Assembly (NCBI GenBank): GCA_965216785.1 | Contig: OZ244197.1 | Coordinates: 1,344,001 to 1,408,000 of the forward strand | Length of the DNA stretch: 64,000 nt | Direction of reading: 5' to 3' | Origin: Thermodesulfobacteriota bacterium | Lineage (GTDB): Bacteria > Desulfobacterota_D > UBA1144 > Nemesobacterales > UBA2774 | The notes under the pieces: generated by a model | Seen by the model: only the letters and a program-made list of their open reading frames with translations | Told to the model about the DNA's origin: nothing | The model's database searches: none | Made by a program: the position numbers and the translations under genes | In this document: piece by piece, positions 1 to 64,000 of the stretch | Position numbering within the stretch: position 1 is the first letter of the stretch | Layout of the letters: every line of letters begins with the position of its first letter

Positions 1-862
1 CAACTGCTTCTAAATCGATTATATTGAAGTTGCCTATAGACGGCTCCTTATGGCTCTGTATTATGAGATACCCTTTTAGTGAGTCATCATAACAGTATAA
101 GAATAGGTATTTTGAAAGTGGGTTTGAGTATCTCCAGTTAAAGAAAGATTCATTTTTAGGAAGAAAAATTTTATTCTTCGGTTTTAGATCATTAATAAGA
201 CGTGCCATTTCTTTGGGTTTTGGTTTATCAGTTACGAGAATTCGGGAATGGATTCCGGCTGCTGATCTATCATGCATTATTTTTAACATATCGGAGTTAT
301 TTTTTAATTTGAATATTTTTAATCCCAATGCTCTGATTGAGTTGTATATACCCGCCTTTCTGAGTATAGATTTGGCATACTTTACCGGAAGGGGGTCTTT
401 TAAGGGGATTTGTTTGTGAATAGACTTTATTCTGCCGATGCTTTTCCAACCCGTTGATAAGCAGCCTATAAGGTTTGTGGGGGTGGCGTTAAAGTTGAAA
501 AAATATGGATAGTCCGAGTCTTCAAGATCTTGAGCGGTATAATTGAGCATTTTGCTGTACAGTCCAGTATTTCTGTATTGTTGTTTTATTAAAAAGTCGG
601 CGGGACTTAGTGAGTGAAAACTTTTTGATGAGTTGCCTAACCGCCACTTGGATTCATAAAATCCCCTCATCGCAATAACTCCTTCTTCTGACCGGGCTAA
701 ATAGAGTATCGGAGGATTAGAATTTGGGCGGTCAATGTAGTTCCACTTAATATAGGCTCTGAATAAATCTACATCTAGATCCCAATTGGTTGCTTTGAGT
801 TCGGCGATTTGGTCTATATGATTTTCAAAGTTCTCTGAGTACCTAGTGATGGTATATTGCAT
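1..862 (-). CDS. GNAT-like N-acyltransferase (partial, runs off left edge)
   Basis: Absent from the ORF track; read manually from ATG 862 (MQYTITRYSENF...KWNYIDRPN...ADFLIKQQYRNTGLYSKML...FNWRYSNP), open to the edge. The YRxxG acyl-CoA-binding motif and WRY motif are typical of tandem GNAT proteins. Confidence 0.7.
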   Translation of the reverse strand, partial: MQYTITRYSENFENHIDQIAELKATNWDLDVDLFRAYIKWNYIDRPNSNPPILYLARSEEGVIAMRGFYESKWRLGNSSKSFHSLSPADFLIKQQYRNTGLYSKMLNYTAQDLEDSDYPYFFNFNATPTNLIGCLSTGWKSIGRIKSIHKQIPLKDPLPVKYAKSILRKAGIYNSIRALGLKIFKLKNNSDMLKIMHDRSAAGIHSRILVTDKPKPKEMARLINDLKPKNKIFLPKNESFFNWRYSNPLSKYLFLYCYDDSLKGYLIIQSHKEPSIGNFNIIDLEAV

Positions 863-886
863 CTATAATGAGGCCATAGATAAAAA

Positions 887-1147
887 TTATGGGCTGTAAT
901 TGTCTAAGAACTTTGCTATAGCGTCTATGGAATCCCACTCTTTGGTGAAATCCACGGTAGTCAGATCAAGCGGTGTTCCGGTTTCCTCTTCTATGAAAAC
1001 GGCTAATTCGAGTAGATACAACGATTCTATAAGACCCGAAGTAATAAGAGGCGTAGTGTTGTCAAAGTTTTCAGGAACGCCCTTACCTGAATCGTTTAAT
1101 TTGCCTGTGATAAATTCTGCGATTTGTGCTTTTAATATCTCGGACAT
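887..1147 (-). CDS. stand-alone acyl/aminoacyl carrier protein
   Basis: 86 aa, acidic; TPLITSGLIESL phosphopantetheine-site motif (ESL variant of DSL) and C-terminal WDSIDAIAKFL helix. Confidence 0.8.
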   Translation of the reverse strand: MSEILKAQIAEFITGKLNDSGKGVPENFDNTTPLITSGLIESLYLLELAVFIEEETGTPLDLTTVDFTKEWDSIDAIAKFLDNYSP

Positions 1148-1163
1148 GGTTTGATTTTGTTAT

Positions 1164-2165
1164 TTAGTTTTGGAGCTCCTTCCAAGCTATAGGATTTGCC
1201 ATTGCGACAACGACTTCTCTGGTTCCTGAAAATGGTCTTCTGCCGTGAGCGACCATCATGTTATCCAGCATTAGAACGTCGCCCTTTTCCCAGGGGAATG
1301 AAAAGGTTTCGTCATCATAAGCTTTTTTTAGCTTTTGAATTGTTTCTTGGTCTATACTTTTCCCGTTTCCATAATACGTGTTGTTGGGTAAGTCTTTTTC
1401 TTTAAAGAATTTGAGCATCATTTGCTGAAGCTTAGGCTCTATGGAAAATACATTGAGAACTGTGGCATGATTGATCCATAAGTTCTCGCCTGTATCCGGA
1501 TGTTTTACAGTAGCGGGTCTTTTCTGCCAGGTCTTTACTTTATCCTCGCCGATCCACTCAAACTCAATATCGGATTCAGTGCAAAACTTCTCCATTTCGG
1601 ATTTGTCTTCGGTTTGATATACTTCCTGCCATTTGAAGCCGAACGGGCCGCCGGTGAAATTTCTGACATATAGAACTCCATTATCCACAAACGGTTTTCT
1701 GATAGAAGGCTCGAGGCGGTTATAAACCTTTCTGACATCGGCGATCGGTGTTTCGCCGCCTTTGTCCGCAGTCTCGATACTATAGAAAAATATTTTCCTT
1801 GGGAACTTCGCGGCGAAAGAACTCTCATTGTGAAGTAGTATTTCCTGGTCCGGCGGATAATCGGTTGCAGTAAACACTTTGCCCTTTACTCGGGATCTTT
1901 GAGTTGCCCTGTCGTTATATTCAAGCGCATTACCGTAGGACTCTTCTATCATGTTTTGAAACTCATCCACTCCATCTAATTTAAATCCCCTGAATAGGAT
2001 GCCCCCATATTTAAGCAGGCTTTTATCGATTGTCTCTTTATGCAAATCGAACAAACCCGATAACGACATATTATCCTTATTCGGGGTAATAACGAGTGGA
2101 AGAACCGATTGGTCGTTTATAAAAGATGCGCTAAAATCTGTGTTCTCATTCAATTCACTAATCAT
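1164..2165 (-). CDS. TauD/TfdA family Fe(II)/2-oxoglutarate dioxygenase, SyrP-like
   Basis: GGILFRGF, HNESSF, GGETPIAD, W..GDVLMLDNMMVAHGRRPF motifs. Start is ATG 2165 or TTG 2195. Confidence 0.9.
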   Translation of the reverse strand: MISELNENTDFSASFINDQSVLPLVITPNKDNMSLSGLFDLHKETIDKSLLKYGGILFRGFKLDGVDEFQNMIEESYGNALEYNDRATQRSRVKGKVFTATDYPPDQEILLHNESSFAAKFPRKIFFYSIETADKGGETPIADVRKVYNRLEPSIRKPFVDNGVLYVRNFTGGPFGFKWQEVYQTEDKSEMEKFCTESDIEFEWIGEDKVKTWQKRPATVKHPDTGENLWINHATVLNVFSIEPKLQQMMLKFFKEKDLPNNTYYGNGKSIDQETIQKLKKAYDDETFSFPWEKGDVLMLDNMMVAHGRRPFSGTREVVVAMANPIAWKELQN

Positions 2166-2443
2166 GTTACCGTTTTGAAGAAATAAATCGATCAACTTTG
2201 CATAACCGCATATTTAACACTATACAGTTGGCACTTCGTTAGTGCAATATGTGCTATTAAATACCACAGCATATGAATTTGGATTAAAGATGGAGAATGC
2301 CTTAACGTTATCGTGCTTCAAATAACGCATTTATCAAAATTCGTCTTTGCTCTGTTCCGAAAAACAGGAGATTATATGCTCTCTGGTTACAGAATGTGAA
2401 AATCGGAGAGCCCGGTATAGGCTCCCCGGTTCATTGGTAAAGT

Positions 2444-3613
2444 TTAGTATCTAGGCATATCGGGATCGAATTTCTCTGCCCACTCGTCTATGCCGCCCGC
2501 GAGGTTCTTAACGTTCTTAAACCCCTGGTCTTTGAGGAAGTTCGTGGCCCTCATGCTGCGACCGCCTGTGTGGCAGTGAACGACGATCTCATCGTCTTCG
2601 TTTAGCTCATCGAGTCTATCCGGAAGCTCGCCGAGCGGGATGAGTACTGAGTCCTCGATGTTAGCGATATCGTACTCATGGTATTCCCTTACGTCGAGCA
2701 GTACCACGTTGTTGCCGTTCTCGCGTTTTTCTTTGAATTGCTCAACAGAGATTTCCAATACATCTTCTGAAATCTCGTTAACGTTTGTGGTTTCTTCCTG
2801 CCCGAGCTCGCCCCTGCCAATACCGCAGAACGCTTCATAGTCGATAAGCTCTTTTATTGTGGCGTTGTGTCCGCATATTGGGCAATCGGGGTCTTTACGG
2901 AGCTTCATCTCGCGGGGCTGCATCTCCAGCACGTCTAGGAACAAGAGCCTTCCTATGAGCGGTGTGCCCTTGCCGATGATGAGCTTTACCGTTTCAGCCG
3001 CCTGTAGTGTGCCTATTACTCCCGGGAGTATTCCAAGCACTCCTCCCTCTGCGCAGCTCGGTACGAGTCCGGGCGGCGGGGGCTCGGGGTAGAGGCAGCG
3101 GTAGCAGGGCCCGTGCTGGGCGTCGAATACGCTTACCTGCCCTTCGAAGCGGAATATGCTTCCGTAAACGTTTGGCTTTCCAAGGAGAACGCAAGAGTCG
3201 TTGACGAGGTAGCGGGTGGCGAAGTTGTCTGTGCCGTCTACCACGATGTCGTAATCCTTTATAATCTCCATCGCGTTCGCCGAAGTAAGCATCTCGTTAT
3301 AAGTAGTAACTTTTATGTCTGAGTTGAGCTTTAGGATCCTGTCCTTGGCAGACTCCACTTTAAGCTCGCCGATGGTGTCTTCGCCGTGGATGATCTGTCT
3401 TTGGAGGTTGCTGAAATCCACAACGTCAAAGTCCAGTATCCCCAGGTGGCCAACGCCCGCGGCGGCCAGATATAATGCCAGGGGAGACCCGAGCCCGCCC
3501 GCGCCTATGCACAGCACGCTTGCGGCGGCCAGCTTTTCCTGCCCCTCTACCCCAACCTCGGGCATTATTAAATGTCTGCTGTAACGTTTAATCTGATCGT
3601 TTGTAAGACCCAT
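2444..3613 (-). CDS. moeB: molybdopterin-synthase adenylyltransferase/sulfurtransferase MoeB/MoeZ (ThiF + rhodanese)
   Basis: RYSRH, GAGGLGS, SNLQRQ, CYRC, CPIC and C-terminal rhodanese CHTGGRS. Confidence 0.93.
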   Translation of the reverse strand: MGLTNDQIKRYSRHLIMPEVGVEGQEKLAAASVLCIGAGGLGSPLALYLAAAGVGHLGILDFDVVDFSNLQRQIIHGEDTIGELKVESAKDRILKLNSDIKVTTYNEMLTSANAMEIIKDYDIVVDGTDNFATRYLVNDSCVLLGKPNVYGSIFRFEGQVSVFDAQHGPCYRCLYPEPPPPGLVPSCAEGGVLGILPGVIGTLQAAETVKLIIGKGTPLIGRLLFLDVLEMQPREMKLRKDPDCPICGHNATIKELIDYEAFCGIGRGELGQEETTNVNEISEDVLEISVEQFKEKRENGNNVVLLDVREYHEYDIANIEDSVLIPLGELPDRLDELNEDDEIVVHCHTGGRSMRATNFLKDQGFKNVKNLAGGIDEWAEKFDPDMPRY

Positions 3614-3906
3614 ATCTTTACCTTCCCGTATATTATAAAGTGTAAAAGCCACTATAAATTAATACAAAATGAGATATTTTCAACCTCTGGGGATTATTAG
3701 AGTTTTCGGGCTTTTATTCGATACTGTAAATATAACATAGCCAAACGAAATTTATCAGGTATAGTAATTAAGCGTTGACGATTTATTTGAGTTGTCATCG
3801 CGCGTTTTCAAGGGTTTAGATACACTAATGTTGCCTAAGGATTCGGGGTAGTTTACAGAGCTAGTTTCCTCCCTTTTGCGATTTAAAAAAAGTTTTCAAA
3901 AACACC

Positions 3907-3936
3907 TTGACAAGCATTTTCAATGTTTTATATTAT
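3907..3936 (+). promoter_or_regulatory. sigma-70 promoter of the rRNA operon
   Basis: TTGACA at 3907 and TATTAT at 3931; boxA-like GATCTTTGAAAA at about 3975, repeated as GATCTTTGACAA at about 6007. Confidence 0.7.
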
Positions 3937-4039
3937 ATGTCCCTTTCACGGGAGATGTCTTCTACAGATATCCTGATCTTTGAAAATTAAATAGCAGATA
4001 AGCGGGCGAATTAAGAGCTAAGCAATCCTTTATCAAACT

Positions 4040-5603
<1,564 letters not shown>

Positions 5604-5752
5604 TAACGGAGTTAAAGAGCTTAGACTTATGTGCTCGCTTCATCTGCTATTAAATTTTGGTGCTCTTTTTAGATCTGTATCAACGGCCATCTTGGTTTTA
5701 TTGCTAGCCAGGCCCGTGATATGTAGTCGAGTCGCTGATTAAACTTATTATA

Positions 5753-5829
<77 letters not shown>

Positions 5830-5865
5830 CCTTATACTTTTTCAGCGTTAGTTCTGGAATCTTCC

Positions 5866-5938
5866 GGGGGTGTAGCTCAGATGGGAGAGCGCCTGCCTTG
5901 CAAGCAGGAGGTCGGCGGTTCGAATCCGCTCACCTCCA
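5866..5938 (+). tRNA. tRNA-Ala(TGC), CCA not encoded
   Basis: GGGGGTG/CACCTCC acceptor stem with G3:U70; anticodon loop TT TGC AA region; followed by TA rather than CCA. Confidence 0.97.
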
Positions 5939-6128
5939 TATTGATTGCAAATCAGGTCGATAAAAGAGCATTACGAAAAGTTCATTTTGCAAATACATTT
6001 TGCAACGATCTTTGACAATTTCATATTGTGCTGAGTAAAATCGAAGCGTGTTTTATTATATTTTTTACGGCTTATAAACTGTTTGTTTGCGTAGTTTGTG
6101 AACAGAGTACGGCGATTTTCGTACCTTG

Positions 6129-9138
<3,010 letters not shown>

Positions 9139-9311
9139 GGGGTTTGAAAATTTCCGTGCTAACGTTTACGAACTTAAAACACTAAGTAAGCCAAAGCGCG
9201 CCAAGATTTCTCAGCACAATATGTAATTGTCAAAGGTCATTTTTTCCTTCCGGATTAAATTCCTAAATGCTTGTCTTAACGATCTGCTATATTGCTTAGA
9301 CGGGTTGCGTA

Positions 9312-10088
9312 ATGACTAAGACAGACGATCACACACATAATCAAATCATCATAGATCAATTTTCCAAACAATCTGTACCGTTTGCGAAAATACCGGGGCA
9401 CCTGGATTCAATTGAAACACTTGTTTATATGTCCGGTGCAACAAAGTCCGACAGGGTTTTGGATGTTGCGTGCGGTCCAGGAGTGGTTGCCTGCGAGTTC
9501 GCAAAATCCGCCGGGCACGTTACCGGAATTGATATTACGCCTGAGATGATTGAACAGGCAGAGCTGCATCAAAAGGAAAAGGGAATTGAGAATGTTTCAT
9601 GGCACATTGGCGACGTGCTGCCACTGCCGTATCCTGACGATAGCTTCACTGTAGTTGTGACCAGGTATAGCTTTCACCACTTTCTAAGTCCGAAAGAGGT
9701 GCTAGTGGAAATGCTGAGGGTTTGTAAGCCTGGGGGTAAGGTTGTAGTCGCAGACGTTGCTGTCTCATCGGAAAAGGCTCAAGCATATAACTCTATGGAA
9801 AAGCTTCGTGACCCCTCTCACGTGAGGGCTTTGACTGAATCCGAGCTTGAGGGCTTAATGAGTGAAGCCGGTCTGGTAAATGTTAATAAAAGCACATATG
9901 AAGTTGAAATAGAGCTTGAAACACAGCTACAAGCGTCATTCCCGTTACCGGGAGACGATGATAGAATTCGAGAGCTGTTCCGCCGGGATATAGGTCTTAA
10001 TAACCTCGGTGTAGGCGCGCATATGATTGGTGATGAAATCCATTTCGCCTATCCTATAACCGTACTTGCCGGTGATAAAAGGGTTTGA
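9312..10088 (+). CDS. class I SAM-dependent methyltransferase
   Basis: VLDVACGPG motif I, GIDIT, LPYPDDSF, RVCKPGG. Confidence 0.9.
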   Translation: MTKTDDHTHNQIIIDQFSKQSVPFAKIPGHLDSIETLVYMSGATKSDRVLDVACGPGVVACEFAKSAGHVTGIDITPEMIEQAELHQKEKGIENVSWHIGDVLPLPYPDDSFTVVVTRYSFHHFLSPKEVLVEMLRVCKPGGKVVVADVAVSSEKAQAYNSMEKLRDPSHVRALTESELEGLMSEAGLVNVNKSTYEVEIELETQLQASFPLPGDDDRIRELFRRDIGLNNLGVGAHMIGDEIHFAYPITVLAGDKRV

Positions 10089-10150
10089 AACCGTAACTTA
10101 GAAACACTAAGATTTCTACATAATATCTAATTCACAAAAGTCACTTCTCC
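10081..10150 (+). repeat. degenerate copy of the 23S rRNA 3' trailer (9140-9247)
   Basis: Co-linear blocks GGGTTTGAAA, CCGT, AACTTA(G)AAACACTAAG and ATTTCT...AATAT.TAATT..CAAA.GTCA in both copies. Confidence 0.7.
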
Positions 10151-10260
10151 ACGGCTGACTGCTTACTCACTCTGTTTACAATGAACCTCTTTATTTCCAC
10201 ATTTACAGCTTGTAATTAAAGCCCTCGGGATTAATATAATATATACGGGGGTAACACGTC

Positions 10261-10527
10261 ATGAATGTATTTCTTATTACCTATGAGCTTCATTACAATA
10301 AGGATTACCAAAAGATTCAGGACGCGATACAGTCGCTCGGGGGCTGCATACACTGCCTTCGCTCGGTGTGGCTTGTGAATACCTCGTTCTCACTCGCTCA
10401 GGTCCATGAGCTTTTGAAAGATAAAATAGATGATGACGACTCGCTCCTTATCCTTAAACCCTCAAAAGAGTGGGACAGCATGAACCTTCCGCTTAAATGC
10501 AAGACTTGGCTCAAGAACCATCTTTAA
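10261..10527 (+). CDS. small Cas2/VapD-like ferredoxin-fold protein (so-called SinR-family hypothetical)
   Basis: 88 aa with LITYEL...Y..I..AI..LG...H.L.SVWLV...D.L pattern; SD GGGGG and upstream promoter. Confidence 0.6.
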   Translation: MNVFLITYELHYNKDYQKIQDAIQSLGGCIHCLRSVWLVNTSFSLAQVHELLKDKIDDDDSLLILKPSKEWDSMNLPLKCKTWLKNHL

Positions 10528-10592
10528 GTTGATAACAGGGGTGTTGTTATGATCTTATGCTCTGTGATGAGGCCTGAAGTATGTTTGAATAC

Positions 10593-13500
10593 TCACTTGA
10601 CTTTTTTTATGCTCCCGTCCAGCCCTACTATGATTTCACTTGCTCCGGCAGGTATATTGGATAAAGTGGTTTTCCCTCCGGGCCACATTATGCTTATCTG
10701 ACTGGGAGCTTCGGGGGTTCCCATAACCTGCACCGCCGAGTCCTGCGACCAGTAACCCGAGCCCGCGTGCACTTCCCTGGCAGGACCGTATCTCTCCCCG
10801 TATACAAGTCTTATTATAGCCCCTACCGCGTCCGGATTTTCCTCCGACCCAGAAAGCCTGACTCTCAGACCAGGCTTTGCTAGTTTGTTTCTGTAGAGCA
10901 CGGTTTGCGCCCCGTTCTGTGTAACCACCAGGTCCACTCTTCCGTCGTTGTCGAAATCACCCGAAGCCGATCCTCGCTGATCGCCGTATACTTTGATGCC
11001 GGATTTCTGTCCCGGGATCGGAACAAGGCCACCCTTACCGTCCCCCTTTAAAAGGAGCCCGCGTCCGGCGTCGATGCGCGGGGTTTCAATCTGCGAAGCG
11101 AAAAAGTTCTGAGTAATAAAAACGTCTTCATTCCCGTCCCCGTCGTAGTCCGCAGCACTCACACCGAAAGAAGGGGCAAACTGAGCTTCAACCGGTAAAG
11201 AGACTGCCTCGAATTTCTCGCTCATGTTGAAAAACACCATGTTGTCAAGGGTGGTTGCAGTGGCCACTCCTGAGTTTTTAATCTCTGACCCGTAGATATC
11301 CATTATGCCTGCTGAACCGTAGTCTTCATAAGTAGGCGTCTTAGTCTTTACAAAGGGCATAGCGTCTGACGAGCAGGACAGGCCGCGCTCGGGCACGAGC
11401 TCGGACATCGCTTCATCGTAGTGCGCTTCTACAATATCAAGCGTGCCGTCGTCATTGAAATCATCGTAGTAAACGTATAACGGATGCTCTTCGTCGAGAT
11501 GGTATTTATGGTTCCTACCCCAGTTAGTGGCAATTATGTCCATCCTTCCGTCCCCGTCCAGGTCTGTCGTTGTGACGCCGTTCCACCATCCTGTGTAGGC
11601 AGAGAGACCGAGCTCTGAAGTTGTATCCCTGAACGCACCCTTGTCGTTAACGAAAACGCTAAGTGGTCCCCACTCGGGTGCAAGCACTAAGTCTGGGTCT
11701 CCGTCTCCATCCAGATCGCTGAATACGGCGCCGCTTACCATGCCTAGTGATTTGAATGCGGCATTGTTACTTGAGTCGGGCTCGAACCCTGAGCCCGAGT
11801 TTCTGTATATTAACGATGAAGCTGGCTCTGGATATCTTCCGGGTATAGTGCGTCCCCCGACAAATAGGTCTAGGTCTCCGTCACTGTCTATATCCGCCAT
11901 GGCAACTGGGCCGGTTGCGGACTCCTGTGCAGGGAGCACCTCTTCTATGCTGAGAGCCCCTTCCCGTATACTGTATTTCATGGCCGAGGGAGCGGGACTT
12001 TCGGGATTCTCAAAATTGGAAATCCCGATGACCATCGAGGACGAGTCCCGAGCACCGCTCCAGGCTACAACCGATGTCTGGTCAAGCTTAGACACGTCTG
12101 TGCTGTCTCCCATATCAACTGGTGTAAAACTCCCTTGACCGTCGTTTATATATACGGCGAGATTACCGCCCTTTCCACTCGTAACAATGAGGTCTTGATC
12201 CCCGTCCCAGTCCAGATCATGCCACGCTGCTCCAGGCCCCAACTGGCTCAGTCTGTTGGGAAGGAGCGACTGCACAGCAAAATCATCGAACTCTTCCTCT
12301 TGGTGTGTATGATCGATTCGCTCGCTTACGTCCTCGAAGAGCGGCTCTGCTATCGGGGGCCCAGTCTGAAGTGCTTTTTCGGCATACTTTTCGTCTATTA
12401 TGTAAGTGTGATTAGGTTTGACATTATGAACTACGCTTTTTTTACCGTTCCGCCATGTGACTTCGATCGTCATCCCGTCTTGTGTGTCTCCAGGAGCAAA
12501 AGTGAGAACAGGGTCTGAGCCCGAAAGATATCTTCCGCCCGCAATCACTTCCTGGCTCTGCTCGACCGGGCCGCCGGTGAATCTTATCTCCGCTCCCACA
12601 CCCTGAGTGTTGGGCGGGAGGCCTCTTAAACGTACAGAGACTCTTGGGTCTGCGGAATTGTTCCTGTAAACGGAGGCCGGGCTCTCGAGGTTATTGAGCA
12701 CGAGATCCAGGTCGCCGTCGTTATCGAAGTCGGCGAGCGCTGCACCGTGGGATATACCTTTATAATCGAGCCCCCATTCTGCGCCTACTTCCTCGAAAGT
12801 TAGATCGCCCTTATTCCTGTAGGCCAAGTTCTCGGTTTCAAGCCTGGGGTAAAGCAGTAGTGTCTGCCGCTGCGCTTCTGCGTCTTGGAGCTTTAAAGAC
12901 TTTATATAGTTTAAAGTGTCTGAATCCTGAACGTCTCTTGCATGACCGTTAGATATAAACAGGTCTTCATAACCATCGAGGTCGATGTCGAAAAAGACCG
13001 TTGACCACGACCATTCGGAGCCCTGGAGGCCGCTCAGGTTGGCGATCTCTGCATATGTATCGTCACCCCTGTTAAGATAAAGCGTGTTACGCATAATCTG
13101 AGGGCGGTTGTCGATTTCTCCTATACTGGCAGGGGTAGGTTTCATGGTTCCCATCTGCATTTTTCTTAACTTGTGATCCCGGCTCAACATGTCAACGACG
13201 AAAAAGTCGTAGTCACCGTCACGGTCAATGTCAGAGAAGTCAATGCCCATCGATGTTGCGCTCGTATTTCTTAAAGCGAGCTTGTCTATAGCTCTAAAGC
13301 GGCCTCTGCCGTCGTTTATCCAAATACGGTCGGGACTCCAGAAATCATTGCACACGTAAATATCCGGGTCGCCGTCTTTGTCCATGTCCCGGAAAGTTAC
13401 GGATAGACCCCAATCGAGCGGAGGCCCTGTGAGTTTGCCGCCGTCCTCGTCTAAAAACGAGCCGTCAGTCCATGACAGAGGCTTAAAATTCCCCCTTCCG

Positions 13501-14300
13501 TCATTTATGTAGAGCTGGTCGGGTTCTCCGTATTCCTTTAACCTGCCGTCAGTGATTACGATCCTGTTTTTCAGTCTGTCGGGGACAGTGAGCTTGCCGT
13601 TAACCCTCTGAAGAGTGATCTCTCCCCCGTAATCCCTCAGAGTCTCCGTACGGTAGTTTGCGGCGTATAAGTCAAGGTCGCCGTCGCCCTCGATGTCGGC
13701 AAGCGCTAGGGAATAGGTTCCGTACCCGGTCTTAAGTCCAGAGGGCTCGGTAGTTTCTTCGAATTTCCCTCTGCCATCGTTGAGGAACAGTCTAATCCCG
13801 CTCCCAAGACCGCTTACCAGAAGGTCCTGGTCATAGTCACCGTCCACATCGGCGAGGGCAGCGCCTGTTGAGAATTGTTCCGCAAGGGCGATATCGGCCC
13901 CGGCTTCAGCAGTAATGTCTTTAAACTTCCAGTTTCCGACATTCTTATAAAGAACATTGGGACCGTCGAGCCGCGGGAAATAGATGTCGGTAAGGCCGTC
14001 GTTATCAATATCGCCTGCGGCGACTCCAGACCCATTGTTGCGGAGCTGGTTTGAGGCGGACTGAGCGTCACTCAGTATATTAGAGAATACAATACCTGTT
14101 TGCTCAGACGTAAGCGCAGTGAAGCCCGTTTTTCCTTTCGCTGGCACGACCAGGGGCCTTGATGCGAACCCCTTTTCAACTCTCCACCCGTTCTCTTCGG
14201 TAAAGAGGCCGGGCTCATCGCCGGTACATCCGGAAATAATCAATAACCCCGATAGTAATAACGAAATATATATTAAAGCTGATATACTTTTTGTATTCAT
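10593..14300 (-). CDS. CRTAC1-like FG-GAP/VCBS repeat lipoprotein with two ASPIC/UnbV domains
   Basis: Lipobox ISGC, many DxDxDGDxD repeats, two GA.I.....Q....G.GY.S ASPIC segments. Confidence 0.9.
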   Translation of the reverse strand: MNTKSISALIYISLLLSGLLIISGCTGDEPGLFTEENGWRVEKGFASRPLVVPAKGKTGFTALTSEQTGIVFSNILSDAQSASNQLRNNGSGVAAGDIDNDGLTDIYFPRLDGPNVLYKNVGNWKFKDITAEAGADIALAEQFSTGAALADVDGDYDQDLLVSGLGSGIRLFLNDGRGKFEETTEPSGLKTGYGTYSLALADIEGDGDLDLYAANYRTETLRDYGGEITLQRVNGKLTVPDRLKNRIVITDGRLKEYGEPDQLYINDGRGNFKPLSWTDGSFLDEDGGKLTGPPLDWGLSVTFRDMDKDGDPDIYVCNDFWSPDRIWINDGRGRFRAIDKLALRNTSATSMGIDFSDIDRDGDYDFFVVDMLSRDHKLRKMQMGTMKPTPASIGEIDNRPQIMRNTLYLNRGDDTYAEIANLSGLQGSEWSWSTVFFDIDLDGYEDLFISNGHARDVQDSDTLNYIKSLKLQDAEAQRQTLLLYPRLETENLAYRNKGDLTFEEVGAEWGLDYKGISHGAALADFDNDGDLDLVLNNLESPASVYRNNSADPRVSVRLRGLPPNTQGVGAEIRFTGGPVEQSQEVIAGGRYLSGSDPVLTFAPGDTQDGMTIEVTWRNGKKSVVHNVKPNHTYIIDEKYAEKALQTGPPIAEPLFEDVSERIDHTHQEEEFDDFAVQSLLPNRLSQLGPGAAWHDLDWDGDQDLIVTSGKGGNLAVYINDGQGSFTPVDMGDSTDVSKLDQTSVVAWSGARDSSSMVIGISNFENPESPAPSAMKYSIREGALSIEEVLPAQESATGPVAMADIDSDGDLDLFVGGRTIPGRYPEPASSLIYRNSGSGFEPDSSNNAAFKSLGMVSGAVFSDLDGDGDPDLVLAPEWGPLSVFVNDKGAFRDTTSELGLSAYTGWWNGVTTTDLDGDGRMDIIATNWGRNHKYHLDEEHPLYVYYDDFNDDGTLDIVEAHYDEAMSELVPERGLSCSSDAMPFVKTKTPTYEDYGSAGIMDIYGSEIKNSGVATATTLDNMVFFNMSEKFEAVSLPVEAQFAPSFGVSAADYDGDGNEDVFITQNFFASQIETPRIDAGRGLLLKGDGKGGLVPIPGQKSGIKVYGDQRGSASGDFDNDGRVDLVVTQNGAQTVLYRNKLAKPGLRVRLSGSEENPDAVGAIIRLVYGERYGPAREVHAGSGYWSQDSAVQVMGTPEAPSQISIMWPGGKTTLSNIPAGASEIIVGLDGSIKKVK

Positions 14301-14551
14301 TTAACCATACAGGAACCTAAAAACGACTTAACCGTTAGTTTTTTTAATAGTATACACTAGGCTTTAGTGCGGTGTGAATACGATATATCGCGGTTGTAAA
14401 TATTGTGAAAAAGTATGGTACTGGAGTGTATTACGGGGTGTGCCGGATACTTTTATTCTTTTTTTTGAACGGTTGTTTGCTTTTTTACCGGTTTTGTGAT
14501 ATTGTGAAAAAAGATTAGTATTTGTTAATATATACAAAAGAGGATGGGAAT

Positions 14552-15313
14552 ATGAAAAACTCAAGAACAGTGTATACAGCGTTATTCACGCTTTTAGTGT
14601 GTTTTCTGTTTGCGTTGCCAGGCTATGCTCAGGTAACGGAGACTTACTGTAGCACAGACGTGCCGGTTCAGATATTTGATAACACTACTGTAACGTCCGA
14701 TCTGAATGTGCCGGTTGCAGGAGAGATAGAGAATGTTATCGTAAAGCTGCAAATAGACCATACATGGATAAGCGACCTGGAAGTAGACCTGACATCTCCA
14801 CAATCAACTACTATTGATTTATTCACTGATATAGACGGATCTGGTGACGATTTTGGAACCACCTGTGTACCGATGCCTGATTTTATATTGGACGACGATG
14901 CAGTAACGCCGGTAACTTCATATACTGGCTTCTCGGGAGGTACGTTCTCACCTGAAGAGCCTTTAAGCACGTTTGCCGGGGAAGGGCAGTCTGGTCAATG
15001 GACTCTGTCGATATTTGACGATGCGGGCGGAGACGAAGGGTTTTTAAACTGCTGGTGTCTTCAGATTACGAGGGGTCAGACACAAGGGTGCTGTGTGATC
15101 GGCAACAGCGACTGTTTGGTAACTACAGAGGACGAATGCGCGGCAGAGGGTGGCTTATATGAGGGAGACGGCACTACCTGTGACGACGTACAGGCGTGCT
15201 TCATACGCCCTATACCGACTATGAGTGAGTGGGGAATGATGGCGTTTGCGGGAATATTGGGTGTTTCGGGATTAATATTCCTTATGTTACGCAGGCGAAG
15301 AGAAGCTGTTTAA
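14552..15313 (+). CDS. IPTL-CTERM surface protein with a proprotein-convertase P-domain
   Basis: Signal peptide; IDHTWISDL..L.SP and G.WTL.I.D...GD.G.L..W.L P-domain motifs; GCC Cys module; RPIPTMSEWG + TM helix + RRRR tail. Confidence 0.88.
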   Translation: MKNSRTVYTALFTLLVCFLFALPGYAQVTETYCSTDVPVQIFDNTTVTSDLNVPVAGEIENVIVKLQIDHTWISDLEVDLTSPQSTTIDLFTDIDGSGDDFGTTCVPMPDFILDDDAVTPVTSYTGFSGGTFSPEEPLSTFAGEGQSGQWTLSIFDDAGGDEGFLNCWCLQITRGQTQGCCVIGNSDCLVTTEDECAAEGGLYEGDGTTCDDVQACFIRPIPTMSEWGMMAFAGILGVSGLIFLMLRRRREAV

Positions 15314-15342
15314 TCAGAAAATACAAAAGCCATATAAATAAT

Positions 15343-15369
15343 AAAAAGGGAGCTTCGGCTCCCTTTTTT
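15343..15369 (+). terminator. intrinsic terminator, GGGAGC-TTCG-GCTCCC family
   Basis: A-tract, hairpin, T-tract after the IPTL gene. Confidence 0.85.
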
Positions 15370-15414
15370 GTTTCCACATGTACGCTAGATATTAAAGGGT
15401 GGAGTAGAAGGAAA

Positions 15415-15504
15415 GACTCGTTCCTTATCCTTAAGCCCTCAAAAGAGAGGGACAGCATGAACCTGCCCCTTAAATGCAAAAACTGGTTAAAGCATCATCT
15501 CTAA
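15415..15504 (+). pseudogene. 3'-terminal fragment duplicating the gene at 10261-10527
   Basis: 90 bp aligns without gaps to 10438-10527 with 13 mismatches counted by eye; DSFLILKPSKERDSMNLPLKCKNWLKHHL versus DSLLILKPSKEWDSMNLPLKCKTWLKNHL. Confidence 0.88.
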
Positions 15505-15574
15505 TTATCCTGTTATACCAGGGTGTTATAGCGCTTAATTGTCAGAATTAAGATCAGGTGCTATTATCATTATT

Positions 15575-16630
15575 ATGATCATAGGTGTCCCCAAAGAAAG
15601 AAAAGTACAGGAATATAGGGTTGCGCTTACACCCCAGGCGGTACGGGTACTGACCGAGCACGGTCACAAAGTTTTTGTCGAAAAAGGCGCGGGGCTCGGC
15701 AGCGGAATTTCAGATCGGGACTTCAAAAAAGCGGGCGCTCAGATTGCGTCCTCAGAAAAAGCGCTATTTCAGAAATCTGAGCTGATCGTAAAAGTTAAAG
15801 AGCCTCTTCCCGAAGAGTATCCCCTGATTAAAGAGCACCATATTATTTTCAGCTATCTTCATCTAGCTGCAGTGCCGAAGCTAGTGACAGCTCTTAAGAA
15901 AAGTAAATGCCGGGCGATGGCATTTGAAACTGTGGAGCTTCCGGACGGCTCTCTCCCGCTCCTTAGTCCCATGAGCCGTGTTGCCGGTAGGCTTTCGGTT
16001 CAGGTGGGAGTACACTTCCTTCAGAAGTCAAAGGGTGGTAAGGGAGTGCTGCTGAGCGGCGCCGGGGGAGTCAGGACGGGGCGTGTAACCGTCATTGGAG
16101 GCGGCACAGTGGGTTTCAACGCCGTTCTCTCCGCGCTCGGGCTGGGGGCCGAAGTGACCGTGATTGATATTGATCAAAGGAAACTGGAGTTCTTTTACGA
16201 GCATTTTGAGGGCCGCGTTAAAACACGCCCATCATACCCTGAGGTTATTGAAGAGGAAATGCAAAGATCGGACCTGGTCGTGGGGGCTGTACTGGTAACC
16301 GGGTTAAAGGCTCCAAAGGTTGTAACTAAAAAGATGATCTCTCAGATGGAAGAGGGCAGCGTGTTCGCTGACGTCGCGATTGATCAGGGCGGGTGCTCAG
16401 AGACAAGCAGACCCACTACGCACGACGCTCCGGTTTATAAGCAAAACGGCGTAATCCACTACTGTGTTACCAACATGCCCTCCCTGGTTTCAAAAACCTC
16501 GACATACTCACTGTCAAATACAATCCTCCCATATGTCATGAAAGTTGCCCGTGGCGATACCGATGGAGACGAATCTCTTAAGAAGGGTATAAACGTAGAT
16601 AAGGGCAAACTGCTTATAAAGTTAGTATAA
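15575..16630 (+). CDS. ald: alanine dehydrogenase
   Basis: [51 protein letters not shown]. Confidence 0.95.
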
Positions 16631-16799
16631 AACTCATAACTCAATCTTGCAACAAAATTACGGCAGGTGGTGGTGTATTTTGTTGCAGGTGACAATATTT
16701 GTTTTTGACTATGCAATCTTTGCGCGGATAAAATCGTTGATCAGTACAAATGGTCTCTCTAAGTTATTGCAATTATTGCATATTGTGCTCTGCTCTACG

Positions 16800-16815
16800 T
16801 GGCATAAACATTGCA
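16800..16815 (+). promoter_or_regulatory. sigma-54 (-24/-12) promoter of the S8 protease gene
   Basis: TGGCAT-AAACA-TTGCA. Confidence 0.65.
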
Positions 16816-16933
16816 CCTAATTACTTGCTGGGTAGTATGATAACTAAAAAATTTATGTGGATATCACATAAAATTTTGATTATTGTTATTTGAGGTTGGA
16901 TAAAACATACCAAAAGATTCGGAGGATGCACAG

Positions 16934-19798
16934 ATGTTCAGAGCGTTTATACCAACTAGAAATTATTTAATACCTCTTGCACTTATTCTGATCATAGCCT
17001 TAGGCTTTCAGTTCTCCTATGCGCAGAATGAGGAGTCCCTAGATGGAGAATTCATTGACGGAGAACTCGTAGTCAAGGTTCTTCCCGGTGCGGACACAGA
17101 AGCTCTTGAGCAGGATCTACAAGCCGATGGCAATACTATAGTTGAGACAATTCCTGATCTAGGCGTGATTGTGGTTGAGGTTCCTCTGAATGTTCCCGTA
17201 AGCTCGGCTGAGGCCGTGATTGCGGAGGACCCTGACGTTGAATACGTCGAGAAAAACTTTATCGTGCACGCCGATGTAACCCCCAACGATTCCGGATACA
17301 GCCTGCAGTCAAGTTACTTCAATGTAGTAGACGCCCCTCAAGCCTGGGATAACATGACTGGGGATGCTGACGTGGTCATAGCGGTCCTTGATACTGGCGT
17401 TAGAAGCACTCATCAGGATATAGGGAAGCTGGTTCCGGGGTGCAATACGCTCGGCAGTTTTACAGAGAATAGCTGCGGAAGCAACACGGGCGATGTCCAC
17501 GGCCACGGCACTGGTGTTGCGGGTACCGCAGCCGCGCTTTCGAACAACGGAACGGGCGCTGCCGGTATGTGCTGGGGCTGCTCTGTTATGCCCGTGAAAG
17601 TGCTTGGTGACAACGGCTCCGGACCGACAACGGACGTGGTGCAGGGCATAATGTACGCCACTAATTACGCAATAAATAATCCGACTAAAAGAGTCATCAT
17701 AAATATGAGTCTCGGGCGCAGCTGCACGAGCATTTCATCTTTAGAGCAGGATGCTATCGACTTTGCGTGGAATAATAACGTACTCGTCATAACCTCGGCT
17801 GGTAACTCCGGGAACGATAACACGCAGTGTCCTGCGAGCGCCGCTAACGCTATAGCGGTGTCAGCGACTACAACGAGCGACACGCTAGCCAGTTTTTCTA
17901 GCTTCGGCAACTTTGTAGACCTGGCGGCTCCGGGTGTGAGCATCTATAACGCCAGAGGTACAGGGAACTCCGCATATACATTTTGGTCGGGAACATCGTT
18001 CTCATCACCGAATGTAGCGGGTGTAGCAGGGCTTATTTGGTCCGCGAACCCTAGCCTTACAAACGCTCAGGTCGATCAGATTCTTAGAAATACCGCGGAT
18101 AATATAGGCAGCTCTTATTTCTTTGGGGACGGCAGAGTGAACGCCGATAAGGCTGTAGATGAAGCGCTTGGCGGGGGACCACCACCAACTCCTCCACCGG
18201 GCGGGGGCGCGGTACTAGCTCAGTTAGACCCTGGTGCTACAGGTGGTAATACGATTCAGGTAACGGGAGCTCCTCCAGGGGCTACAGTGAAGTTTAAATA
18301 CTCGTTTAATAACGGCACAAAAGTAATTCCGGGCTCGGTATGCGCGGGTGAAACACTTAATCTAAGCCAGCCTAAAACGCTGGGCAACACTACCGCGGAC
18401 TCAGAGGGGAACGCGACGCTGAACGTCAACCTGGACAGCAGTTTCTCAGGAAAGACCATGCACATTCAAGCGCGTGTGGAAACGGACGTGTGCGATATTA
18501 CGAATAAAGTAGTACAGGCTATAAGTGGATCTCCACCGCCACCACCACCACCTCCTCCTCCGCCTCCACCTCCACCTCCTCCTCCACCTCCACCTCCACC
18601 ACCACCACCGCCTCCTCCTCCCGGAGGTGAAGCAGTGCTCGGCGGATTAGATCCGGGCTCTGTAGGCGGTAACGCAATCACCGTGACGGGAGCTCCTCCA
18701 GGGGCTACAGTGAAGTTTAAGTACTCGTTTAATGACGGCATAAAAGTAATCCCGGGCTCGGTATGCGCGGGTGAAACACTTAATCTAAGCCAGCCTAAAA
18801 CGCTGGGCAACACTACCGCGGACTCAGAGGGGAACGCGACGCTGAACGTCAACCTGGACAGCAGTTTCTCAGGAAAGACCATGCACATTCAAGCGCGTGT
18901 GGAAACGGATGTGTGCGATATTACGAATAAAGTAGTACAGGCTATAAGTGGATCTCCACCACCACCACCTCCTCCTCCGCCTCCTCCTCCGCCACCACCA
19001 CCACCTCCCCCTTCCGGAGGTGAAGCAGTGCTCGGCGGATTAGATCCGGGCTCTGTAGGCGGTAACGCAATCACCGTGACGGGAGCGCCTCCAGGGGCTA
19101 CAGTGAAGTTTAAGTACTCGTTTTTTAACGGTACAAAAGTAATTCCGGGCTCGGTATGCGCTGGTGAAACACTTAATCTAAGCCAGCCTAAAACGCTGGG
19201 CAACACTACCGCGGACTCAGAGGGGAACGCGACGCTGAACGTCAACCTGGACAGCAGTTTCTCAGGAAAGACCATGCACATTCAAGCGCGTGTGGAAACG
19301 GACGTGTGCGATATTACGAATAAAGTCGTGCAGGTTATAAACGAATCGGGCGGGTCACCACCTCCGCCACTTGATATTCAAACTCAGGTGCTCGATCTTG
19401 TAAATCAGGCCAGGTCCCAGCCCAGAAACTGTGGCAGCACATTTTTCCCCGCTGTTTCTCCTGTCAGCTGGGATGACCGGGTAGAAAGCGCAGCCATCGT
19501 ACACTCGCAAGATATGGCTCAAAATGAGTTTTTAGACCATACAGGCTCTAACGGCTCAAGTGCTGGTGACAGACTTCTTGACCAGGGTTATGACTGGAAT
19601 GCCTGGGGCGAAAATATACTGGTCGGTTCGGATGATGCAGCCGGCGCGATTAATGGTTGGCTAAATTCCCCAGATCACTGCAGCGCCATTATGGATCCGG
19701 TATATCAAGATATAGGAGCGGGTGCCGCCGAGGGAGTATATAATGGTGTAGCAGCTACATACTGGACGCTAGTTTTCGGATCTAACGGAGGCTCTTAA
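16934..19798 (+). CDS. secreted subtilisin-like S8 peptidase with three repeated domains, polyproline linkers and a C-terminal CAP domain
   Basis: Catalytic triad motifs LDTG, HGTGVAG, GTSFSSP; P30 and P19 linkers; CAP motifs HSQDMA, H.GS.GS, GENI, WLNSPDHC. Confidence 0.9.
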   Translation: MFRAFIPTRNYLIPLALILIIALGFQFSYAQNEESLDGEFIDGELVVKVLPGADTEALEQDLQADGNTIVETIPDLGVIVVEVPLNVPVSSAEAVIAEDPDVEYVEKNFIVHADVTPNDSGYSLQSSYFNVVDAPQAWDNMTGDADVVIAVLDTGVRSTHQDIGKLVPGCNTLGSFTENSCGSNTGDVHGHGTGVAGTAAALSNNGTGAAGMCWGCSVMPVKVLGDNGSGPTTDVVQGIMYATNYAINNPTKRVIINMSLGRSCTSISSLEQDAIDFAWNNNVLVITSAGNSGNDNTQCPASAANAIAVSATTTSDTLASFSSFGNFVDLAAPGVSIYNARGTGNSAYTFWSGTSFSSPNVAGVAGLIWSANPSLTNAQVDQILRNTADNIGSSYFFGDGRVNADKAVDEALGGGPPPTPPPGGGAVLAQLDPGATGGNTIQVTGAPPGATVKFKYSFNNGTKVIPGSVCAGETLNLSQPKTLGNTTADSEGNATLNVNLDSSFSGKTMHIQARVETDVCDITNKVVQAISGSPPPPPPPPPPPPPPPPPPPPPPPPPPPPPPGGEAVLGGLDPGSVGGNAITVTGAPPGATVKFKYSFNDGIKVIPGSVCAGETLNLSQPKTLGNTTADSEGNATLNVNLDSSFSGKTMHIQARVETDVCDITNKVVQAISGSPPPPPPPPPPPPPPPPPPPSGGEAVLGGLDPGSVGGNAITVTGAPPGATVKFKYSFFNGTKVIPGSVCAGETLNLSQPKTLGNTTADSEGNATLNVNLDSSFSGKTMHIQARVETDVCDITNKVVQVINESGGSPPPPLDIQTQVLDLVNQARSQPRNCGSTFFPAVSPVSWDDRVESAAIVHSQDMAQNEFLDHTGSNGSSAGDRLLDQGYDWNAWGENILVGSDDAAGAINGWLNSPDHCSAIMDPVYQDIGAGAAEGVYNGVAATYWTLVFGSNGGS
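18208..19340 (+). repeat. three near-identical intragenic repeats of about 105 aa separated by CCN-rich tracts
   Basis: TGAPPGATVKFKYSF...ARVETDVCDITNKVVQ occurs three times, nearly identical at DNA level. Confidence 0.95.
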
Positions 19799-19915
19799 TC
19801 TGTAAAGAATACAGGAGTGTTTTTGGAATCCGATCTATGTGATAATAAGAATAAAGTCGTGCAGTTTATTCTATGATATTAAAGTAAGCTAGAGTTTTGA
19901 GTACTTTAAATGAGA

Positions 19916-19953
19916 GGCGCCCCATGTGAATATAGCCATGGGGCGCTTTTTTT
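19916..19953 (+). terminator. intrinsic terminator
   Basis: GCGCCCCATG...CATGGGGCGC followed by a T-tract. Confidence 0.8.
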
Positions 19954-20046
19954 ATGTCCAAGGATATCCTTAATATAGGAGTGGCTGTTAAGCGTAGGGC
20001 CGTAATTACTTGACACTTATATTTTTATCCAAATACTATAGACTTC

Positions 20047-21009
20047 ATGAATAGAGTGATTGCTGAGAATAAGTTGTTTGTAATTTTATTCCTTACGTTT
20101 TCTATGCTGTTTGTTATAAGCTGCGGTTCGAAAACTACTCCTAAAGATATGAATGACGAGCAGCTCTACGAGGCTGCCGTAGAAGAGCTTCAGGGAAAGG
20201 GTGGGGGATTCCCGTGGATATTCGGGGGAAAGGACTACGATACTATTTTGAAGCTGCTTAAGGAAGTACAGCTACGCTATACATATAGCCCCTACGCGAC
20301 CCTCGCGGAGCTCAGAACAGCGGATACGTATTTTGATAGGGGAGAGTATGAGACGGCAGCGATTGAGTACGAAGAATTCTTAAAGCGCCACCCCGGCCAT
20401 AAGGAGGCCCCCTATGCAACATACAGGCTTGGCCTCTCCTTTTATAAAGAGATAAGAAGCCCAGACAGAGACCCTACGTTTACAAGACAATCGCTTAAGT
20501 GGTTTACAATATTTGTAGAAGAATACCCCGGCTCTCCGCTAGTTCCGGACGCGGAGCAGAGGATCCAGAAGTGCCGTGACCGTCTTGCCAAGAGGGAGAT
20601 TCTGATTGGTAATTTCTACAATAAACGCAAGAACTATAAAGCCGCGGCCAGCCGCTACAGTGTCGTGGTCGAGGAATACCCAGACAGCAATAAGTTCGAG
20701 GAGGCTCTTTACCTACTGGGAAGGGCCTATGCAAAGGCAGACCAGTACGAGCTCGCAGAGGCTACACTGAACACTCTTGTAGAACAGTATCCGGACGATA
20801 AGTACTCGGGGAAAGCCTCTTCGCTTCTAAACGATATACAGGGCAAGTCCGCTCTACCACCCGATGTAGAGGTTGAAACGGTTGAACAGATCGACGAGGT
20901 TCAAGAGATAGAGACTATTGAAGGCGCTGACGGGACCCCGGAAGTCGAAGAGATAGACGAGATCGAAGAGGTTCAAGAGGAAGAAGTAATAGAGGAAGTA
21001 CCTCAGTAA
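20047..21009 (+). CDS. bamD: outer membrane protein assembly factor BamD
   Basis: Lipobox VISC, TPR repeats, DRDPT motif, LAKREILIGNFY, YKAAASRY; acidic C-terminal tail. Confidence 0.9.
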   Translation: MNRVIAENKLFVILFLTFSMLFVISCGSKTTPKDMNDEQLYEAAVEELQGKGGGFPWIFGGKDYDTILKLLKEVQLRYTYSPYATLAELRTADTYFDRGEYETAAIEYEEFLKRHPGHKEAPYATYRLGLSFYKEIRSPDRDPTFTRQSLKWFTIFVEEYPGSPLVPDAEQRIQKCRDRLAKREILIGNFYNKRKNYKAAASRYSVVVEEYPDSNKFEEALYLLGRAYAKADQYELAEATLNTLVEQYPDDKYSGKASSLLNDIQGKSALPPDVEVETVEQIDEVQEIETIEGADGTPEVEEIDEIEEVQEEEVIEEVPQ

Positions 21010-21011
21010 GT

Positions 21012-21467
21012 ATGAAATTCCTTTCTTATATCGTCTTAATTCCCCTGTTATTATTGCTCGCTTGCACAAACTCCCAGAATAAGGAGATCGAACAGGTCCT
21101 GACTGTAAGAGAAGAGGCTCTTGAGTCAAAGAATGCTGATTTGTATCTGACTCTGGTCTCACCGGATTATAGTGAGGAGCGGGACGGTAAGACTCTAGGG
21201 CTTGAAGATATGAAGAAAAATTTTCTTACCAACGTCTCTCTATTTGATGATCTGGAGATTTCTCACTCTGATAGAAGCATATATTTAAAAGAAAATAAAG
21301 CGGATGTGTTTCAGATAACCAAGGTTACAGCTTCGATTAACGACAGCAAAAGCGTGTTCAAATTGAGTGAGAAGATCGCTATTGAGAAGATAGGGGGTAA
21401 ATGGCTTATCGTTAAGGAATCGGACGCCGATTACTTTGACGGGTACGTGTTCGGCGGCAGTAAGTAA
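21012..21467 (+). CDS. NTF2-like lipoprotein
   Basis: Lipobox LLAC, LVSPDY, C-terminal GGKWLI. Confidence 0.65.
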   Translation: MKFLSYIVLIPLLLLLACTNSQNKEIEQVLTVREEALESKNADLYLTLVSPDYSEERDGKTLGLEDMKKNFLTNVSLFDDLEISHSDRSIYLKENKADVFQITKVTASINDSKSVFKLSEKIAIEKIGGKWLIVKESDADYFDGYVFGGSK

Positions 21468-21474
21468 CCCAAAT

Positions 21475-21837
21475 TTACATTCCAAACTGTTTTTCTACTT
21501 GTTCCTGCTCTTCCTTACAGTCAATACAAAGAGTTGTTTCGGGCCTTACTTCGAGCCTGTCTTCCGTAATTTCTTCATCGCAGACTTCACAGATGCCGTA
21601 GCTTCCGTCCTCTGTCCTCTTTATCGCTTCCTGTATCTTTTTTATAAGTTTTCTTTCCCGGTCTCTTTTTCTAAGCTCAATGGTTCTGTTGGATTCGTTA
21701 AGGGCCCTGTCGAGCGGGTCGGGAAAGGTCCCGTCCCCTCGGCTCAAGCTGCTTACCGTATCTTCAGCTATACCCAGGAGGCTGGCTAGTCTTTTGATCA
21801 GTACGTCTCTGTAGTGCTCGCGCTTTCCATTATTCAT
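21475..21837 (-). CDS. dksA: RNA polymerase-binding factor DksA
   Basis: DPLDRA coiled-coil tip and C4 zinc finger CEVC...CIDC. Confidence 0.9.
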   Translation of the reverse strand: MNNGKREHYRDVLIKRLASLLGIAEDTVSSLSRGDGTFPDPLDRALNESNRTIELRKRDRERKLIKKIQEAIKRTEDGSYGICEVCDEEITEDRLEVRPETTLCIDCKEEQEQVEKQFGM

Positions 21838-22026
21838 ACGGTGAAATTATATCATCTATGGCGAATGCTGTAAATCATAAAAAGCTGTGTAGTAGGCATG
21901 AATACTGTGTAAATAGGTGTTACCGCGCCCTTGTTTTTAATAGATATGGGCAAATAGATGTTTTTATAAATACAGTTACTATTATGTGCAGGGCACATAC
22001 TAAATAGCATACAAGAGGCAAAACAT

Positions 22027-22899
22027 TTGAGTAGATTGATACAACTTACGTTCAAGGCGTCCGAAGAGGCTCGCGCGCTTCTCTCGGATTATCTGTTGGG
22101 ACTCGGCTCAGAAGGAGTGGCGGAGGATATCGGGGAGGGGGGTATGTATGATTTCTCGGCCTATTTTCCTATGGACGAGGACCTGGGGGAAGTCATTAAA
22201 GCTCTTAAGGGCTATTTCTCTATACTAAAGGACAGTATGCCGGATATTGAAATAAGCGATATTAAGGCGCGCCAAATACACAGCTCGAGCTGGATGGTGT
22301 GGCGGGAGCTGCTGAATATGGTGCGGGCAGGCAGGAGGATCGTCATTATCCCCCCTTGGGTAGAGCATAGTGCCGTAGATGATGAAATTGTATTAGAGAT
22401 AAACCCCTCGCTTGCTTTCGGCACGGGGCATCACGAGAGCACCAGATTGTGTCTTGCGGGGATCGAAGAGATCATAGACGGGGGCTCGGTCGGGAGTATA
22501 CTTGACGTAGGGTGCGGGAGCGGCATCCTGTCCATTTGCGCAGCGCTTCTCGGAGTGCCGGATATAAGCGGTTTTGACATGGACCCGGTGGCTGTAAAGG
22601 AGTCTCACAAAAACGCCGGGAATAACTCGGTCGGGGGCAAAATAAAGTTCTTTACCGGACTCATTGACAGCGCGGAGGGAAGCTATGACTTAATTGTCGC
22701 TAACGTCTATGTTGAGCCAATACTCTCGATGAAAGAAGCTTTTAGTGAAAGACTCGCCCCCGGCGGGAGCCTGGTTGTCTCGGGTATTCCCGTCTCCCGC
22801 GGTAAGGAGGTTGTAGAGGGGCTCGGCAGTGAAGGGTTTAAAGTGCATAAAGAGCGTACTGAGGGCGATTGGATCTCTTTTGAGCTTAGAAAAGATTAA
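22027..22899 (+). CDS. prmA: ribosomal protein L11 methyltransferase
   Basis: INPSLAFGTGHHESTRLCL and LDVGCGSGIL; TTG start. Confidence 0.92.
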   Translation: MSRLIQLTFKASEEARALLSDYLLGLGSEGVAEDIGEGGMYDFSAYFPMDEDLGEVIKALKGYFSILKDSMPDIEISDIKARQIHSSSWMVWRELLNMVRAGRRIVIIPPWVEHSAVDDEIVLEINPSLAFGTGHHESTRLCLAGIEEIIDGGSVGSILDVGCGSGILSICAALLGVPDISGFDMDPVAVKESHKNAGNNSVGGKIKFFTGLIDSAEGSYDLIVANVYVEPILSMKEAFSERLAPGGSLVVSGIPVSRGKEVVEGLGSEGFKVHKERTEGDWISFELRKD

Positions 22900-22991
22900 T
22901 CCCATGTGTTATTTACTAGAATTATTGATATACACGGTGCTCTGAGTAAACTCATAGCCCTTTACTAATACATTTTATCAAGGTGAGTGCA

Positions 22992-24026
22992 ATGTCGTCC
23001 TTTAAAACAATAGAATGGAAAGATGATAAGGTAGTAATGATCGATCAGCGCAAGCTTCCCGGGGAAGAGACCTATAATGAGTACACCACATATGAAGAGG
23101 TAGCTGAGGCCATAAGGAGTATGGTCATAAGGGGCGCGCCCGCGATAGGCGTCGCCGCCGCGATGGGTATTGCAATCGGGGCTCTTCATACGAGTGTATC
23201 TGACAGGGACGAGTTCGTATCTGAGGTTAAGCGGATAGCGGAGGTCATAAAGGGTACAAGACCCACAGCGGTCAATTTGTTCTGGGCGGCGGACAGGATG
23301 CTCGGTGTGCTTGATAATAACGATAAAGATGTCCAGGGGCTTAAGCAGGACCTGGTGGAAGAGGCCAAAAAGGTTCTGGATGAGGATATAGAGACGTGCA
23401 AACGGCTCGGCTACATAGGCTCTGATCTTATCGATGACGGAATGACAGTACTCACTCACTGTAACGCGGGCGCTCTGGCCACCGGTGGCTACGGTACGGC
23501 GCTTGGGGTGATCAGGGCCGCAAGTGAAGCGGGTAAAAAGATAAAAGTTATAGCCACCGAGACAAGACCCTTTCTTCAGGGGGCAAGGCTCACGGCCTGG
23601 GAGCTTGATCAGGACGGGATCCCCGTATCTCTGATTACCGATAACATGGTCGGGCATATGATGAGCAGGGGAGTAGTGGACGCCGTCGTACTGGGCGCCG
23701 ACCGGATTGCGTCGAACGGTGATGTGGCCAACAAGATCGGGACCTACACAATCTCGGTGCTCGCTAAATCTCACGGTATACCGTTTTACGTCGCGGCTCC
23801 CGTGTCAACTATCGATTACGAGTGTCCTGACGGTTTGAGCATCCCTATTGAAGAAAGAGACCGCAGTGAGGTGACGCACATAAGGGGAGCTAAGATAGCC
23901 CCGGACGTAGACGTTTTTAATCCTGCGTTTGATATTACGCCAGCCGGCAATGTAAAATCGATAATCACAGAGGCCGGGATTGCCCGGGAGCCTTACAAAG
24001 AGACGCTTAAGGGATTAAAGAAATAG
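22992..24026 (+). CDS. mtnA: methylthioribose-1-phosphate isomerase
   Basis: [47 protein letters not shown]. Confidence 0.96.
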
Positions 24027-24038
24027 CATTTTCCAAGA

Positions 24039-24428
24039 TTAACCCCTTTCAAGGTCTTCCTGACAGGACAGGCATAGTTTTGTGAATAGCATGGCGCTCA
24101 GTCTTTCTTTGTCGATTTCCTCATCGCATGACTCGCATACGCCGTAGGTGCCTGCTTCGATTCTTTTGAGCGCGTCGTCAACTAAGGTGAGCTTTTCCCT
24201 CTCTCTGTCCGCAAGCATGAGAGCGAGCTCACGGTCCCTGTCGCTTGAGGCATGGTCATAGAAATCGCCTATATCGTGCTTAAGATGGTCCGATTCCGCG
24301 CGCATGGACTGCGATACTTCCTGAAGGAGCTCCTTTCTCATCTGCAGGAGCTGCTCTTTGATTTGGTTCTTCCAGGTTCTTTTGGGCTTCCTGGTTTGTT
24401 TTTTCTTAGTTTCTTTAGCTTTAGCCAT
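24039..24428 (-). CDS. TraR/DksA family zinc-finger protein (second paralogue)
   Basis: GDFYDHA tip, YGVCESC...CLSC, Lys-rich N-terminus. Confidence 0.88.
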   Translation of the reverse strand: MAKAKETKKKQTRKPKRTWKNQIKEQLLQMRKELLQEVSQSMRAESDHLKHDIGDFYDHASSDRDRELALMLADREREKLTLVDDALKRIEAGTYGVCESCDEEIDKERLSAMLFTKLCLSCQEDLERG

Positions 24429-24756
24429 CTGAAGGATGTTTCTCCCTGAGAGTTTGATTGTTAACGTACAGCTTGAGATAAATGCTTAGAAACTACACAT
24501 TAATTGATGCTAAGAGATACTGTAACTAACCGCCACAACACAATATACAGCCGAAATCCCGCTTCTCCGCTTATCCCCGAAGGGTATATTAAGATAAGTA
24601 CATAAAACAGTTTGTCAAGTCCCGATATTAAAGCGGGTTCTTATCGCGCGCGCGGGCTCCTGTATTCAGCGTACGGTCCCAGGCGGCAGTTGCTGTCCGT
24701 CTTGCGTAAAAATATTAATTGCTTAAAATAACGTAGCTGAGGTTCAGGAAGCTCAT

Positions 24757-26310
24757 ATGAGAAACTCGATAACCGGCGCGCGCGATCTATGGAAATCCAG
24801 AACAGGTCTCATACTTGCCATGGCCGGAGCGGCTATTGGTCTTGGCAACTTTCTACGCTTTCCGGTACAGGCGGCTGAAAACGGCGGCGGCGCATTCATG
24901 GTGCCCTATATCATCGCGTTTTTTCTCGTCGGAATACCGCTTATGTGGGCTGAATGGGCAATGGGGCGGTACGGAGGGCAGAGAGGGCACGGTACGACTC
25001 CAAAGGTGTTTGAGCTTTTGTGGAAGCATCCGGCAGCGAAATTCGTCGGGGTGCTCGGTCTTTGGATCCCGCTTGTAGTTTCGATCTATTACATATATAT
25101 AGAGTCCTGGACGCTTGGATACTCGATTCATTTCCTTCTGGGCTCATCCCCAAAGCTTGCAGACGGGGCTTACTCGGCTCAGGAGTATGTGGAGCCTTTC
25201 AGTAACTTTTTGGGCTCCTATATCGGCTCCTCGGAGGGCGGGAGTTTTTTTAGTCCCTCTCTGATGGCCTACGGCGCGTTCGCCGCTACGCTCGCGGCTA
25301 ACTTTTACATACTGCTAAGGGGTATTTCACGGGGTGTGGAGATTTTCGCGAAATTCGCTCTGCCGGTGCTTTTTATCATGGCGCTGGTACTTTTGGTTCG
25401 CGTGCTCACCATTAAAACCCCAAGCGGCACCGCGTGGGACGGGCTGAATTTCCTGTGGAACCCCGATTTCAGGGCTCTTATGAACCCTGGGGTATGGGTA
25501 GCGGCCGCGGGACAGATATTCTTTACCCTGAGCCTAGGGTTCGGGGCAATGATTACATACGCTTCCTACATAAAGCCCAAACAGGATATCGCGCTTACGG
25601 GTCTTACCTCGGCTACCCTTAACGAGACGGCTGAGATTGTGTTGGGAGGTACAATCGCAATACCCGCCGCTGTGGCTTTCTTCGGAATAGCCGGTGCTGT
25701 TTCCATAGCGCAGTCGGGCGCGTTCAGTCTAGGGTTTATAAGCCTCCCCGCTATATTCGCAAGTATGCCCGCGGGACAATTCCTTGGGTTTTTGTGGTTC
25801 TTTCTTCTCTTTTTTGCAGCACTCACATCTTCTGTCTCAATCACTCAGCCGGTGATCACATTTTTTCAGGACGAGTTCGGTATCAGGAGATCGAGCTCTG
25901 TGATAATAACAATGCTCATAATGTGCGTCAGTGTTTTAATGGTGATATTCGTAAACCAAACGCTTGACGAGTGGGACTTCTGGGCGGGCACGATAGGGGT
26001 GGTGCTTCTGGGGTTCTTGGAAATACTGATCTTTATGTGGGCTTTTGGAGGCGAGAAGGCCTGGGCCGAGATAAACCGCGACGGATTAATTAAGGTGCCC
26101 CGGTTTTTCTACTATATACTCCGCTACGTTACACCATTGTTTTTGCTTATAATACTGGCTTGGTGGAGCGTCGAGCTTTTGCCTAATCAGCTTCAGAAAA
26201 CAAGCTGGACCATTTGGGCCTCTCGCGCTTACCTGGTATTTCTCTTTTTATTTCTGGGTGTTATGGTATTTATAGCCAACAGGAGGAATTCCCGCAACAA
26301 TGGAGCTTGA
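24757..26310 (+). CDS. NSS family sodium-dependent amino acid transporter (LeuT-like)
   Basis: [34 protein letters not shown]. Confidence 0.95.
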
Positions 26311-26401
26311 CGCGCTTTTATTCATGCTGTTTTCCTGGGGATTTGCGCTCGGGATATTAACTTTTTGCGTAGTGACCCTTTCTAAGCACAGAGGGGAGTG
26401 A
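26300..26401 (+). CDS. MetS-like small subunit of the NSS transporter (33 aa)
   Basis: [33 protein letters not shown], one TM helix; overlaps the transporter stop; AGGAGG upstream. Confidence 0.7.
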
Positions 26402-26436
26402 CTTACGCTTGCCATGCGAGGCGTAAGAGCCTGTCC

Positions 26437-27231
26437 TTACTGCTTGTAAAACTTCTTCTCCCACTCTTTGTGTTTTCCTTCGGCCTCTTTAATGAAAGGC
26501 GCAAATGCCGCGGCGTTGACCACAAGGTCGTTTAGAAGATTGAACGGGAATTTAACGGGTCGCACGAAGTCCACGAATAAAACGGCCCTGAAGCCGTCCG
26601 TATCGTTCCAGACCTGGTGAAAGTACGTGTCGTCGAATATAATGCTTTCCCCTTCGTCCCAGTTCTTTATCTCTTTGTCTATCTGTATGCGGCATTTCTC
26701 TTTAGGCTGGGGCACAAGTAGTCCCAGATGGTAACGGAGAACTCCGTTATAAGGGCCTTTGTGGAGCGGAATATGCTTGTTCGGAGAAAGTATGGAGAAG
26801 AATGCCGTTTTCATGCCCGGGATCTTATTCAGAAGCTTTGTGGTCTCGGGGCACCTTTTGGCGTTCTCTTCGCTCGCCAGACCGTATCCTGCGAGAAAAT
26901 AGGTCTTCCACATGTTGTCTGAGGTTATGGTTGTTACCTGAGGCATAATATCGTGAAAACTCGGGAGGTCTTCACGTCTTTCCATGACCGCGTCGAGCTC
27001 TTTACGTATAACCTCCCAGTTCTTCTCGAGCTCAAGCGCCCAAGGGAAGGTTTTATTTTCATATATCGGGGGGTTGCCGTGTTTTGCAAATTTGACGTTT
27101 GTTTTTTCAACCATCCGGAGAAAGGCCGATATTAGTCCGGGTGCAAATTCCTTTTGGTCATAATCGGCGGGAGAGGGCTTTTCTCTTTCCTCGCCTACTT
27201 CCAGCTTTATGTCTTCATTTTTATCGCTCAT
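26437..27231 (-). CDS. aspartyl/asparaginyl beta-hydroxylase family (AspH/LpxO-like) dioxygenase
   Basis: FFSILSP..HIPLHKGP, YHLGL, FDDTYFHQVWN, R.VLFVD. Confidence 0.9.
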   Translation of the reverse strand: MSDKNEDIKLEVGEEREKPSPADYDQKEFAPGLISAFLRMVEKTNVKFAKHGNPPIYENKTFPWALELEKNWEVIRKELDAVMERREDLPSFHDIMPQVTTITSDNMWKTYFLAGYGLASEENAKRCPETTKLLNKIPGMKTAFFSILSPNKHIPLHKGPYNGVLRYHLGLLVPQPKEKCRIQIDKEIKNWDEGESIIFDDTYFHQVWNDTDGFRAVLFVDFVRPVKFPFNLLNDLVVNAAAFAPFIKEAEGKHKEWEKKFYKQ

Positions 27232-27253
27232 GGTTCTTATCCCCGTTGCGTAT

Positions 27254-28591
27254 TTATTTTAATGTGTTCGTATCTGGATTAATTCTCCTGAGTTTAAGTA
27301 TATCCTCTAATTGGTGCAATAAAAACATTACCGCTCCGAGCGTCGTGGCCCCGAGTACCCAGGGGTAACCGCCGAATATCGCGAGCCCTAAAAACGCGAG
27401 AGAATATACGTTCCTTCGGCCCATAGGGCGCACAATCTTGATAAGCTTACGCATGAATGAAGTCTTCTTTACCTCTACGAGCTTATCCACTTCAAAATAT
27501 GCTACCAGGCTCCCCGAATTTGTATACCTTGTGAGGAAATAAAACGACCAAATTACGAAAAATACGAAAATCGATACGTTTATCCCACCCAGAACAAGAG
27601 CGATCTGAGCTCCTGACGTATAGTAATAGCCTATGGGAACACCTATGAGGAATGAAAGCATCGTAAACTGATCCGAAATGGTATCCACCCACTCGCCTTT
27701 CTTGGTCTCCATGAGCTTAACGCGCGCGACCTCTCCGTCGCAGCGGTCGAGTATGGTCGCCGCGTGCAGGCAGAGCGCTCCTATGACCGGGTGGCCTATT
27801 GCGTAGAACACTCCGCAAAGGGCCCCTATAACGTTAATAAGAACGCTTATCATGTTGGGAGTGAGCGGGGTTTTTATGAGAAGCCTGCTTGTGGGAAGGG
27901 AAAACTTGCTATTAATATTTCTGGATATCCACCCTGTAGCCGTTTTGCCCACGGTCGTGAATATCAGGTCTTCCGCTCTTTTCGGCGCGTCCTCCGCCGA
28001 GTCGAGCCTCATCCAGTAGCCGTTCTCGAATCTTTTGTAGCGCACCTTATCCCTTGGTACGAGCTCCTCTACGAGGTTCTTTATAGACATTGAGTTCGTA
28101 ACGGCTTTGTCGAGAAGGGTGTGTGAGGCGATAAACGCCCCTACGGCTCTGCCACCGGTGCTGAACAAGTCGGACACTACTCCAGTGTCTCCCTTAATCC
28201 AGGCGTCTCCCTCCATATCGACCAGGACAGCGATTTCGTCCTCTTTTATATCCTGCCCGCTTTCCTCTGTATCTATGAAGCTCTTTAGCGCTTTTGGAGT
28301 TGTAAGGAGGTTTGACTGAAGAACCAGCGAAGGGCCTTGTTCTGCAGGCAGCTCGGTGCCTAGCTCGTGCCACCTGATTTCACTTTCTATCCTTTTGTCG
28401 CCGTATAGCAGATTTTTTAGGGAATGGTCACCTGGCCGGGTGATTATGGTAAAGATTTTTATCCCGGCTCTTTGGGCGGTAATTACAAGACGTTTTATCT
28501 GTGGGAGAGCCCCGAATACTTCTGACCCGTGGGAGCTCAAACTTTCATCTTCTATACCCGTTCCTGCTGCAACAAGTATTGCATGGTCCAT
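27254..28591 (-). CDS. CDP-alcohol phosphatidyltransferase with a degenerate N-terminal nucleotidyltransferase-like domain
   Basis: TPNMIS and D..DG.VAR.......G...D...D signature; N-terminal AILVAAGTG. Confidence 0.88.
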   Translation of the reverse strand: MDHAILVAAGTGIEDESLSSHGSEVFGALPQIKRLVITAQRAGIKIFTIITRPGDHSLKNLLYGDKRIESEIRWHELGTELPAEQGPSLVLQSNLLTTPKALKSFIDTEESGQDIKEDEIAVLVDMEGDAWIKGDTGVVSDLFSTGGRAVGAFIASHTLLDKAVTNSMSIKNLVEELVPRDKVRYKRFENGYWMRLDSAEDAPKRAEDLIFTTVGKTATGWISRNINSKFSLPTSRLLIKTPLTPNMISVLINVIGALCGVFYAIGHPVIGALCLHAATILDRCDGEVARVKLMETKKGEWVDTISDQFTMLSFLIGVPIGYYYTSGAQIALVLGGINVSIFVFFVIWSFYFLTRYTNSGSLVAYFEVDKLVEVKKTSFMRKLIKIVRPMGRRNVYSLAFLGLAIFGGYPWVLGATTLGAVMFLLHQLEDILKLRRINPDTNTLK

Positions 28592-28598
28592 TTTTTTA

Positions 28599-29372
28599 TC
28601 AGTTCGTTTCTACAACTCTGAGGACCCTTTCCTGATAAGACTTTTTAATGAACTTATCCGAGTTGAATCTGGCTTTAAATAAGTCGTTTGGGTAATCAAC
28701 GTCCATCCAGAACAGATCCCCTATGTCGAGCGACTTTACTTTGTATCCTTTTTTGATAAGCCTGTGAATTGCGGAAATATACCATTTGTTCTCTGCACCG
28801 CCGGTCCTCATCTCTTCCTCTATACCCCTCCGCATGAGTTCGACGCCTGTATCTCTGAACACCCTCACTCCCACGGATTCCGCGGAAGCCCGGTTGGTCA
28901 GGGCCTTGCTTATGTTTACAATTTTACTCTCTTTAATCTCGACTTTCATATCCTCGTCTTCATAAGCGGATTTACGCTTAACCGGAAGACAAATCTTCTC
29001 GTCCCTCATACGGAGCGCCTGCTCGAGCACCTCTATCTCAAACACATCGTCCCCGTTCATGACCACTATGTCGTCGTCCATCTCTCCCCTGGCTATCCAT
29101 AGCGAAATCAGGCTGTTTGTAGTCTGGTAAAACGGGTTGTACAGGGTTTTTATTCTCATTCCGAGCCCGTCATAGTTGCGGAGAAAGTTCTCGACCTTCT
29201 CAAAACCAAATCCCACTACGATCACCACCTCGTCAATACCGCAGTCACGTATATGGTTTATCTGGTGCTCCAGAATAGTTTCTCCACCTATATCAAGCAA
29301 ACACTTTGGGATATATTTTGTGTAAGGGTAGAGCCTTTTTCCTCTACCGGCTGCAAGTATGACCGCTTTCAT
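28599..29372 (-). CDS. LicC/IPCT-like cytidylyltransferase
   Basis: ILAAGRGKRL, PKCLL, YNPFY..TNSL.SLW, NGD, W.DVD..DL. Confidence 0.88.
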   Translation of the reverse strand: MKAVILAAGRGKRLYPYTKYIPKCLLDIGGETILEHQINHIRDCGIDEVVIVVGFGFEKVENFLRNYDGLGMRIKTLYNPFYQTTNSLISLWIARGEMDDDIVVMNGDDVFEIEVLEQALRMRDEKICLPVKRKSAYEDEDMKVEIKESKIVNISKALTNRASAESVGVRVFRDTGVELMRRGIEEEMRTGGAENKWYISAIHRLIKKGYKVKSLDIGDLFWMDVDYPNDLFKARFNSDKFIKKSYQERVLRVVETN

Positions 29373-29454
29373 GTTCTCTTCTCCGCTTTAGAAGGATATA
29401 TTCGATGCCGTAAAAAACTTCAGAAAGACTATGGGGAGTGTGAATTGAATACAT
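29344..29454 (-). CDS. putative upstream ORF / leader peptide (36 aa)
   Basis: Perfect SD AGGAGGTG before ATG 29454; first ORF after the TTGACA-17-TATAAA promoter; overlaps the next start codon out of frame. Confidence 0.4.
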   Translation of the reverse strand: MYSIHTPHSLSEVFYGIEYILLKRRREHESGHTCSR

Positions 29455-29690
29455 CTTCACCTCCTTTTCCTCCCTTTAATACTAGCTACAATTTATAACC
29501 TCATTAAGACCTTCTGTCAATATTTCTGATGTAATTTATGCTGTTAAGCTTCATATTTTAACTAAATTCTCGAAATTCCAGTGCTTGATTGTAAAAACGC
29601 CGCGCCTGCCGACTTTCATTCTTACTGGCTAATTATATGGCCGTATGCTGATACTCTACTTTAAAATAAGCTCTTTATCAACTGACACTA

Positions 29691-30080
29691 TTAACTTTTC
29701 GCCACTCTCAGTTGACCTGTATCGGGTTTTATATCTTTTATCTTATTAGCGTCGTCTACATATACGAGCTTGGGCGCGTGGGATTTGCATTCCTCTTCGT
29801 CGTACGAAGAGAAGCTCGCTATGATGAGAATGTCGCCCTTCGTGGCAAGGTGCGCGGCGGCCCCGTTTACGCATATCTCACCCGAGCCCCGCTCTCCCTC
29901 GATCACATAGGTCACAAGTCTGTTCCCGTTTGTAATATTAAATATGTGTACCTGCTCGTAGTGATAGAAGTCGGCTGCGTCCATAAGGTCACGGTCTATC
30001 GTGACGCTCCCCTCGTACTCGAGGTCAGCTTCTGTTACCGTCGCTCTGTGTATTTTAGACTTAAGAAGTGTTCTGTGCAT
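29691..30080 (-). CDS. panD: aspartate 1-decarboxylase
   Basis: [14 protein letters not shown] cleavage site, NGAAA. Confidence 0.97.
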
Positions 30081-30105
30081 ATCTCTCCCTCGTGAAAATA
30101 ATAAT

Positions 30106-30963
30106 TTAAAGAATGATGTTATCGATGAGCCTGGCTCCTCCCACTCTAGCGGCCACCGCGGCTACGTCTCCGCGGGCGGCTTGTTTCTTGTTCTCGAGCG
30201 TTTCCCCGTCCCTAATTTCCAGATAATCTATGTCCTCTATAGATGACTGCTCAAGCACCTTTTTAGCTCTGTCCACCAGGTTACCGGTCTCGTGATTCCC
30301 GTTTGCAAATTGTGTTTTAATCTCCAGGAGCGCCCTTGAAAGACAAAGCGCCCTCTGGCGGTCTTTATCGCTTAGGTACGCGTTTCTGGAGCTCATCGCA
30401 AGCCCCGTCTGCTCCCTCACGATAGGAAGCCCTATGATCTCGATATCAAGATCGAGGTCCCTTACCATCCTCTGTATTACCTTTAGCTGCTGATAGTCCT
30501 TTTGCCCGAACACGGCAATGTCCGCCTTGACTATATTAAAGAGTTTAAGCACCACTGTGGCAACACCCTTGAAGTGCCCCGGACGAAACGCTCCGCAGAG
30601 CGGCTTTTGGAGCTCCTCCACCTCCACGTATGTCTGAAACCCCGGTGGATAGATCTCCTCCGGCCCGGGTATAAACACAGAGTCTACGCCGATGCCCTCC
30701 ATCTTCTCAAGGTCTCCCTCTCTGTCCCTCGCGTACTTTTCATAATCCTCCCCCGGGCCGAACTGCGCCGGGTTTACGAATATGCTCACGACCAGTACGT
30801 CCGCCCTCTTGCGCGCCTCTCTCATGAGGCTAAGGTGTCCCTCGTGCAATGCGCCCATCGTGGGTACTAGAGCAATAGACTTACCGGCCTTTCTGAGCGC
30901 GTTTGAGTACGCCTTCATCTCCGCCGCGGATTCGATTACGGTGATAGCGCTCTTATTAGTCAT
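30106..30963 (-). CDS. panC: pantoate-beta-alanine ligase
   Basis: [33 protein letters not shown]. Confidence 0.97.
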
Positions 30964-31756
30964 ATGAATGAGCCTCTTCAGGGAAGGTTCCCTGTCTTAC
31001 CTCACTTATAAACTCTTTTGTAGCGTTTTCCATTGTTTCTCTTACGTTTGCGTACTTCTTTACGAATTTTGGCATAGGCTCGGGGGACAGTCCGACGAGA
31101 TCGTTAATTACGAGCACCTGGCCGTCGCACTCGGGGCCCGCTCCGATTCCTATTGTGGGGATTCTGATCGAGTCCGTAATCTCCGCCGCGAGCCTTCTGG
31201 GGATGCTTTCGAGTACTATCGCGTACGCCCCGGCTTCTTCTGCCTTTTTCGCGAGCTCCTTGAGCTCCTCTGCGTCTTCTGTATCACGTCCCTGTATCTT
31301 GTAGCCGCCCATTTTGTGTACGTCCTGAGGGCGTAGGCCGATGTGCCCCATAACGGGTATGCCTATTTTCTGTATTTCATATATCGTATCTAGGAAGTCC
31401 TCGGTGGTCTCGAGCTTAACGGATCCGGCTCCTGCTTCCTTTATGAACCTGGAGGCGTTTCTCACCGCTTCCTCAGTTGAGAGCTGGTAGGACATAAACG
31501 GCATATCGGCGCAGATGTGCGCGTTGTGGGCGCCCCTGGATACGAGCTTGGTATGGTACACCATCTCGTCCACCGTAACGGAAAGAGTATTGGGCATCCC
31601 CTGTACGACGTTTCCGAGAGAGTCTCCGACGAGGATAATATCCACCCCGGCCTCATCTACTATCCGGGCCGTCCCCGCGTCATAAGCCGTTACCATGACG
31701 ACTTTGTCGCCCCGCTTTTTCATCTCCCGTATTTCAGGCACCGTAATTTTATTCAT
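30956..31756 (-). CDS. panB: 3-methyl-2-oxobutanoate hydroxymethyltransferase
   Basis: TAYD, LVGDS, GHIGL.PQ, IGIGAG, DGQVLV; ATG 31756. Confidence 0.97.
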   Translation of the reverse strand: MNKITVPEIREMKKRGDKVVMVTAYDAGTARIVDEAGVDIILVGDSLGNVVQGMPNTLSVTVDEMVYHTKLVSRGAHNAHICADMPFMSYQLSTEEAVRNASRFIKEAGAGSVKLETTEDFLDTIYEIQKIGIPVMGHIGLRPQDVHKMGGYKIQGRDTEDAEELKELAKKAEEAGAYAIVLESIPRRLAAEITDSIRIPTIGIGAGPECDGQVLVINDLVGLSPEPMPKFVKKYANVRETMENATKEFISEVRQGTFPEEAHSYD

Positions 31757-31774
31757 ATACGCTCTCTTTAAAAT

Positions 31775-31925
31775 AAAAAAAGCCAGATAGGACCGTATTG
31801 TCCCTACTGGCTTATCGTATTCTCTATTTTCCAGGTACGGCCCGCGCAGTGGCAAGTGCCGTCCGATCTATGTTTATTCACCTTGTCCTCCGTCTCGGTC
31901 CCGCACCAGGGATCCAAGCGGTTAC
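31775..31925 (-). ncRNA. pan RNA motif with downstream terminator hairpin in the panB leader
   Basis: Hairpin CCGCUUGGAUCC...GGACCGAGACGG (31921-31890), then GCCAGUAGGGAC...GUCCUAUCUGGC-U7 (31813-31775), directly upstream of panB. Confidence 0.8.
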
Positions 31926-32117
31926 GCTAGGTACTGCTTATATAATAACACAAGCGCACATTTACCTTAAAGAAATTCGGAAAAATGTCAAATGTTTTTG
32001 TATGCTGATGAATGAACGCTCCCTCAGCCCTTAAGCCCGGGGCGAGACTGTTCATGTTTAAATTTGTATGTACAATTATCTCTCCCGGGACTGCAGAGAG
32101 GAGAAAAGATAAAGAAA

Positions 32118-32909
32118 ATGGGACTCACTGTATATCAGGTAGACGCGTTTACATCAGAGCCCTTTAAGGGAAACCCCGCGGGAGTGTGCATTCTTGACGG
32201 GCCCGCCGGGGAAGAGTGGATGCAAAGCGTAGCGCTTGAGATGAATCTTGCGGAGACCGCGTTTCTTTACCCTAGCGGGGAGCGCTATAAACTCCGCTGG
32301 TTCACGCCCACGGTTGAGGTGGACCTGTGCGGTCACGCAACGCTCGCAAGCGCCCACGTGCTTTGGGAAACAGGACAACTCGGGCGTGAAAATAAAGCCG
32401 AATTTGATACCAGGAGCGGGCTTCTTACTGCCTGGACTGAGAACGGCGCTATAGAGATGGACTTTCCGATGGATGAGAGTAAGGAGTGCGCCCTACCCGC
32501 GGAGCTTGCGCGGGCGCTCGGGGTAAAACCGCTGTATACCGGAAAGGCGGCGTTTGACTATATACTCGAGCTTGAGTCAGAAAACGAAGTGCTTGAGCTA
32601 AAACCCGACTTTGATTTGCTGAAAAAGGCTCCGATGCGGGGCGTGATGGTTACGAGTGTGTCCTCGTCAGATAAGTATGATTTCGTCTCCAGGTTTTTCG
32701 CTCCGGGATCGGGCATAGACGAAGACCACGCCACGGGCTCCGCGCACTGCTGCCTCGGCCCTTACTGGGAAAAGCGTCTCGGAAAGAGCGGTCTCAGGGC
32801 GTATCAGGCCTCGCCGAGGGGAGGGGAGATTCTCGTGCGCACAGAAGGCGAAAGGGTAGTCCTTGGCGGAAATGCCGTCACAGTGCTTAAGTGCGAGCTT
32901 TTGGTCTAA
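32118..32909 (+). CDS. PhzF family epimerase
   Basis: QVDAFT..GNPA, ETAF, LRWFTP..EVDLCGHATL, ED.ATGSA. Confidence 0.93.
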   Translation: MGLTVYQVDAFTSEPFKGNPAGVCILDGPAGEEWMQSVALEMNLAETAFLYPSGERYKLRWFTPTVEVDLCGHATLASAHVLWETGQLGRENKAEFDTRSGLLTAWTENGAIEMDFPMDESKECALPAELARALGVKPLYTGKAAFDYILELESENEVLELKPDFDLLKKAPMRGVMVTSVSSSDKYDFVSRFFAPGSGIDEDHATGSAHCCLGPYWEKRLGKSGLRAYQASPRGGEILVRTEGERVVLGGNAVTVLKCELLV

Positions 32910-33015
32910 GCGTTAGTTCCTCACCCTTAGAAAAAGGGAGATGGATAATGAAAACCGCGCTTGAAAATCCCGCAGAATAGTTCATAATAATTCCCCTGTT
33001 CGACGACACTAATTA

Positions 33016-33090
33016 GGCGGCGTAGCCAAGTGGTAAGGCAGCGGTCTGCAAAACCGCAATGCCCCGGTTCGAATCCGGGCGCCGCCTCCA
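33016..33090 (+). tRNA. tRNA-Cys(GCA)
   Basis: Cloverleaf, anticodon arm GCGGT CT GCA AA ACCGC, U73 and CCA. Confidence 0.98.
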
Positions 33091-33102
33091 AATTTCCTCA
33101 AT

Positions 33103-33588
33103 TTAATACGGTTTCCATTGTCCCCCGCAGGCCACGTTGCCAGCTGAAGTAGTGCGGCAGTCCTTTGCCATACCTCCGCAGGCGACCTCTCCTTTACTGG
33201 TAGTTCTGCAATCTTTTGCCTTACCTCCGCAAGCTACATTTCCGGCGGACGTGGTGCGGCACTCCTTGGCAAGCCCGCCGCATGCTACGTTACCGGCTGA
33301 GGTGGTCCTGCACTCTTTCGCAAGCCCGCCGCATGCTACATTACCAGCAGACGTTGTGCGGCACTCGGTAGCCATACCTCCGCAAGCGACCTCGCCTTTA
33401 CTGGTAGTCCGGCACTCTTTGGCCAGCCCCCCGCAGGCTACTTTCCCGTCTGAAGTAGTTCTACAGTCCTTTGAGCCGCAGAACACCAGCCCCTCTTTTA
33501 TTACGCACTCGTTGGCCGATGTAAGCCCGGGAGCGAAAAATAATACGGCTAGTGCTGTAAGACATCCTATTCTGATAAATGTGATCAT
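33103..33588 (-). CDS. secreted Cys-rich protein with seven 17-aa repeats (CRTTSxGxVACGGxAK[ED])
   Basis: SD AAGGAGG, signal peptide ending TSA-N; 51-bp repeats vary mostly at synonymous positions. Confidence 0.85.
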   Translation of the reverse strand: MITFIRIGCLTALAVLFFAPGLTSANECVIKEGLVFCGSKDCRTTSDGKVACGGLAKECRTTSKGEVACGGMATECRTTSAGNVACGGLAKECRTTSAGNVACGGLAKECRTTSAGNVACGGKAKDCRTTSKGEVACGGMAKDCRTTSAGNVACGGQWKPY

Positions 33589-33770
33589 AATGGTGCTTCC
33601 TCCTTGGGGAATAAGGTAAAAGATAAGGAGAGGCATTACCACTAATATTCTGTTAATTCTCTCGACCCCGAAAAAAGCCTGTGGCAGATACGCCTGCTTA
33701 GGGTGAGGTATTTGGAGAGGGTGAGGGATAATGGCACTGATGGGGGCAGACCCACTTGTAATAAAGATAC

Positions 33771-33800
33771 AAAAAAAGGGAGCCGAAGCTCCCCTTTTTT
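33771..33800 (-). terminator. intrinsic terminator, GGGAGC-TTCG-GCTCCC family
   Basis: Same hairpin as after the IPTL genes, flanked by A and T tracts. Confidence 0.85.
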
Positions 33801-33804
33801 ATAA

Positions 33805-33827
33805 TCGATTGCTCTCTTGATAAACGC
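33805..33827. repeat. 23-bp direct repeat, copy 1 (copy 2 at 37992-38014)
   Basis: TCGATTGCTCTCTTGATAAACGC is identical in both, each next to a terminator hairpin. Confidence 0.9.
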
Positions 33828-33864
33828 ACTGAATTACTAAATTAAAAAGCCCAATAAGAAGCGG

Positions 33865-34305
33865 TTAGTGCTTGCATTCCCCCACGGAGCCGGGTTTGCA
33901 CTGCTGGCCGTTAACCCAGTATGTATTGTCGAACCGGGCGCCGTTTAGCTTTGCGCCTCCTATAAGTGACTTTGTCATATAGGCGGACGTAACGTTCGCG
34001 TTTTCAAAATTCACTCCCTGAAGGTTTACGCCCAGTATTGAAGCTCCGTCTAGATTGGCCCCGGATAAATTAGCGCCTTCAAGGTTAGCGTGTGACAGAT
34101 TTGCCCCTGCCAGGTTTGCTTTGCTTAGGTCCGCATCTTTCAAATATGACCCCATCTTATTACATCCCTGCCAGTCAACGCCCGGAGCCGGAGGATCGTC
34201 ACAAGTTGCGAGGGCGGCGGATGAAACCGATAAAACTAATAGGGAAGCGAGCAATGCTCTTTTAATAAACCACAAATAATTTTCGTTCATTATCATAGTC
34301 CTCAT
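33865..34305 (-). CDS. secreted pentapeptide-repeat protein
   Basis: Signal peptide, C....PGVDWQGC cap, A(N/D)L repeats, W.NG..C...S.G.C end. Confidence 0.92.
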   Translation of the reverse strand: MRTMIMNENYLWFIKRALLASLLVLSVSSAALATCDDPPAPGVDWQGCNKMGSYLKDADLSKANLAGANLSHANLEGANLSGANLDGASILGVNLQGVNFENANVTSAYMTKSLIGGAKLNGARFDNTYWVNGQQCKPGSVGECKH

Positions 34306-34354
34306 TTATATAGACTTAGATGCGATCTATAAAAATAGAGGTGCATAGGCGCTC

Positions 34355-35212
34355 CTACTTTGGTTTATTTCCCGGCCACATAACCGCCCTCACGCTGCCC
34401 TCCAGGATCTGGGGCATTTTATAGTCGGGGTAGAGCGTCTTCATTTTTTTTACAGCCTCATCGATAGTTTCAGAATTATTAACCGTTTCCTGAAAATTGA
34501 GTAGATATTCCACAGCCCGATCTAGAATATCCGCGCCGCCCGCCGGCCCGTGCCCGGGATAGACTTTGGAAATAGGGCCGATAGCGCGGATTTCGCTTAG
34601 CTGCCCGAGCCATTTCTCGACATTGTTCTCTCCGACCCACATGTGAACGCCGCCGCTTGCCAGGTCGCCTACGAACAAAGTTTGTGAGGAAGGGATGTAA
34701 ACGACCGTATTTTCAACACTCTCGCCGCCTTTGAATATCCTGTAGGTAATTTGAACGTCCTCAAGTTTTAACTCTCCGTTTTGCAGCACTGTCAGATCAC
34801 TAAAAGCCTGCCGCTTATCGTCAGAGCCTGTCCAGTACTTAGAGGTATTCCTGACGCCCGCTATAGTCTCTGGGCCCCCGGTTATTTCGGCGCCCCCGAA
34901 CTCCTTTCCTATAAACTCAAGGCCGTAGTAGTGGTCCGGGTGAGGGTGAGTGATAATTATCCCGACCAGCTCTTTCCCGGTTGATTTGATTAACTCTCCG
35001 ACCTTCTTTCCCTCAGCCGGGGAAAACTGGGCGTCTATTAAAATCGCCTCATTCTCTCCAATAAGGATGTGGGAATTACTCATAAACCCTTCAGCAGGTG
35101 CTGCGTAGGTGATTACAGAGAATTCGGGTCCAGAATCGGTTTGAGCTTCCAGTGCCGCTGTAGAATAAGAGATAGCAGAAAATAAGAGAAAAACAGCTGC
35201 AAAGATAGGCAT
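34355..35212 (-). CDS. secreted metallo-beta-lactamase-fold protein
   Basis: THPHPDHYYG, GDL, PGHG; signal peptide; start uncertain. Confidence 0.88.
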   Translation of the reverse strand: MPIFAAVFLLFSAISYSTAALEAQTDSGPEFSVITYAAPAEGFMSNSHILIGENEAILIDAQFSPAEGKKVGELIKSTGKELVGIIITHPHPDHYYGLEFIGKEFGGAEITGGPETIAGVRNTSKYWTGSDDKRQAFSDLTVLQNGELKLEDVQITYRIFKGGESVENTVVYIPSSQTLFVGDLASGGVHMWVGENNVEKWLGQLSEIRAIGPISKVYPGHGPAGGADILDRAVEYLLNFQETVNNSETIDEAVKKMKTLYPDYKMPQILEGSVRAVMWPGNKPK

Positions 35213-35270
35213 AGCGTATCTATCTAAATTACACCTATCCTCACAGCAATATAGCCAACAGGTCAATGTT

Positions 35271-35624
35271 CTAGTTTACAAAAAGTACCCAGCCGGTTTG
35301 CTCGTTCCCCTGAACTTTACCAGCGATTTTCACATTAACTCTGTTGGGGTTTTGCTCAATCTTCATAAGACCATCCTGAAGCCCCTGGAGTACATAAACC
35401 TTGTCTCCACTCACTAATAAATGCTGATGTGGTGGTAATGTGTCACACGCATGAGTGGCGATTACCGGTTTGACTGTGCCTTTGGCATAATCCGGGATCA
35501 GGCAAATTACGTTCCCCTGTATAGTCGTGGTAGCTTCCTCATCAGCATAACTAGCTGTCCCAGCAAAAAGAACAAATGAACCTATAATCATCAAAGACAA
35601 AAACATTGTTTTAAATCCACGCAT
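35271..35624 (-). CDS. secreted hypothetical protein, possibly OB-like with Cys/His ligands
   Basis: SD TAGGAGG, signal peptide, GNVICL...HAC...HQH. Confidence 0.7.
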   Translation of the reverse strand: MRGFKTMFLSLMIIGSFVLFAGTASYADEEATTTIQGNVICLIPDYAKGTVKPVIATHACDTLPPHQHLLVSGDKVYVLQGLQDGLMKIEQNPNRVNVKIAGKVQGNEQTGWVLFVN

Positions 35625-35720
35625 AATTTAGCCTCCTAAAACTGTATTTTGTATGTTTAAGCGCTAAAAAAATTATTAGCAACTCTTAGGACTGACTCTG
35701 TTCCTGTACAAGCTGAAAAA

Positions 35721-36269
35721 TCATTTTTTTAGTACCGGATAACCTTCTATATAGATCCAATCGGTTTGCTTTGCCGGTACGTGACAGCCAAGGCAATCCT
35801 TTTTATAGTCCGTTGCCACATCCTTGGAAGGGTCCTTGGCGTAATAAAGAGCCCATCCCCATCCGTCCCCCCATTTCGGGTTGTCCGGGAACCTGCCTTT
35901 TTCGTCTTTCACCATGACGAACCACAGAACGATATCCTTGGCGTGGAGCACCCCCTTTCCCGTAGTCATATCCTGGACGCCTTCCGAGAGTACTTCTTTT
36001 ACCAACACCGCTCCGTCAGGGAATTTCCCGTTCTTTTTATAACTCTCGGCAACCCCGGGCTCGGTGTATACGTTGTGTATGCCGCTCTCCCTGTCCTCGG
36101 GGTGTACCCAGGAGCCCAGGTAAGTCCATTTTTCCCTAAAATCCGCCGGTCGGGTGATGTTGCCTTCAGAGTCCACATAAGGTGAGAATGATCCATTCTC
36201 ATCCGCCTGTGCGGAAATCATCAGTCCGAATGTAAATAAGGCTGCAAACATTAATAAAAAACTGTTCAT
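35721..36269 (-). CDS. cytochrome P460 family protein
   Basis: Signal peptide, HNVY, FPDGAVLVKE (cross-link Lys position), FVMVK, C-terminal CLGCH. Confidence 0.9.
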   Translation of the reverse strand: MNSFLLMFAALFTFGLMISAQADENGSFSPYVDSEGNITRPADFREKWTYLGSWVHPEDRESGIHNVYTEPGVAESYKKNGKFPDGAVLVKEVLSEGVQDMTTGKGVLHAKDIVLWFVMVKDEKGRFPDNPKWGDGWGWALYYAKDPSKDVATDYKKDCLGCHVPAKQTDWIYIEGYPVLKK

Positions 36270-36315
36270 GTACGACTCCCTTTATTTGTTTTGATTTCAC
36301 CGCCCGCACAACCGA

Positions 36316-36945
36316 TCACCTGCACGGACGCATTGCGCGCGCGTGGAGAGCGTGGATCTTTTTACTGCTGTTGAGCACGAGGCCGTCGAAAAAATTCACG
36401 GTCCAGGCATTTTGTGTAATGATTACGCTTGGAGTAGAAGTCCAGTAGTAGGTCGTTGCCATTTCTCCGTGAACACTGCTCGCTGGACGAAACGAGCCGT
36501 AGTCCACGATGCTCTGCAGCTCCTTTACATCCGGTATACACCAGTCTCTGTGTCCGGTGAAACCACATTTCTCACCTTTAGCGCAGTCTTCGTCGCTTTT
36601 ACACTCTGTTGCGCCTTCTCCCTCGCACGTGCTGTTAAGCGCTCTCAGAAAAACCTCAAACAGAGTGCCGTCGGGCTCTGAATCACTTTCCTCTCTCTGC
36701 GTCCATGTATATGTGTTGTCCACGTCGTGGACGCTTTCATCGTCTGTTTTAATCTCCCAGACAATCTTCGTTTTCTCATCCGTAAACGTTCCGTCTCCGT
36801 TGTCCTTGTAATGCTCCGCCGGGCCGTACCTTTCCAAGCCAAACGCATCTGGGATGAAAAACCCGGAGTAAAGAAAGTGACACACCGAAATGCAGATTAA
36901 GCCTAAAAAAAGCGGCAGCGATATTTTAAAAGAAAGCTTCTTCAT
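36316..36945 (-). CDS. Lcl/DUF1566 domain secreted protein with a Cys-rich insertion
   Basis: DNGDGT..D..T..VW, DW.IP.VKEL.SIVD, YWTST, AW.VNF. Confidence 0.85.
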   Translation of the reverse strand: MKKLSFKISLPLFLGLICISVCHFLYSGFFIPDAFGLERYGPAEHYKDNGDGTFTDEKTKIVWEIKTDDESVHDVDNTYTWTQREESDSEPDGTLFEVFLRALNSTCEGEGATECKSDEDCAKGEKCGFTGHRDWCIPDVKELQSIVDYGSFRPASSVHGEMATTYYWTSTPSVIITQNAWTVNFFDGLVLNSSKKIHALHARAMRPCR

Positions 36946-37058
36946 TTAGCTCCTACTCCTCAAAAGTGGATAGGCGGCAATGAATCGCCTCGCAAATAAC
37001 CCACCTGAAAAGGAGATTTAATTACCCGGTAATAGCTGTGTCTGCGGTAATCATGCCT

Positions 37059-37670
37059 CTATTTCTTTTTCACTGCCGCCTTTGCCGCTCTTAGAACAGG
37101 ATAGAATTGTGTGAATACCCAGTCCTCACCCGCAGTTGCCTGATGACAGGCGTTGCAAGACGCCGTTGGCTGCAATTTGCCGGATTCGGGGTAGGGAGGC
37201 GGTTTATGGCTGAATGAGAAATACACCCAGTTCCCGGGCTCGTCGGGATAGCGTTTTTTACTTTTATACGCGGCTTCGAGTCCGATGAAATCACCTTCAA
37301 AAAAGCCGTTTCCGCTAGAGGCTTTTGTTGCCCCAACGCTCACAAGCTCCTTAATCAGCAGAGTCCCTTCGGGGAATTCCCCTGTTTTTGAATAATGATC
37401 AAAGCTATTTGGGTCCATGTAGACATTGTGAAACTCTGGGAAGGGCGCTTCGGGCGGATTGAGCGAGTTCGGAGTAACGGGAGTGCCTACGTATATCCAC
37501 TTCCTCCACTCATAATCCTTGGGCTGAATCAGATTCCCATCCTTATCGAACTTGGCGTGTTCTTTAGCCTCCGCTTGAGGCTGGGCAAGAATCATCATGC
37601 TAAGAAGAAGTATTAAGGACGCGCATGCCAGTACGCTTACAAACAAATACTTTGATCTCAAATTTAACAT
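37059..37670 (-). CDS. cytochrome P460 family protein (second copy)
   Basis: W.YVGT..TP, EFHNVY, FPEGTLLIKE, GNW.YF.F, CNACH, VFTQFYPVL. Confidence 0.9.
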   Translation of the reverse strand: MLNLRSKYLFVSVLACASLILLLSMMILAQPQAEAKEHAKFDKDGNLIQPKDYEWRKWIYVGTPVTPNSLNPPEAPFPEFHNVYMDPNSFDHYSKTGEFPEGTLLIKELVSVGATKASSGNGFFEGDFIGLEAAYKSKKRYPDEPGNWVYFSFSHKPPPYPESGKLQPTASCNACHQATAGEDWVFTQFYPVLRAAKAAVKKK

Positions 37671-37955
37671 CTGACACCTCCTAAAAAAGATTTTTTAGAA
37701 AATCTTATTTGACGGTGAGTATCAAACCTAAATCCAGTATTTATACAAAGTATCTACATTCCGATTCGAATTTTAGTTTCTATTGAAATAGTGTTAGAGA
37801 CTCGTAAGAGCAGAGCTTGAAAACCGACCTAGAAATTGAGACCCGCCGTGGCTCAAATTCTTAGCTCTCCTTAATATTAGGATCACTAACTAATTTTGAC
37901 GATAACATATTGACATATTCAAATCAAGGGTTTTTAAATAGTGATGGGGAATTAT

Positions 37956-37987
37956 AAAAAAGGGGCGAAAGTCCCGCGCCCCTTTTT
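37956..37987 (-). terminator. intrinsic terminator
   Basis: AAAAAAGGGGCG...CGCCCCTTTTT. Confidence 0.8.
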
Positions 37988-38052
37988 GTAGTCGATTGCT
38001 CTCTTGATAAACGCGCCGAATCGCGGAAAGCCCGCGCCGAACCCCGGCAGGA

Positions 38053-38406
38053 TTATTTTGCTACGGTGATCTGCGCTTTCATATTCGGATGATAGCGGCA
38101 GAAATATGTTTCATACATGCCTTTTTTAACAACTGTCTGCCACTTTCCTTCCGCCTCGATGAGTCCCGAGTCCCAGCTCTCGTCATCGGCTGTCACCGTA
38201 TGCGGGATAAAATCGTAGTTTATCCATGTGATTGTGTCGCCGGGCGTTACGGTCAGCTCCTTGGGAGAGAACTCCAGGTTTCGTATCTCGACCACGTGCT
38301 CCTTTGCTACGGAGTCACCAGCCGCAGGGGGCTGGACGGGCATTGATAATAGGACTGCGGCCGCAATCGCAACCACAGTCCTAAGTGAGGATGATAGTAT
38401 GCTCAT
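38053..38406 (-). CDS. cupredoxin (plastocyanin/amicyanin-like)
   Basis: F.P..L.V..GDTITW.N...PHTVT and YFCRYHPNM type-1 copper ligands. Confidence 0.92.
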   Translation of the reverse strand: MSILSSSLRTVVAIAAAVLLSMPVQPPAAGDSVAKEHVVEIRNLEFSPKELTVTPGDTITWINYDFIPHTVTADDESWDSGLIEAEGKWQTVVKKGMYETYFCRYHPNMKAQITVAK

Positions 38407-38407
38407 T

Positions 38408-38968
38408 TTATTTGTTGACCGCATCGACCATATTCTGGGCATGCTGCTCGTGGCTTTTGAAGATTACGATAGCCTGACCGAAGAGCTCTTTCATCTGAGG
38501 GTTTTGAATGTTGGGGATGAACGTGCCCTCAACTAAAGAGTTAACGGCCTGATGGTAGGCAAGCTCGTTCTCCGCATATCTCTTATCGAACTCAGCTCCA
38601 CTCAAAGCGCTCATCTCTTCTACAAGCTGGTCAGCCTGCTTGTTCAGGTTCTGGCTCAAGAAGTTGTCCTGAGGCTGTGCGCCCAGTTTCTGTAAAAGCG
38701 CGAGGGCCTGCTCGTTAACGCCGGTGTGGTCGCGCACCATGGTCTCGGCAAACTCTATCACGACCGGGTTCTTTGACTTAGCCAGCGCCAAATGCGCGTA
38801 GCGGATGTCGATGTTGTCCGCCGTATAGGCTACGTGCGCTATCTCAAGGTCGTTAAGGTCCGCAGGGGACGGAGCCTTGTCGGCCGATGCAGAGATGGAA
38901 GCTGCGGCAAAGATAATAGCCACTGCCAAGAAAGCGAAAACTGATCTAATAATAGTTTTCTTACTCAT
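38408..38968 (-). CDS. DUF4142 ferritin-like periplasmic protein
   Basis: Signal peptide, FAETMVRDH, GAEFDKRY, YH, H.QHA. Confidence 0.9.
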   Translation of the reverse strand: MSKKTIIRSVFAFLAVAIIFAAASISASADKAPSPADLNDLEIAHVAYTADNIDIRYAHLALAKSKNPVVIEFAETMVRDHTGVNEQALALLQKLGAQPQDNFLSQNLNKQADQLVEEMSALSGAEFDKRYAENELAYHQAVNSLVEGTFIPNIQNPQMKELFGQAIVIFKSHEQHAQNMVDAVNK

Positions 38969-39025
38969 AGTTGTTACTACCTCCTAAGTGTTATTGGTTA
39001 AACAACTTGATGTCGTACCAAAATA

Positions 39026-39487
39026 TCAGAGATCCGCCGGGTTTTTGTCTTTAATTCCTGGCCAGTTCTGATCGGCTTTGACGATGTTTCCGGGGATGTC
39101 TTCAAACCACATTTTCTGAATGTTTCTGTCTAGGTTCAAGTAGAGCTTACCGTCAACTATCTTCCAGACTTCGGGGTCGCCTACGAACTTCTTATTGACT
39201 GAAACACCGAAAGCGCAGTATCCGCCGTACGCGGGGAGATACTTCTCCGGGTTCTTCTCAAACGCCTTTTTATTTTCCTCGTTTGCGAAAAGGTAAGTAA
39301 CACCGTCTACGACCACGAGGTTGTTGCCGTCGCCCCTCACTGGTTTTCCTTCCGTGTGGTAGGAAACGAGGTCGTATCCGAGCACGCCCGTGGTGCTAGT
39401 TTCAACGCCCGCTGCAAATGAGTCAGCGGCCCAAAAGCTAACTGCTACTACAAATACCGTTAATATTAAAGATTTGATTCTGTTCAT
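39026..39487 (-). CDS. YHS-domain (seleno)protein family member, Cys form
   Basis: GYD.VSY, F...P.KY.P.YGGYCAFG, IVDGKLYLN, A..NW. Confidence 0.9.
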   Translation of the reverse strand: MNRIKSLILTVFVVAVSFWAADSFAAGVETSTTGVLGYDLVSYHTEGKPVRGDGNNLVVVDGVTYLFANEENKKAFEKNPEKYLPAYGGYCAFGVSVNKKFVGDPEVWKIVDGKLYLNLDRNIQKMWFEDIPGNIVKADQNWPGIKDKNPADL

Positions 39488-39551
39488 GATAATCTCCTTA
39501 TAAGTTTATTTTTCGGAGAGGTTTACTCCCCTATACCTTTTAAATCTCTAC

Positions 39552-40061
39552 TTACACATATCTGATGTGGTACTTCTCTGAGAGCGCATCGATTTGTTCC
39601 TGAGTGGGCTCGCCTTTTGCGTAAAGTGCGGCCATCTCGACGAAGTAGTTATCGAACTGCCCCGGCAGTATGGTGTCTATAACGATGCTAGGCTTGTCGC
39701 CTACGTTTGTGAAGCCGTGGGATATCCCGCGCGGCAACAGCGCCGTAACGCCCGGAACCGCAAGCATGGTCTGATCGCCGAGGGATACCTCGATCTCGCC
39801 CTCGAGCACGTACACGAGCTCGTCTTCGTTCTCGTGTACGTGGGAAAGGACTCCCTTGCCCGGAGGGGTTACGATCTGGATCACCGAAAATACGTTATTG
39901 GTATCCTGGCTCTTCACCTTGTGTATGAAGTCGCCGCCCGCTATGTTTAGCACGTCGCCGCCGTCCGGTACTACAATGATGGGGTCCTGCGTGAAGGAGT
40001 TTCCTTCCCCGTCTACAAAGTAGACGCTGTCCTTTGCTTCAGCTGGATTGTTTACTGACAT
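39552..40061 (-). CDS. cupin domain protein
   Basis: HVHENEDE..YVLEG and PRG..HGF; SD AGGAGGT. Confidence 0.9.
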   Translation of the reverse strand: MSVNNPAEAKDSVYFVDGEGNSFTQDPIIVVPDGGDVLNIAGGDFIHKVKSQDTNNVFSVIQIVTPPGKGVLSHVHENEDELVYVLEGEIEVSLGDQTMLAVPGVTALLPRGISHGFTNVGDKPSIVIDTILPGQFDNYFVEMAALYAKGEPTQEQIDALSEKYHIRYV

Positions 40062-40130
40062 GTTTATCACCTCCTAGTGATAATTTATGACGTTTGGATT
40101 TTGAGATCGTCATAATCATGCCCTCTATAA

Positions 40131-40148
40131 GTACAAGAGCCGTGCCAA
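40131..40148 (-). promoter_or_regulatory. sigma-54 promoter of the cupin-YHS-DUF4142-cupredoxin operon
   Basis: TTGGCAC-GGCTC-TTGT; the -12 element is a GT variant. Confidence 0.6.
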
Positions 40149-40305
40149 GAGGCGCGCGGTTTGTGAAAAGCGGGTGTAACACCCCTTCATCATTCAGTAT
40201 TGTGTCGGTCCGGAGGTGAGTCTGCCAAGCTGAGGTACACGGTGGCCGTTACGGAATATCACAACGTACCGATATGCCACGACTTGGCGGGTGGGTGGAG
40301 GGAAA

Positions 40306-40548
40306 GCAGGATAAAATAAAGATAGCGATTGCCGGAGAGATCCAGAATCAAGTTCAGGACATGGTCCGGGATGACAAGTAGTGCTGGTGCCCGGGGCCGG
40401 ACTCGAAGCGGCGGGGGGCAGAGGCGAGCGCTTTATAGCGATGCCTGCAGGATAAAATAAAGATAGCGATTGCCGGAGAGATCCCGAATCAAGTTCAGGA
40501 CATGGTCCGGGATGACAAGTGGTGCTGGTGCCCGGGGCCGGACTCGAA
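40306..40548. repeat. 102-bp tandem duplication of the tRNA-Leu 3' end plus a downstream REP-like palindrome
   Basis: 40306-40407 versus 40447-40548, two mismatches, 39-bp spacer. Confidence 0.95.
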
Positions 40549-40612
40549 CCGGCACGAGCGTGAACTCGAGGGATTTTAAGTCCCTTGCGTCTACCAATTC
40601 CGCCACCCGGGC
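40526..40612 (-). tRNA. tRNA-Leu(TAA)
   Basis: GCCCGGGTGGCGGAATTGGTAGACGC...CT TAA AA...long variable arm...CACCA. Confidence 0.98.
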
Positions 40613-40756
40613 ACAGTAGGGCGGGCTCACTATTATAAAAACAAGAAAGAATAATAGCGGGAAGATTTGTATTTTACAGTTTTTACAGAGTCATTCAATA
40701 GCGGGCGGCTCATTACTTAAGAGAAATGATTGTTTAATTCCAGGGATCGGCAGAAT

Positions 40757-41107
40757 TTACAAATCACTTTTCATCTCTTCTATCTCTTTATTAAGGAAAT
40801 AGGACAATATGGTTCTTATAACTACGATACCGCCTAGAAAAATAAGCTCTTCCGTTGTTTGATGCAGAACCGTTTTTATTATATCGGCGACTATCATTAT
40901 TTCTAAACCCAGCAAAAGATAACTGCCCAAAAAACACCTGATAGTTTTTATATCAGAGCTGCTAAGAGTTTTATTCCTTATCCTCAGCGCAAAATAGTCA
41001 TACATTGCTTTTATGAAACCCCATAAAATAAATAATATCGCTACTATATCTATAATCTCTGTTACCGGAGTAAAGATAGATACGATGAATTCTTCAAAAT
41101 GAAGCAT
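40757..41107 (-). CDS. DUF1622 membrane protein
   Basis: LLLGLE...ADII.T and IRT.LSYFL.KE. Confidence 0.9.
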   Translation of the reverse strand: MLHFEEFIVSIFTPVTEIIDIVAILFILWGFIKAMYDYFALRIRNKTLSSSDIKTIRCFLGSYLLLGLEIMIVADIIKTVLHQTTEELIFLGGIVVIRTILSYFLNKEIEEMKSDL

Positions 41108-41455
41108 GTGTGCCCCCCTGATAATTATTTATTTTCATATCCTGAAGCGAAAGCCCCGGAGTCCTTTCTCTAACCACATTGATATCATCTAATTTACTTT
41201 ACTCCGATTGCTATTAAAAACTTTGAGGCTTATATGACCTACTACTTTAGACTTCGTATGACGAAATAAGTAGCGTCCGCCTGCCCCTGCTTATTACCCC
41301 AGTATCTCCAAAATATAAAATTCACCAAATATCGTGGATTCACTAAATATCCAAGATACCTCTAACTCACCAAAATTGTAGAGAACCCCTCCGGAATTAA
41401 GCATTATCACGTCATTCTAGAGGCTTAGAGCCCTCTTCGCTCATCAGAGGAGCCG

Positions 41456-41471
41456 TGGCACGCGCGTTGCA
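41456..41471 (+). promoter_or_regulatory. sigma-54 promoter of the hydrolase operon
   Basis: TGGCAC-GCGCG-TTGCA. Confidence 0.8.
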
Positions 41472-41509
41472 CTTAAGGGGCGTATCAAAAAAATTCAGGA
41501 GGCAGTAAC

Positions 41510-42487
41510 ATGACTTACATTATGAGACAAACGGTTTTAGTTTTATTCGCCATTGTGATGATAGGGCAAGCGGCGGCATTCGCGGGAGAGCAGACAGCAC
41601 CTCCCACTCAGACCCTTCATAAGACGGTGAAGATAGACGGGCTGGACATATTCTACAGGGAAGCGGGCCCTAAGGACGCACCGACGATCCTTCTGCTGCA
41701 CGGGTTCCCTACTTCATCGCATATGTTCAGGAACCTTATCCCGGCCCTTTCGGACAAGTACCACGTGGTGGCTCCGGATTACCCCGGATACGGGTTCAGC
41801 TCTATGCCCACGGTGGACGAGTTTGACTACACTTTCGACAACTTGGCCGCGGTAATGGAAAAGTTTATAGATAAGCTCGGGCTGGATAGCTACAGCCTTT
41901 ACCTTCAGGACTACGGCGCGCCGGTAGGTTTCCGCATCGCCGCGAAGAGTCCTGAGAAGGTGGAAGCGCTTATCGTCCAGAACGGAAACGCCTACGAAGA
42001 GGGGCTGCGCGAGTTCTGGGTTCCGCTGAGAGCCTACTGGAAGGACCGCTCGGAAAAGAACGCCGCTGTGCTAAGAGAGTTCCTTACACTCGATACTACC
42101 AAGTGGCAGTACACCCACGGCGTCAGGAACGTCGAGACGATAAGCCCCGACAACTGGGGGCACGTACAACCGCTGCTTGACCGCCCGGGCAACCAGGAGA
42201 TACAGCTTGCGCTATTTTACAGCTACGGCTCAAACCCTCCGCTCTATCCCGACTGGCAGGCGTACATGAGAAAGCACCAGCCCCCGACGCTGATCGTATG
42301 GGGTAAGAACGACTACATATTCCCGGCTGAGGGCGCATATCCCTACAAGCGGGACCTTAAGAACGTTGACTTCAATATACTCGACACCGGGCACTTTGCC
42401 CTGGAAGAGGACCTTGAGGTCATTACAGGGCACATTCGGAGATTTATGTCTGAGAACGTAAACAAAAACTCCTCTGCCAAAAAATAG
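41510..42487 (+). CDS. secreted alpha/beta hydrolase (epoxide hydrolase/dehalogenase-like)
   Basis: [13 protein letters not shown] nucleophile elbow, TGHFALE; signal peptide. Confidence 0.92.
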
Positions 42488-42605
42488 TTTCCAACTAAAA
42501 GACAGAACGAGCAGGCCGCGCTCTGAAAATGGCGCGGTCTGCGTTTCTTATGACAAACAGGCTCTGCTTACAGGGGCTAAATCACATAAAACGGAGGTAT
42601 TCAAA

Positions 42606-43277
42606 ATGGCATTACCCGATCCCGGAGTAAAAGTAGATAAGACTAATACGGCACTGCTGATTACGGACCCGCAGAACGATTTCCTCAGCCCCGAGGGGGT
42701 TACGTGGGGAGTCGTCGGCGAGAGCGTCACGGAGAACAATACGGTCTCGAACCTTGAGCAGCTCTTTAAGACGGCTAAGAAAAGGGGCATCCCGGTATTC
42801 ATCTCTCCTCACTATTATTACCCGACAGACCACGGGTGGAAGTTTGAGGGAGCGCTCGAGAGACTGATGCACTATTTAGGTATGTTCGACAGAAAAGGCC
42901 CTCTCAGTCTGGAGGATTTCGAGGGCTCGGGGGCCGATTGGCTTGAGCGCTACAAAGGCTATATAAACGACGGGGAAACAGTAGTTTGCAGCCCGCACAA
43001 GGTTTACGGCCCTGAGACAAACGACGTCGTTCTACAGCTCAGGAAGCGCGGCATCGGAAGAGTGGTACTGGCCGGGATGTCGGCAAACCTGTGCGTAGAG
43101 TCGCACCTGAGGGAGCTGCTTGAGACAGGGTTTGAGGTCGCGGTTGTAAAGGACGCCACCGCGGCGGCCAAGGTGCCCGAAGGCGACGGCTATGAGGCCG
43201 CTCTTACGAATTTCCGCTTTCTCGCCGGAACCGTCTGGACTACGAAAGAAGCCGTAAGGCACATGAATAAAAGCTGA
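42606..43277 (+). CDS. isochorismatase-family cysteine hydrolase
   Basis: TALLITDPQNDF, HK, AGMSANLCVESH, V.DATA. Confidence 0.92.
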   Translation: MALPDPGVKVDKTNTALLITDPQNDFLSPEGVTWGVVGESVTENNTVSNLEQLFKTAKKRGIPVFISPHYYYPTDHGWKFEGALERLMHYLGMFDRKGPLSLEDFEGSGADWLERYKGYINDGETVVCSPHKVYGPETNDVVLQLRKRGIGRVVLAGMSANLCVESHLRELLETGFEVAVVKDATAAAKVPEGDGYEAALTNFRFLAGTVWTTKEAVRHMNKS

Positions 43278-43351
43278 TATCTGCGGCTCTTAAATAATTT
43301 CTCTAAATCCAACCAAACACCGTCCCGGCTCTTTGGAATTATTAACAGGTT

Positions 43352-43936
43352 CTATGCCGGGGCGGGTTCCGTAAGTACCTTTTCAATATTTTTAAGCGCT
43401 TCCCTAAACGGCTTTGTCGAGCCGATTCCTCTTGAGAGCACTAGTCCTCCTTGAAGCAGAGTCAAAGCGTTTACGGCTCTTGACTGAGCTTCCTCTTTAC
43501 TAACCCCATTTTCCTCCAAAACGCCAGCAATCGTGCTTATTAATGTCTTGAAACCGTTCTTTATAGATTTGGCGAACGGCCCCTTATCTATAGTGGGATG
43601 AGAGAGCATGTTCAGCAGGCAGGACTCGTTTCCGCCAGCGTAGAGGTTGTTAAGCTCCTTTACGAGGTGCTTGATTTTCTTGTCGGGAGTGAGCTTGCCG
43701 TCTTTACTCCTTAGGGGCTCAATTATGTTCTCGGCTATCCACGCGTCGGCAAAGTCCAGCACCGATTGGGCCATCTCTTCCTTGCCACCGGGAAAGCGGT
43801 GGTATAGGCTTGCTTTCTGAAGCCCCGTTACCTCGGCGAGCACGGTCATCGACGCCCCTTCGTATCCGTAGTTCCTGAACACCTTGGCCAGTCTCTCCAT
43901 GAGTTCCTGATCGCTTACTTTCGCAGTTCGAGCCAC
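43352..43936 (-). CDS. TetR family repressor (LmrA/YxaF/NemR-like)
   Basis: F...GYEGASM..LA..TGL.KASLYH.FPGGKEE HTH; ESCLL Cys motif. Confidence 0.92.
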   Translation of the reverse strand: MARTAKVSDQELMERLAKVFRNYGYEGASMTVLAEVTGLQKASLYHRFPGGKEEMAQSVLDFADAWIAENIIEPLRSKDGKLTPDKKIKHLVKELNNLYAGGNESCLLNMLSHPTIDKGPFAKSIKNGFKTLISTIAGVLEENGVSKEEAQSRAVNALTLLQGGLVLSRGIGSTKPFREALKNIEKVLTEPAPA

Positions 43937-43953
43937 ATGAGCCTCCTATTCTT

Positions 43954-43969
43954 TACTGAACATTCGTTA
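43954..43969. promoter_or_regulatory. secondary TetR operator over the tetR promoter
   Basis: TACTGAACATTCGTTA, 13/16 match to the perfect palindrome at 44062. Confidence 0.65.
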
Positions 43970-44027
43970 TAATGTACCTGTAATCACTCATAAATAAATA
44001 ATTTTTACAAACTACTGAAAAAAACTA

Positions 44028-44077
44028 TTGACAAACTATTTGTATTTCACTACAATAATTATACCGAACGTTCGGTA
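44028..44077 (+). promoter_or_regulatory. sigma-70 promoter with a perfect 16-bp palindromic operator over the start site
   Basis: TTGACA(44028)-17-TACAAT(44051); TACCGAACGTTCGGTA at 44062-44077. Confidence 0.85.
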
Positions 44078-44107
44078 ATTATCAAGTAGAGTTAAGGAGG
44101 TTTCAGA

Positions 44108-45160
44108 ATGTCTTGCAAAATAGCCGATATGAATTATCTCTGTGAGCGGGGTAAAAATTCTTCACCGGCCGTGCGCTATCTAAAGCTGTCTAGGGCAGGA
44201 GATTACTCGGGTGTGTTTAATAATATCGTAGGTAAGAGCACGGCGCTAAGGGCTGTGCTGAGTAAGGCAAGGCTCGTAGCGGGAACAAACGCTACAGTGT
44301 TGATTACCGGGGAGACCGGTACGGGTAAGGAGCTGATCGCCAGGGCCGTTCATAACGAGAGCCCGCGAAGAGAGCGCCCTATGGTAAAGGTCAACTGCTC
44401 GGCGCTTCCCGCAAACCTCATAGAGAGCGAGCTGTTCGGCCATGAGAAAGGAGCTTTCACCGGGGCCATAGATAAAAAGATAGGACGGTTCGAGCTTGCG
44501 GACAAGGGTACGATATTCCTTGACGAGATCGGGGACATGCCGCTTGAGCTTCAAGCCAAGCTATTGAGAGTGCTTCAGGAAGGTGAGTTTGAGAGGCTCG
44601 GAAACCCCAGGACCATTAAAGTGGACACACGCGTCATCGCGGCCACGAACCTTAACTTTGAAGAGGCGATTAAAGAAGGAAAATTCCGTGAAGACCTCTT
44701 TTACAGGCTAAACGTATTTCCCCTCCACGCACCGCCCCTCAGAGAAAGAAAAGAAGACATACCGGGGCTTGTTTCTCACTTCAGCGTAAAGCTGGGCGCG
44801 AAGGTAGGTAAGGAAATACATTCCATAAGTTATAAAGCGCTCGATCAACTCTCGCAATATGATTGGCCCGGTAACGTGCGTGAGCTTGAAAACGCTATAG
44901 AAAGAGCGATTATCACAGCCGAGAATAGCACGATACAGCCCGGGGAATGGATACCTCAAAAGAATAAGACACCGCTTGCTTCGGATGAAATATATACTTT
45001 AGAGGAAAACGAGAAGCGCCTAATCATGAGGGTCACCGAGCTTACGGGTGGTATTTTGAGCGGCGAAAGGGGCGCGGCAAAACTGCTCGGAATTAACCCC
45101 AATACGCTGCGGAGCCGAATGGAGAAACTTGGTATAAAAAGACGGCTCAGTGTTTGTTAG
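44108..45160 (+). CDS. sigma-54 enhancer-binding protein (AAA+ and Fis HTH) lacking an N-terminal sensor domain
   Basis: [50 protein letters not shown]; only about 35 aa precede the AAA+ domain; SD AAGGAGG. Confidence 0.93.
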
Positions 45161-45277
45161 GCTAAAAGATAAGTTACTTCGAGGGAACGCGGTGACCACC
45201 GCAATCCCGGACACTCACGACTGCTCTATAGTTTTACTCCCATAGATCCGCTACATATTCCGGTCTGTCCTCGGACT

Positions 45278-45376
45278 CTGATTTGATTCCTGCCCCGGCA
45301 TCGCTGTGAAGCGCTCGCCTCTGTCCCCTGATTTTATTCCCGCGGGCATCGCTGTGAAGCGCTCGCCTCTGTCCCC
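45278..45376 (+). repeat. tandem pair of a 48-bp element, with a third inverted copy at 40415-40457
   Basis: Identical 32-bp core GGCATCGCTGTGAAGCGCTCGCCTCTGTCCCC at 45297 and 45345. Confidence 0.9.
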
Positions 45377-45522
45377 ATTACGATATATCACAGAATTATT
45401 TTATTTCGCTATTAAATCTCATGATCCAAAGCTCGTGTGCGGGCGTATTATTGTGCAACTGATCAACATTGTTTAACGATAACAGGCGCTTGTATGGCTT
45501 AAATCAGCATAAAACGCACGTT

Positions 45523-45538
45523 TGGCACAGGGCTTGCA
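45523..45538 (+). promoter_or_regulatory. sigma-54 promoter of the ECF sigma gene
   Basis: TTTGGCAC-AGGGC-TTGCA. Confidence 0.85.
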
Positions 45539-45580
45539 CTTATCACGAATGTAAAAATAAAGGTGTTACGGAGAGTTAAG

Positions 45581-46273
45581 ATGAGCAATACAAATTTAGC
45601 GCAAACACAAAAAACAAAAGGCTACGACATGCCGGCGGCGGACCCAAAGCAGTTTAGCGGAGAGCCCGCAAGAACGGAATATCTGAAAGCGCCTGACGAG
45701 CTGCTCGCAGAGCTTTACGTCAGTAAAAAAGCACAATGGGCCTTCAATGAGCTCGTAAACCGGTACAGCTGCAAGATCTATAAGCTCGCATACAAGTTTA
45801 CTAAGGACGAGAACGGCGCCAATGACGTCCTTCAAGAGGTCTTTCTCGCATTGTTTCAGAAGCTCGATACATTTAGGGGAGAGTCAAAATTCTCGACCTG
45901 GGTTTTCGGAATCACCAGGAATACGAGCCTCATGTATCTGAAAAAACAAAGAAAGCACCTTAGGGACCTATCGCTTACTGGGGCCCCAGACGCTGAGGGC
46001 GATACGCCCGAGTTCCTGGTGGAGGACTGGAGGTTCATACCGGACACGCTGATTATGGAGGAGGAAAAGCGGTACAAAGTTGAAGAAGCGCTGAGCGCGA
46101 TACCCGAGAAGTACAATACCGTGCTCCGCATGAGAGACCTTGAAGGCCGGACGAACCTTGAGATCGGTGCGATATTGGGCATTAGCCTATCGGCTGTAAA
46201 ATCGCGGGTCAGACGAGCGAGGATGCAGCTTAAGGAAAGTCTGGTGCAATACAGGGTGAATGAGCTTTACTGA
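45581..46273 (+). CDS. ECF RNA polymerase sigma factor
   Basis: D.LQEVFL, F.GESKFSTW..I.RN, EIG.ILGIS..AVKSR..RAR. Confidence 0.93.
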   Translation: MSNTNLAQTQKTKGYDMPAADPKQFSGEPARTEYLKAPDELLAELYVSKKAQWAFNELVNRYSCKIYKLAYKFTKDENGANDVLQEVFLALFQKLDTFRGESKFSTWVFGITRNTSLMYLKKQRKHLRDLSLTGAPDAEGDTPEFLVEDWRFIPDTLIMEEEKRYKVEEALSAIPEKYNTVLRMRDLEGRTNLEIGAILGISLSAVKSRVRRARMQLKESLVQYRVNELY

Positions 46274-46403
46274 AACTCGCGCTTATTCCGGTTTTTCAAA
46301 GGGAAAATTGGAACTTTAGAACAATATTCTAGAGTCCCTTGTATATGGGTTTTAGAATGCGTTAAGGTTTGGATAGATATACGCGGGTAAGTATTCTGCG
46401 GCT

Positions 46404-46622
46404 TTAGTGGTAGTTTCGGTTAATTATCTGCTCTTCATCTTCGTCGTCGTCCCAGTCCTCGTCATCATCGTCGTCCCAGTCTTCTACGTCTTCGTCGTCG
46501 AACAATCCGTCTTCGTCGTCCAATTCGTCCCAGAGCTCCTCGTCTTCGTCCTCATCCCACTCGTCCTCATCATCGTTGCTCCACTCATCGTCTTTTTCAA
46601 GAAGCTTTAATTCTTTAGTCAT
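46404..46622 (-). CDS. very acidic Asp/Glu/Trp-rich small protein
   Basis: 72 aa with long D/E runs punctuated by W; SD GGGGGT and upstream TTGACA promoter. Confidence 0.7.
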   Translation of the reverse strand: MTKELKLLEKDDEWSNDDEDEWDEDEDEELWDELDDEDGLFDDEDVEDWDDDDDEDWDDDEDEEQIINRNYH

Positions 46623-46842
46623 TAAATACCCCCGAACTACAGAAATCTAAGGAAAAATTTGCACTGCCTAATTTATATCTGAAAACATACATCTTGGCAT
46701 AGAAATGTCAAGCAAAATTATAGACAGTTTGTAATGCCTGGAATTTCCGTTTAAATGCAATAATATTTAAATATTACAGGGTGTTAGAGGTGTCAAGTTG
46801 CCGGATGGCAGGGGCGAGTAGGTATGCTGTCCGGGCTTATTT

Positions 46843-47874
46843 CTATGTATCGTCCGCCGAGCCCGGATCGCTGTGGTTATTTAAGAATTCCTCGGCCTTT
46901 AGAACCATTTCTTCAGACCCGGTAAAAATCGGGGTTCTCTGGTGAAGCTCTACGGGCTCGATGTCCAAAATACGTCTTACACCGTCAGTAGATCTTCCCC
47001 CTGCCTGCTCTACTATAAAAGACATAGGGTTGCACTCGTACACGAGCCTCAGCTTGCCGACGGGGTGATCGTTTAACGGCGGGTAGATGTATATGCCACC
47101 TGTTATTAAGTTCCTGTGGATGTCCGCGACCATCGAGCCTATGTAGCGGGCTGAGTAGGGTGAGCTTGATTCCCTGCCTACTTTCTTGCAGTAATTTATA
47201 TAATCTTTTACGCCCTGCGGGAAGCTGTCAAAGTAACCCGAGTTCACGGAGTAAGTCCTTCCTTCCGGAGGGATCTTCATGTCGAGATGGGACAGGCAAA
47301 ACTCCCCGATCGAGGGGTCTAGAGTAAAACCGTTCACACCGTGCCCGGTGCTGTATACGAGCATGGTAGATGAGCCGTATATTATATAGCCCGCGGCTGC
47401 CTGTTCCGCGCCCTTTTGAAGAAAGTCCTGGATTGTACAAGGGGCCCCCGTGGGAGTGACTCTTCTATAGATCGAGAATATGGTCCCGACAGAAACGTTG
47501 ACGTCAATGTTGGAAGAGCCGTCTAGAGGATCGATTGCGACTACGTATTTACCCTCGTAAGAGGACTTGCCTTCAAACGCTATAAACTCCTCGTCCTCTT
47601 CAGACGCGACGCCGCAGCACTGGCCTCCGAGCTCAAGTGAGGCTATGAAGCGTTGATTGGCTAATATGTCGAGCTTTTTTACTTCCTCCCCCTGCACGTT
47701 CGTATAGCCGGTCGATCCGAGCACGTCCACAAGTCCCGCTTTACTGACGTCTCTGTGTACAATCTTGGCGGCAAGGGCAATGTTACGCAAGAGCCTGGAC
47801 AGCTCACCGGTTGCGTAGGGGAATTCAGTTTGTTTTCTGATAATAAATTCGTCTAAAGTCTGAACGCCGATCAT
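46843..47874 (-). CDS. fbp: class 1 fructose-1,6-bisphosphatase
   Basis: [38 protein letters not shown]. Confidence 0.96.
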
Positions 47875-48029
47875 AAACAAATATAATACCAAAATTCTAA
47901 GTGCTAGGGAAATTTGAGTTATAAATATCTAATGTTATCTAGAGGTTATGCGCGCTTTTTGTTTTAATAGGTGGTTTTAAGATGGAATTTTTATTACTCT
48001 TAGGTAAGCTGCCAGCGCACGGTATTAAA

Positions 48030-48058
48030 GAAAAAAGGGAGCCGAAGCCCCCTTTTTG
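48030..48058 (-). terminator. intrinsic terminator, GGG(G/A)GC-TTCG-GCTCCC family
   Basis: Hairpin and T-tract after the IPTL gene. Confidence 0.85.
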
Positions 48059-48084
48059 TTCTATTGTTGTCGTGGTTAACAGAT

Positions 48085-48768
48085 TTAAGCACTCACCTTC
48101 TTTCTGCGTATGGCTATCAGGCCGATAATTCCAAGCACTCCTGCCATAGCGATCATCCCCCATTCAGAGAGTGTGGGTATGGGTCGCGGCGGTACATGAG
48201 CATAAACAATGCGCTCATACTCGTTCTCGTCGATCCCAAGGTCTTCAATCGCTCCGCATCGATATCCTTCACTATTATTCAAATGCCAGCACAGCCTTTC
48301 GTCGTCAGCGCCGCTATTATCAATGTCGCAATTAACTTTCTTTACAACATCTCCCGCTCTGGCAAATCCCCAGGCATTCCCATCTTCTACTTCACCACCG
48401 ACATTGTTGAAATACCAGCCGACACCGTTTGCTATGTGAACAACATCAGTATTATCATCACCTGTATCGAAAGTGACGTCGCTCCTCTCGCCCTGGGCAA
48501 GCAGCATAAGAGTGGAGCTTCCGGTCATTCTACAGGACAGCATCAATCGTTCCCCGGGACATTGGGAGAGCACCTGGTCGGCGTCCATATGGACATCATA
48601 GGTGTCACGGTAGCACTCGGTCCATCCGCCACCGGTTACCGTGGCTACCGCTACATTCGTCTTAGGTCCGACCGGAAGGTAGCTCTGTGCTTTTACTTCT
48701 AGGGGTGTAAATATAAAAACCGCAACTGTTACTACAATTATTGGTAAAAATGAAAGTGCATTTTTCAT
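48085..48768 (-). CDS. IPTL-CTERM surface protein
   Basis: Signal peptide, Cys/Trp-rich domain, RPIPTLSEWG + TM helix + RRKK. Confidence 0.88.
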   Translation of the reverse strand: MKNALSFLPIIVVTVAVFIFTPLEVKAQSYLPVGPKTNVAVATVTGGGWTECYRDTYDVHMDADQVLSQCPGERLMLSCRMTGSSTLMLLAQGERSDVTFDTGDDNTDVVHIANGVGWYFNNVGGEVEDGNAWGFARAGDVVKKVNCDIDNSGADDERLCWHLNNSEGYRCGAIEDLGIDENEYERIVYAHVPPRPIPTLSEWGMIAMAGVLGIIGLIAIRRKKVSA

Positions 48769-48902
48769 CTTCCCTTCTCCTTTAATAGAAATTAATTTTT
48801 TCTAATATTACACATTTCCAAAATCAATATCAATTATTTTAAGTGACTCATCTTATATATTTCTCTTCTTTGACTATACAAGGAATTGTTATGATACGAT
48901 TG

Positions 48903-49472
48903 CTATTCAGAGTTTTTCTCGCGAGACTCTTCAATTTTCATTGCGGCCCTGATGCCCTCTTCCCGAATTACCTCTTTGGCTCTTAAAACACTCTTGTCAA
49001 AATCCTCGGGGAGGCTGTTTTTAACGACAGTGTAAGCCTGGTTAAGATAAGGGACGAGGGTCGAATTCTCGAGCGCAGAGTCATTTTCCGAGTAGAACAT
49101 GCCAAGCGATGAGGTGAATAGAAACGCGAGCACTGCTCCTATGATAAACCCGAGCAGTCCTCCGGCGCCCCTGTTTATCCAGGAGAGCTGAAGCGTGCCA
49201 ATGAGCTTAGCCGTTATCCAGCCCAGTATCTGGATGATTATGTAAGCCACAAAGCCTGAGATAATAAACCCGCCGACGTTCGCTATGGACTCATTGTCCA
49301 CAAGCCCCATGTCCATAAACACTCCCCCGGCGATATCGTAGAGGATGAAACCCACAATAATGCCGCCCACGAGCGCCGCTATGGAGAAAACCTGGCGGAT
49401 GAGCCCCCTGTAGATGCCGATCAGGGTGAATACCGAGAGGATGATTACGATGGTTATGTCGAGCCAGTTCAT
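48903..49472 (-). CDS. cvpA: CvpA family membrane protein
   Basis: MNWLDI, G..RG.I, L.W.NR..GG.LG. Confidence 0.88.
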   Translation of the reverse strand: MNWLDITIVIILSVFTLIGIYRGLIRQVFSIAALVGGIIVGFILYDIAGGVFMDMGLVDNESIANVGGFIISGFVAYIIIQILGWITAKLIGTLQLSWINRGAGGLLGFIIGAVLAFLFTSSLGMFYSENDSALENSTLVPYLNQAYTVVKNSLPEDFDKSVLRAKEVIREEGIRAAMKIEESREKNSE

Positions 49473-49638
49473 TGTTTAGACCTTCGAGCTGTTTTCTATA
49501 ACATAATGACCGGACTGTTTCATAATTCAATCTCGCCGTGGATTCACATATGTCTTAACATTCCCGCAGTGGATTATCTTTGCGTGCTCGACTACAATAC
49601 TTATAAGGTTTAAATGATCATGGGAGGGCTTTTTGTAA

Positions 49639-50910
49639 ATGGACAGTAAAGAGCTTAAAACCACCTGCCCGGAATGTAACTCTGAAATATACGTCGATGA
49701 AATCCTTCATAAACAGATAGAAGAGAAATATAAAAGGAAATACGCGGAAGAAGCGAAAAAGTACGAGGCTGAGAAATTAAAGTTAGAGCAAGAAAGAGAA
49801 GAGCTGCAAAAGACCGTCGCACAGACCGTCGAGCAAAGGATGAAAGCCGAGAAGGAGAGTCTTGAGGAAAAGCTGAGGAAAGATATTGAAAAAGAGAACT
49901 CAGAGCAATATAGCTCGCTTCAAAAAGAGCTGAACGAGAAATCCGAGCAGTTAAAGGACTATAACAAGTCAAAGGCCGAAATTGAAAGGTTGAAAAGGGA
50001 AAAGGACGAGCTTTCAGATAAAATTCAGGCCGAAGCCGAGCAAAAGCTCAGTACGCGGATAGCGGAGGAAAAGGAAAAGATACAAAAGTCCGTCCAAGAA
50101 GGAATGCAGCTAAAGATTTCCGAGAAAGAAAAAGTGATAGACCAGTTGAAGGCCCAGCTCACAGAAGCCCAGCGCAAAGCCGAGCAGGGCTCACAGCAGC
50201 TTCAGGGCGAGGTGCAGGAGCTTGCGATCGAAGAGTATCTCAAGAGCACCTTTCCGCTCGATAGGATAGAAGAGGTGAAAAAGGGTAAAAAGGGCGCGGA
50301 CTGCCTTCAGATCATAAACACCGAGTACAGCCAGAACTGCGGCTCTATCTATTACGAGAGCAAGCGGACCAAGACGTTTCAGAGCTCTTGGATAGAAAAA
50401 TTAAAGACCGACATGCGTGTTATGAAAGCTACTGTGGGAGTGATTGTTACTGAGACAATGCCGCCCGATATGGACGTTATGGGCCAGAAAGAAGGAATAT
50501 GGGTGTGCAGCTTAAGGGAGTTCAGGAGCCTTAGCCAAGTGCTGCGCGAATCTCTAGTGCGGGTGAGCGACGCCCTCTCGGCGCAGGAGGGTAAAGGGGA
50601 CAAGATGAGCCTCCTCTACGATTTTCTGATGAGCGACGAGTTTAAGCACCACATAAAGGACATTGCCGAGGCGCTTGTCGATATGGAGAAAGACCTGGAA
50701 AAAGAACGGCGAGCCATGGAGGGGCTGTGGAAAAAGCGCGAGAAGCAGAACCATAAGGTGCTTACGAACCTGAATATGATGTTCAACTCCATAAAGGGCA
50801 TTGCCGGAAACTCCCTCGGCACGATCACGGCGCTTGAGCTTCCGTCTCTTGAGAAGGCTGAAAATGACAGCGGGACAGACACAGAAAATGACCAGGACGA
50901 GCTGTTTTAG
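49639..50910 (+). CDS. DUF2130 coiled-coil protein
   Basis: N-terminal CP.C, coiled coil, QGSQQLQGEVQEL, GADC, ESKRTK. Confidence 0.9.
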   Translation: MDSKELKTTCPECNSEIYVDEILHKQIEEKYKRKYAEEAKKYEAEKLKLEQEREELQKTVAQTVEQRMKAEKESLEEKLRKDIEKENSEQYSSLQKELNEKSEQLKDYNKSKAEIERLKREKDELSDKIQAEAEQKLSTRIAEEKEKIQKSVQEGMQLKISEKEKVIDQLKAQLTEAQRKAEQGSQQLQGEVQELAIEEYLKSTFPLDRIEEVKKGKKGADCLQIINTEYSQNCGSIYYESKRTKTFQSSWIEKLKTDMRVMKATVGVIVTETMPPDMDVMGQKEGIWVCSLREFRSLSQVLRESLVRVSDALSAQEGKGDKMSLLYDFLMSDEFKHHIKDIAEALVDMEKDLEKERRAMEGLWKKREKQNHKVLTNLNMMFNSIKGIAGNSLGTITALELPSLEKAENDSGTDTENDQDELF

Positions 50911-51047
50911 CAAGAAACTTCAATTTATTTAACCTTGGAGCGGCTCCCACGCCTAATCCTCATCGCGACTTCCCCCTGAATTTTTGAATAATACACTGAT
51001 AGCTCGGTATTTTGACTTATGTAAAGTGTTCAGATAACTTAAAAACC

Positions 51048-52031
51048 GTGATGGGTTTTTCCGAAATTCTATCTGTTATAGCACCTGACTTAGAGGAAGT
51101 TGAGGCAGAGCTTGAGAGCTCGATCCAGTCCCCTGTGCCTTTGGTGTATGAAATTTCCAAATATCTGCTTGGAAGCGGGGGCAAGAGGCTCCGTCCGTCG
51201 GTGCTTCTGCTCATAAGCGGGGCGTGCGGCAACCTGGAAGGAAAGGAGAGAATCTACTCCGCAGCCGCTCTAGAGCTGATACACACCGCGACGCTTCTTC
51301 ACGACGACGTAGTGGATGAGGCCAAGCTGAGAAGGGGCAAGACCGCCTCGCACGTCGTGTGGGGCAATAAGGCTACTGTGCTCGTCGGGGACTTTATGCT
51401 GGCCCGGGCGCTCGGGCTGATACAGTCATGCGGTAACCTGGAGCTCATAAAAGCCGTAACCGACGCTGCGGCAAAGCTTGCGGAGGGGCAGGTGCTCGAG
51501 GTGATGAGCGCAAACAGCATGGTCGAGGTGTCTGAGGAAATATGCTTTGGTATTATCGAGAACAAGACGGCTTCGCTGATTGAGAGCTGCGGTACTGTAG
51601 GCGCTATATTAGCGGGGGCTGAGGACACGCTAAAGCACTCGGTAGGGCAGTACGGGCTTAATATAGGTATTGCTTTTCAGCTCATCGACGACGCGCTCGA
51701 TTACTCGTCGAGCGAGGAGGAGTTCGGAAAAGGAGTGGGTCAGGATCTCGTTGAGGGCAAGATGACCCTTCCGCTCTATTATTCACTGGAGCAGGCCTCC
51801 GCGCCTGAGAAATCAAAAGTGAACGATATACTTGTCCGCGAAGACTTTGGAGACGGAGAGCTTGATTTCGTACGGGATATAGTGGAGCGCTATAAAGGAG
51901 TTGAAAAGACCAAGGTGGTAGCGAAAGACTATATACACAAGGCCAGGGAATCCCTCTCGCCCGTTCCTGAAAATATTTATAAAAACTCACTTAGCCAACT
52001 TGCCGATTTTGTAGCGGAAAGGAAAAACTAA
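51048..52031 (+). CDS. polyprenyl diphosphate synthase (IspB-like)
   Basis: GKRLRP, LLHDDVVD, RRG, FQLIDD.LD. Confidence 0.93.
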   Translation: MMGFSEILSVIAPDLEEVEAELESSIQSPVPLVYEISKYLLGSGGKRLRPSVLLLISGACGNLEGKERIYSAAALELIHTATLLHDDVVDEAKLRRGKTASHVVWGNKATVLVGDFMLARALGLIQSCGNLELIKAVTDAAAKLAEGQVLEVMSANSMVEVSEEICFGIIENKTASLIESCGTVGAILAGAEDTLKHSVGQYGLNIGIAFQLIDDALDYSSSEEEFGKGVGQDLVEGKMTLPLYYSLEQASAPEKSKVNDILVREDFGDGELDFVRDIVERYKGVEKTKVVAKDYIHKARESLSPVPENIYKNSLSQLADFVAERKN

Positions 52032-52054
52032 AAGATTATCTTTTTTGCTAACGC

Positions 52055-52507
52055 TCAAATCTCAAGCATCATAACGTAGGCGTCTTCGCCCGTATCCGAG
52101 TAGTATTTACGCCTAACCTGTATGGTTTTAAACCCTAGCTTCTCGTAGAGCTTCTGAGCCCCAATATTTGTTATGCGTACTTCCAGGATAGCGTACTTAA
52201 GCCCTTTCTCGGCGGACTCCACGATGCAGTCCATCATGAGCTTTTCTCCGAGACCGCTCTTTCTGAACTCGGGGTGTACCGCCACGTTCAGTATGTGTAC
52301 CTCGTCGTAGATTGTCCAGGTCACGATGTATCCTACCACAATGCCGCTCATGCGAATCACCCGGTTGTAGGATGTGCTCGACTTTATCTCCCTCTCAAAG
52401 ATCCTTTTGGGCCAGGGCGAGGGGAAGCTGACGTTCTCGATCGCCACTATGCCGTCAAGGTCGGCGGGCGTGATTATGTCTATTTCAAATTTAGGAGCTT
52501 TCTCCAT
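52055..52507 (-). CDS. rimI: ribosomal protein alanine N-acetyltransferase
   Basis: E..SF..PW, E.HILNVAV, LEVR, R.KYY....EDA. Confidence 0.92.
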   Translation of the reverse strand: MEKAPKFEIDIITPADLDGIVAIENVSFPSPWPKRIFEREIKSSTSYNRVIRMSGIVVGYIVTWTIYDEVHILNVAVHPEFRKSGLGEKLMMDCIVESAEKGLKYAILEVRITNIGAQKLYEKLGFKTIQVRRKYYSDTGEDAYVMMLEI

Positions 52508-52593
52508 ATCAATAATTTTTTCGGTTTTATGCCGATATGTCCAGAGTGAAATTTATAAAAGGGGGTTATTTCCGCTATTGGTTGATGCGGGAA

Positions 52594-54732
52594 TTAAGCA
52601 GCGGTTTTTTTCTCGATAAGTAAGTTCAGAATATCCCGAGCGGCGTCTGAAATGACTGTACCGGGGCCGAAAATAGCTGTAACGCCGGCTTTATAGAGGT
52701 AATCGTAATCTTTTTTGGGTATCACTCCCCCGATCACGACCATTATGTCGTCCCTTCCCACATCACTTAGCTCCTTAACGAGCTCCGGCACCAGGGTTTT
52801 GTGGCCCGCGGCGAGGCTGGATACGCCTATTACGTGTACGTCGTGCTCTACAGCCTGACGTACTGCCTCAAGCGGGGTTTGGAACAGAGGGCCGATGTCT
52901 ACGTCGAACCCAAGGTCCGCAAAGCTCGTGGCTATGACCTTTGCGCCTCTGTCGTGTCCGTCCTGGCCCATTTTGGCAACGAGTATCCTTGGTCTTCTGC
53001 CCTCTATCGCGTCAAATTCATCGGACAGCTCACGCGCCCTTTTAAAGCTCTTGTCCTCGGATAATTCGGAGGAGTAAACGCCGGATATCGTCTTAATCGA
53101 TGCTTTATAGCGCCCGAACACTTTCTCGCAGGCATAGGATATTTCTCCGAGCGTAGCCCTTTTTCGAGCGGCCTCTACGGATAGCTCAAGCAAATTGCCC
53201 TCACCCGTCTCGGCGCACTTTGTTATAGCGTCCAAGGCCTTATGTACGGCCTCATTGTCTCTTTCTTCTCTCAGCTTCTCAAGCCGCGCAATCTGAGAGT
53301 TCCTCACCTGGGTGTTATCTATTTCTAGTATCTCGATCTCGCTTTCTTCCTCAACCTGGTATTTGTTCACGCCTACAATCGTTTCCTGCCCCGAGTCTAT
53401 GTGCGCCTGCTTTCTGGCCGCGGCCTCTTCGATCCTCATTTTCGGAAGCCCCGTGTCTATGGCCTTGGCCATGCCGCCAAGCTCCTCAACCTCTTGAATA
53501 AGCTCCCATGCCCTCTGCGCGATCCTGTCCGTAAGGTACTCGACATAGTAAGAGCCCGCCCAGGGATCTACGGAGCGGCATATGTTCGTTTCTTCCTGAA
53601 GATAAATTTGAGTATTTCTCGCTATACGCGCGGAGAAATCGGTAGGGAGCGCTATTGCTTCGTCAAGGGCGTTTGTGTGGAGCGACTGTGTACCCCCGAG
53701 CACCGCCGCGAGCGCCTCTACGCATGTCCTGACGGCGTTATTGAACGGGTCCTGCTCGGTAAGGCTCCACCCAGAGGTCTGGCAGTGGGTCCTTAGAGCA
53801 AGGGATTTAGGGTTTTTAGGGTTAAACTCTTTAATGAGCTTTGCCCACAGCATCCGGGCAGCCCTCATTTTCGCGATCTCCATGAAGTGGTTCATCCCGA
53901 TGCCCCAGAAAAAGGAGATGCGGGGAGCAAAATCGTCTATGTCCATGCCGGCTTTAATGCCCGCCCTTACGTACTCGAGCCCGTCCGCCAGGGTGTAGGC
54001 AAGCTCGATGTCAGAAGAGGCCCCGGCCTCCTCCATGTGATAGCCGCTTACGCTGATTGAGTTGAATTTTGGCATGTTCTCTGAGGTGTACTTGAATATG
54101 TCGGCGATGATTCTCATCGAGGGTTCAGGTGGGTAAATGTAGGTATTCCTGACCATAAATTCTTTTAATATGTCGTTTTGAATGGTGCCGTTAAGCTCTT
54201 TTGCAGGGACTCCCTGCTCCTCAGCGGCCACGATGTAAAAGGCCATAACCGGCAGTACCGCGCCGTTCATGGTCATTGACACCGATGTCTCCCCAAGCGG
54301 AATCTGGTCGAAAAGAACTTTCATGTCCAAAATCGAATCGATTGCGACACCCGCTTTACCCACATCTCCCGGCACGCGCTCGTGGTCTGAGTCATAGCCC
54401 CTGTGAGTGGGCAGATCAAACGCCACCGACAGCCCTTTTTGCCCTGCGGCCAGGTTCCTGCGGTAAAAAGCGTTTGATTCCTCGGCAGTGGAGAACCCGG
54501 CGTACTGCCTTATGGTCCAGGGCCGGGTTACGTACATCGAGGAGTAGGGCCCGCGCAGAAAGGGCGCTATACCGGCTGCGTAGTGTAGATGATTGAGCCC
54601 TTGAGTGTCGTTTTCTGTGAATACGGGCGCAACGGGTATGGCCTCGGGCGTAATCCATTTTTCGTTTGCATTGTCCCAAGGCTTGCTCTTAATATTTCGG
54701 GTGATATCTATTTTTGAGAAGTCGGGTCTCAT
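52594..54732 (-). CDS. scpA: methylmalonyl-CoA mutase, large (B12-binding) subunit
   Basis: WTIRQYAGF and GQDGHDRG. Confidence 0.97.
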
Positions 54733-56603
54733 TCCACTCTCACCGCCTTCTGATATTTTCTTAGCGTCTCCAGAATGTTCGAGCGTACGTGTATAAAATC
54801 GTCAACGCCCGCCTGTTTCAATTCTTCTATGTGTTCCTTGGGGTTCCCGGCGATAATTATGTGAATGTCGCTGTCATGTGCTTTTAGCTTTTCACATATT
54901 GCGGGGGTTATATCCGGATACTCTTTATCCGAGCTGCAAATAACTACTATGCCAGAGCCGCTTTTAATAGCGGCTTCAATGCCCTCTTCCATACTGTCAA
55001 ACGCACCCTTATCGATGACCGTGAAGCCTCCGCAGCCGAAAAAGTTCGCGGAGAATCCCGCCCTAGCCGTCCTCATTGCCGCGTTCCCGACTGGCAGGAG
55101 GAAAACACTCGCACCGCTCTCATGGTTTTCCGTAGCCATGCGGAGCTTCTCAAAAGCCTCGGCTCCGCGGTAGGGTTTCAAGGGTTTTATTTCGAATTTA
55201 GTATTATCTCTAACAGTACCGGTAAGCTGAGTTTTGGGAGCTTGCTCGCTCAAGTCAGGATATCTGTTTACACCTAGTAAAGTCGCCCGGCCCGTTTCCA
55301 GGTCTTCGTCTTTTGAGCTGCGGGTTTCCTCTATCCTATCCTGTATTAATCCGGATTTTAACGCCTCTATTAGTCCCCCTGCCTTCTCCACTTCCAAAAA
55401 CAGCTCCCAGGCGGCCTGTATCAAACTGTCCGTCAGGTTCTCTATGTAGTATGAGCCTGCTGAAGGGTCTATTACTCTGTCTATGTAGGACTCGTTCTTA
55501 AGTATAAGCTGGGTGTTCCTCGCCATTCTTCGGGTGAATTCCCCGGGTTTTTCATAGGCTGAATCAATAGGGGATATATGTACCGTATCGCTCCCGCCAA
55601 TGGTCGCTGCCATCGCTGCCACAGTGCCGCGCAGCATGTTCGTGTAAGGGTCATAAACAGTTTGGTTCCATCCGGAGGAGACAGTCTCGATGCTCATTTT
55701 GCCTTCATTACAACCGTACTGCTCCATTAATACAGCCCATAGGTATCTTGCCGCTCTTAGTTTCGCTATTTCCATAAAATAGTCAGAGCCGATTGAGAAA
55801 GAAAAACCCATGTGCCCCGCTATTTGCTCAGGCGTTAGGCCCATAGAGGTGAGCCTGTCCATGTACTCAACTCCGGAGGCAAGTGAGAACGAAAGCTCCT
55901 GTACCGCCGAGGCTCCCGAGTCGCCGAATATCTCCCCGTGTACTGTAAGTCCTTTAAAACCGGGCATTTGCTCGCTCACACAGGATATAACCGGTTTCAG
56001 CTCGTCGAATTTAGAAGGGTTGTAGGTCCCGCTTAGCATCAGCTCGCCGATGGGGTTCGTATCGACAGAGCCTCTCAGATCAATCAGGCTGATGCTTCTA
56101 TTCAATGCTTCGCTGCTAAGTAAATCCAGTATTGCCATTGCCGCAGCGCCGCACTTAAAATGGACAGGAACCTCGTCTATCTGTATGTCTTTTAAAAGCG
56201 CCGCCATATCGGCCTTATTCTCTATGGGCACGCCGCTTGTACCGCTTTCTTCGCTCCTGCATACGAAAGTAAGTGACTGAGCGCCCATTCGGAGACTTTC
56301 GAGAGCGGATTTATTCGCAGCTTCGATATTGGCCTCTGATATGTACTCATTAATATTCCACTCATTATTCCCGGCTTCCGTACCCCTCGTGTAGGGGAAC
56401 TGCCCGGGGGCGGAGTCCGTAAGATATGCGAGCTGCTGCAGGTCTTCCTGTGTATAGAACGGCTCCACAGTGAACCCCTCGTAGGGCTTCCACCGAAGCG
56501 TATCAAGGCTGCGGCCCTTAATATCTTTTTCGATTTGCTCCTTCCACTGCTCAGAAGAGACCGGGGGGAACTCGGAAAATAAATTTTCTTTGTCTTCGGG
56601 CAT
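54729..56603 (-). CDS. mutA: methylmalonyl-CoA mutase, small subunit
   Basis: PYTRG, EIAKLRA.R, NMLRGT, DP.AGSYYIE; no DxHxxG motif; overlaps the large-subunit start. Confidence 0.92.
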
Positions 56604-56776
56604 ATCTGGCTCACTTTAAATAGCCTAATAATAATAAAGAAAAGTGAAACCGTTGCAAGAGCTTTGGATTTATCATTACCAGCCGAAGTATCAATAGTTA
56701 TTTTCTTCCGATATGAATTTGTCATATTTTGTGTTAAGATGGCTCTAGCAAATTTATTTAAGAGAGGAGCAAAAGG

Positions 56777-57718
56777 ATGAATAAACTTATAACAGCTACC
56801 ATAATAGCTGTAGCCATTAGTTTTGCATACACAGAATTGACTCAGGCGGTCTGTGTTGAAGGACCCGCGGATACTTTTACATGTAACACCGACCCGCCAA
56901 ACCCTGATCTAGGCGGTGTTCAAGCAAGTATCGCAAACGATGTAACTGTGAACGTCTTGCCGGATGCCGAGATTAACACTCAAGGGCAGCCTGGGAATTT
57001 AGACGCCATTAGAACAGGAAATGGAAGTGATGATATAACGATTACAGGCGGAGCTGTGAGGGCCGAAGATGTAGGTGTAAACTCCGGTAACAATAATGAT
57101 ACGGTTAAAGTTGTCGATAGTATAGTAAGCGCTTTGGAAAGAGCCATAGATCCGGGTAACGGGGCAGATACGGTAATGGTTGAAGATTCTGAAATTACAT
57201 GTGATGAAGAGGATTGTATACATACCGGCAATGGGGAAGACGTTGTGATGGTTAACGGTTCTCTGGTGACGGGTCTTAGCGGTGATGGAATAGAAACTGC
57301 TAACCAGGACGATCAGGTTACTATAAGTGACTCTATAATCACAGGCGACGTCGGGTTCTTTGCCGTCGACCTTGGAAATGGTGACGATACCCTCACTATA
57401 GGGACCGGGGCTGTTCTAAATAACGGAATAGATTGCAGGGATGATTTCGATACACTCATTTTCGCCATGGAAGTGCCCGAAGAAGCGGTTGCTTTCATCT
57501 CTTCAGAACTCGCAGGCAAAGACCCGGCGGGTGACAGTATTACAATTAACAACATTTTTTACCAGTGGCAGGAATGCGAGGTTATCGTAAGCCAGCTTGT
57601 GGGAGTGCCGAATGTAAGGCCTATCCCGACCCTGTCGGAGTGGGGGCTTATCGCTATGGCGGGAGTGCTGGGGTTTGCAGGGTTACTTGTAGTTCGTAGA
57701 AGACAAGCGGCTGCTTGA
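56777..57718 (+). CDS. IPTL-CTERM surface protein with GxGxDx(I/V) beta-solenoid repeats
   Basis: Signal peptide, repeated GNG.D.(I/V), RPIPTLSEWG + TM helix + RRR. Confidence 0.88.
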   Translation: MNKLITATIIAVAISFAYTELTQAVCVEGPADTFTCNTDPPNPDLGGVQASIANDVTVNVLPDAEINTQGQPGNLDAIRTGNGSDDITITGGAVRAEDVGVNSGNNNDTVKVVDSIVSALERAIDPGNGADTVMVEDSEITCDEEDCIHTGNGEDVVMVNGSLVTGLSGDGIETANQDDQVTISDSIITGDVGFFAVDLGNGDDTLTIGTGAVLNNGIDCRDDFDTLIFAMEVPEEAVAFISSELAGKDPAGDSITINNIFYQWQECEVIVSQLVGVPNVRPIPTLSEWGLIAMAGVLGFAGLLVVRRRQAAA

Positions 57719-57751
57719 AAAGATTTACTCGATGGTAATAAATATGAATAG

Positions 57752-57778
57752 AAAAAAGGGAGCTTCGGCTCCCTTTTT
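57752..57778 (+). terminator. intrinsic terminator, GGGAGC-TTCG-GCTCCC family
   Basis: Hairpin and T-tract after the IPTL gene. Confidence 0.85.
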
Positions 57779-57904
57779 ACGTGCGCTCGGACAGTAGCAC
57801 GGCACGCTTCGCATCAATTAGTAAGCGCCGGATTTATAAGGTATTGCGCTTAGGCCTGTCCTCCCCCTTGTCCGACATACTTACAACCCATATAATATAG
57901 TCCG

Positions 57905-58579
57905 ATGAGCGAAAAAGCGGTGATAATAGTATCGGGCGGAATTGACAGTACGACCCTTCTATACAAAACACTTATTAAGGGCCACGAGGTTAACACCTTG
58001 ACCTTTCTTTACGGCCAGAGGCACGTTAAAGAGGCTGAGTACGCAGAGAATATATGCTTGAATCTCGGCGTGCCGCATAAAACCGTCGATCTGTCCTCTA
58101 TGAAAGAGCTCCTTTCCGGCTCGGCTCTCACGGACTCCTCTGTAGATGTGCCAGAGGTGCCGGAGACGGCCGAGCACCACGATACCCTTCAGGCGACTAT
58201 TGTGCCCAACCGTAACGCTATTTTCCTTTCGGTAGCCATCGGTTACGCTGTCAGCATAGGGGCTGAGAACGTCTATTTCGGCGCCCATTTCTCTGACCGG
58301 GGAGTATATCCTGACTGCCGCAGCGAATTTGTAGACGCGTTTCAAAGCGCTGAGAGACTCGCTACCGACATACAGGGGCTTACTATAAAAGCGCCGTTTG
58401 TGGACAGCGATAAATCCGAGATTGTAAAGCTGGGCCAAGAGCTCGGCGTGCCGTTTCAGGACACGTGGACCTGCTATAAGGGCGGGGAGCTTCACTGCGG
58501 CGCGTGCAGCTCTTGCAGGGAGCGTAAGAGAGCGTTTTCAGATTCCGGCGTTCCCGACCCCACAGAGTACGAGACATGA
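57905..58579 (+). CDS. queC: 7-cyano-7-deazaguanine synthase
   Basis: SGGIDS, YGQRH, VPNRN, YPDCR, CG.C.SC..R. Confidence 0.96.
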   Translation: MSEKAVIIVSGGIDSTTLLYKTLIKGHEVNTLTFLYGQRHVKEAEYAENICLNLGVPHKTVDLSSMKELLSGSALTDSSVDVPEVPETAEHHDTLQATIVPNRNAIFLSVAIGYAVSIGAENVYFGAHFSDRGVYPDCRSEFVDAFQSAERLATDIQGLTIKAPFVDSDKSEIVKLGQELGVPFQDTWTCYKGGELHCGACSSCRERKRAFSDSGVPDPTEYET

Positions 58580-59217
58580 AGATTAGCGAGATATTTTATT
58601 CAATTCAGGGCGAGGGGATTGAAATGGGGATGCCGACCGTTTTTGTAAGGCTATTTGCCTGTGATCTCAGGTGCTCGTGGTGTGACACGATGTACGCCGT
58701 AGAGGGAAGGGATTTTACGGAGGTGCCGGTAGACGAAGTTATTGAGCGCGTTGGGAAATGGGACTGCAGGCGTGTATGTATTACAGGGGGCGAGCCCCTA
58801 ATACAGCGTGAGGAGGTCTCGACGCTTGCCCAAGAGCTAATAGATAGAGGCTACCGCATCCTTCTTGAAACAAGCGGCCACAAGATGCCCCCCGATGTGT
58901 TCTGGGGTGAGGGCTCTGTCATCAGTATGGACTGCAAGTGTCCGGGTTCGGGCATGAACGAGCGGATGGACTTTACGCTCTACCCAAAGCTCCGCGCGGG
59001 CGACCAGCTCAAGTTCGTAATACAGGATGAGGCGGACTATGAATACGCGCGGGGCGTAGTAGATAAGCATGATATTAAAGCCCATATTGTTTTTCAGCCT
59101 GCCGGGGGTCTTGGGATAGGGTGGATAAGCGAGAGGGCCATGAAGGATAATCTTTCAGGCGTAAGGGTTCTGCCCCAGCTCCATAAAATTATATGGGGTG
59201 ACAAAAGGGGTGTATAG
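58576..59217 (+). CDS. queE: 7-carboxy-7-deazaguanine synthase (radical SAM)
   Basis: EIFYSIQGEG, CDLRCSWCDT, TGGEP, QLHK. Confidence 0.95.
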   Translation: MKISEIFYSIQGEGIEMGMPTVFVRLFACDLRCSWCDTMYAVEGRDFTEVPVDEVIERVGKWDCRRVCITGGEPLIQREEVSTLAQELIDRGYRILLETSGHKMPPDVFWGEGSVISMDCKCPGSGMNERMDFTLYPKLRAGDQLKFVIQDEADYEYARGVVDKHDIKAHIVFQPAGGLGIGWISERAMKDNLSGVRVLPQLHKIIWGDKRGV

Positions 59218-59367
59218 TATAAACTATACTCGTTGGCGGGATTTATTTTTAATCCCTCACATGTTATAATCGTTAACCCAACAGTTAAGGTTGGAACCTG
59301 AGTTTTTTAAATTAAATAGCTGTATTTGAGCGGGGGCGAGAGGTAAGAGCGGAGGTTTTATATAAAT

Positions 59368-60264
59368 ATGGAAACAGTAAAGAAAAACATGGATATTTCA
59401 GAAATGGATCAGGAGCAGTACAATTATGAGCCGTTTGCTGATACGGAAGAGTACAAGAAGGTAAACACTGACTGTATTCACAGCTGGGTCGAGATAATGA
59501 AGAGAAAGGGCGTGAGCAGTATTGAAGCGCTCCTAGACGTGGCGACCGGCGCGGGCACTATGGTTCAGATTGTATTCGACAACCTGCCGGATAGCTGGAA
59601 AACGGCTGCTGTCATGTGCCTTGACCAGTCATCGGAAGCCCTTAAACTGGCCCAATCGAGATTGGAAAAAACTGTAGGTAAACTGAAAATGGTTCATTCC
59701 TCCATCGAAGAAATGACGATTCCGGACCAGAGCGTAGATATTGCGGTCTGGGGAAACGGTATACACTATCTGACAGAGGACGACCAGTTGGACAGCATAA
59801 AGCGCATCAAGAAAGCGCTTAAACCCGGCGGGCTGCTGTTCTTCAATACCGCGTTTTATGAGGAGGCTAGGCCTCCGGACACATTGCCCTTTTACCGCAC
59901 ACAGGTAAAGAACGCGGTCCATTACTTAAAAGAGCGGGGCGTCAGGCGTGATAAAGACGGCCTGTCGGCTAATGAAGCTTCAAAGTTCCTTCCGAAGTCA
60001 TATTACGAGGAATTGGTCGAAAAGGCCGGTTTCAAGCTCGTTGAGGCTTCTGAATTCACTTTGGAAATGCACAGAGAGGCCTGGGAGTATATAAGCGCTT
60101 TTCAGCAGTACGCTGCGGGAGCGCTGAGAGGATACCCGATAGATGAAGCGATCGAAGCTATGAGGGGTTCAGTGGAGCCGGCTCTTGAGCAGCATGGCCG
60201 TCCCGACAGTGACGGAGAGCTCTTCATCCCGCGTAAATGGCTCGCTATAAGCGCCGAGGCCTAA
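59368..60264 (+). CDS. class I SAM-dependent methyltransferase
   Basis: LLDVATGAG and LKPGG. Confidence 0.85.
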   Translation: METVKKNMDISEMDQEQYNYEPFADTEEYKKVNTDCIHSWVEIMKRKGVSSIEALLDVATGAGTMVQIVFDNLPDSWKTAAVMCLDQSSEALKLAQSRLEKTVGKLKMVHSSIEEMTIPDQSVDIAVWGNGIHYLTEDDQLDSIKRIKKALKPGGLLFFNTAFYEEARPPDTLPFYRTQVKNAVHYLKERGVRRDKDGLSANEASKFLPKSYYEELVEKAGFKLVEASEFTLEMHREAWEYISAFQQYAAGALRGYPIDEAIEAMRGSVEPALEQHGRPDSDGELFIPRKWLAISAEA

Positions 60265-60268
60265 GGGC

Positions 60269-60400
60269 GTCATTGCGAAAGAGCGCAGCGAACGAAGCAA
60301 TCTCCCGCAACATTCTCTAACACCTGAGCATATCATTCCAGAATACTTCTATCAGGATTCCAAGCTCGGCTGTCATTGCGAGCAAAGCGAAGCAATCCCC
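60269..60400. repeat. REP-like palindromic elements between convergent genes
   Basis: GTCATTGCGA...CGAAGCAATC occurs twice (60269-60304, 60372-60400). Confidence 0.75.
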
Positions 60401-60476
60401 AACAGTAATTCGTACGAACTACCTATCTACAGAGTAATTATTAGAAGGGAAACCACGCAGTCCGGCCCGCGCGCTC

Positions 60477-61826
60477 TTACATCAGGTTGTAGTAGTCAAG
60501 ACCCAGGTGGGTTATCAGCTCTTCGCCCTTTAGGTAGCGGAGAGTATTCTTGAGCTTCATGAGCTGAATAAATACATCGTGCTCGGGGTAAAGCCCCTCG
60601 CCGTACATCGGGCTCTTGAAGTAGAAAGAAAGCCACTCCTGTATGCCGTCTAGCCCAGCCCTTTGGGCCAAGTCCAGAAACAGCACAAGGTCGAGCACAA
60701 TCGGAGCCGCCAGGATGCTGTCGCGGCAAAGGAAGTTCACTTTTATCTGCATCGGGTAGTTAAGCCAGCCGAATATGTCGATGTTGTCCCAGGCTTCCTT
60801 TGCGTCCCCTCTCGGAGGATAGTAATTAATCCTCACCTTGTGGTAAACGTCCGAGTACAGATCGGGATGAAGGTCAGGCTGGAACAGATGCTCCAGCACG
60901 CTGAGCTTGCTCTCTTCCTTTGTTTTGAAGGAATAGGGGTCGTCCAGTACCTCGCCGTCTCTGTTGCCTAGGATGTTTGTTGAGAACCAGCCGCTAAGCC
61001 CTATCATTCTGCTCTTGAGCCCGGGGGCCAGTATGGTTTTCATCAGTGTCTGACCGGTTTTGAAGTCCTTTCCGGCCAGAGGAACGTTATTCTTTTTCGC
61101 AAGCTTTATGAGCGCGGGTACGTCCGCTGAGAGGTTCGGCGCTCCGTTCGCGTAGGGTACGCCGCACTTGATAGCCGCATAGGCGTAAATCATGCTGGGC
61201 GGTATGCCGGGGTGGTTATTCTTAAGTCCGTCTTCAAATGACTTAACGGAAGAGTGAACGGATTCACCTTGTATATATACTTCAGTGCTCCCGCACCATA
61301 CCATTACCAGGCGCTCTACTCCGCTTTCTTTTTTGAAATTTTTAATGTCTTCGATCAGTGCTTTGGCAAGGTCCATTTTGGTCTTGCCTTTCTTTAAGTG
61401 TTTACCGTCTAGGTTCTTTACATATTTCCTGCTGAAAACAGCGGGCATGGGGCTTGTTTGTGTAAGCGTATCCCTGAGATCTTCCACAAGCTCTTTATCG
61501 AGCACTCCCGCCTTTAAACATGCCTCATAACAGTTGTCTTTAAATATGTCCCAACCCGCAAACACCAGATCATCTAATTCAGCGAGCTTTATAAATTCCT
61601 TAATTAGCGGGGATTTCTTTTCGGTTCTCTTGCCGAGCCTGATCCTGCCCATCTGGGTAAGTGATCCCACGGGTTTCCCCAAGCCCTTCTTTATAGCCTC
61701 TACACCTGCGATAAACGTAGTGCTTACGGCTCCGCTCATTCCGGGGAGAAGCACACCCAGCTTGCCTTTAGCAGGCGCAATTTTCTTTTTCTTAGTACTT
61801 ATGGACTTCTTTTTAGTTGTAGCCAA
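60477..61826 (-). CDS. ino1: myo-inositol-1-phosphate synthase
   Basis: GWD, GKDFKTGQT..K, NILGNRDG, DSILAAP..LD, SFYFKSP; TTG start. Confidence 0.95.
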   Translation of the reverse strand: MATTKKKSISTKKKKIAPAKGKLGVLLPGMSGAVSTTFIAGVEAIKKGLGKPVGSLTQMGRIRLGKRTEKKSPLIKEFIKLAELDDLVFAGWDIFKDNCYEACLKAGVLDKELVEDLRDTLTQTSPMPAVFSRKYVKNLDGKHLKKGKTKMDLAKALIEDIKNFKKESGVERLVMVWCGSTEVYIQGESVHSSVKSFEDGLKNNHPGIPPSMIYAYAAIKCGVPYANGAPNLSADVPALIKLAKKNNVPLAGKDFKTGQTLMKTILAPGLKSRMIGLSGWFSTNILGNRDGEVLDDPYSFKTKEESKLSVLEHLFQPDLHPDLYSDVYHKVRINYYPPRGDAKEAWDNIDIFGWLNYPMQIKVNFLCRDSILAAPIVLDLVLFLDLAQRAGLDGIQEWLSFYFKSPMYGEGLYPEHDVFIQLMKLKNTLRYLKGEELITHLGLDYYNLM

Positions 61827-61834
61827 TGTGGTGA

Positions 61835-62227
61835 TTACCTCTTTGAGAACTGCTGTCCGCGTCTCGCTTTTCTGAGTCCGTATTTCTTTCTTTCTACCAT
61901 CCTCGGATCTCTTTTCAGCTGACCTGCGGATTTAAGAGGTTGCCTGTTAGACTCGTCCGCTTTTAGGAGCGCTCTGGCAATGCCGTGCCTTACCGCGCCG
62001 GCCTGTCCCGTAAGCCCTCCGCCCTTGACGTCGACCAGTACGTTGAACTTACCTTTGGTCTGCGTTGTATCCAGCGGCTCGAGCGCGTGCACTCTCCAGC
62101 TGTCGCGTGGAAAGTACTCTTCGGGAGTGCGTTTGTTTATGGTTATCTTGCCGTCTCCTTCGCGGAGCCATACACGGGCAATGGATGTTTTTCTTCTTCC
62201 TGTACCGTAGTGGTTAACTTCAGCCAT
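61835..62227 (-). CDS. rpsI: 30S ribosomal protein S9
   Basis: GTGRRK, GGG..GQAGA, ERKKYG, QFSKR. Confidence 0.98.
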
Positions 62228-62235
62228 ATTATCTA

Positions 62236-62664
62236 TTATACCTCCAGTATCTCAGGCTGCTGGGGAGCATGTGGGTGCTCGCCCCCTGCGTATACTTTCA
62301 AGCGTTGAATTAGTTTGTCCTGCCATTTGTTTTTGGGAAGCATTCCCCAAACGGCTTTCTTTAGTATTTCCTCTGGTTGTTTCTCAAGCAGCTTCTCTGC
62401 CGTTATATCTTTAATCCCACCAGGATGATTGCTGTGGCTGTAATATGTCTTCTGACTCCACTTATCTCCTGTGAATACTACTTTTTCGGCATTGACTACT
62501 ATAACGAAGTCCCCTAAGTCCGCGTGCGGTGTAAACTCGGGCTTTTCCTTTCCTCTCAGAATCGTTGCGATCCTGGTAGCAATGCGCCCGACTGTTTTTC
62601 CGTCTGCGTCAATCAGGTACCATTTTTTATCGAAATCCTGGCTTCTAGCCATGTAACTCTTCAT
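62236..62664 (-). CDS. rplM: 50S ribosomal protein L13
   Basis: LRGK.KP.FTPH.D.GD, GMLPKN, HPH..Q.P. Confidence 0.98.
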
Positions 62665-62850
62665 TTTCTGCCTCTTATTCTTGGAAGTAAACCATTCAAT
62701 TTACCGTCTTAGCAGGGATTGTCAAGCTTTTTTAATAATAATGCAAAGCAGTTTTGCCATATTATCCGCTTAATTGGTCTCGGGTCCGAATAATGATATA
62801 ATCTTGCGGTAATTTAATCAATAAACCTATCTTAATAATGGAATCGTACT

Positions 62851-64000
62851 ATGTCTTCAGATTGGAAAATCGCATTTAAAGACAAGCTGCTCGCCATACT
62901 CGGCGCTAAGGGAGTGATATTCGCGGATGACGAGCTCATAGCTTACGAGTGCGACGCCCTCACGGGCCATAGAGTAAAACCCGTTTTCGTAGTGCTCCCT
63001 GAAACCGCGGAGCAAGTCTCCCGCGTGGTCAGGGAATGTTACGAGCACAACGTCCCTTACGTCCCTAGGGGGGCCGGTACAGGGCTTTCTGGCGGGGCTC
63101 TCCCGACAGAGGAAGGCATTGTAATCTCGCTTTCACGCATGAATAAGATAGTTGAAGTCGATATCCCAAATGAGCGAGTCGTAGTCGAGCCGGGCGTAGT
63201 TAACCTCTCTGTAACGGATGCCGTAAGCACTGAGGGCTATTACTATGCGCCGGATCCTTCGAGCCAGATAGTGTGCACCATCGGAGGGAACGTAGCCGAG
63301 AACTCAGGAGGGGTGCACTGTCTTAAATACGGCGTCACCTCAAACCACGTGCTCGGGCTAGAGGTAGTGCTTCCCGACGGAGAGATAGTCGAGCTGGGGG
63401 GTAAGAGCGCGGATCACCCGGGGTATGATCTCATCGGGCTTGTGGTCGGCTCTGAAGGGCTTCTCGGCATTGTAACCAAGGTAGTCCTCAAAATAGTACG
63501 TAAACCCGAGACGGTGAAGACTCTATTCGCTACTTTTGACAGGATCGAAGACGCGGGCGCTTCTGTTTCAGGGATTACCGCAAGGGGCGTTATCCCAGCC
63601 GGAATGGAGATTATGGATAACCTCTGTATACGCTCGGTGGAGGAGGCAATTGGCTGTGGTTACCCGGTGGACGCGGGCGCAATATTACTTGTAGAGCTCG
63701 ACGGGCCTGAGGCCGAGGTCACGGCGCAGATGCCCATCGTGCAGAGCGTACTTAAAGAGCACAACGCTAAAGAGATTAAAATTGCCAGGGATTCAAATGA
63801 GAGAGACCTTTTTTGGAAGGGTAGAAAGAACGCCTTTCCCGCTATGGGCCGCATAAGCTCTGATTACTACGTACAGGACGGAGTTATCCCAAGGAGTAAG
63901 CTTGCGGAGGTGCTGGGCAGGGTAGGTGAGCTGAGCAAAAAGTACGGGCTCAGGGTGGCAAACGTGTTCCACGCGGGAGACGGCAACCTCCACCCGCTTG
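62851..64000 (+). CDS. glcD: FAD-linked glycolate oxidase subunit GlcD-like (partial, runs off right edge)
   Basis: Manual translation from ATG 62851: AYECDA, PRGAGTGLSGG, YAPDPSSQ..CTIGGN.AENSGG.HCLKYG, FHAGDGNLHP. Confidence 0.88.
   Translation, partial: MSSDWKIAFKDKLLAILGAKGVIFADDELIAYECDALTGHRVKPVFVVLPETAEQVSRVVRECYEHNVPYVPRGAGTGLSGGALPTEEGIVISLSRMNKIVEVDIPNERVVVEPGVVNLSVTDAVSTEGYYYAPDPSSQIVCTIGGNVAENSGGVHCLKYGVTSNHVLGLEVVLPDGEIVELGGKSADHPGYDLIGLVVGSEGLLGIVTKVVLKIVRKPETVKTLFATFDRIEDAGASVSGITARGVIPAGMEIMDNLCIRSVEEAIGCGYPVDAGAILLVELDGPEAEVTAQMPIVQSVLKEHNAKEIKIARDSNERDLFWKGRKNAFPAMGRISSDYYVQDGVIPRSKLAEVLGRVGELSKKYGLRVANVFHAGDGNLHPL

What the first reader, a model, noticed from the sequence alone, without database searches (positions are those of the whole stretch)
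38053..46273. Candidate new system: TetR -> sensor-less sigma-54 activator -> ECF sigma cascade over a periplasmic redox toolkit
Seen: (1) a perfect palindrome TACCGAACGTTCGGTA over the start site of the activator promoter and a 13/16 copy over the divergent tetR promoter; (2) the activator has GAFTGA and an HTH but only about 35 N-terminal residues (two Cys), with no REC, GAF or PAS domain; (3) three -24/-12 promoters within 5.5 kb precede the ECF sigma (45523), the secreted alpha/beta hydrolase plus cysteine hydrolase (41456), and cupin-YHS-DUF4142-cupredoxin (40147); (4) no anti-sigma gene follows the ECF gene. Known: sensor-less activators such as PspF and HrpR/S are controlled by abundance or in trans, HrpRS-sigma54-HrpL is a precedent for an activator-to-ECF relay, and NemR-like TetRs sense electrophiles or HOCl through Cys. 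Inference: sensing is outsourced to the TetR, giving a three-tier amplifier for an oxidant, electrophile or nitrosative stress response that may also reach the adjacent P460 block.
Basis: partly seen in the sequence, partly recalled or inferred. Interest (0 to 1): 0.78.

Follow-up and report, generated by a model that had tools for sequence, protein, structure and literature searches.

The report
Repressor-gated sensorless sigma-54 stress switch
In an uncultured bacterium, a repressor with one conserved cysteine likely holds off a gene-activating protein that has lost its own sensor domain and would switch on a stress sigma factor and detoxifying enzymes; relatives keep traces suggesting the activator came under this control by fusing into one of the repressor's old target genes.

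Summary
The palindrome travels with this TetR subfamily across phyla (34 of 80 genome loci), and the TetR's only cysteine is invariant (120/120) and aligns with NemR Cys106. The short activator is not a recent truncation. Seven 350-351 aa forms (68-85% identical) are one clade inside PAS-bearing activators. New here is a shared enhancer upstream of the -24/-12 promoters. A matrix trained on relatives ranks the cupin and ECF promoters first and second of 55 genome sites. Corrections: PAS-bearing relatives already have the same TetR boxes, so TetR control came before sensor loss. The toolkit is driven by sigma-54 in parallel with the ECF gene, not under it. ECF targets are unknown. Three paralogous activators could cross-talk. 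Some relatives' activators start with the N-terminus of a DsrE-like TetR target, suggesting promoter capture by fusion and then internal PAS deletion. The architecture matches HrpXY-HrpS-sigma54-HrpL, built from different parts. The scan noted an activator-to-ECF relay earlier in a Gemmataceae genome (e1-2456734); that summary mentions no TetR tier. No binding or expression was tested, and the signal is inferred.

The parts
43352..43918 (-). TetR repressor (LmrA/YxaF/NemR-type C-terminal domain); its only Cys, C106, is invariant and aligns with NemR C106
   Evidence: ORF listed as 43352-43936
44062..44077 (.). Perfect palindrome, predicted TetR operator; covers the activator's predicted start site and the spacer of the tetR promoter
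43954..43969 (.). 13/16 second operator copy in the tetR leader
44028..44056 (+). sigma-70-type promoter of the activator (11/12); its -35 is conserved in four relatives
44058..44085 (-). sigma-70-type promoter of tetR (11/12) with the palindrome as spacer
44108..45160 (+). 350-aa FlhA-like sigma-54 activator without a sensor domain (AAA+, lid, HTH; intact GAFTGA and Walker motifs)
45378..45393 (.). Predicted enhancer (UAS) at -145 of the ECF promoter, 14.5 bits
45523..45537 (+). -24/-12 promoter of the ECF gene
45581..46273 (+). ECF sigma factor with no adjacent anti-sigma (likely start ATG 45581; longest ORF starts at 45563)
41340..41355 (.). Weak predicted enhancer at -116 of the hydrolase promoter (6.8 bits; relatives at -115)
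41456..41470 (+). -24/-12 promoter of the hydrolase operon
41510..42487 (+). alpha/beta hydrolase with signal-peptide-like N-terminus; closest solved relatives are haloalkane dehalogenases
42606..43277 (+). isochorismatase-family cysteine hydrolase, no signal-peptide-like N-terminus
40249..40264 (.). Predicted enhancer at -117 of the cupin promoter, 16.0 bits
40133..40147 (-). -24/-12 promoter of the cupin-YHS-DUF4142-cupredoxin operon
39552..40070 (-). cupin (no signal-peptide-like N-terminus)
39026..39487 (-). YHS-domain (seleno)protein family member, signal-peptide-like N-terminus
38408..38968 (-). DUF4142 protein, signal-peptide-like N-terminus
38053..38442 (-). cupredoxin with an H...C-x2-H-x2-M copper-ligand pattern
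40526..40612 (-). tRNA-Leu(TAA) lying between the target blocks, with a 107-nt copy of its 3' end at 40306-40412; not part of the circuit

Best explanation
A one-cysteine NemR-like TetR likely binds the palindrome and represses both its own gene and the divergent gene of a sigma-54 activator that has no sensor domain; modification of Cys106 by a thiol-reactive compound would release it, and the activator, predicted to be active once made, would then switch on three -24/-12 promoters in parallel (ECF sigma, two hydrolases, cupin-YHS-DUF4142-cupredoxin). Shown by sequence: the genes, promoters, palindrome, domain loss and their conservation. Inferred: binding, activity without a signal, the signal itself (electrophile or hypohalous acid, about 55%) and any ECF targets. 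Likely history: tetR first repressed a DsrE-like gene and the hydrolase directly; a PAS-bearing activator fused into the 5' end of the DsrE-like gene and took over its repressed promoter; one lineage then deleted the PAS domain internally.
For: Operator: within 2 mismatches upstream of tetR in 12 of 15 metagenome loci at 40% identity or more and 9 of 63 below that (controls inside the gene 1/15 and 0/63; 78 of 80 loci had enough flank), and in 34 of 80 genome loci. Same divergent tetR-activator layout with two boxes in L021, L029, L030, L031. C106 is invariant in 120/120 homologues and aligned to NemR C106; a conserved Cys is the sensor in NemR and AltR (PMC7464077, PMC13178969, passages). Six other short activators of 350-351 aa form one clade with the window protein (SH-aLRT/UFBoot 99.3/100; FastTree 0.999), nested among PAS forms. 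AAA+ identity averages 0.80 against 0.28 for the N-tail. An independent study's contig spans 40587-45293 with 44 differences and no gaps. An enhancer matrix from 8 sites in relatives only ranks the cupin (16.0 bits) and ECF (14.5) promoters 1st and 2nd of 55 genome -24/-12 candidates, at the same offsets as in relatives. Fusion trace: an HMM of the first 45 aa of 13 DsrE-like proteins scores the N-termini of L031, P0012 and P0019 at 23.7-28.7 bits (0/100 shuffles each, maximum 7.1). An HMM of 10 long-form N-termini scores short P0007 at 16.5 (0/200). The box precedes the DsrE-like gene in 7 of 13 metagenome loci. tetR is divergent from it with a box in L125, L129, L130 and L139.
Against: Nothing was tested at the bench. 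The hydrolase enhancer is weak (6.8 bits, rank 13 of 55; about 5% of random stretches reach 6 bits). Three other activators in the genome (at 1910577, 1329106, 3012803) have nearly the same recognition helix. A paralogous cupin operon near the 1329106 activator has a similar site (8.5 bits), and relatives use the same enhancer with PAS- or GAF-type activators, in loci where no TetR box was found (L026, L114, L115). NemR's sulfenamide partner K175 aligns with R169 here (Arg in 118/120), so the NemR HOCl chemistry is not carried over unchanged. The DsrE trace was first seen by eye and then tested. It is absent from 10 of 13 long N-termini and from the window protein itself (-1.8 bits); only 2 of 7 short forms give a signal. 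Linkage of short activators to tetR is direct only for this species; for P0004 and P0006 it rests on matching contig lengths and sources (7962 and 5314). No ECF target promoter was found.
Confidence: 0.7

Rival explanations
1. The promoters are shared by several FlhA-like activators with the same enhancer specificity, and the short activator is only one TetR-gated input (an OR gate) beside sensor-bearing paralogues elsewhere in the genome.
For: Near-identical recognition helices in three paralogues. The same enhancer occurs in loci with PAS- or GAF-type activators and no TetR box (L026, L114, L115). A second cupin operon with enhancer and -24/-12 lies near the 1329106 activator. This reading is compatible with the best explanation and may simply add to it.
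Against: The two strongest enhancer-promoter pairs in the genome flank this activator. Activators in this lineage sit beside their targets in the loci examined.
Confidence: 0.15
2. The short activator is not constitutive but is controlled after synthesis, either by a partner in trans (as PspA does for PspF and HrpV for HrpS), by hetero-hexamers with a PAS paralogue, or by cysteines in its N-terminal tail.
For: The two textbook sensor-less activators are both inhibited in trans (PMC7057263, passages). All 7 short forms have a Cys in the first 30 residues. A PAS paralogue (P0026) shares the 7962-bp longest-contig value with short P0004. STAS-like genes precede the ECF in L026 and L113-L115.
Against: The tail Cys sit at different positions (12, 20, 21, 27) in a tail only 28% identical on average. 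No STAS-like homologue was found in this genome with the L026 query at 1e-5. No candidate inhibitor gene lies in the locus.
Confidence: 0.12
3. The activator is a decaying, recently truncated remnant and the arrangement is accidental.
For: The module is patchy: the TetR was found in only 3 of 100 other genomes of the order, and a tRNA-end duplication lies inside the region.
Against: Seven short forms of the same length at 68-85% identity with invariant catalytic motifs; one clade; intact in an independent study's contig; ribosome-binding site and promoter in place.
Confidence: 0.03

Closest known systems
HrpX/HrpY -> hrpS -> sigma-54 -> hrpL (ECF32) cascade of Erwinia, Pantoea, Pectobacterium and Dickeya; HrpR/HrpS of Pseudomonas syringae (PMC12910134, PMC8999054, PMC7057263; passages seen)
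   Same: An outside sensor controls transcription of an activator with no sensor domain, which drives an ECF gene without anti-sigma from a -24/-12 promoter.
   Different: The input is a Cys-bearing TetR repressor, not a two-component system. The activator derives from FlhA-like PAS activators. Outputs are hydrolases and periplasmic proteins driven in parallel with the ECF; there is no secretion system and no HrpV-like inhibitor in the locus.
NemR (E. coli) and AltR (Pantoea ananatis) thiol-sensing TetR repressors (PMC7464077, PMC13178969; passages seen)
   Same: TetR family, autorepression at an inverted repeat, conserved Cys at the NemR C106 position, detoxification-type targets.
   Different: Only 22% identical to NemR; different operator (NemR's TAGACC-type box confirmed); Arg at the K175 position; here the repressed gene is a sigma-54 activator rather than the enzymes.
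PspF and other enhancer-binding proteins without a regulatory domain (PMC7057263; passages seen)
   Same: AAA+ plus HTH only, intact GAFTGA.
   Different: Separate origin by PAS loss; control predicted at transcription, not by PspA.
ECF203 (TetR in context, no anti-sigma; PMC7826278, passages seen)
   Same: ECF without anti-sigma next to a TetR. ECF paralogues in this lineage sit directly behind other TetR genes (L116, L119, L121, L124).
   Different: In the window a sigma-54 activator is inserted between TetR and ECF; the ECF group of this protein was not determined.

Membership tests
Bacterial enhancer-binding protein (sigma-54 activator) | AAA+ domain with Walker A/B, GAFTGA and sensor II, plus Fis-type HTH | tested here: met
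   PF00158 247 bits, PF25601, PF02954; motifs invariant or nearly so in the short forms
Bacterial enhancer-binding protein (sigma-54 activator) | rpoN in the genome and -24/-12 promoters with an upstream enhancer | tested here: met
   (sequence level only)
Sensor-less activators (PspF/HrpR/HrpS type) | No N-terminal regulatory domain | tested here: met
   AAA+ starts at residue 40; the tail is poorly conserved
Sensor-less activators (PspF/HrpR/HrpS type) | Orthology to PspF or HrpR/S | tested here: not met
   PspF models score below cut-off (285 of 443.55; 236 of 529 bits) and below FlhA (394 bits); nested among PAS activators. HrpR/S were not in the tree.
Sensor-less activators (PspF/HrpR/HrpS type) | Inhibitor acting in trans (PspA, HrpV) | tested here: inconclusive
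   No candidate in the locus; STAS-like neighbour of relatives not found in this genome; no genome-wide search for other inhibitors
NemR-like thiol-sensing TetR | Conserved Cys at NemR C106 | tested here: met
NemR-like thiol-sensing TetR | Lys at NemR K175 (sulfenamide partner) | tested here: not met
   aligns with R169; Arg in 118/120 homologues
NemR-like thiol-sensing TetR | NemR operator (TAGACC-N4-GGTCTA) and nemA/gloA targets | tested here: not met
   different palindrome and targets
NemR-like thiol-sensing TetR | Release from DNA on Cys modification | not testable with these tools
   needs EMSA and mass spectrometry
Hrp cascade (HrpXY/HrpS/HrpL) | Two-component input and type III secretion output with hrp boxes | tested here: not met
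   no such genes among those annotated in 32064-48768; the rest of the genome was not searched for them
Transcriptionally controlled ECF without anti-sigma (ECF32/ECF203 type) | No adjacent anti-sigma; own promoter under another regulator | tested here: met
   same in relatives L021, L026, L030, L031
Transcriptionally controlled ECF without anti-sigma (ECF32/ECF203 type) | Assignment to a numbered ECF group | not testable with these tools
   no ECF group models are available; supplement of PMC7826278 searched by terms only and cut when stored

The most novel reading that the evidence does not exclude
A complete, readable record of a regulatory tier being inserted. A thiol-sensing TetR regulon (DsrE-like protein, hydrolases, YHS) was converted into a sigma-54 regulon when a PAS activator fused into the repressor's own target gene and captured its promoter. 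It then shed its sensor by internal deletion, giving a constitutively active, repressor-gated activator that also launches an ECF sigma. This would be an independent invention of the HrpS-HrpL design for chemical stress, with the ancestral, intermediate and final states all still present in living bacteria.
Probability: 0.5. Interest if true: 0.75.

Novelty: new variant of a known kind. Interest (0 to 1): 0.62.

Why it matters
Activators without a sensor domain are known mainly from PspF and HrpR/S, both held in check by partner proteins. This would be a separately evolved case controlled by abundance through a repressor, and a second use of the activator-to-ECF relay outside plant pathogens. 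The relatives give a rare stepwise view of rewiring (direct TetR regulon, then PAS activator under TetR, then sensor loss) that can be rebuilt in E. coli. The operator and enhancer defined here also annotate a widespread, apparently unstudied TetR-DsrE-hydrolase regulon. The parts themselves are conventional and the signal is not known, which limits the score.

Tried and rejected
Recent truncation or assembly artefact: rejected. A conserved two-Cys sensor in the N-tail: positions are not conserved; kept only as a weak rival. ECF target promoters: upstream regions of P460b, YHS, fasciclin and small secreted genes were compared and gave no shared bipartite motif. A 17-nt conserved stretch upstream of P460b occurs only here and in L026. 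A -24/-12 site for the P460 block: none (best score -2.3 against 19-22 for the three real sites). IHF sites: only weak 2-mismatch matches. Rfam on 32500-47000: tRNAs only above threshold. Expression: no RNA holder listed. The lost PAS domain matched only PA0861 in the PDB, so its ligand is unknown. A TetR model was obtained (mean pLDDT 87), but fold searches and the activator fold did not run because the machine was busy. The careful treekit tree did not finish (one search is the quick tree); a 44-row IQ-TREE run replaced it (read), without a formal one-clade test. Literature: no paper held the operator or two variants. None held 5 of 6 DsrE/TetR terms or 4 of 6 TetR/activator/ECF terms. One review held 5 of 6 RpoN/ECF terms (listing only). 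The library lacks most subscription papers, and the NemR sulfenamide paper was not held, so absence from print is not established.


Full report
Setting. The window is G000:C1:1344001-1408000 of a single-contig 3.12-Mb genome. Relatives carrying the same TetR are labelled Thermodesulfobacteriota or Deltaproteobacteria MAGs. The genome has 15 clear sigma-54 activators (PF00158 at 215 bits or more), one rpoN and 25 sigma-70 region-2 matches.

Observation. All four listed features are present at the stated coordinates. Three sites matching TGGCAC-N5-TTG[CT] fall in 38053-46273, against 0.053 expected from the 20 such sites in the genome. The perfect palindrome is one of 58 in the genome, so it needed outside support. 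It begins about 6 bases after the -10 of a near-consensus promoter for the activator. It is also the spacer of a near-consensus promoter for tetR on the other strand, so one site would shut both genes.

The operator belongs to the TetR. In 80 metagenome loci found with the TetR (78 with enough flank), a match within 2 mismatches lies upstream of tetR in 12 of 15 loci at 40% identity or more and 9 of 63 below. Controls inside the gene gave 1 of 15 and 0 of 63. In 80 genome loci the count is 34. These loci include close kin and are not independent, but they span Proteobacteria, Nitrospirota, Cyanobacteria, Bacteroidota and Planctomycetota. Outside this lineage, further copies sit directly before a DsrE-like gene (PF02635) or the same alpha/beta hydrolase. 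The DsrE-like gene occurs in 13 of 80 and 20 of 80 loci. The TetR has one cysteine, C106, invariant in 120 of 120 homologues and aligned with E. coli NemR C106 (22% identity, probability 86%). NemR K175 aligns with R169. NemR and AltR sense reactive compounds through this conserved Cys (PMC7464077 and PMC13178969, passages). Sensing by a thiol is therefore likely; the compound is not determined.

The activator lost its sensor once, long ago. The six best homologues after the protein itself are 350-351 aa; the next 23 are 475-523 aa and carry PAS families (only lengths 192-613 were searched). On the AAA+-HTH core, the seven short forms are one clade. Support was SH-aLRT 98 in a quick 71-row tree, and 99.3/100 in a 44-row IQ-TREE run and 0.999 in FastTree. 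The clade is nested among PAS forms. Mean identity is 0.80 in AAA+, 0.74 in linker-HTH and 0.28 in the 36-residue tail. A contig from an independent study covers 40587-45293 with 44 differences and no gaps. TetR homologues P0123 and P0124 share source and longest-contig length with short activators P0004 and P0006 (7962 and 5314). This is indirect evidence of the same pairing in two more lineages.

TetR control came first. In G021 (L021) and metagenome loci L029-L031, tetR is divergent from a 518-aa PAS activator with two boxes between them, and -24/-12 sites precede the hydrolase, cupin or ECF genes. In G003, G007 (two loci) and G036, GAF- or PAS-type activators lie beside STAS-ECF genes and the same toolkit (including P460, MBL-fold, pentapeptide, fasciclin, MsrB and DUF4331 genes), with no TetR box found. 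The TetR was found in only 3 of 100 other genomes of the order. The same-genus genome G001 has the ECF at a contig end, with the cupin promoter and enhancer.

Enhancer. A motif search over 14 upstream regions returned an imperfect palindrome of the form TTGTGA-N-AT-N-TCRYAA, at -144 to -145 of ECF promoters and -115 to -117 of most others. A matrix built only from 8 sites in relatives ranks the window's cupin promoter first (16.0 bits, -117) and ECF promoter second (14.5, -145) among 55 genome -24/-12 candidates; 0.05% of random 80-base stretches reach 14 bits. The hydrolase promoter is 13th (6.8, -116), which is not significant alone but is at the conserved offset. Three other activators in the genome have almost the same recognition helix, and a paralogous cupin operon near one of them has a -24/-12 site and an 8.5-bit site. 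Cross-talk is therefore possible.

Fossil of the rewiring. I noticed by eye that some long activators begin like the DsrE-like protein, then tested it. An HMM of the first 45 residues of 13 DsrE-like proteins scores L031, P0012 and P0019 at 25.7, 23.7 and 28.7 bits (0 of 100 shuffles each). The other 10 long N-termini do not score. Among short forms, P0004 gives 5.3 (0/100), P0007 gives 5.8 (1/100), and the other five, including the window protein, give nothing. An HMM of 10 long N-termini scores P0007 at 16.5 (0 of 200 shuffles) and the window protein at -1.6 (86 of 200). tetR is divergent from the DsrE-like gene with the box between them in L125, L129, L130 and L139, the arrangement the activator now occupies. 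The simplest reading is fusion into the 5' end of the DsrE-like gene followed by internal deletion of PAS, with the tail decaying afterwards. This is inference from relatives; the window protein itself no longer shows it.

Outputs. The hydrolase's closest solved relatives are haloalkane dehalogenases, the second enzyme is an isochorismatase-family Cys hydrolase, and the G021 operon adds a further dehalogenase-like gene. YHS, DUF4142, cupredoxin and the alpha/beta hydrolase have signal-peptide-like starts; cupin and the Cys hydrolase do not (crude test). Both operons have their own sigma-54 promoters, so they are parallel to the ECF, not below it. No ECF target was identified. The P460 block is linked in relatives but is separated here by a terminator-like hairpin (about 37956-37987, read) and has no -24/-12 site.

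Comparison with what is known. An outside sensor controlling transcription of a sensor-less activator that drives an ECF without anti-sigma is the Hrp cascade (PMC12910134, PMC8999054; passages). PspF and HrpR/S lack a regulatory domain and are inhibited in trans (PMC7057263; passages). Removing the regulatory domain is expected in principle to make an activator constitutive (bioRxiv 10.1101/2023.10.31.564978; passage). TetR-linked ECFs without anti-sigma are ECF203 (PMC7826278; passages); its one held supplement was searched by terms only and was cut when stored, so a matching ECF group could be hidden there. Searches found no paper on this operator or wiring.

Verdict. A real, conserved, lineage-restricted circuit built on a known plan from different parts, with an unusually clear evolutionary trail. 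New variant of a known kind; interest 0.62.

Noticed in passing
window 33016-33090 and 40526-40612: The whole P460-to-cupin block lies between two inward-facing tRNA genes (Cys and Leu), with a 107-nt duplication of the tRNA-Leu 3' end and flank at 40306-40412; possible integration or rearrangement scar.
   Followed up: partly
window 45297-45376 and 40414-40445: A 32-nt dispersed repeat with 41 copies in the genome at up to 4 mismatches, often in short tandem runs about 47-49 nt apart; REP-like.
   Followed up: partly
G000:C1:1322315-1330000 (L108): Second cupin plus 117-aa gene behind a -24/-12 site and enhancer, cut by an IS, near a 533-aa activator orthologous to that of G003; looks like a remnant of a sister module.
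   Followed up: partly
G000:C1:3012632-3013768 (L022 9633-10769): A second short activator (378 aa, AAA+ starts at residue 58, no sensor family found) of a different clade, next to a RidA-like gene and a dehalogenase-like gene.
   Followed up: partly
L116, L119, L121, L124 (and likely L123): Paralogous ECF genes sit directly behind other TetR genes with no activator between, a two-tier version of the same logic.
   Followed up: partly
G000:C1:73377 and 331730: -24/-12 sites precede 380- and 402-aa sigma-70-family genes; sigma-54-to-sigma relays may be common in this genome.
   Followed up: no
G000:C1:697949-698350: A 22-bp palindrome and enhancer-like site (12.3 bits) with a -24/-12 promoter before a small secreted protein of a Pfam-less family also found beside ECF genes in relatives.
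   Followed up: partly
window 37833-37849 (minus strand): 17-nt sequence identical in G003 upstream of the P460b gene and found nowhere else in the genome or fetched loci at up to 2 mismatches; possible regulator site or leader.
   Followed up: partly
window 33103-33642: Secreted Cys-rich protein of about 17-residue tandem repeats with no Pfam or NCBIfam match.
   Followed up: no
window 46404-46622: 72-aa extremely acidic (Asp/Glu/Trp) ORF convergent with the ECF gene, no family match.
   Followed up: no
L052, L057, L070, L073, L083, L086: A branch of the same TetR subfamily carries a NemR-type TAGACC box instead of the TACCGA box although the recognition helix is similar; a specificity switch worth mapping.
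   Followed up: no
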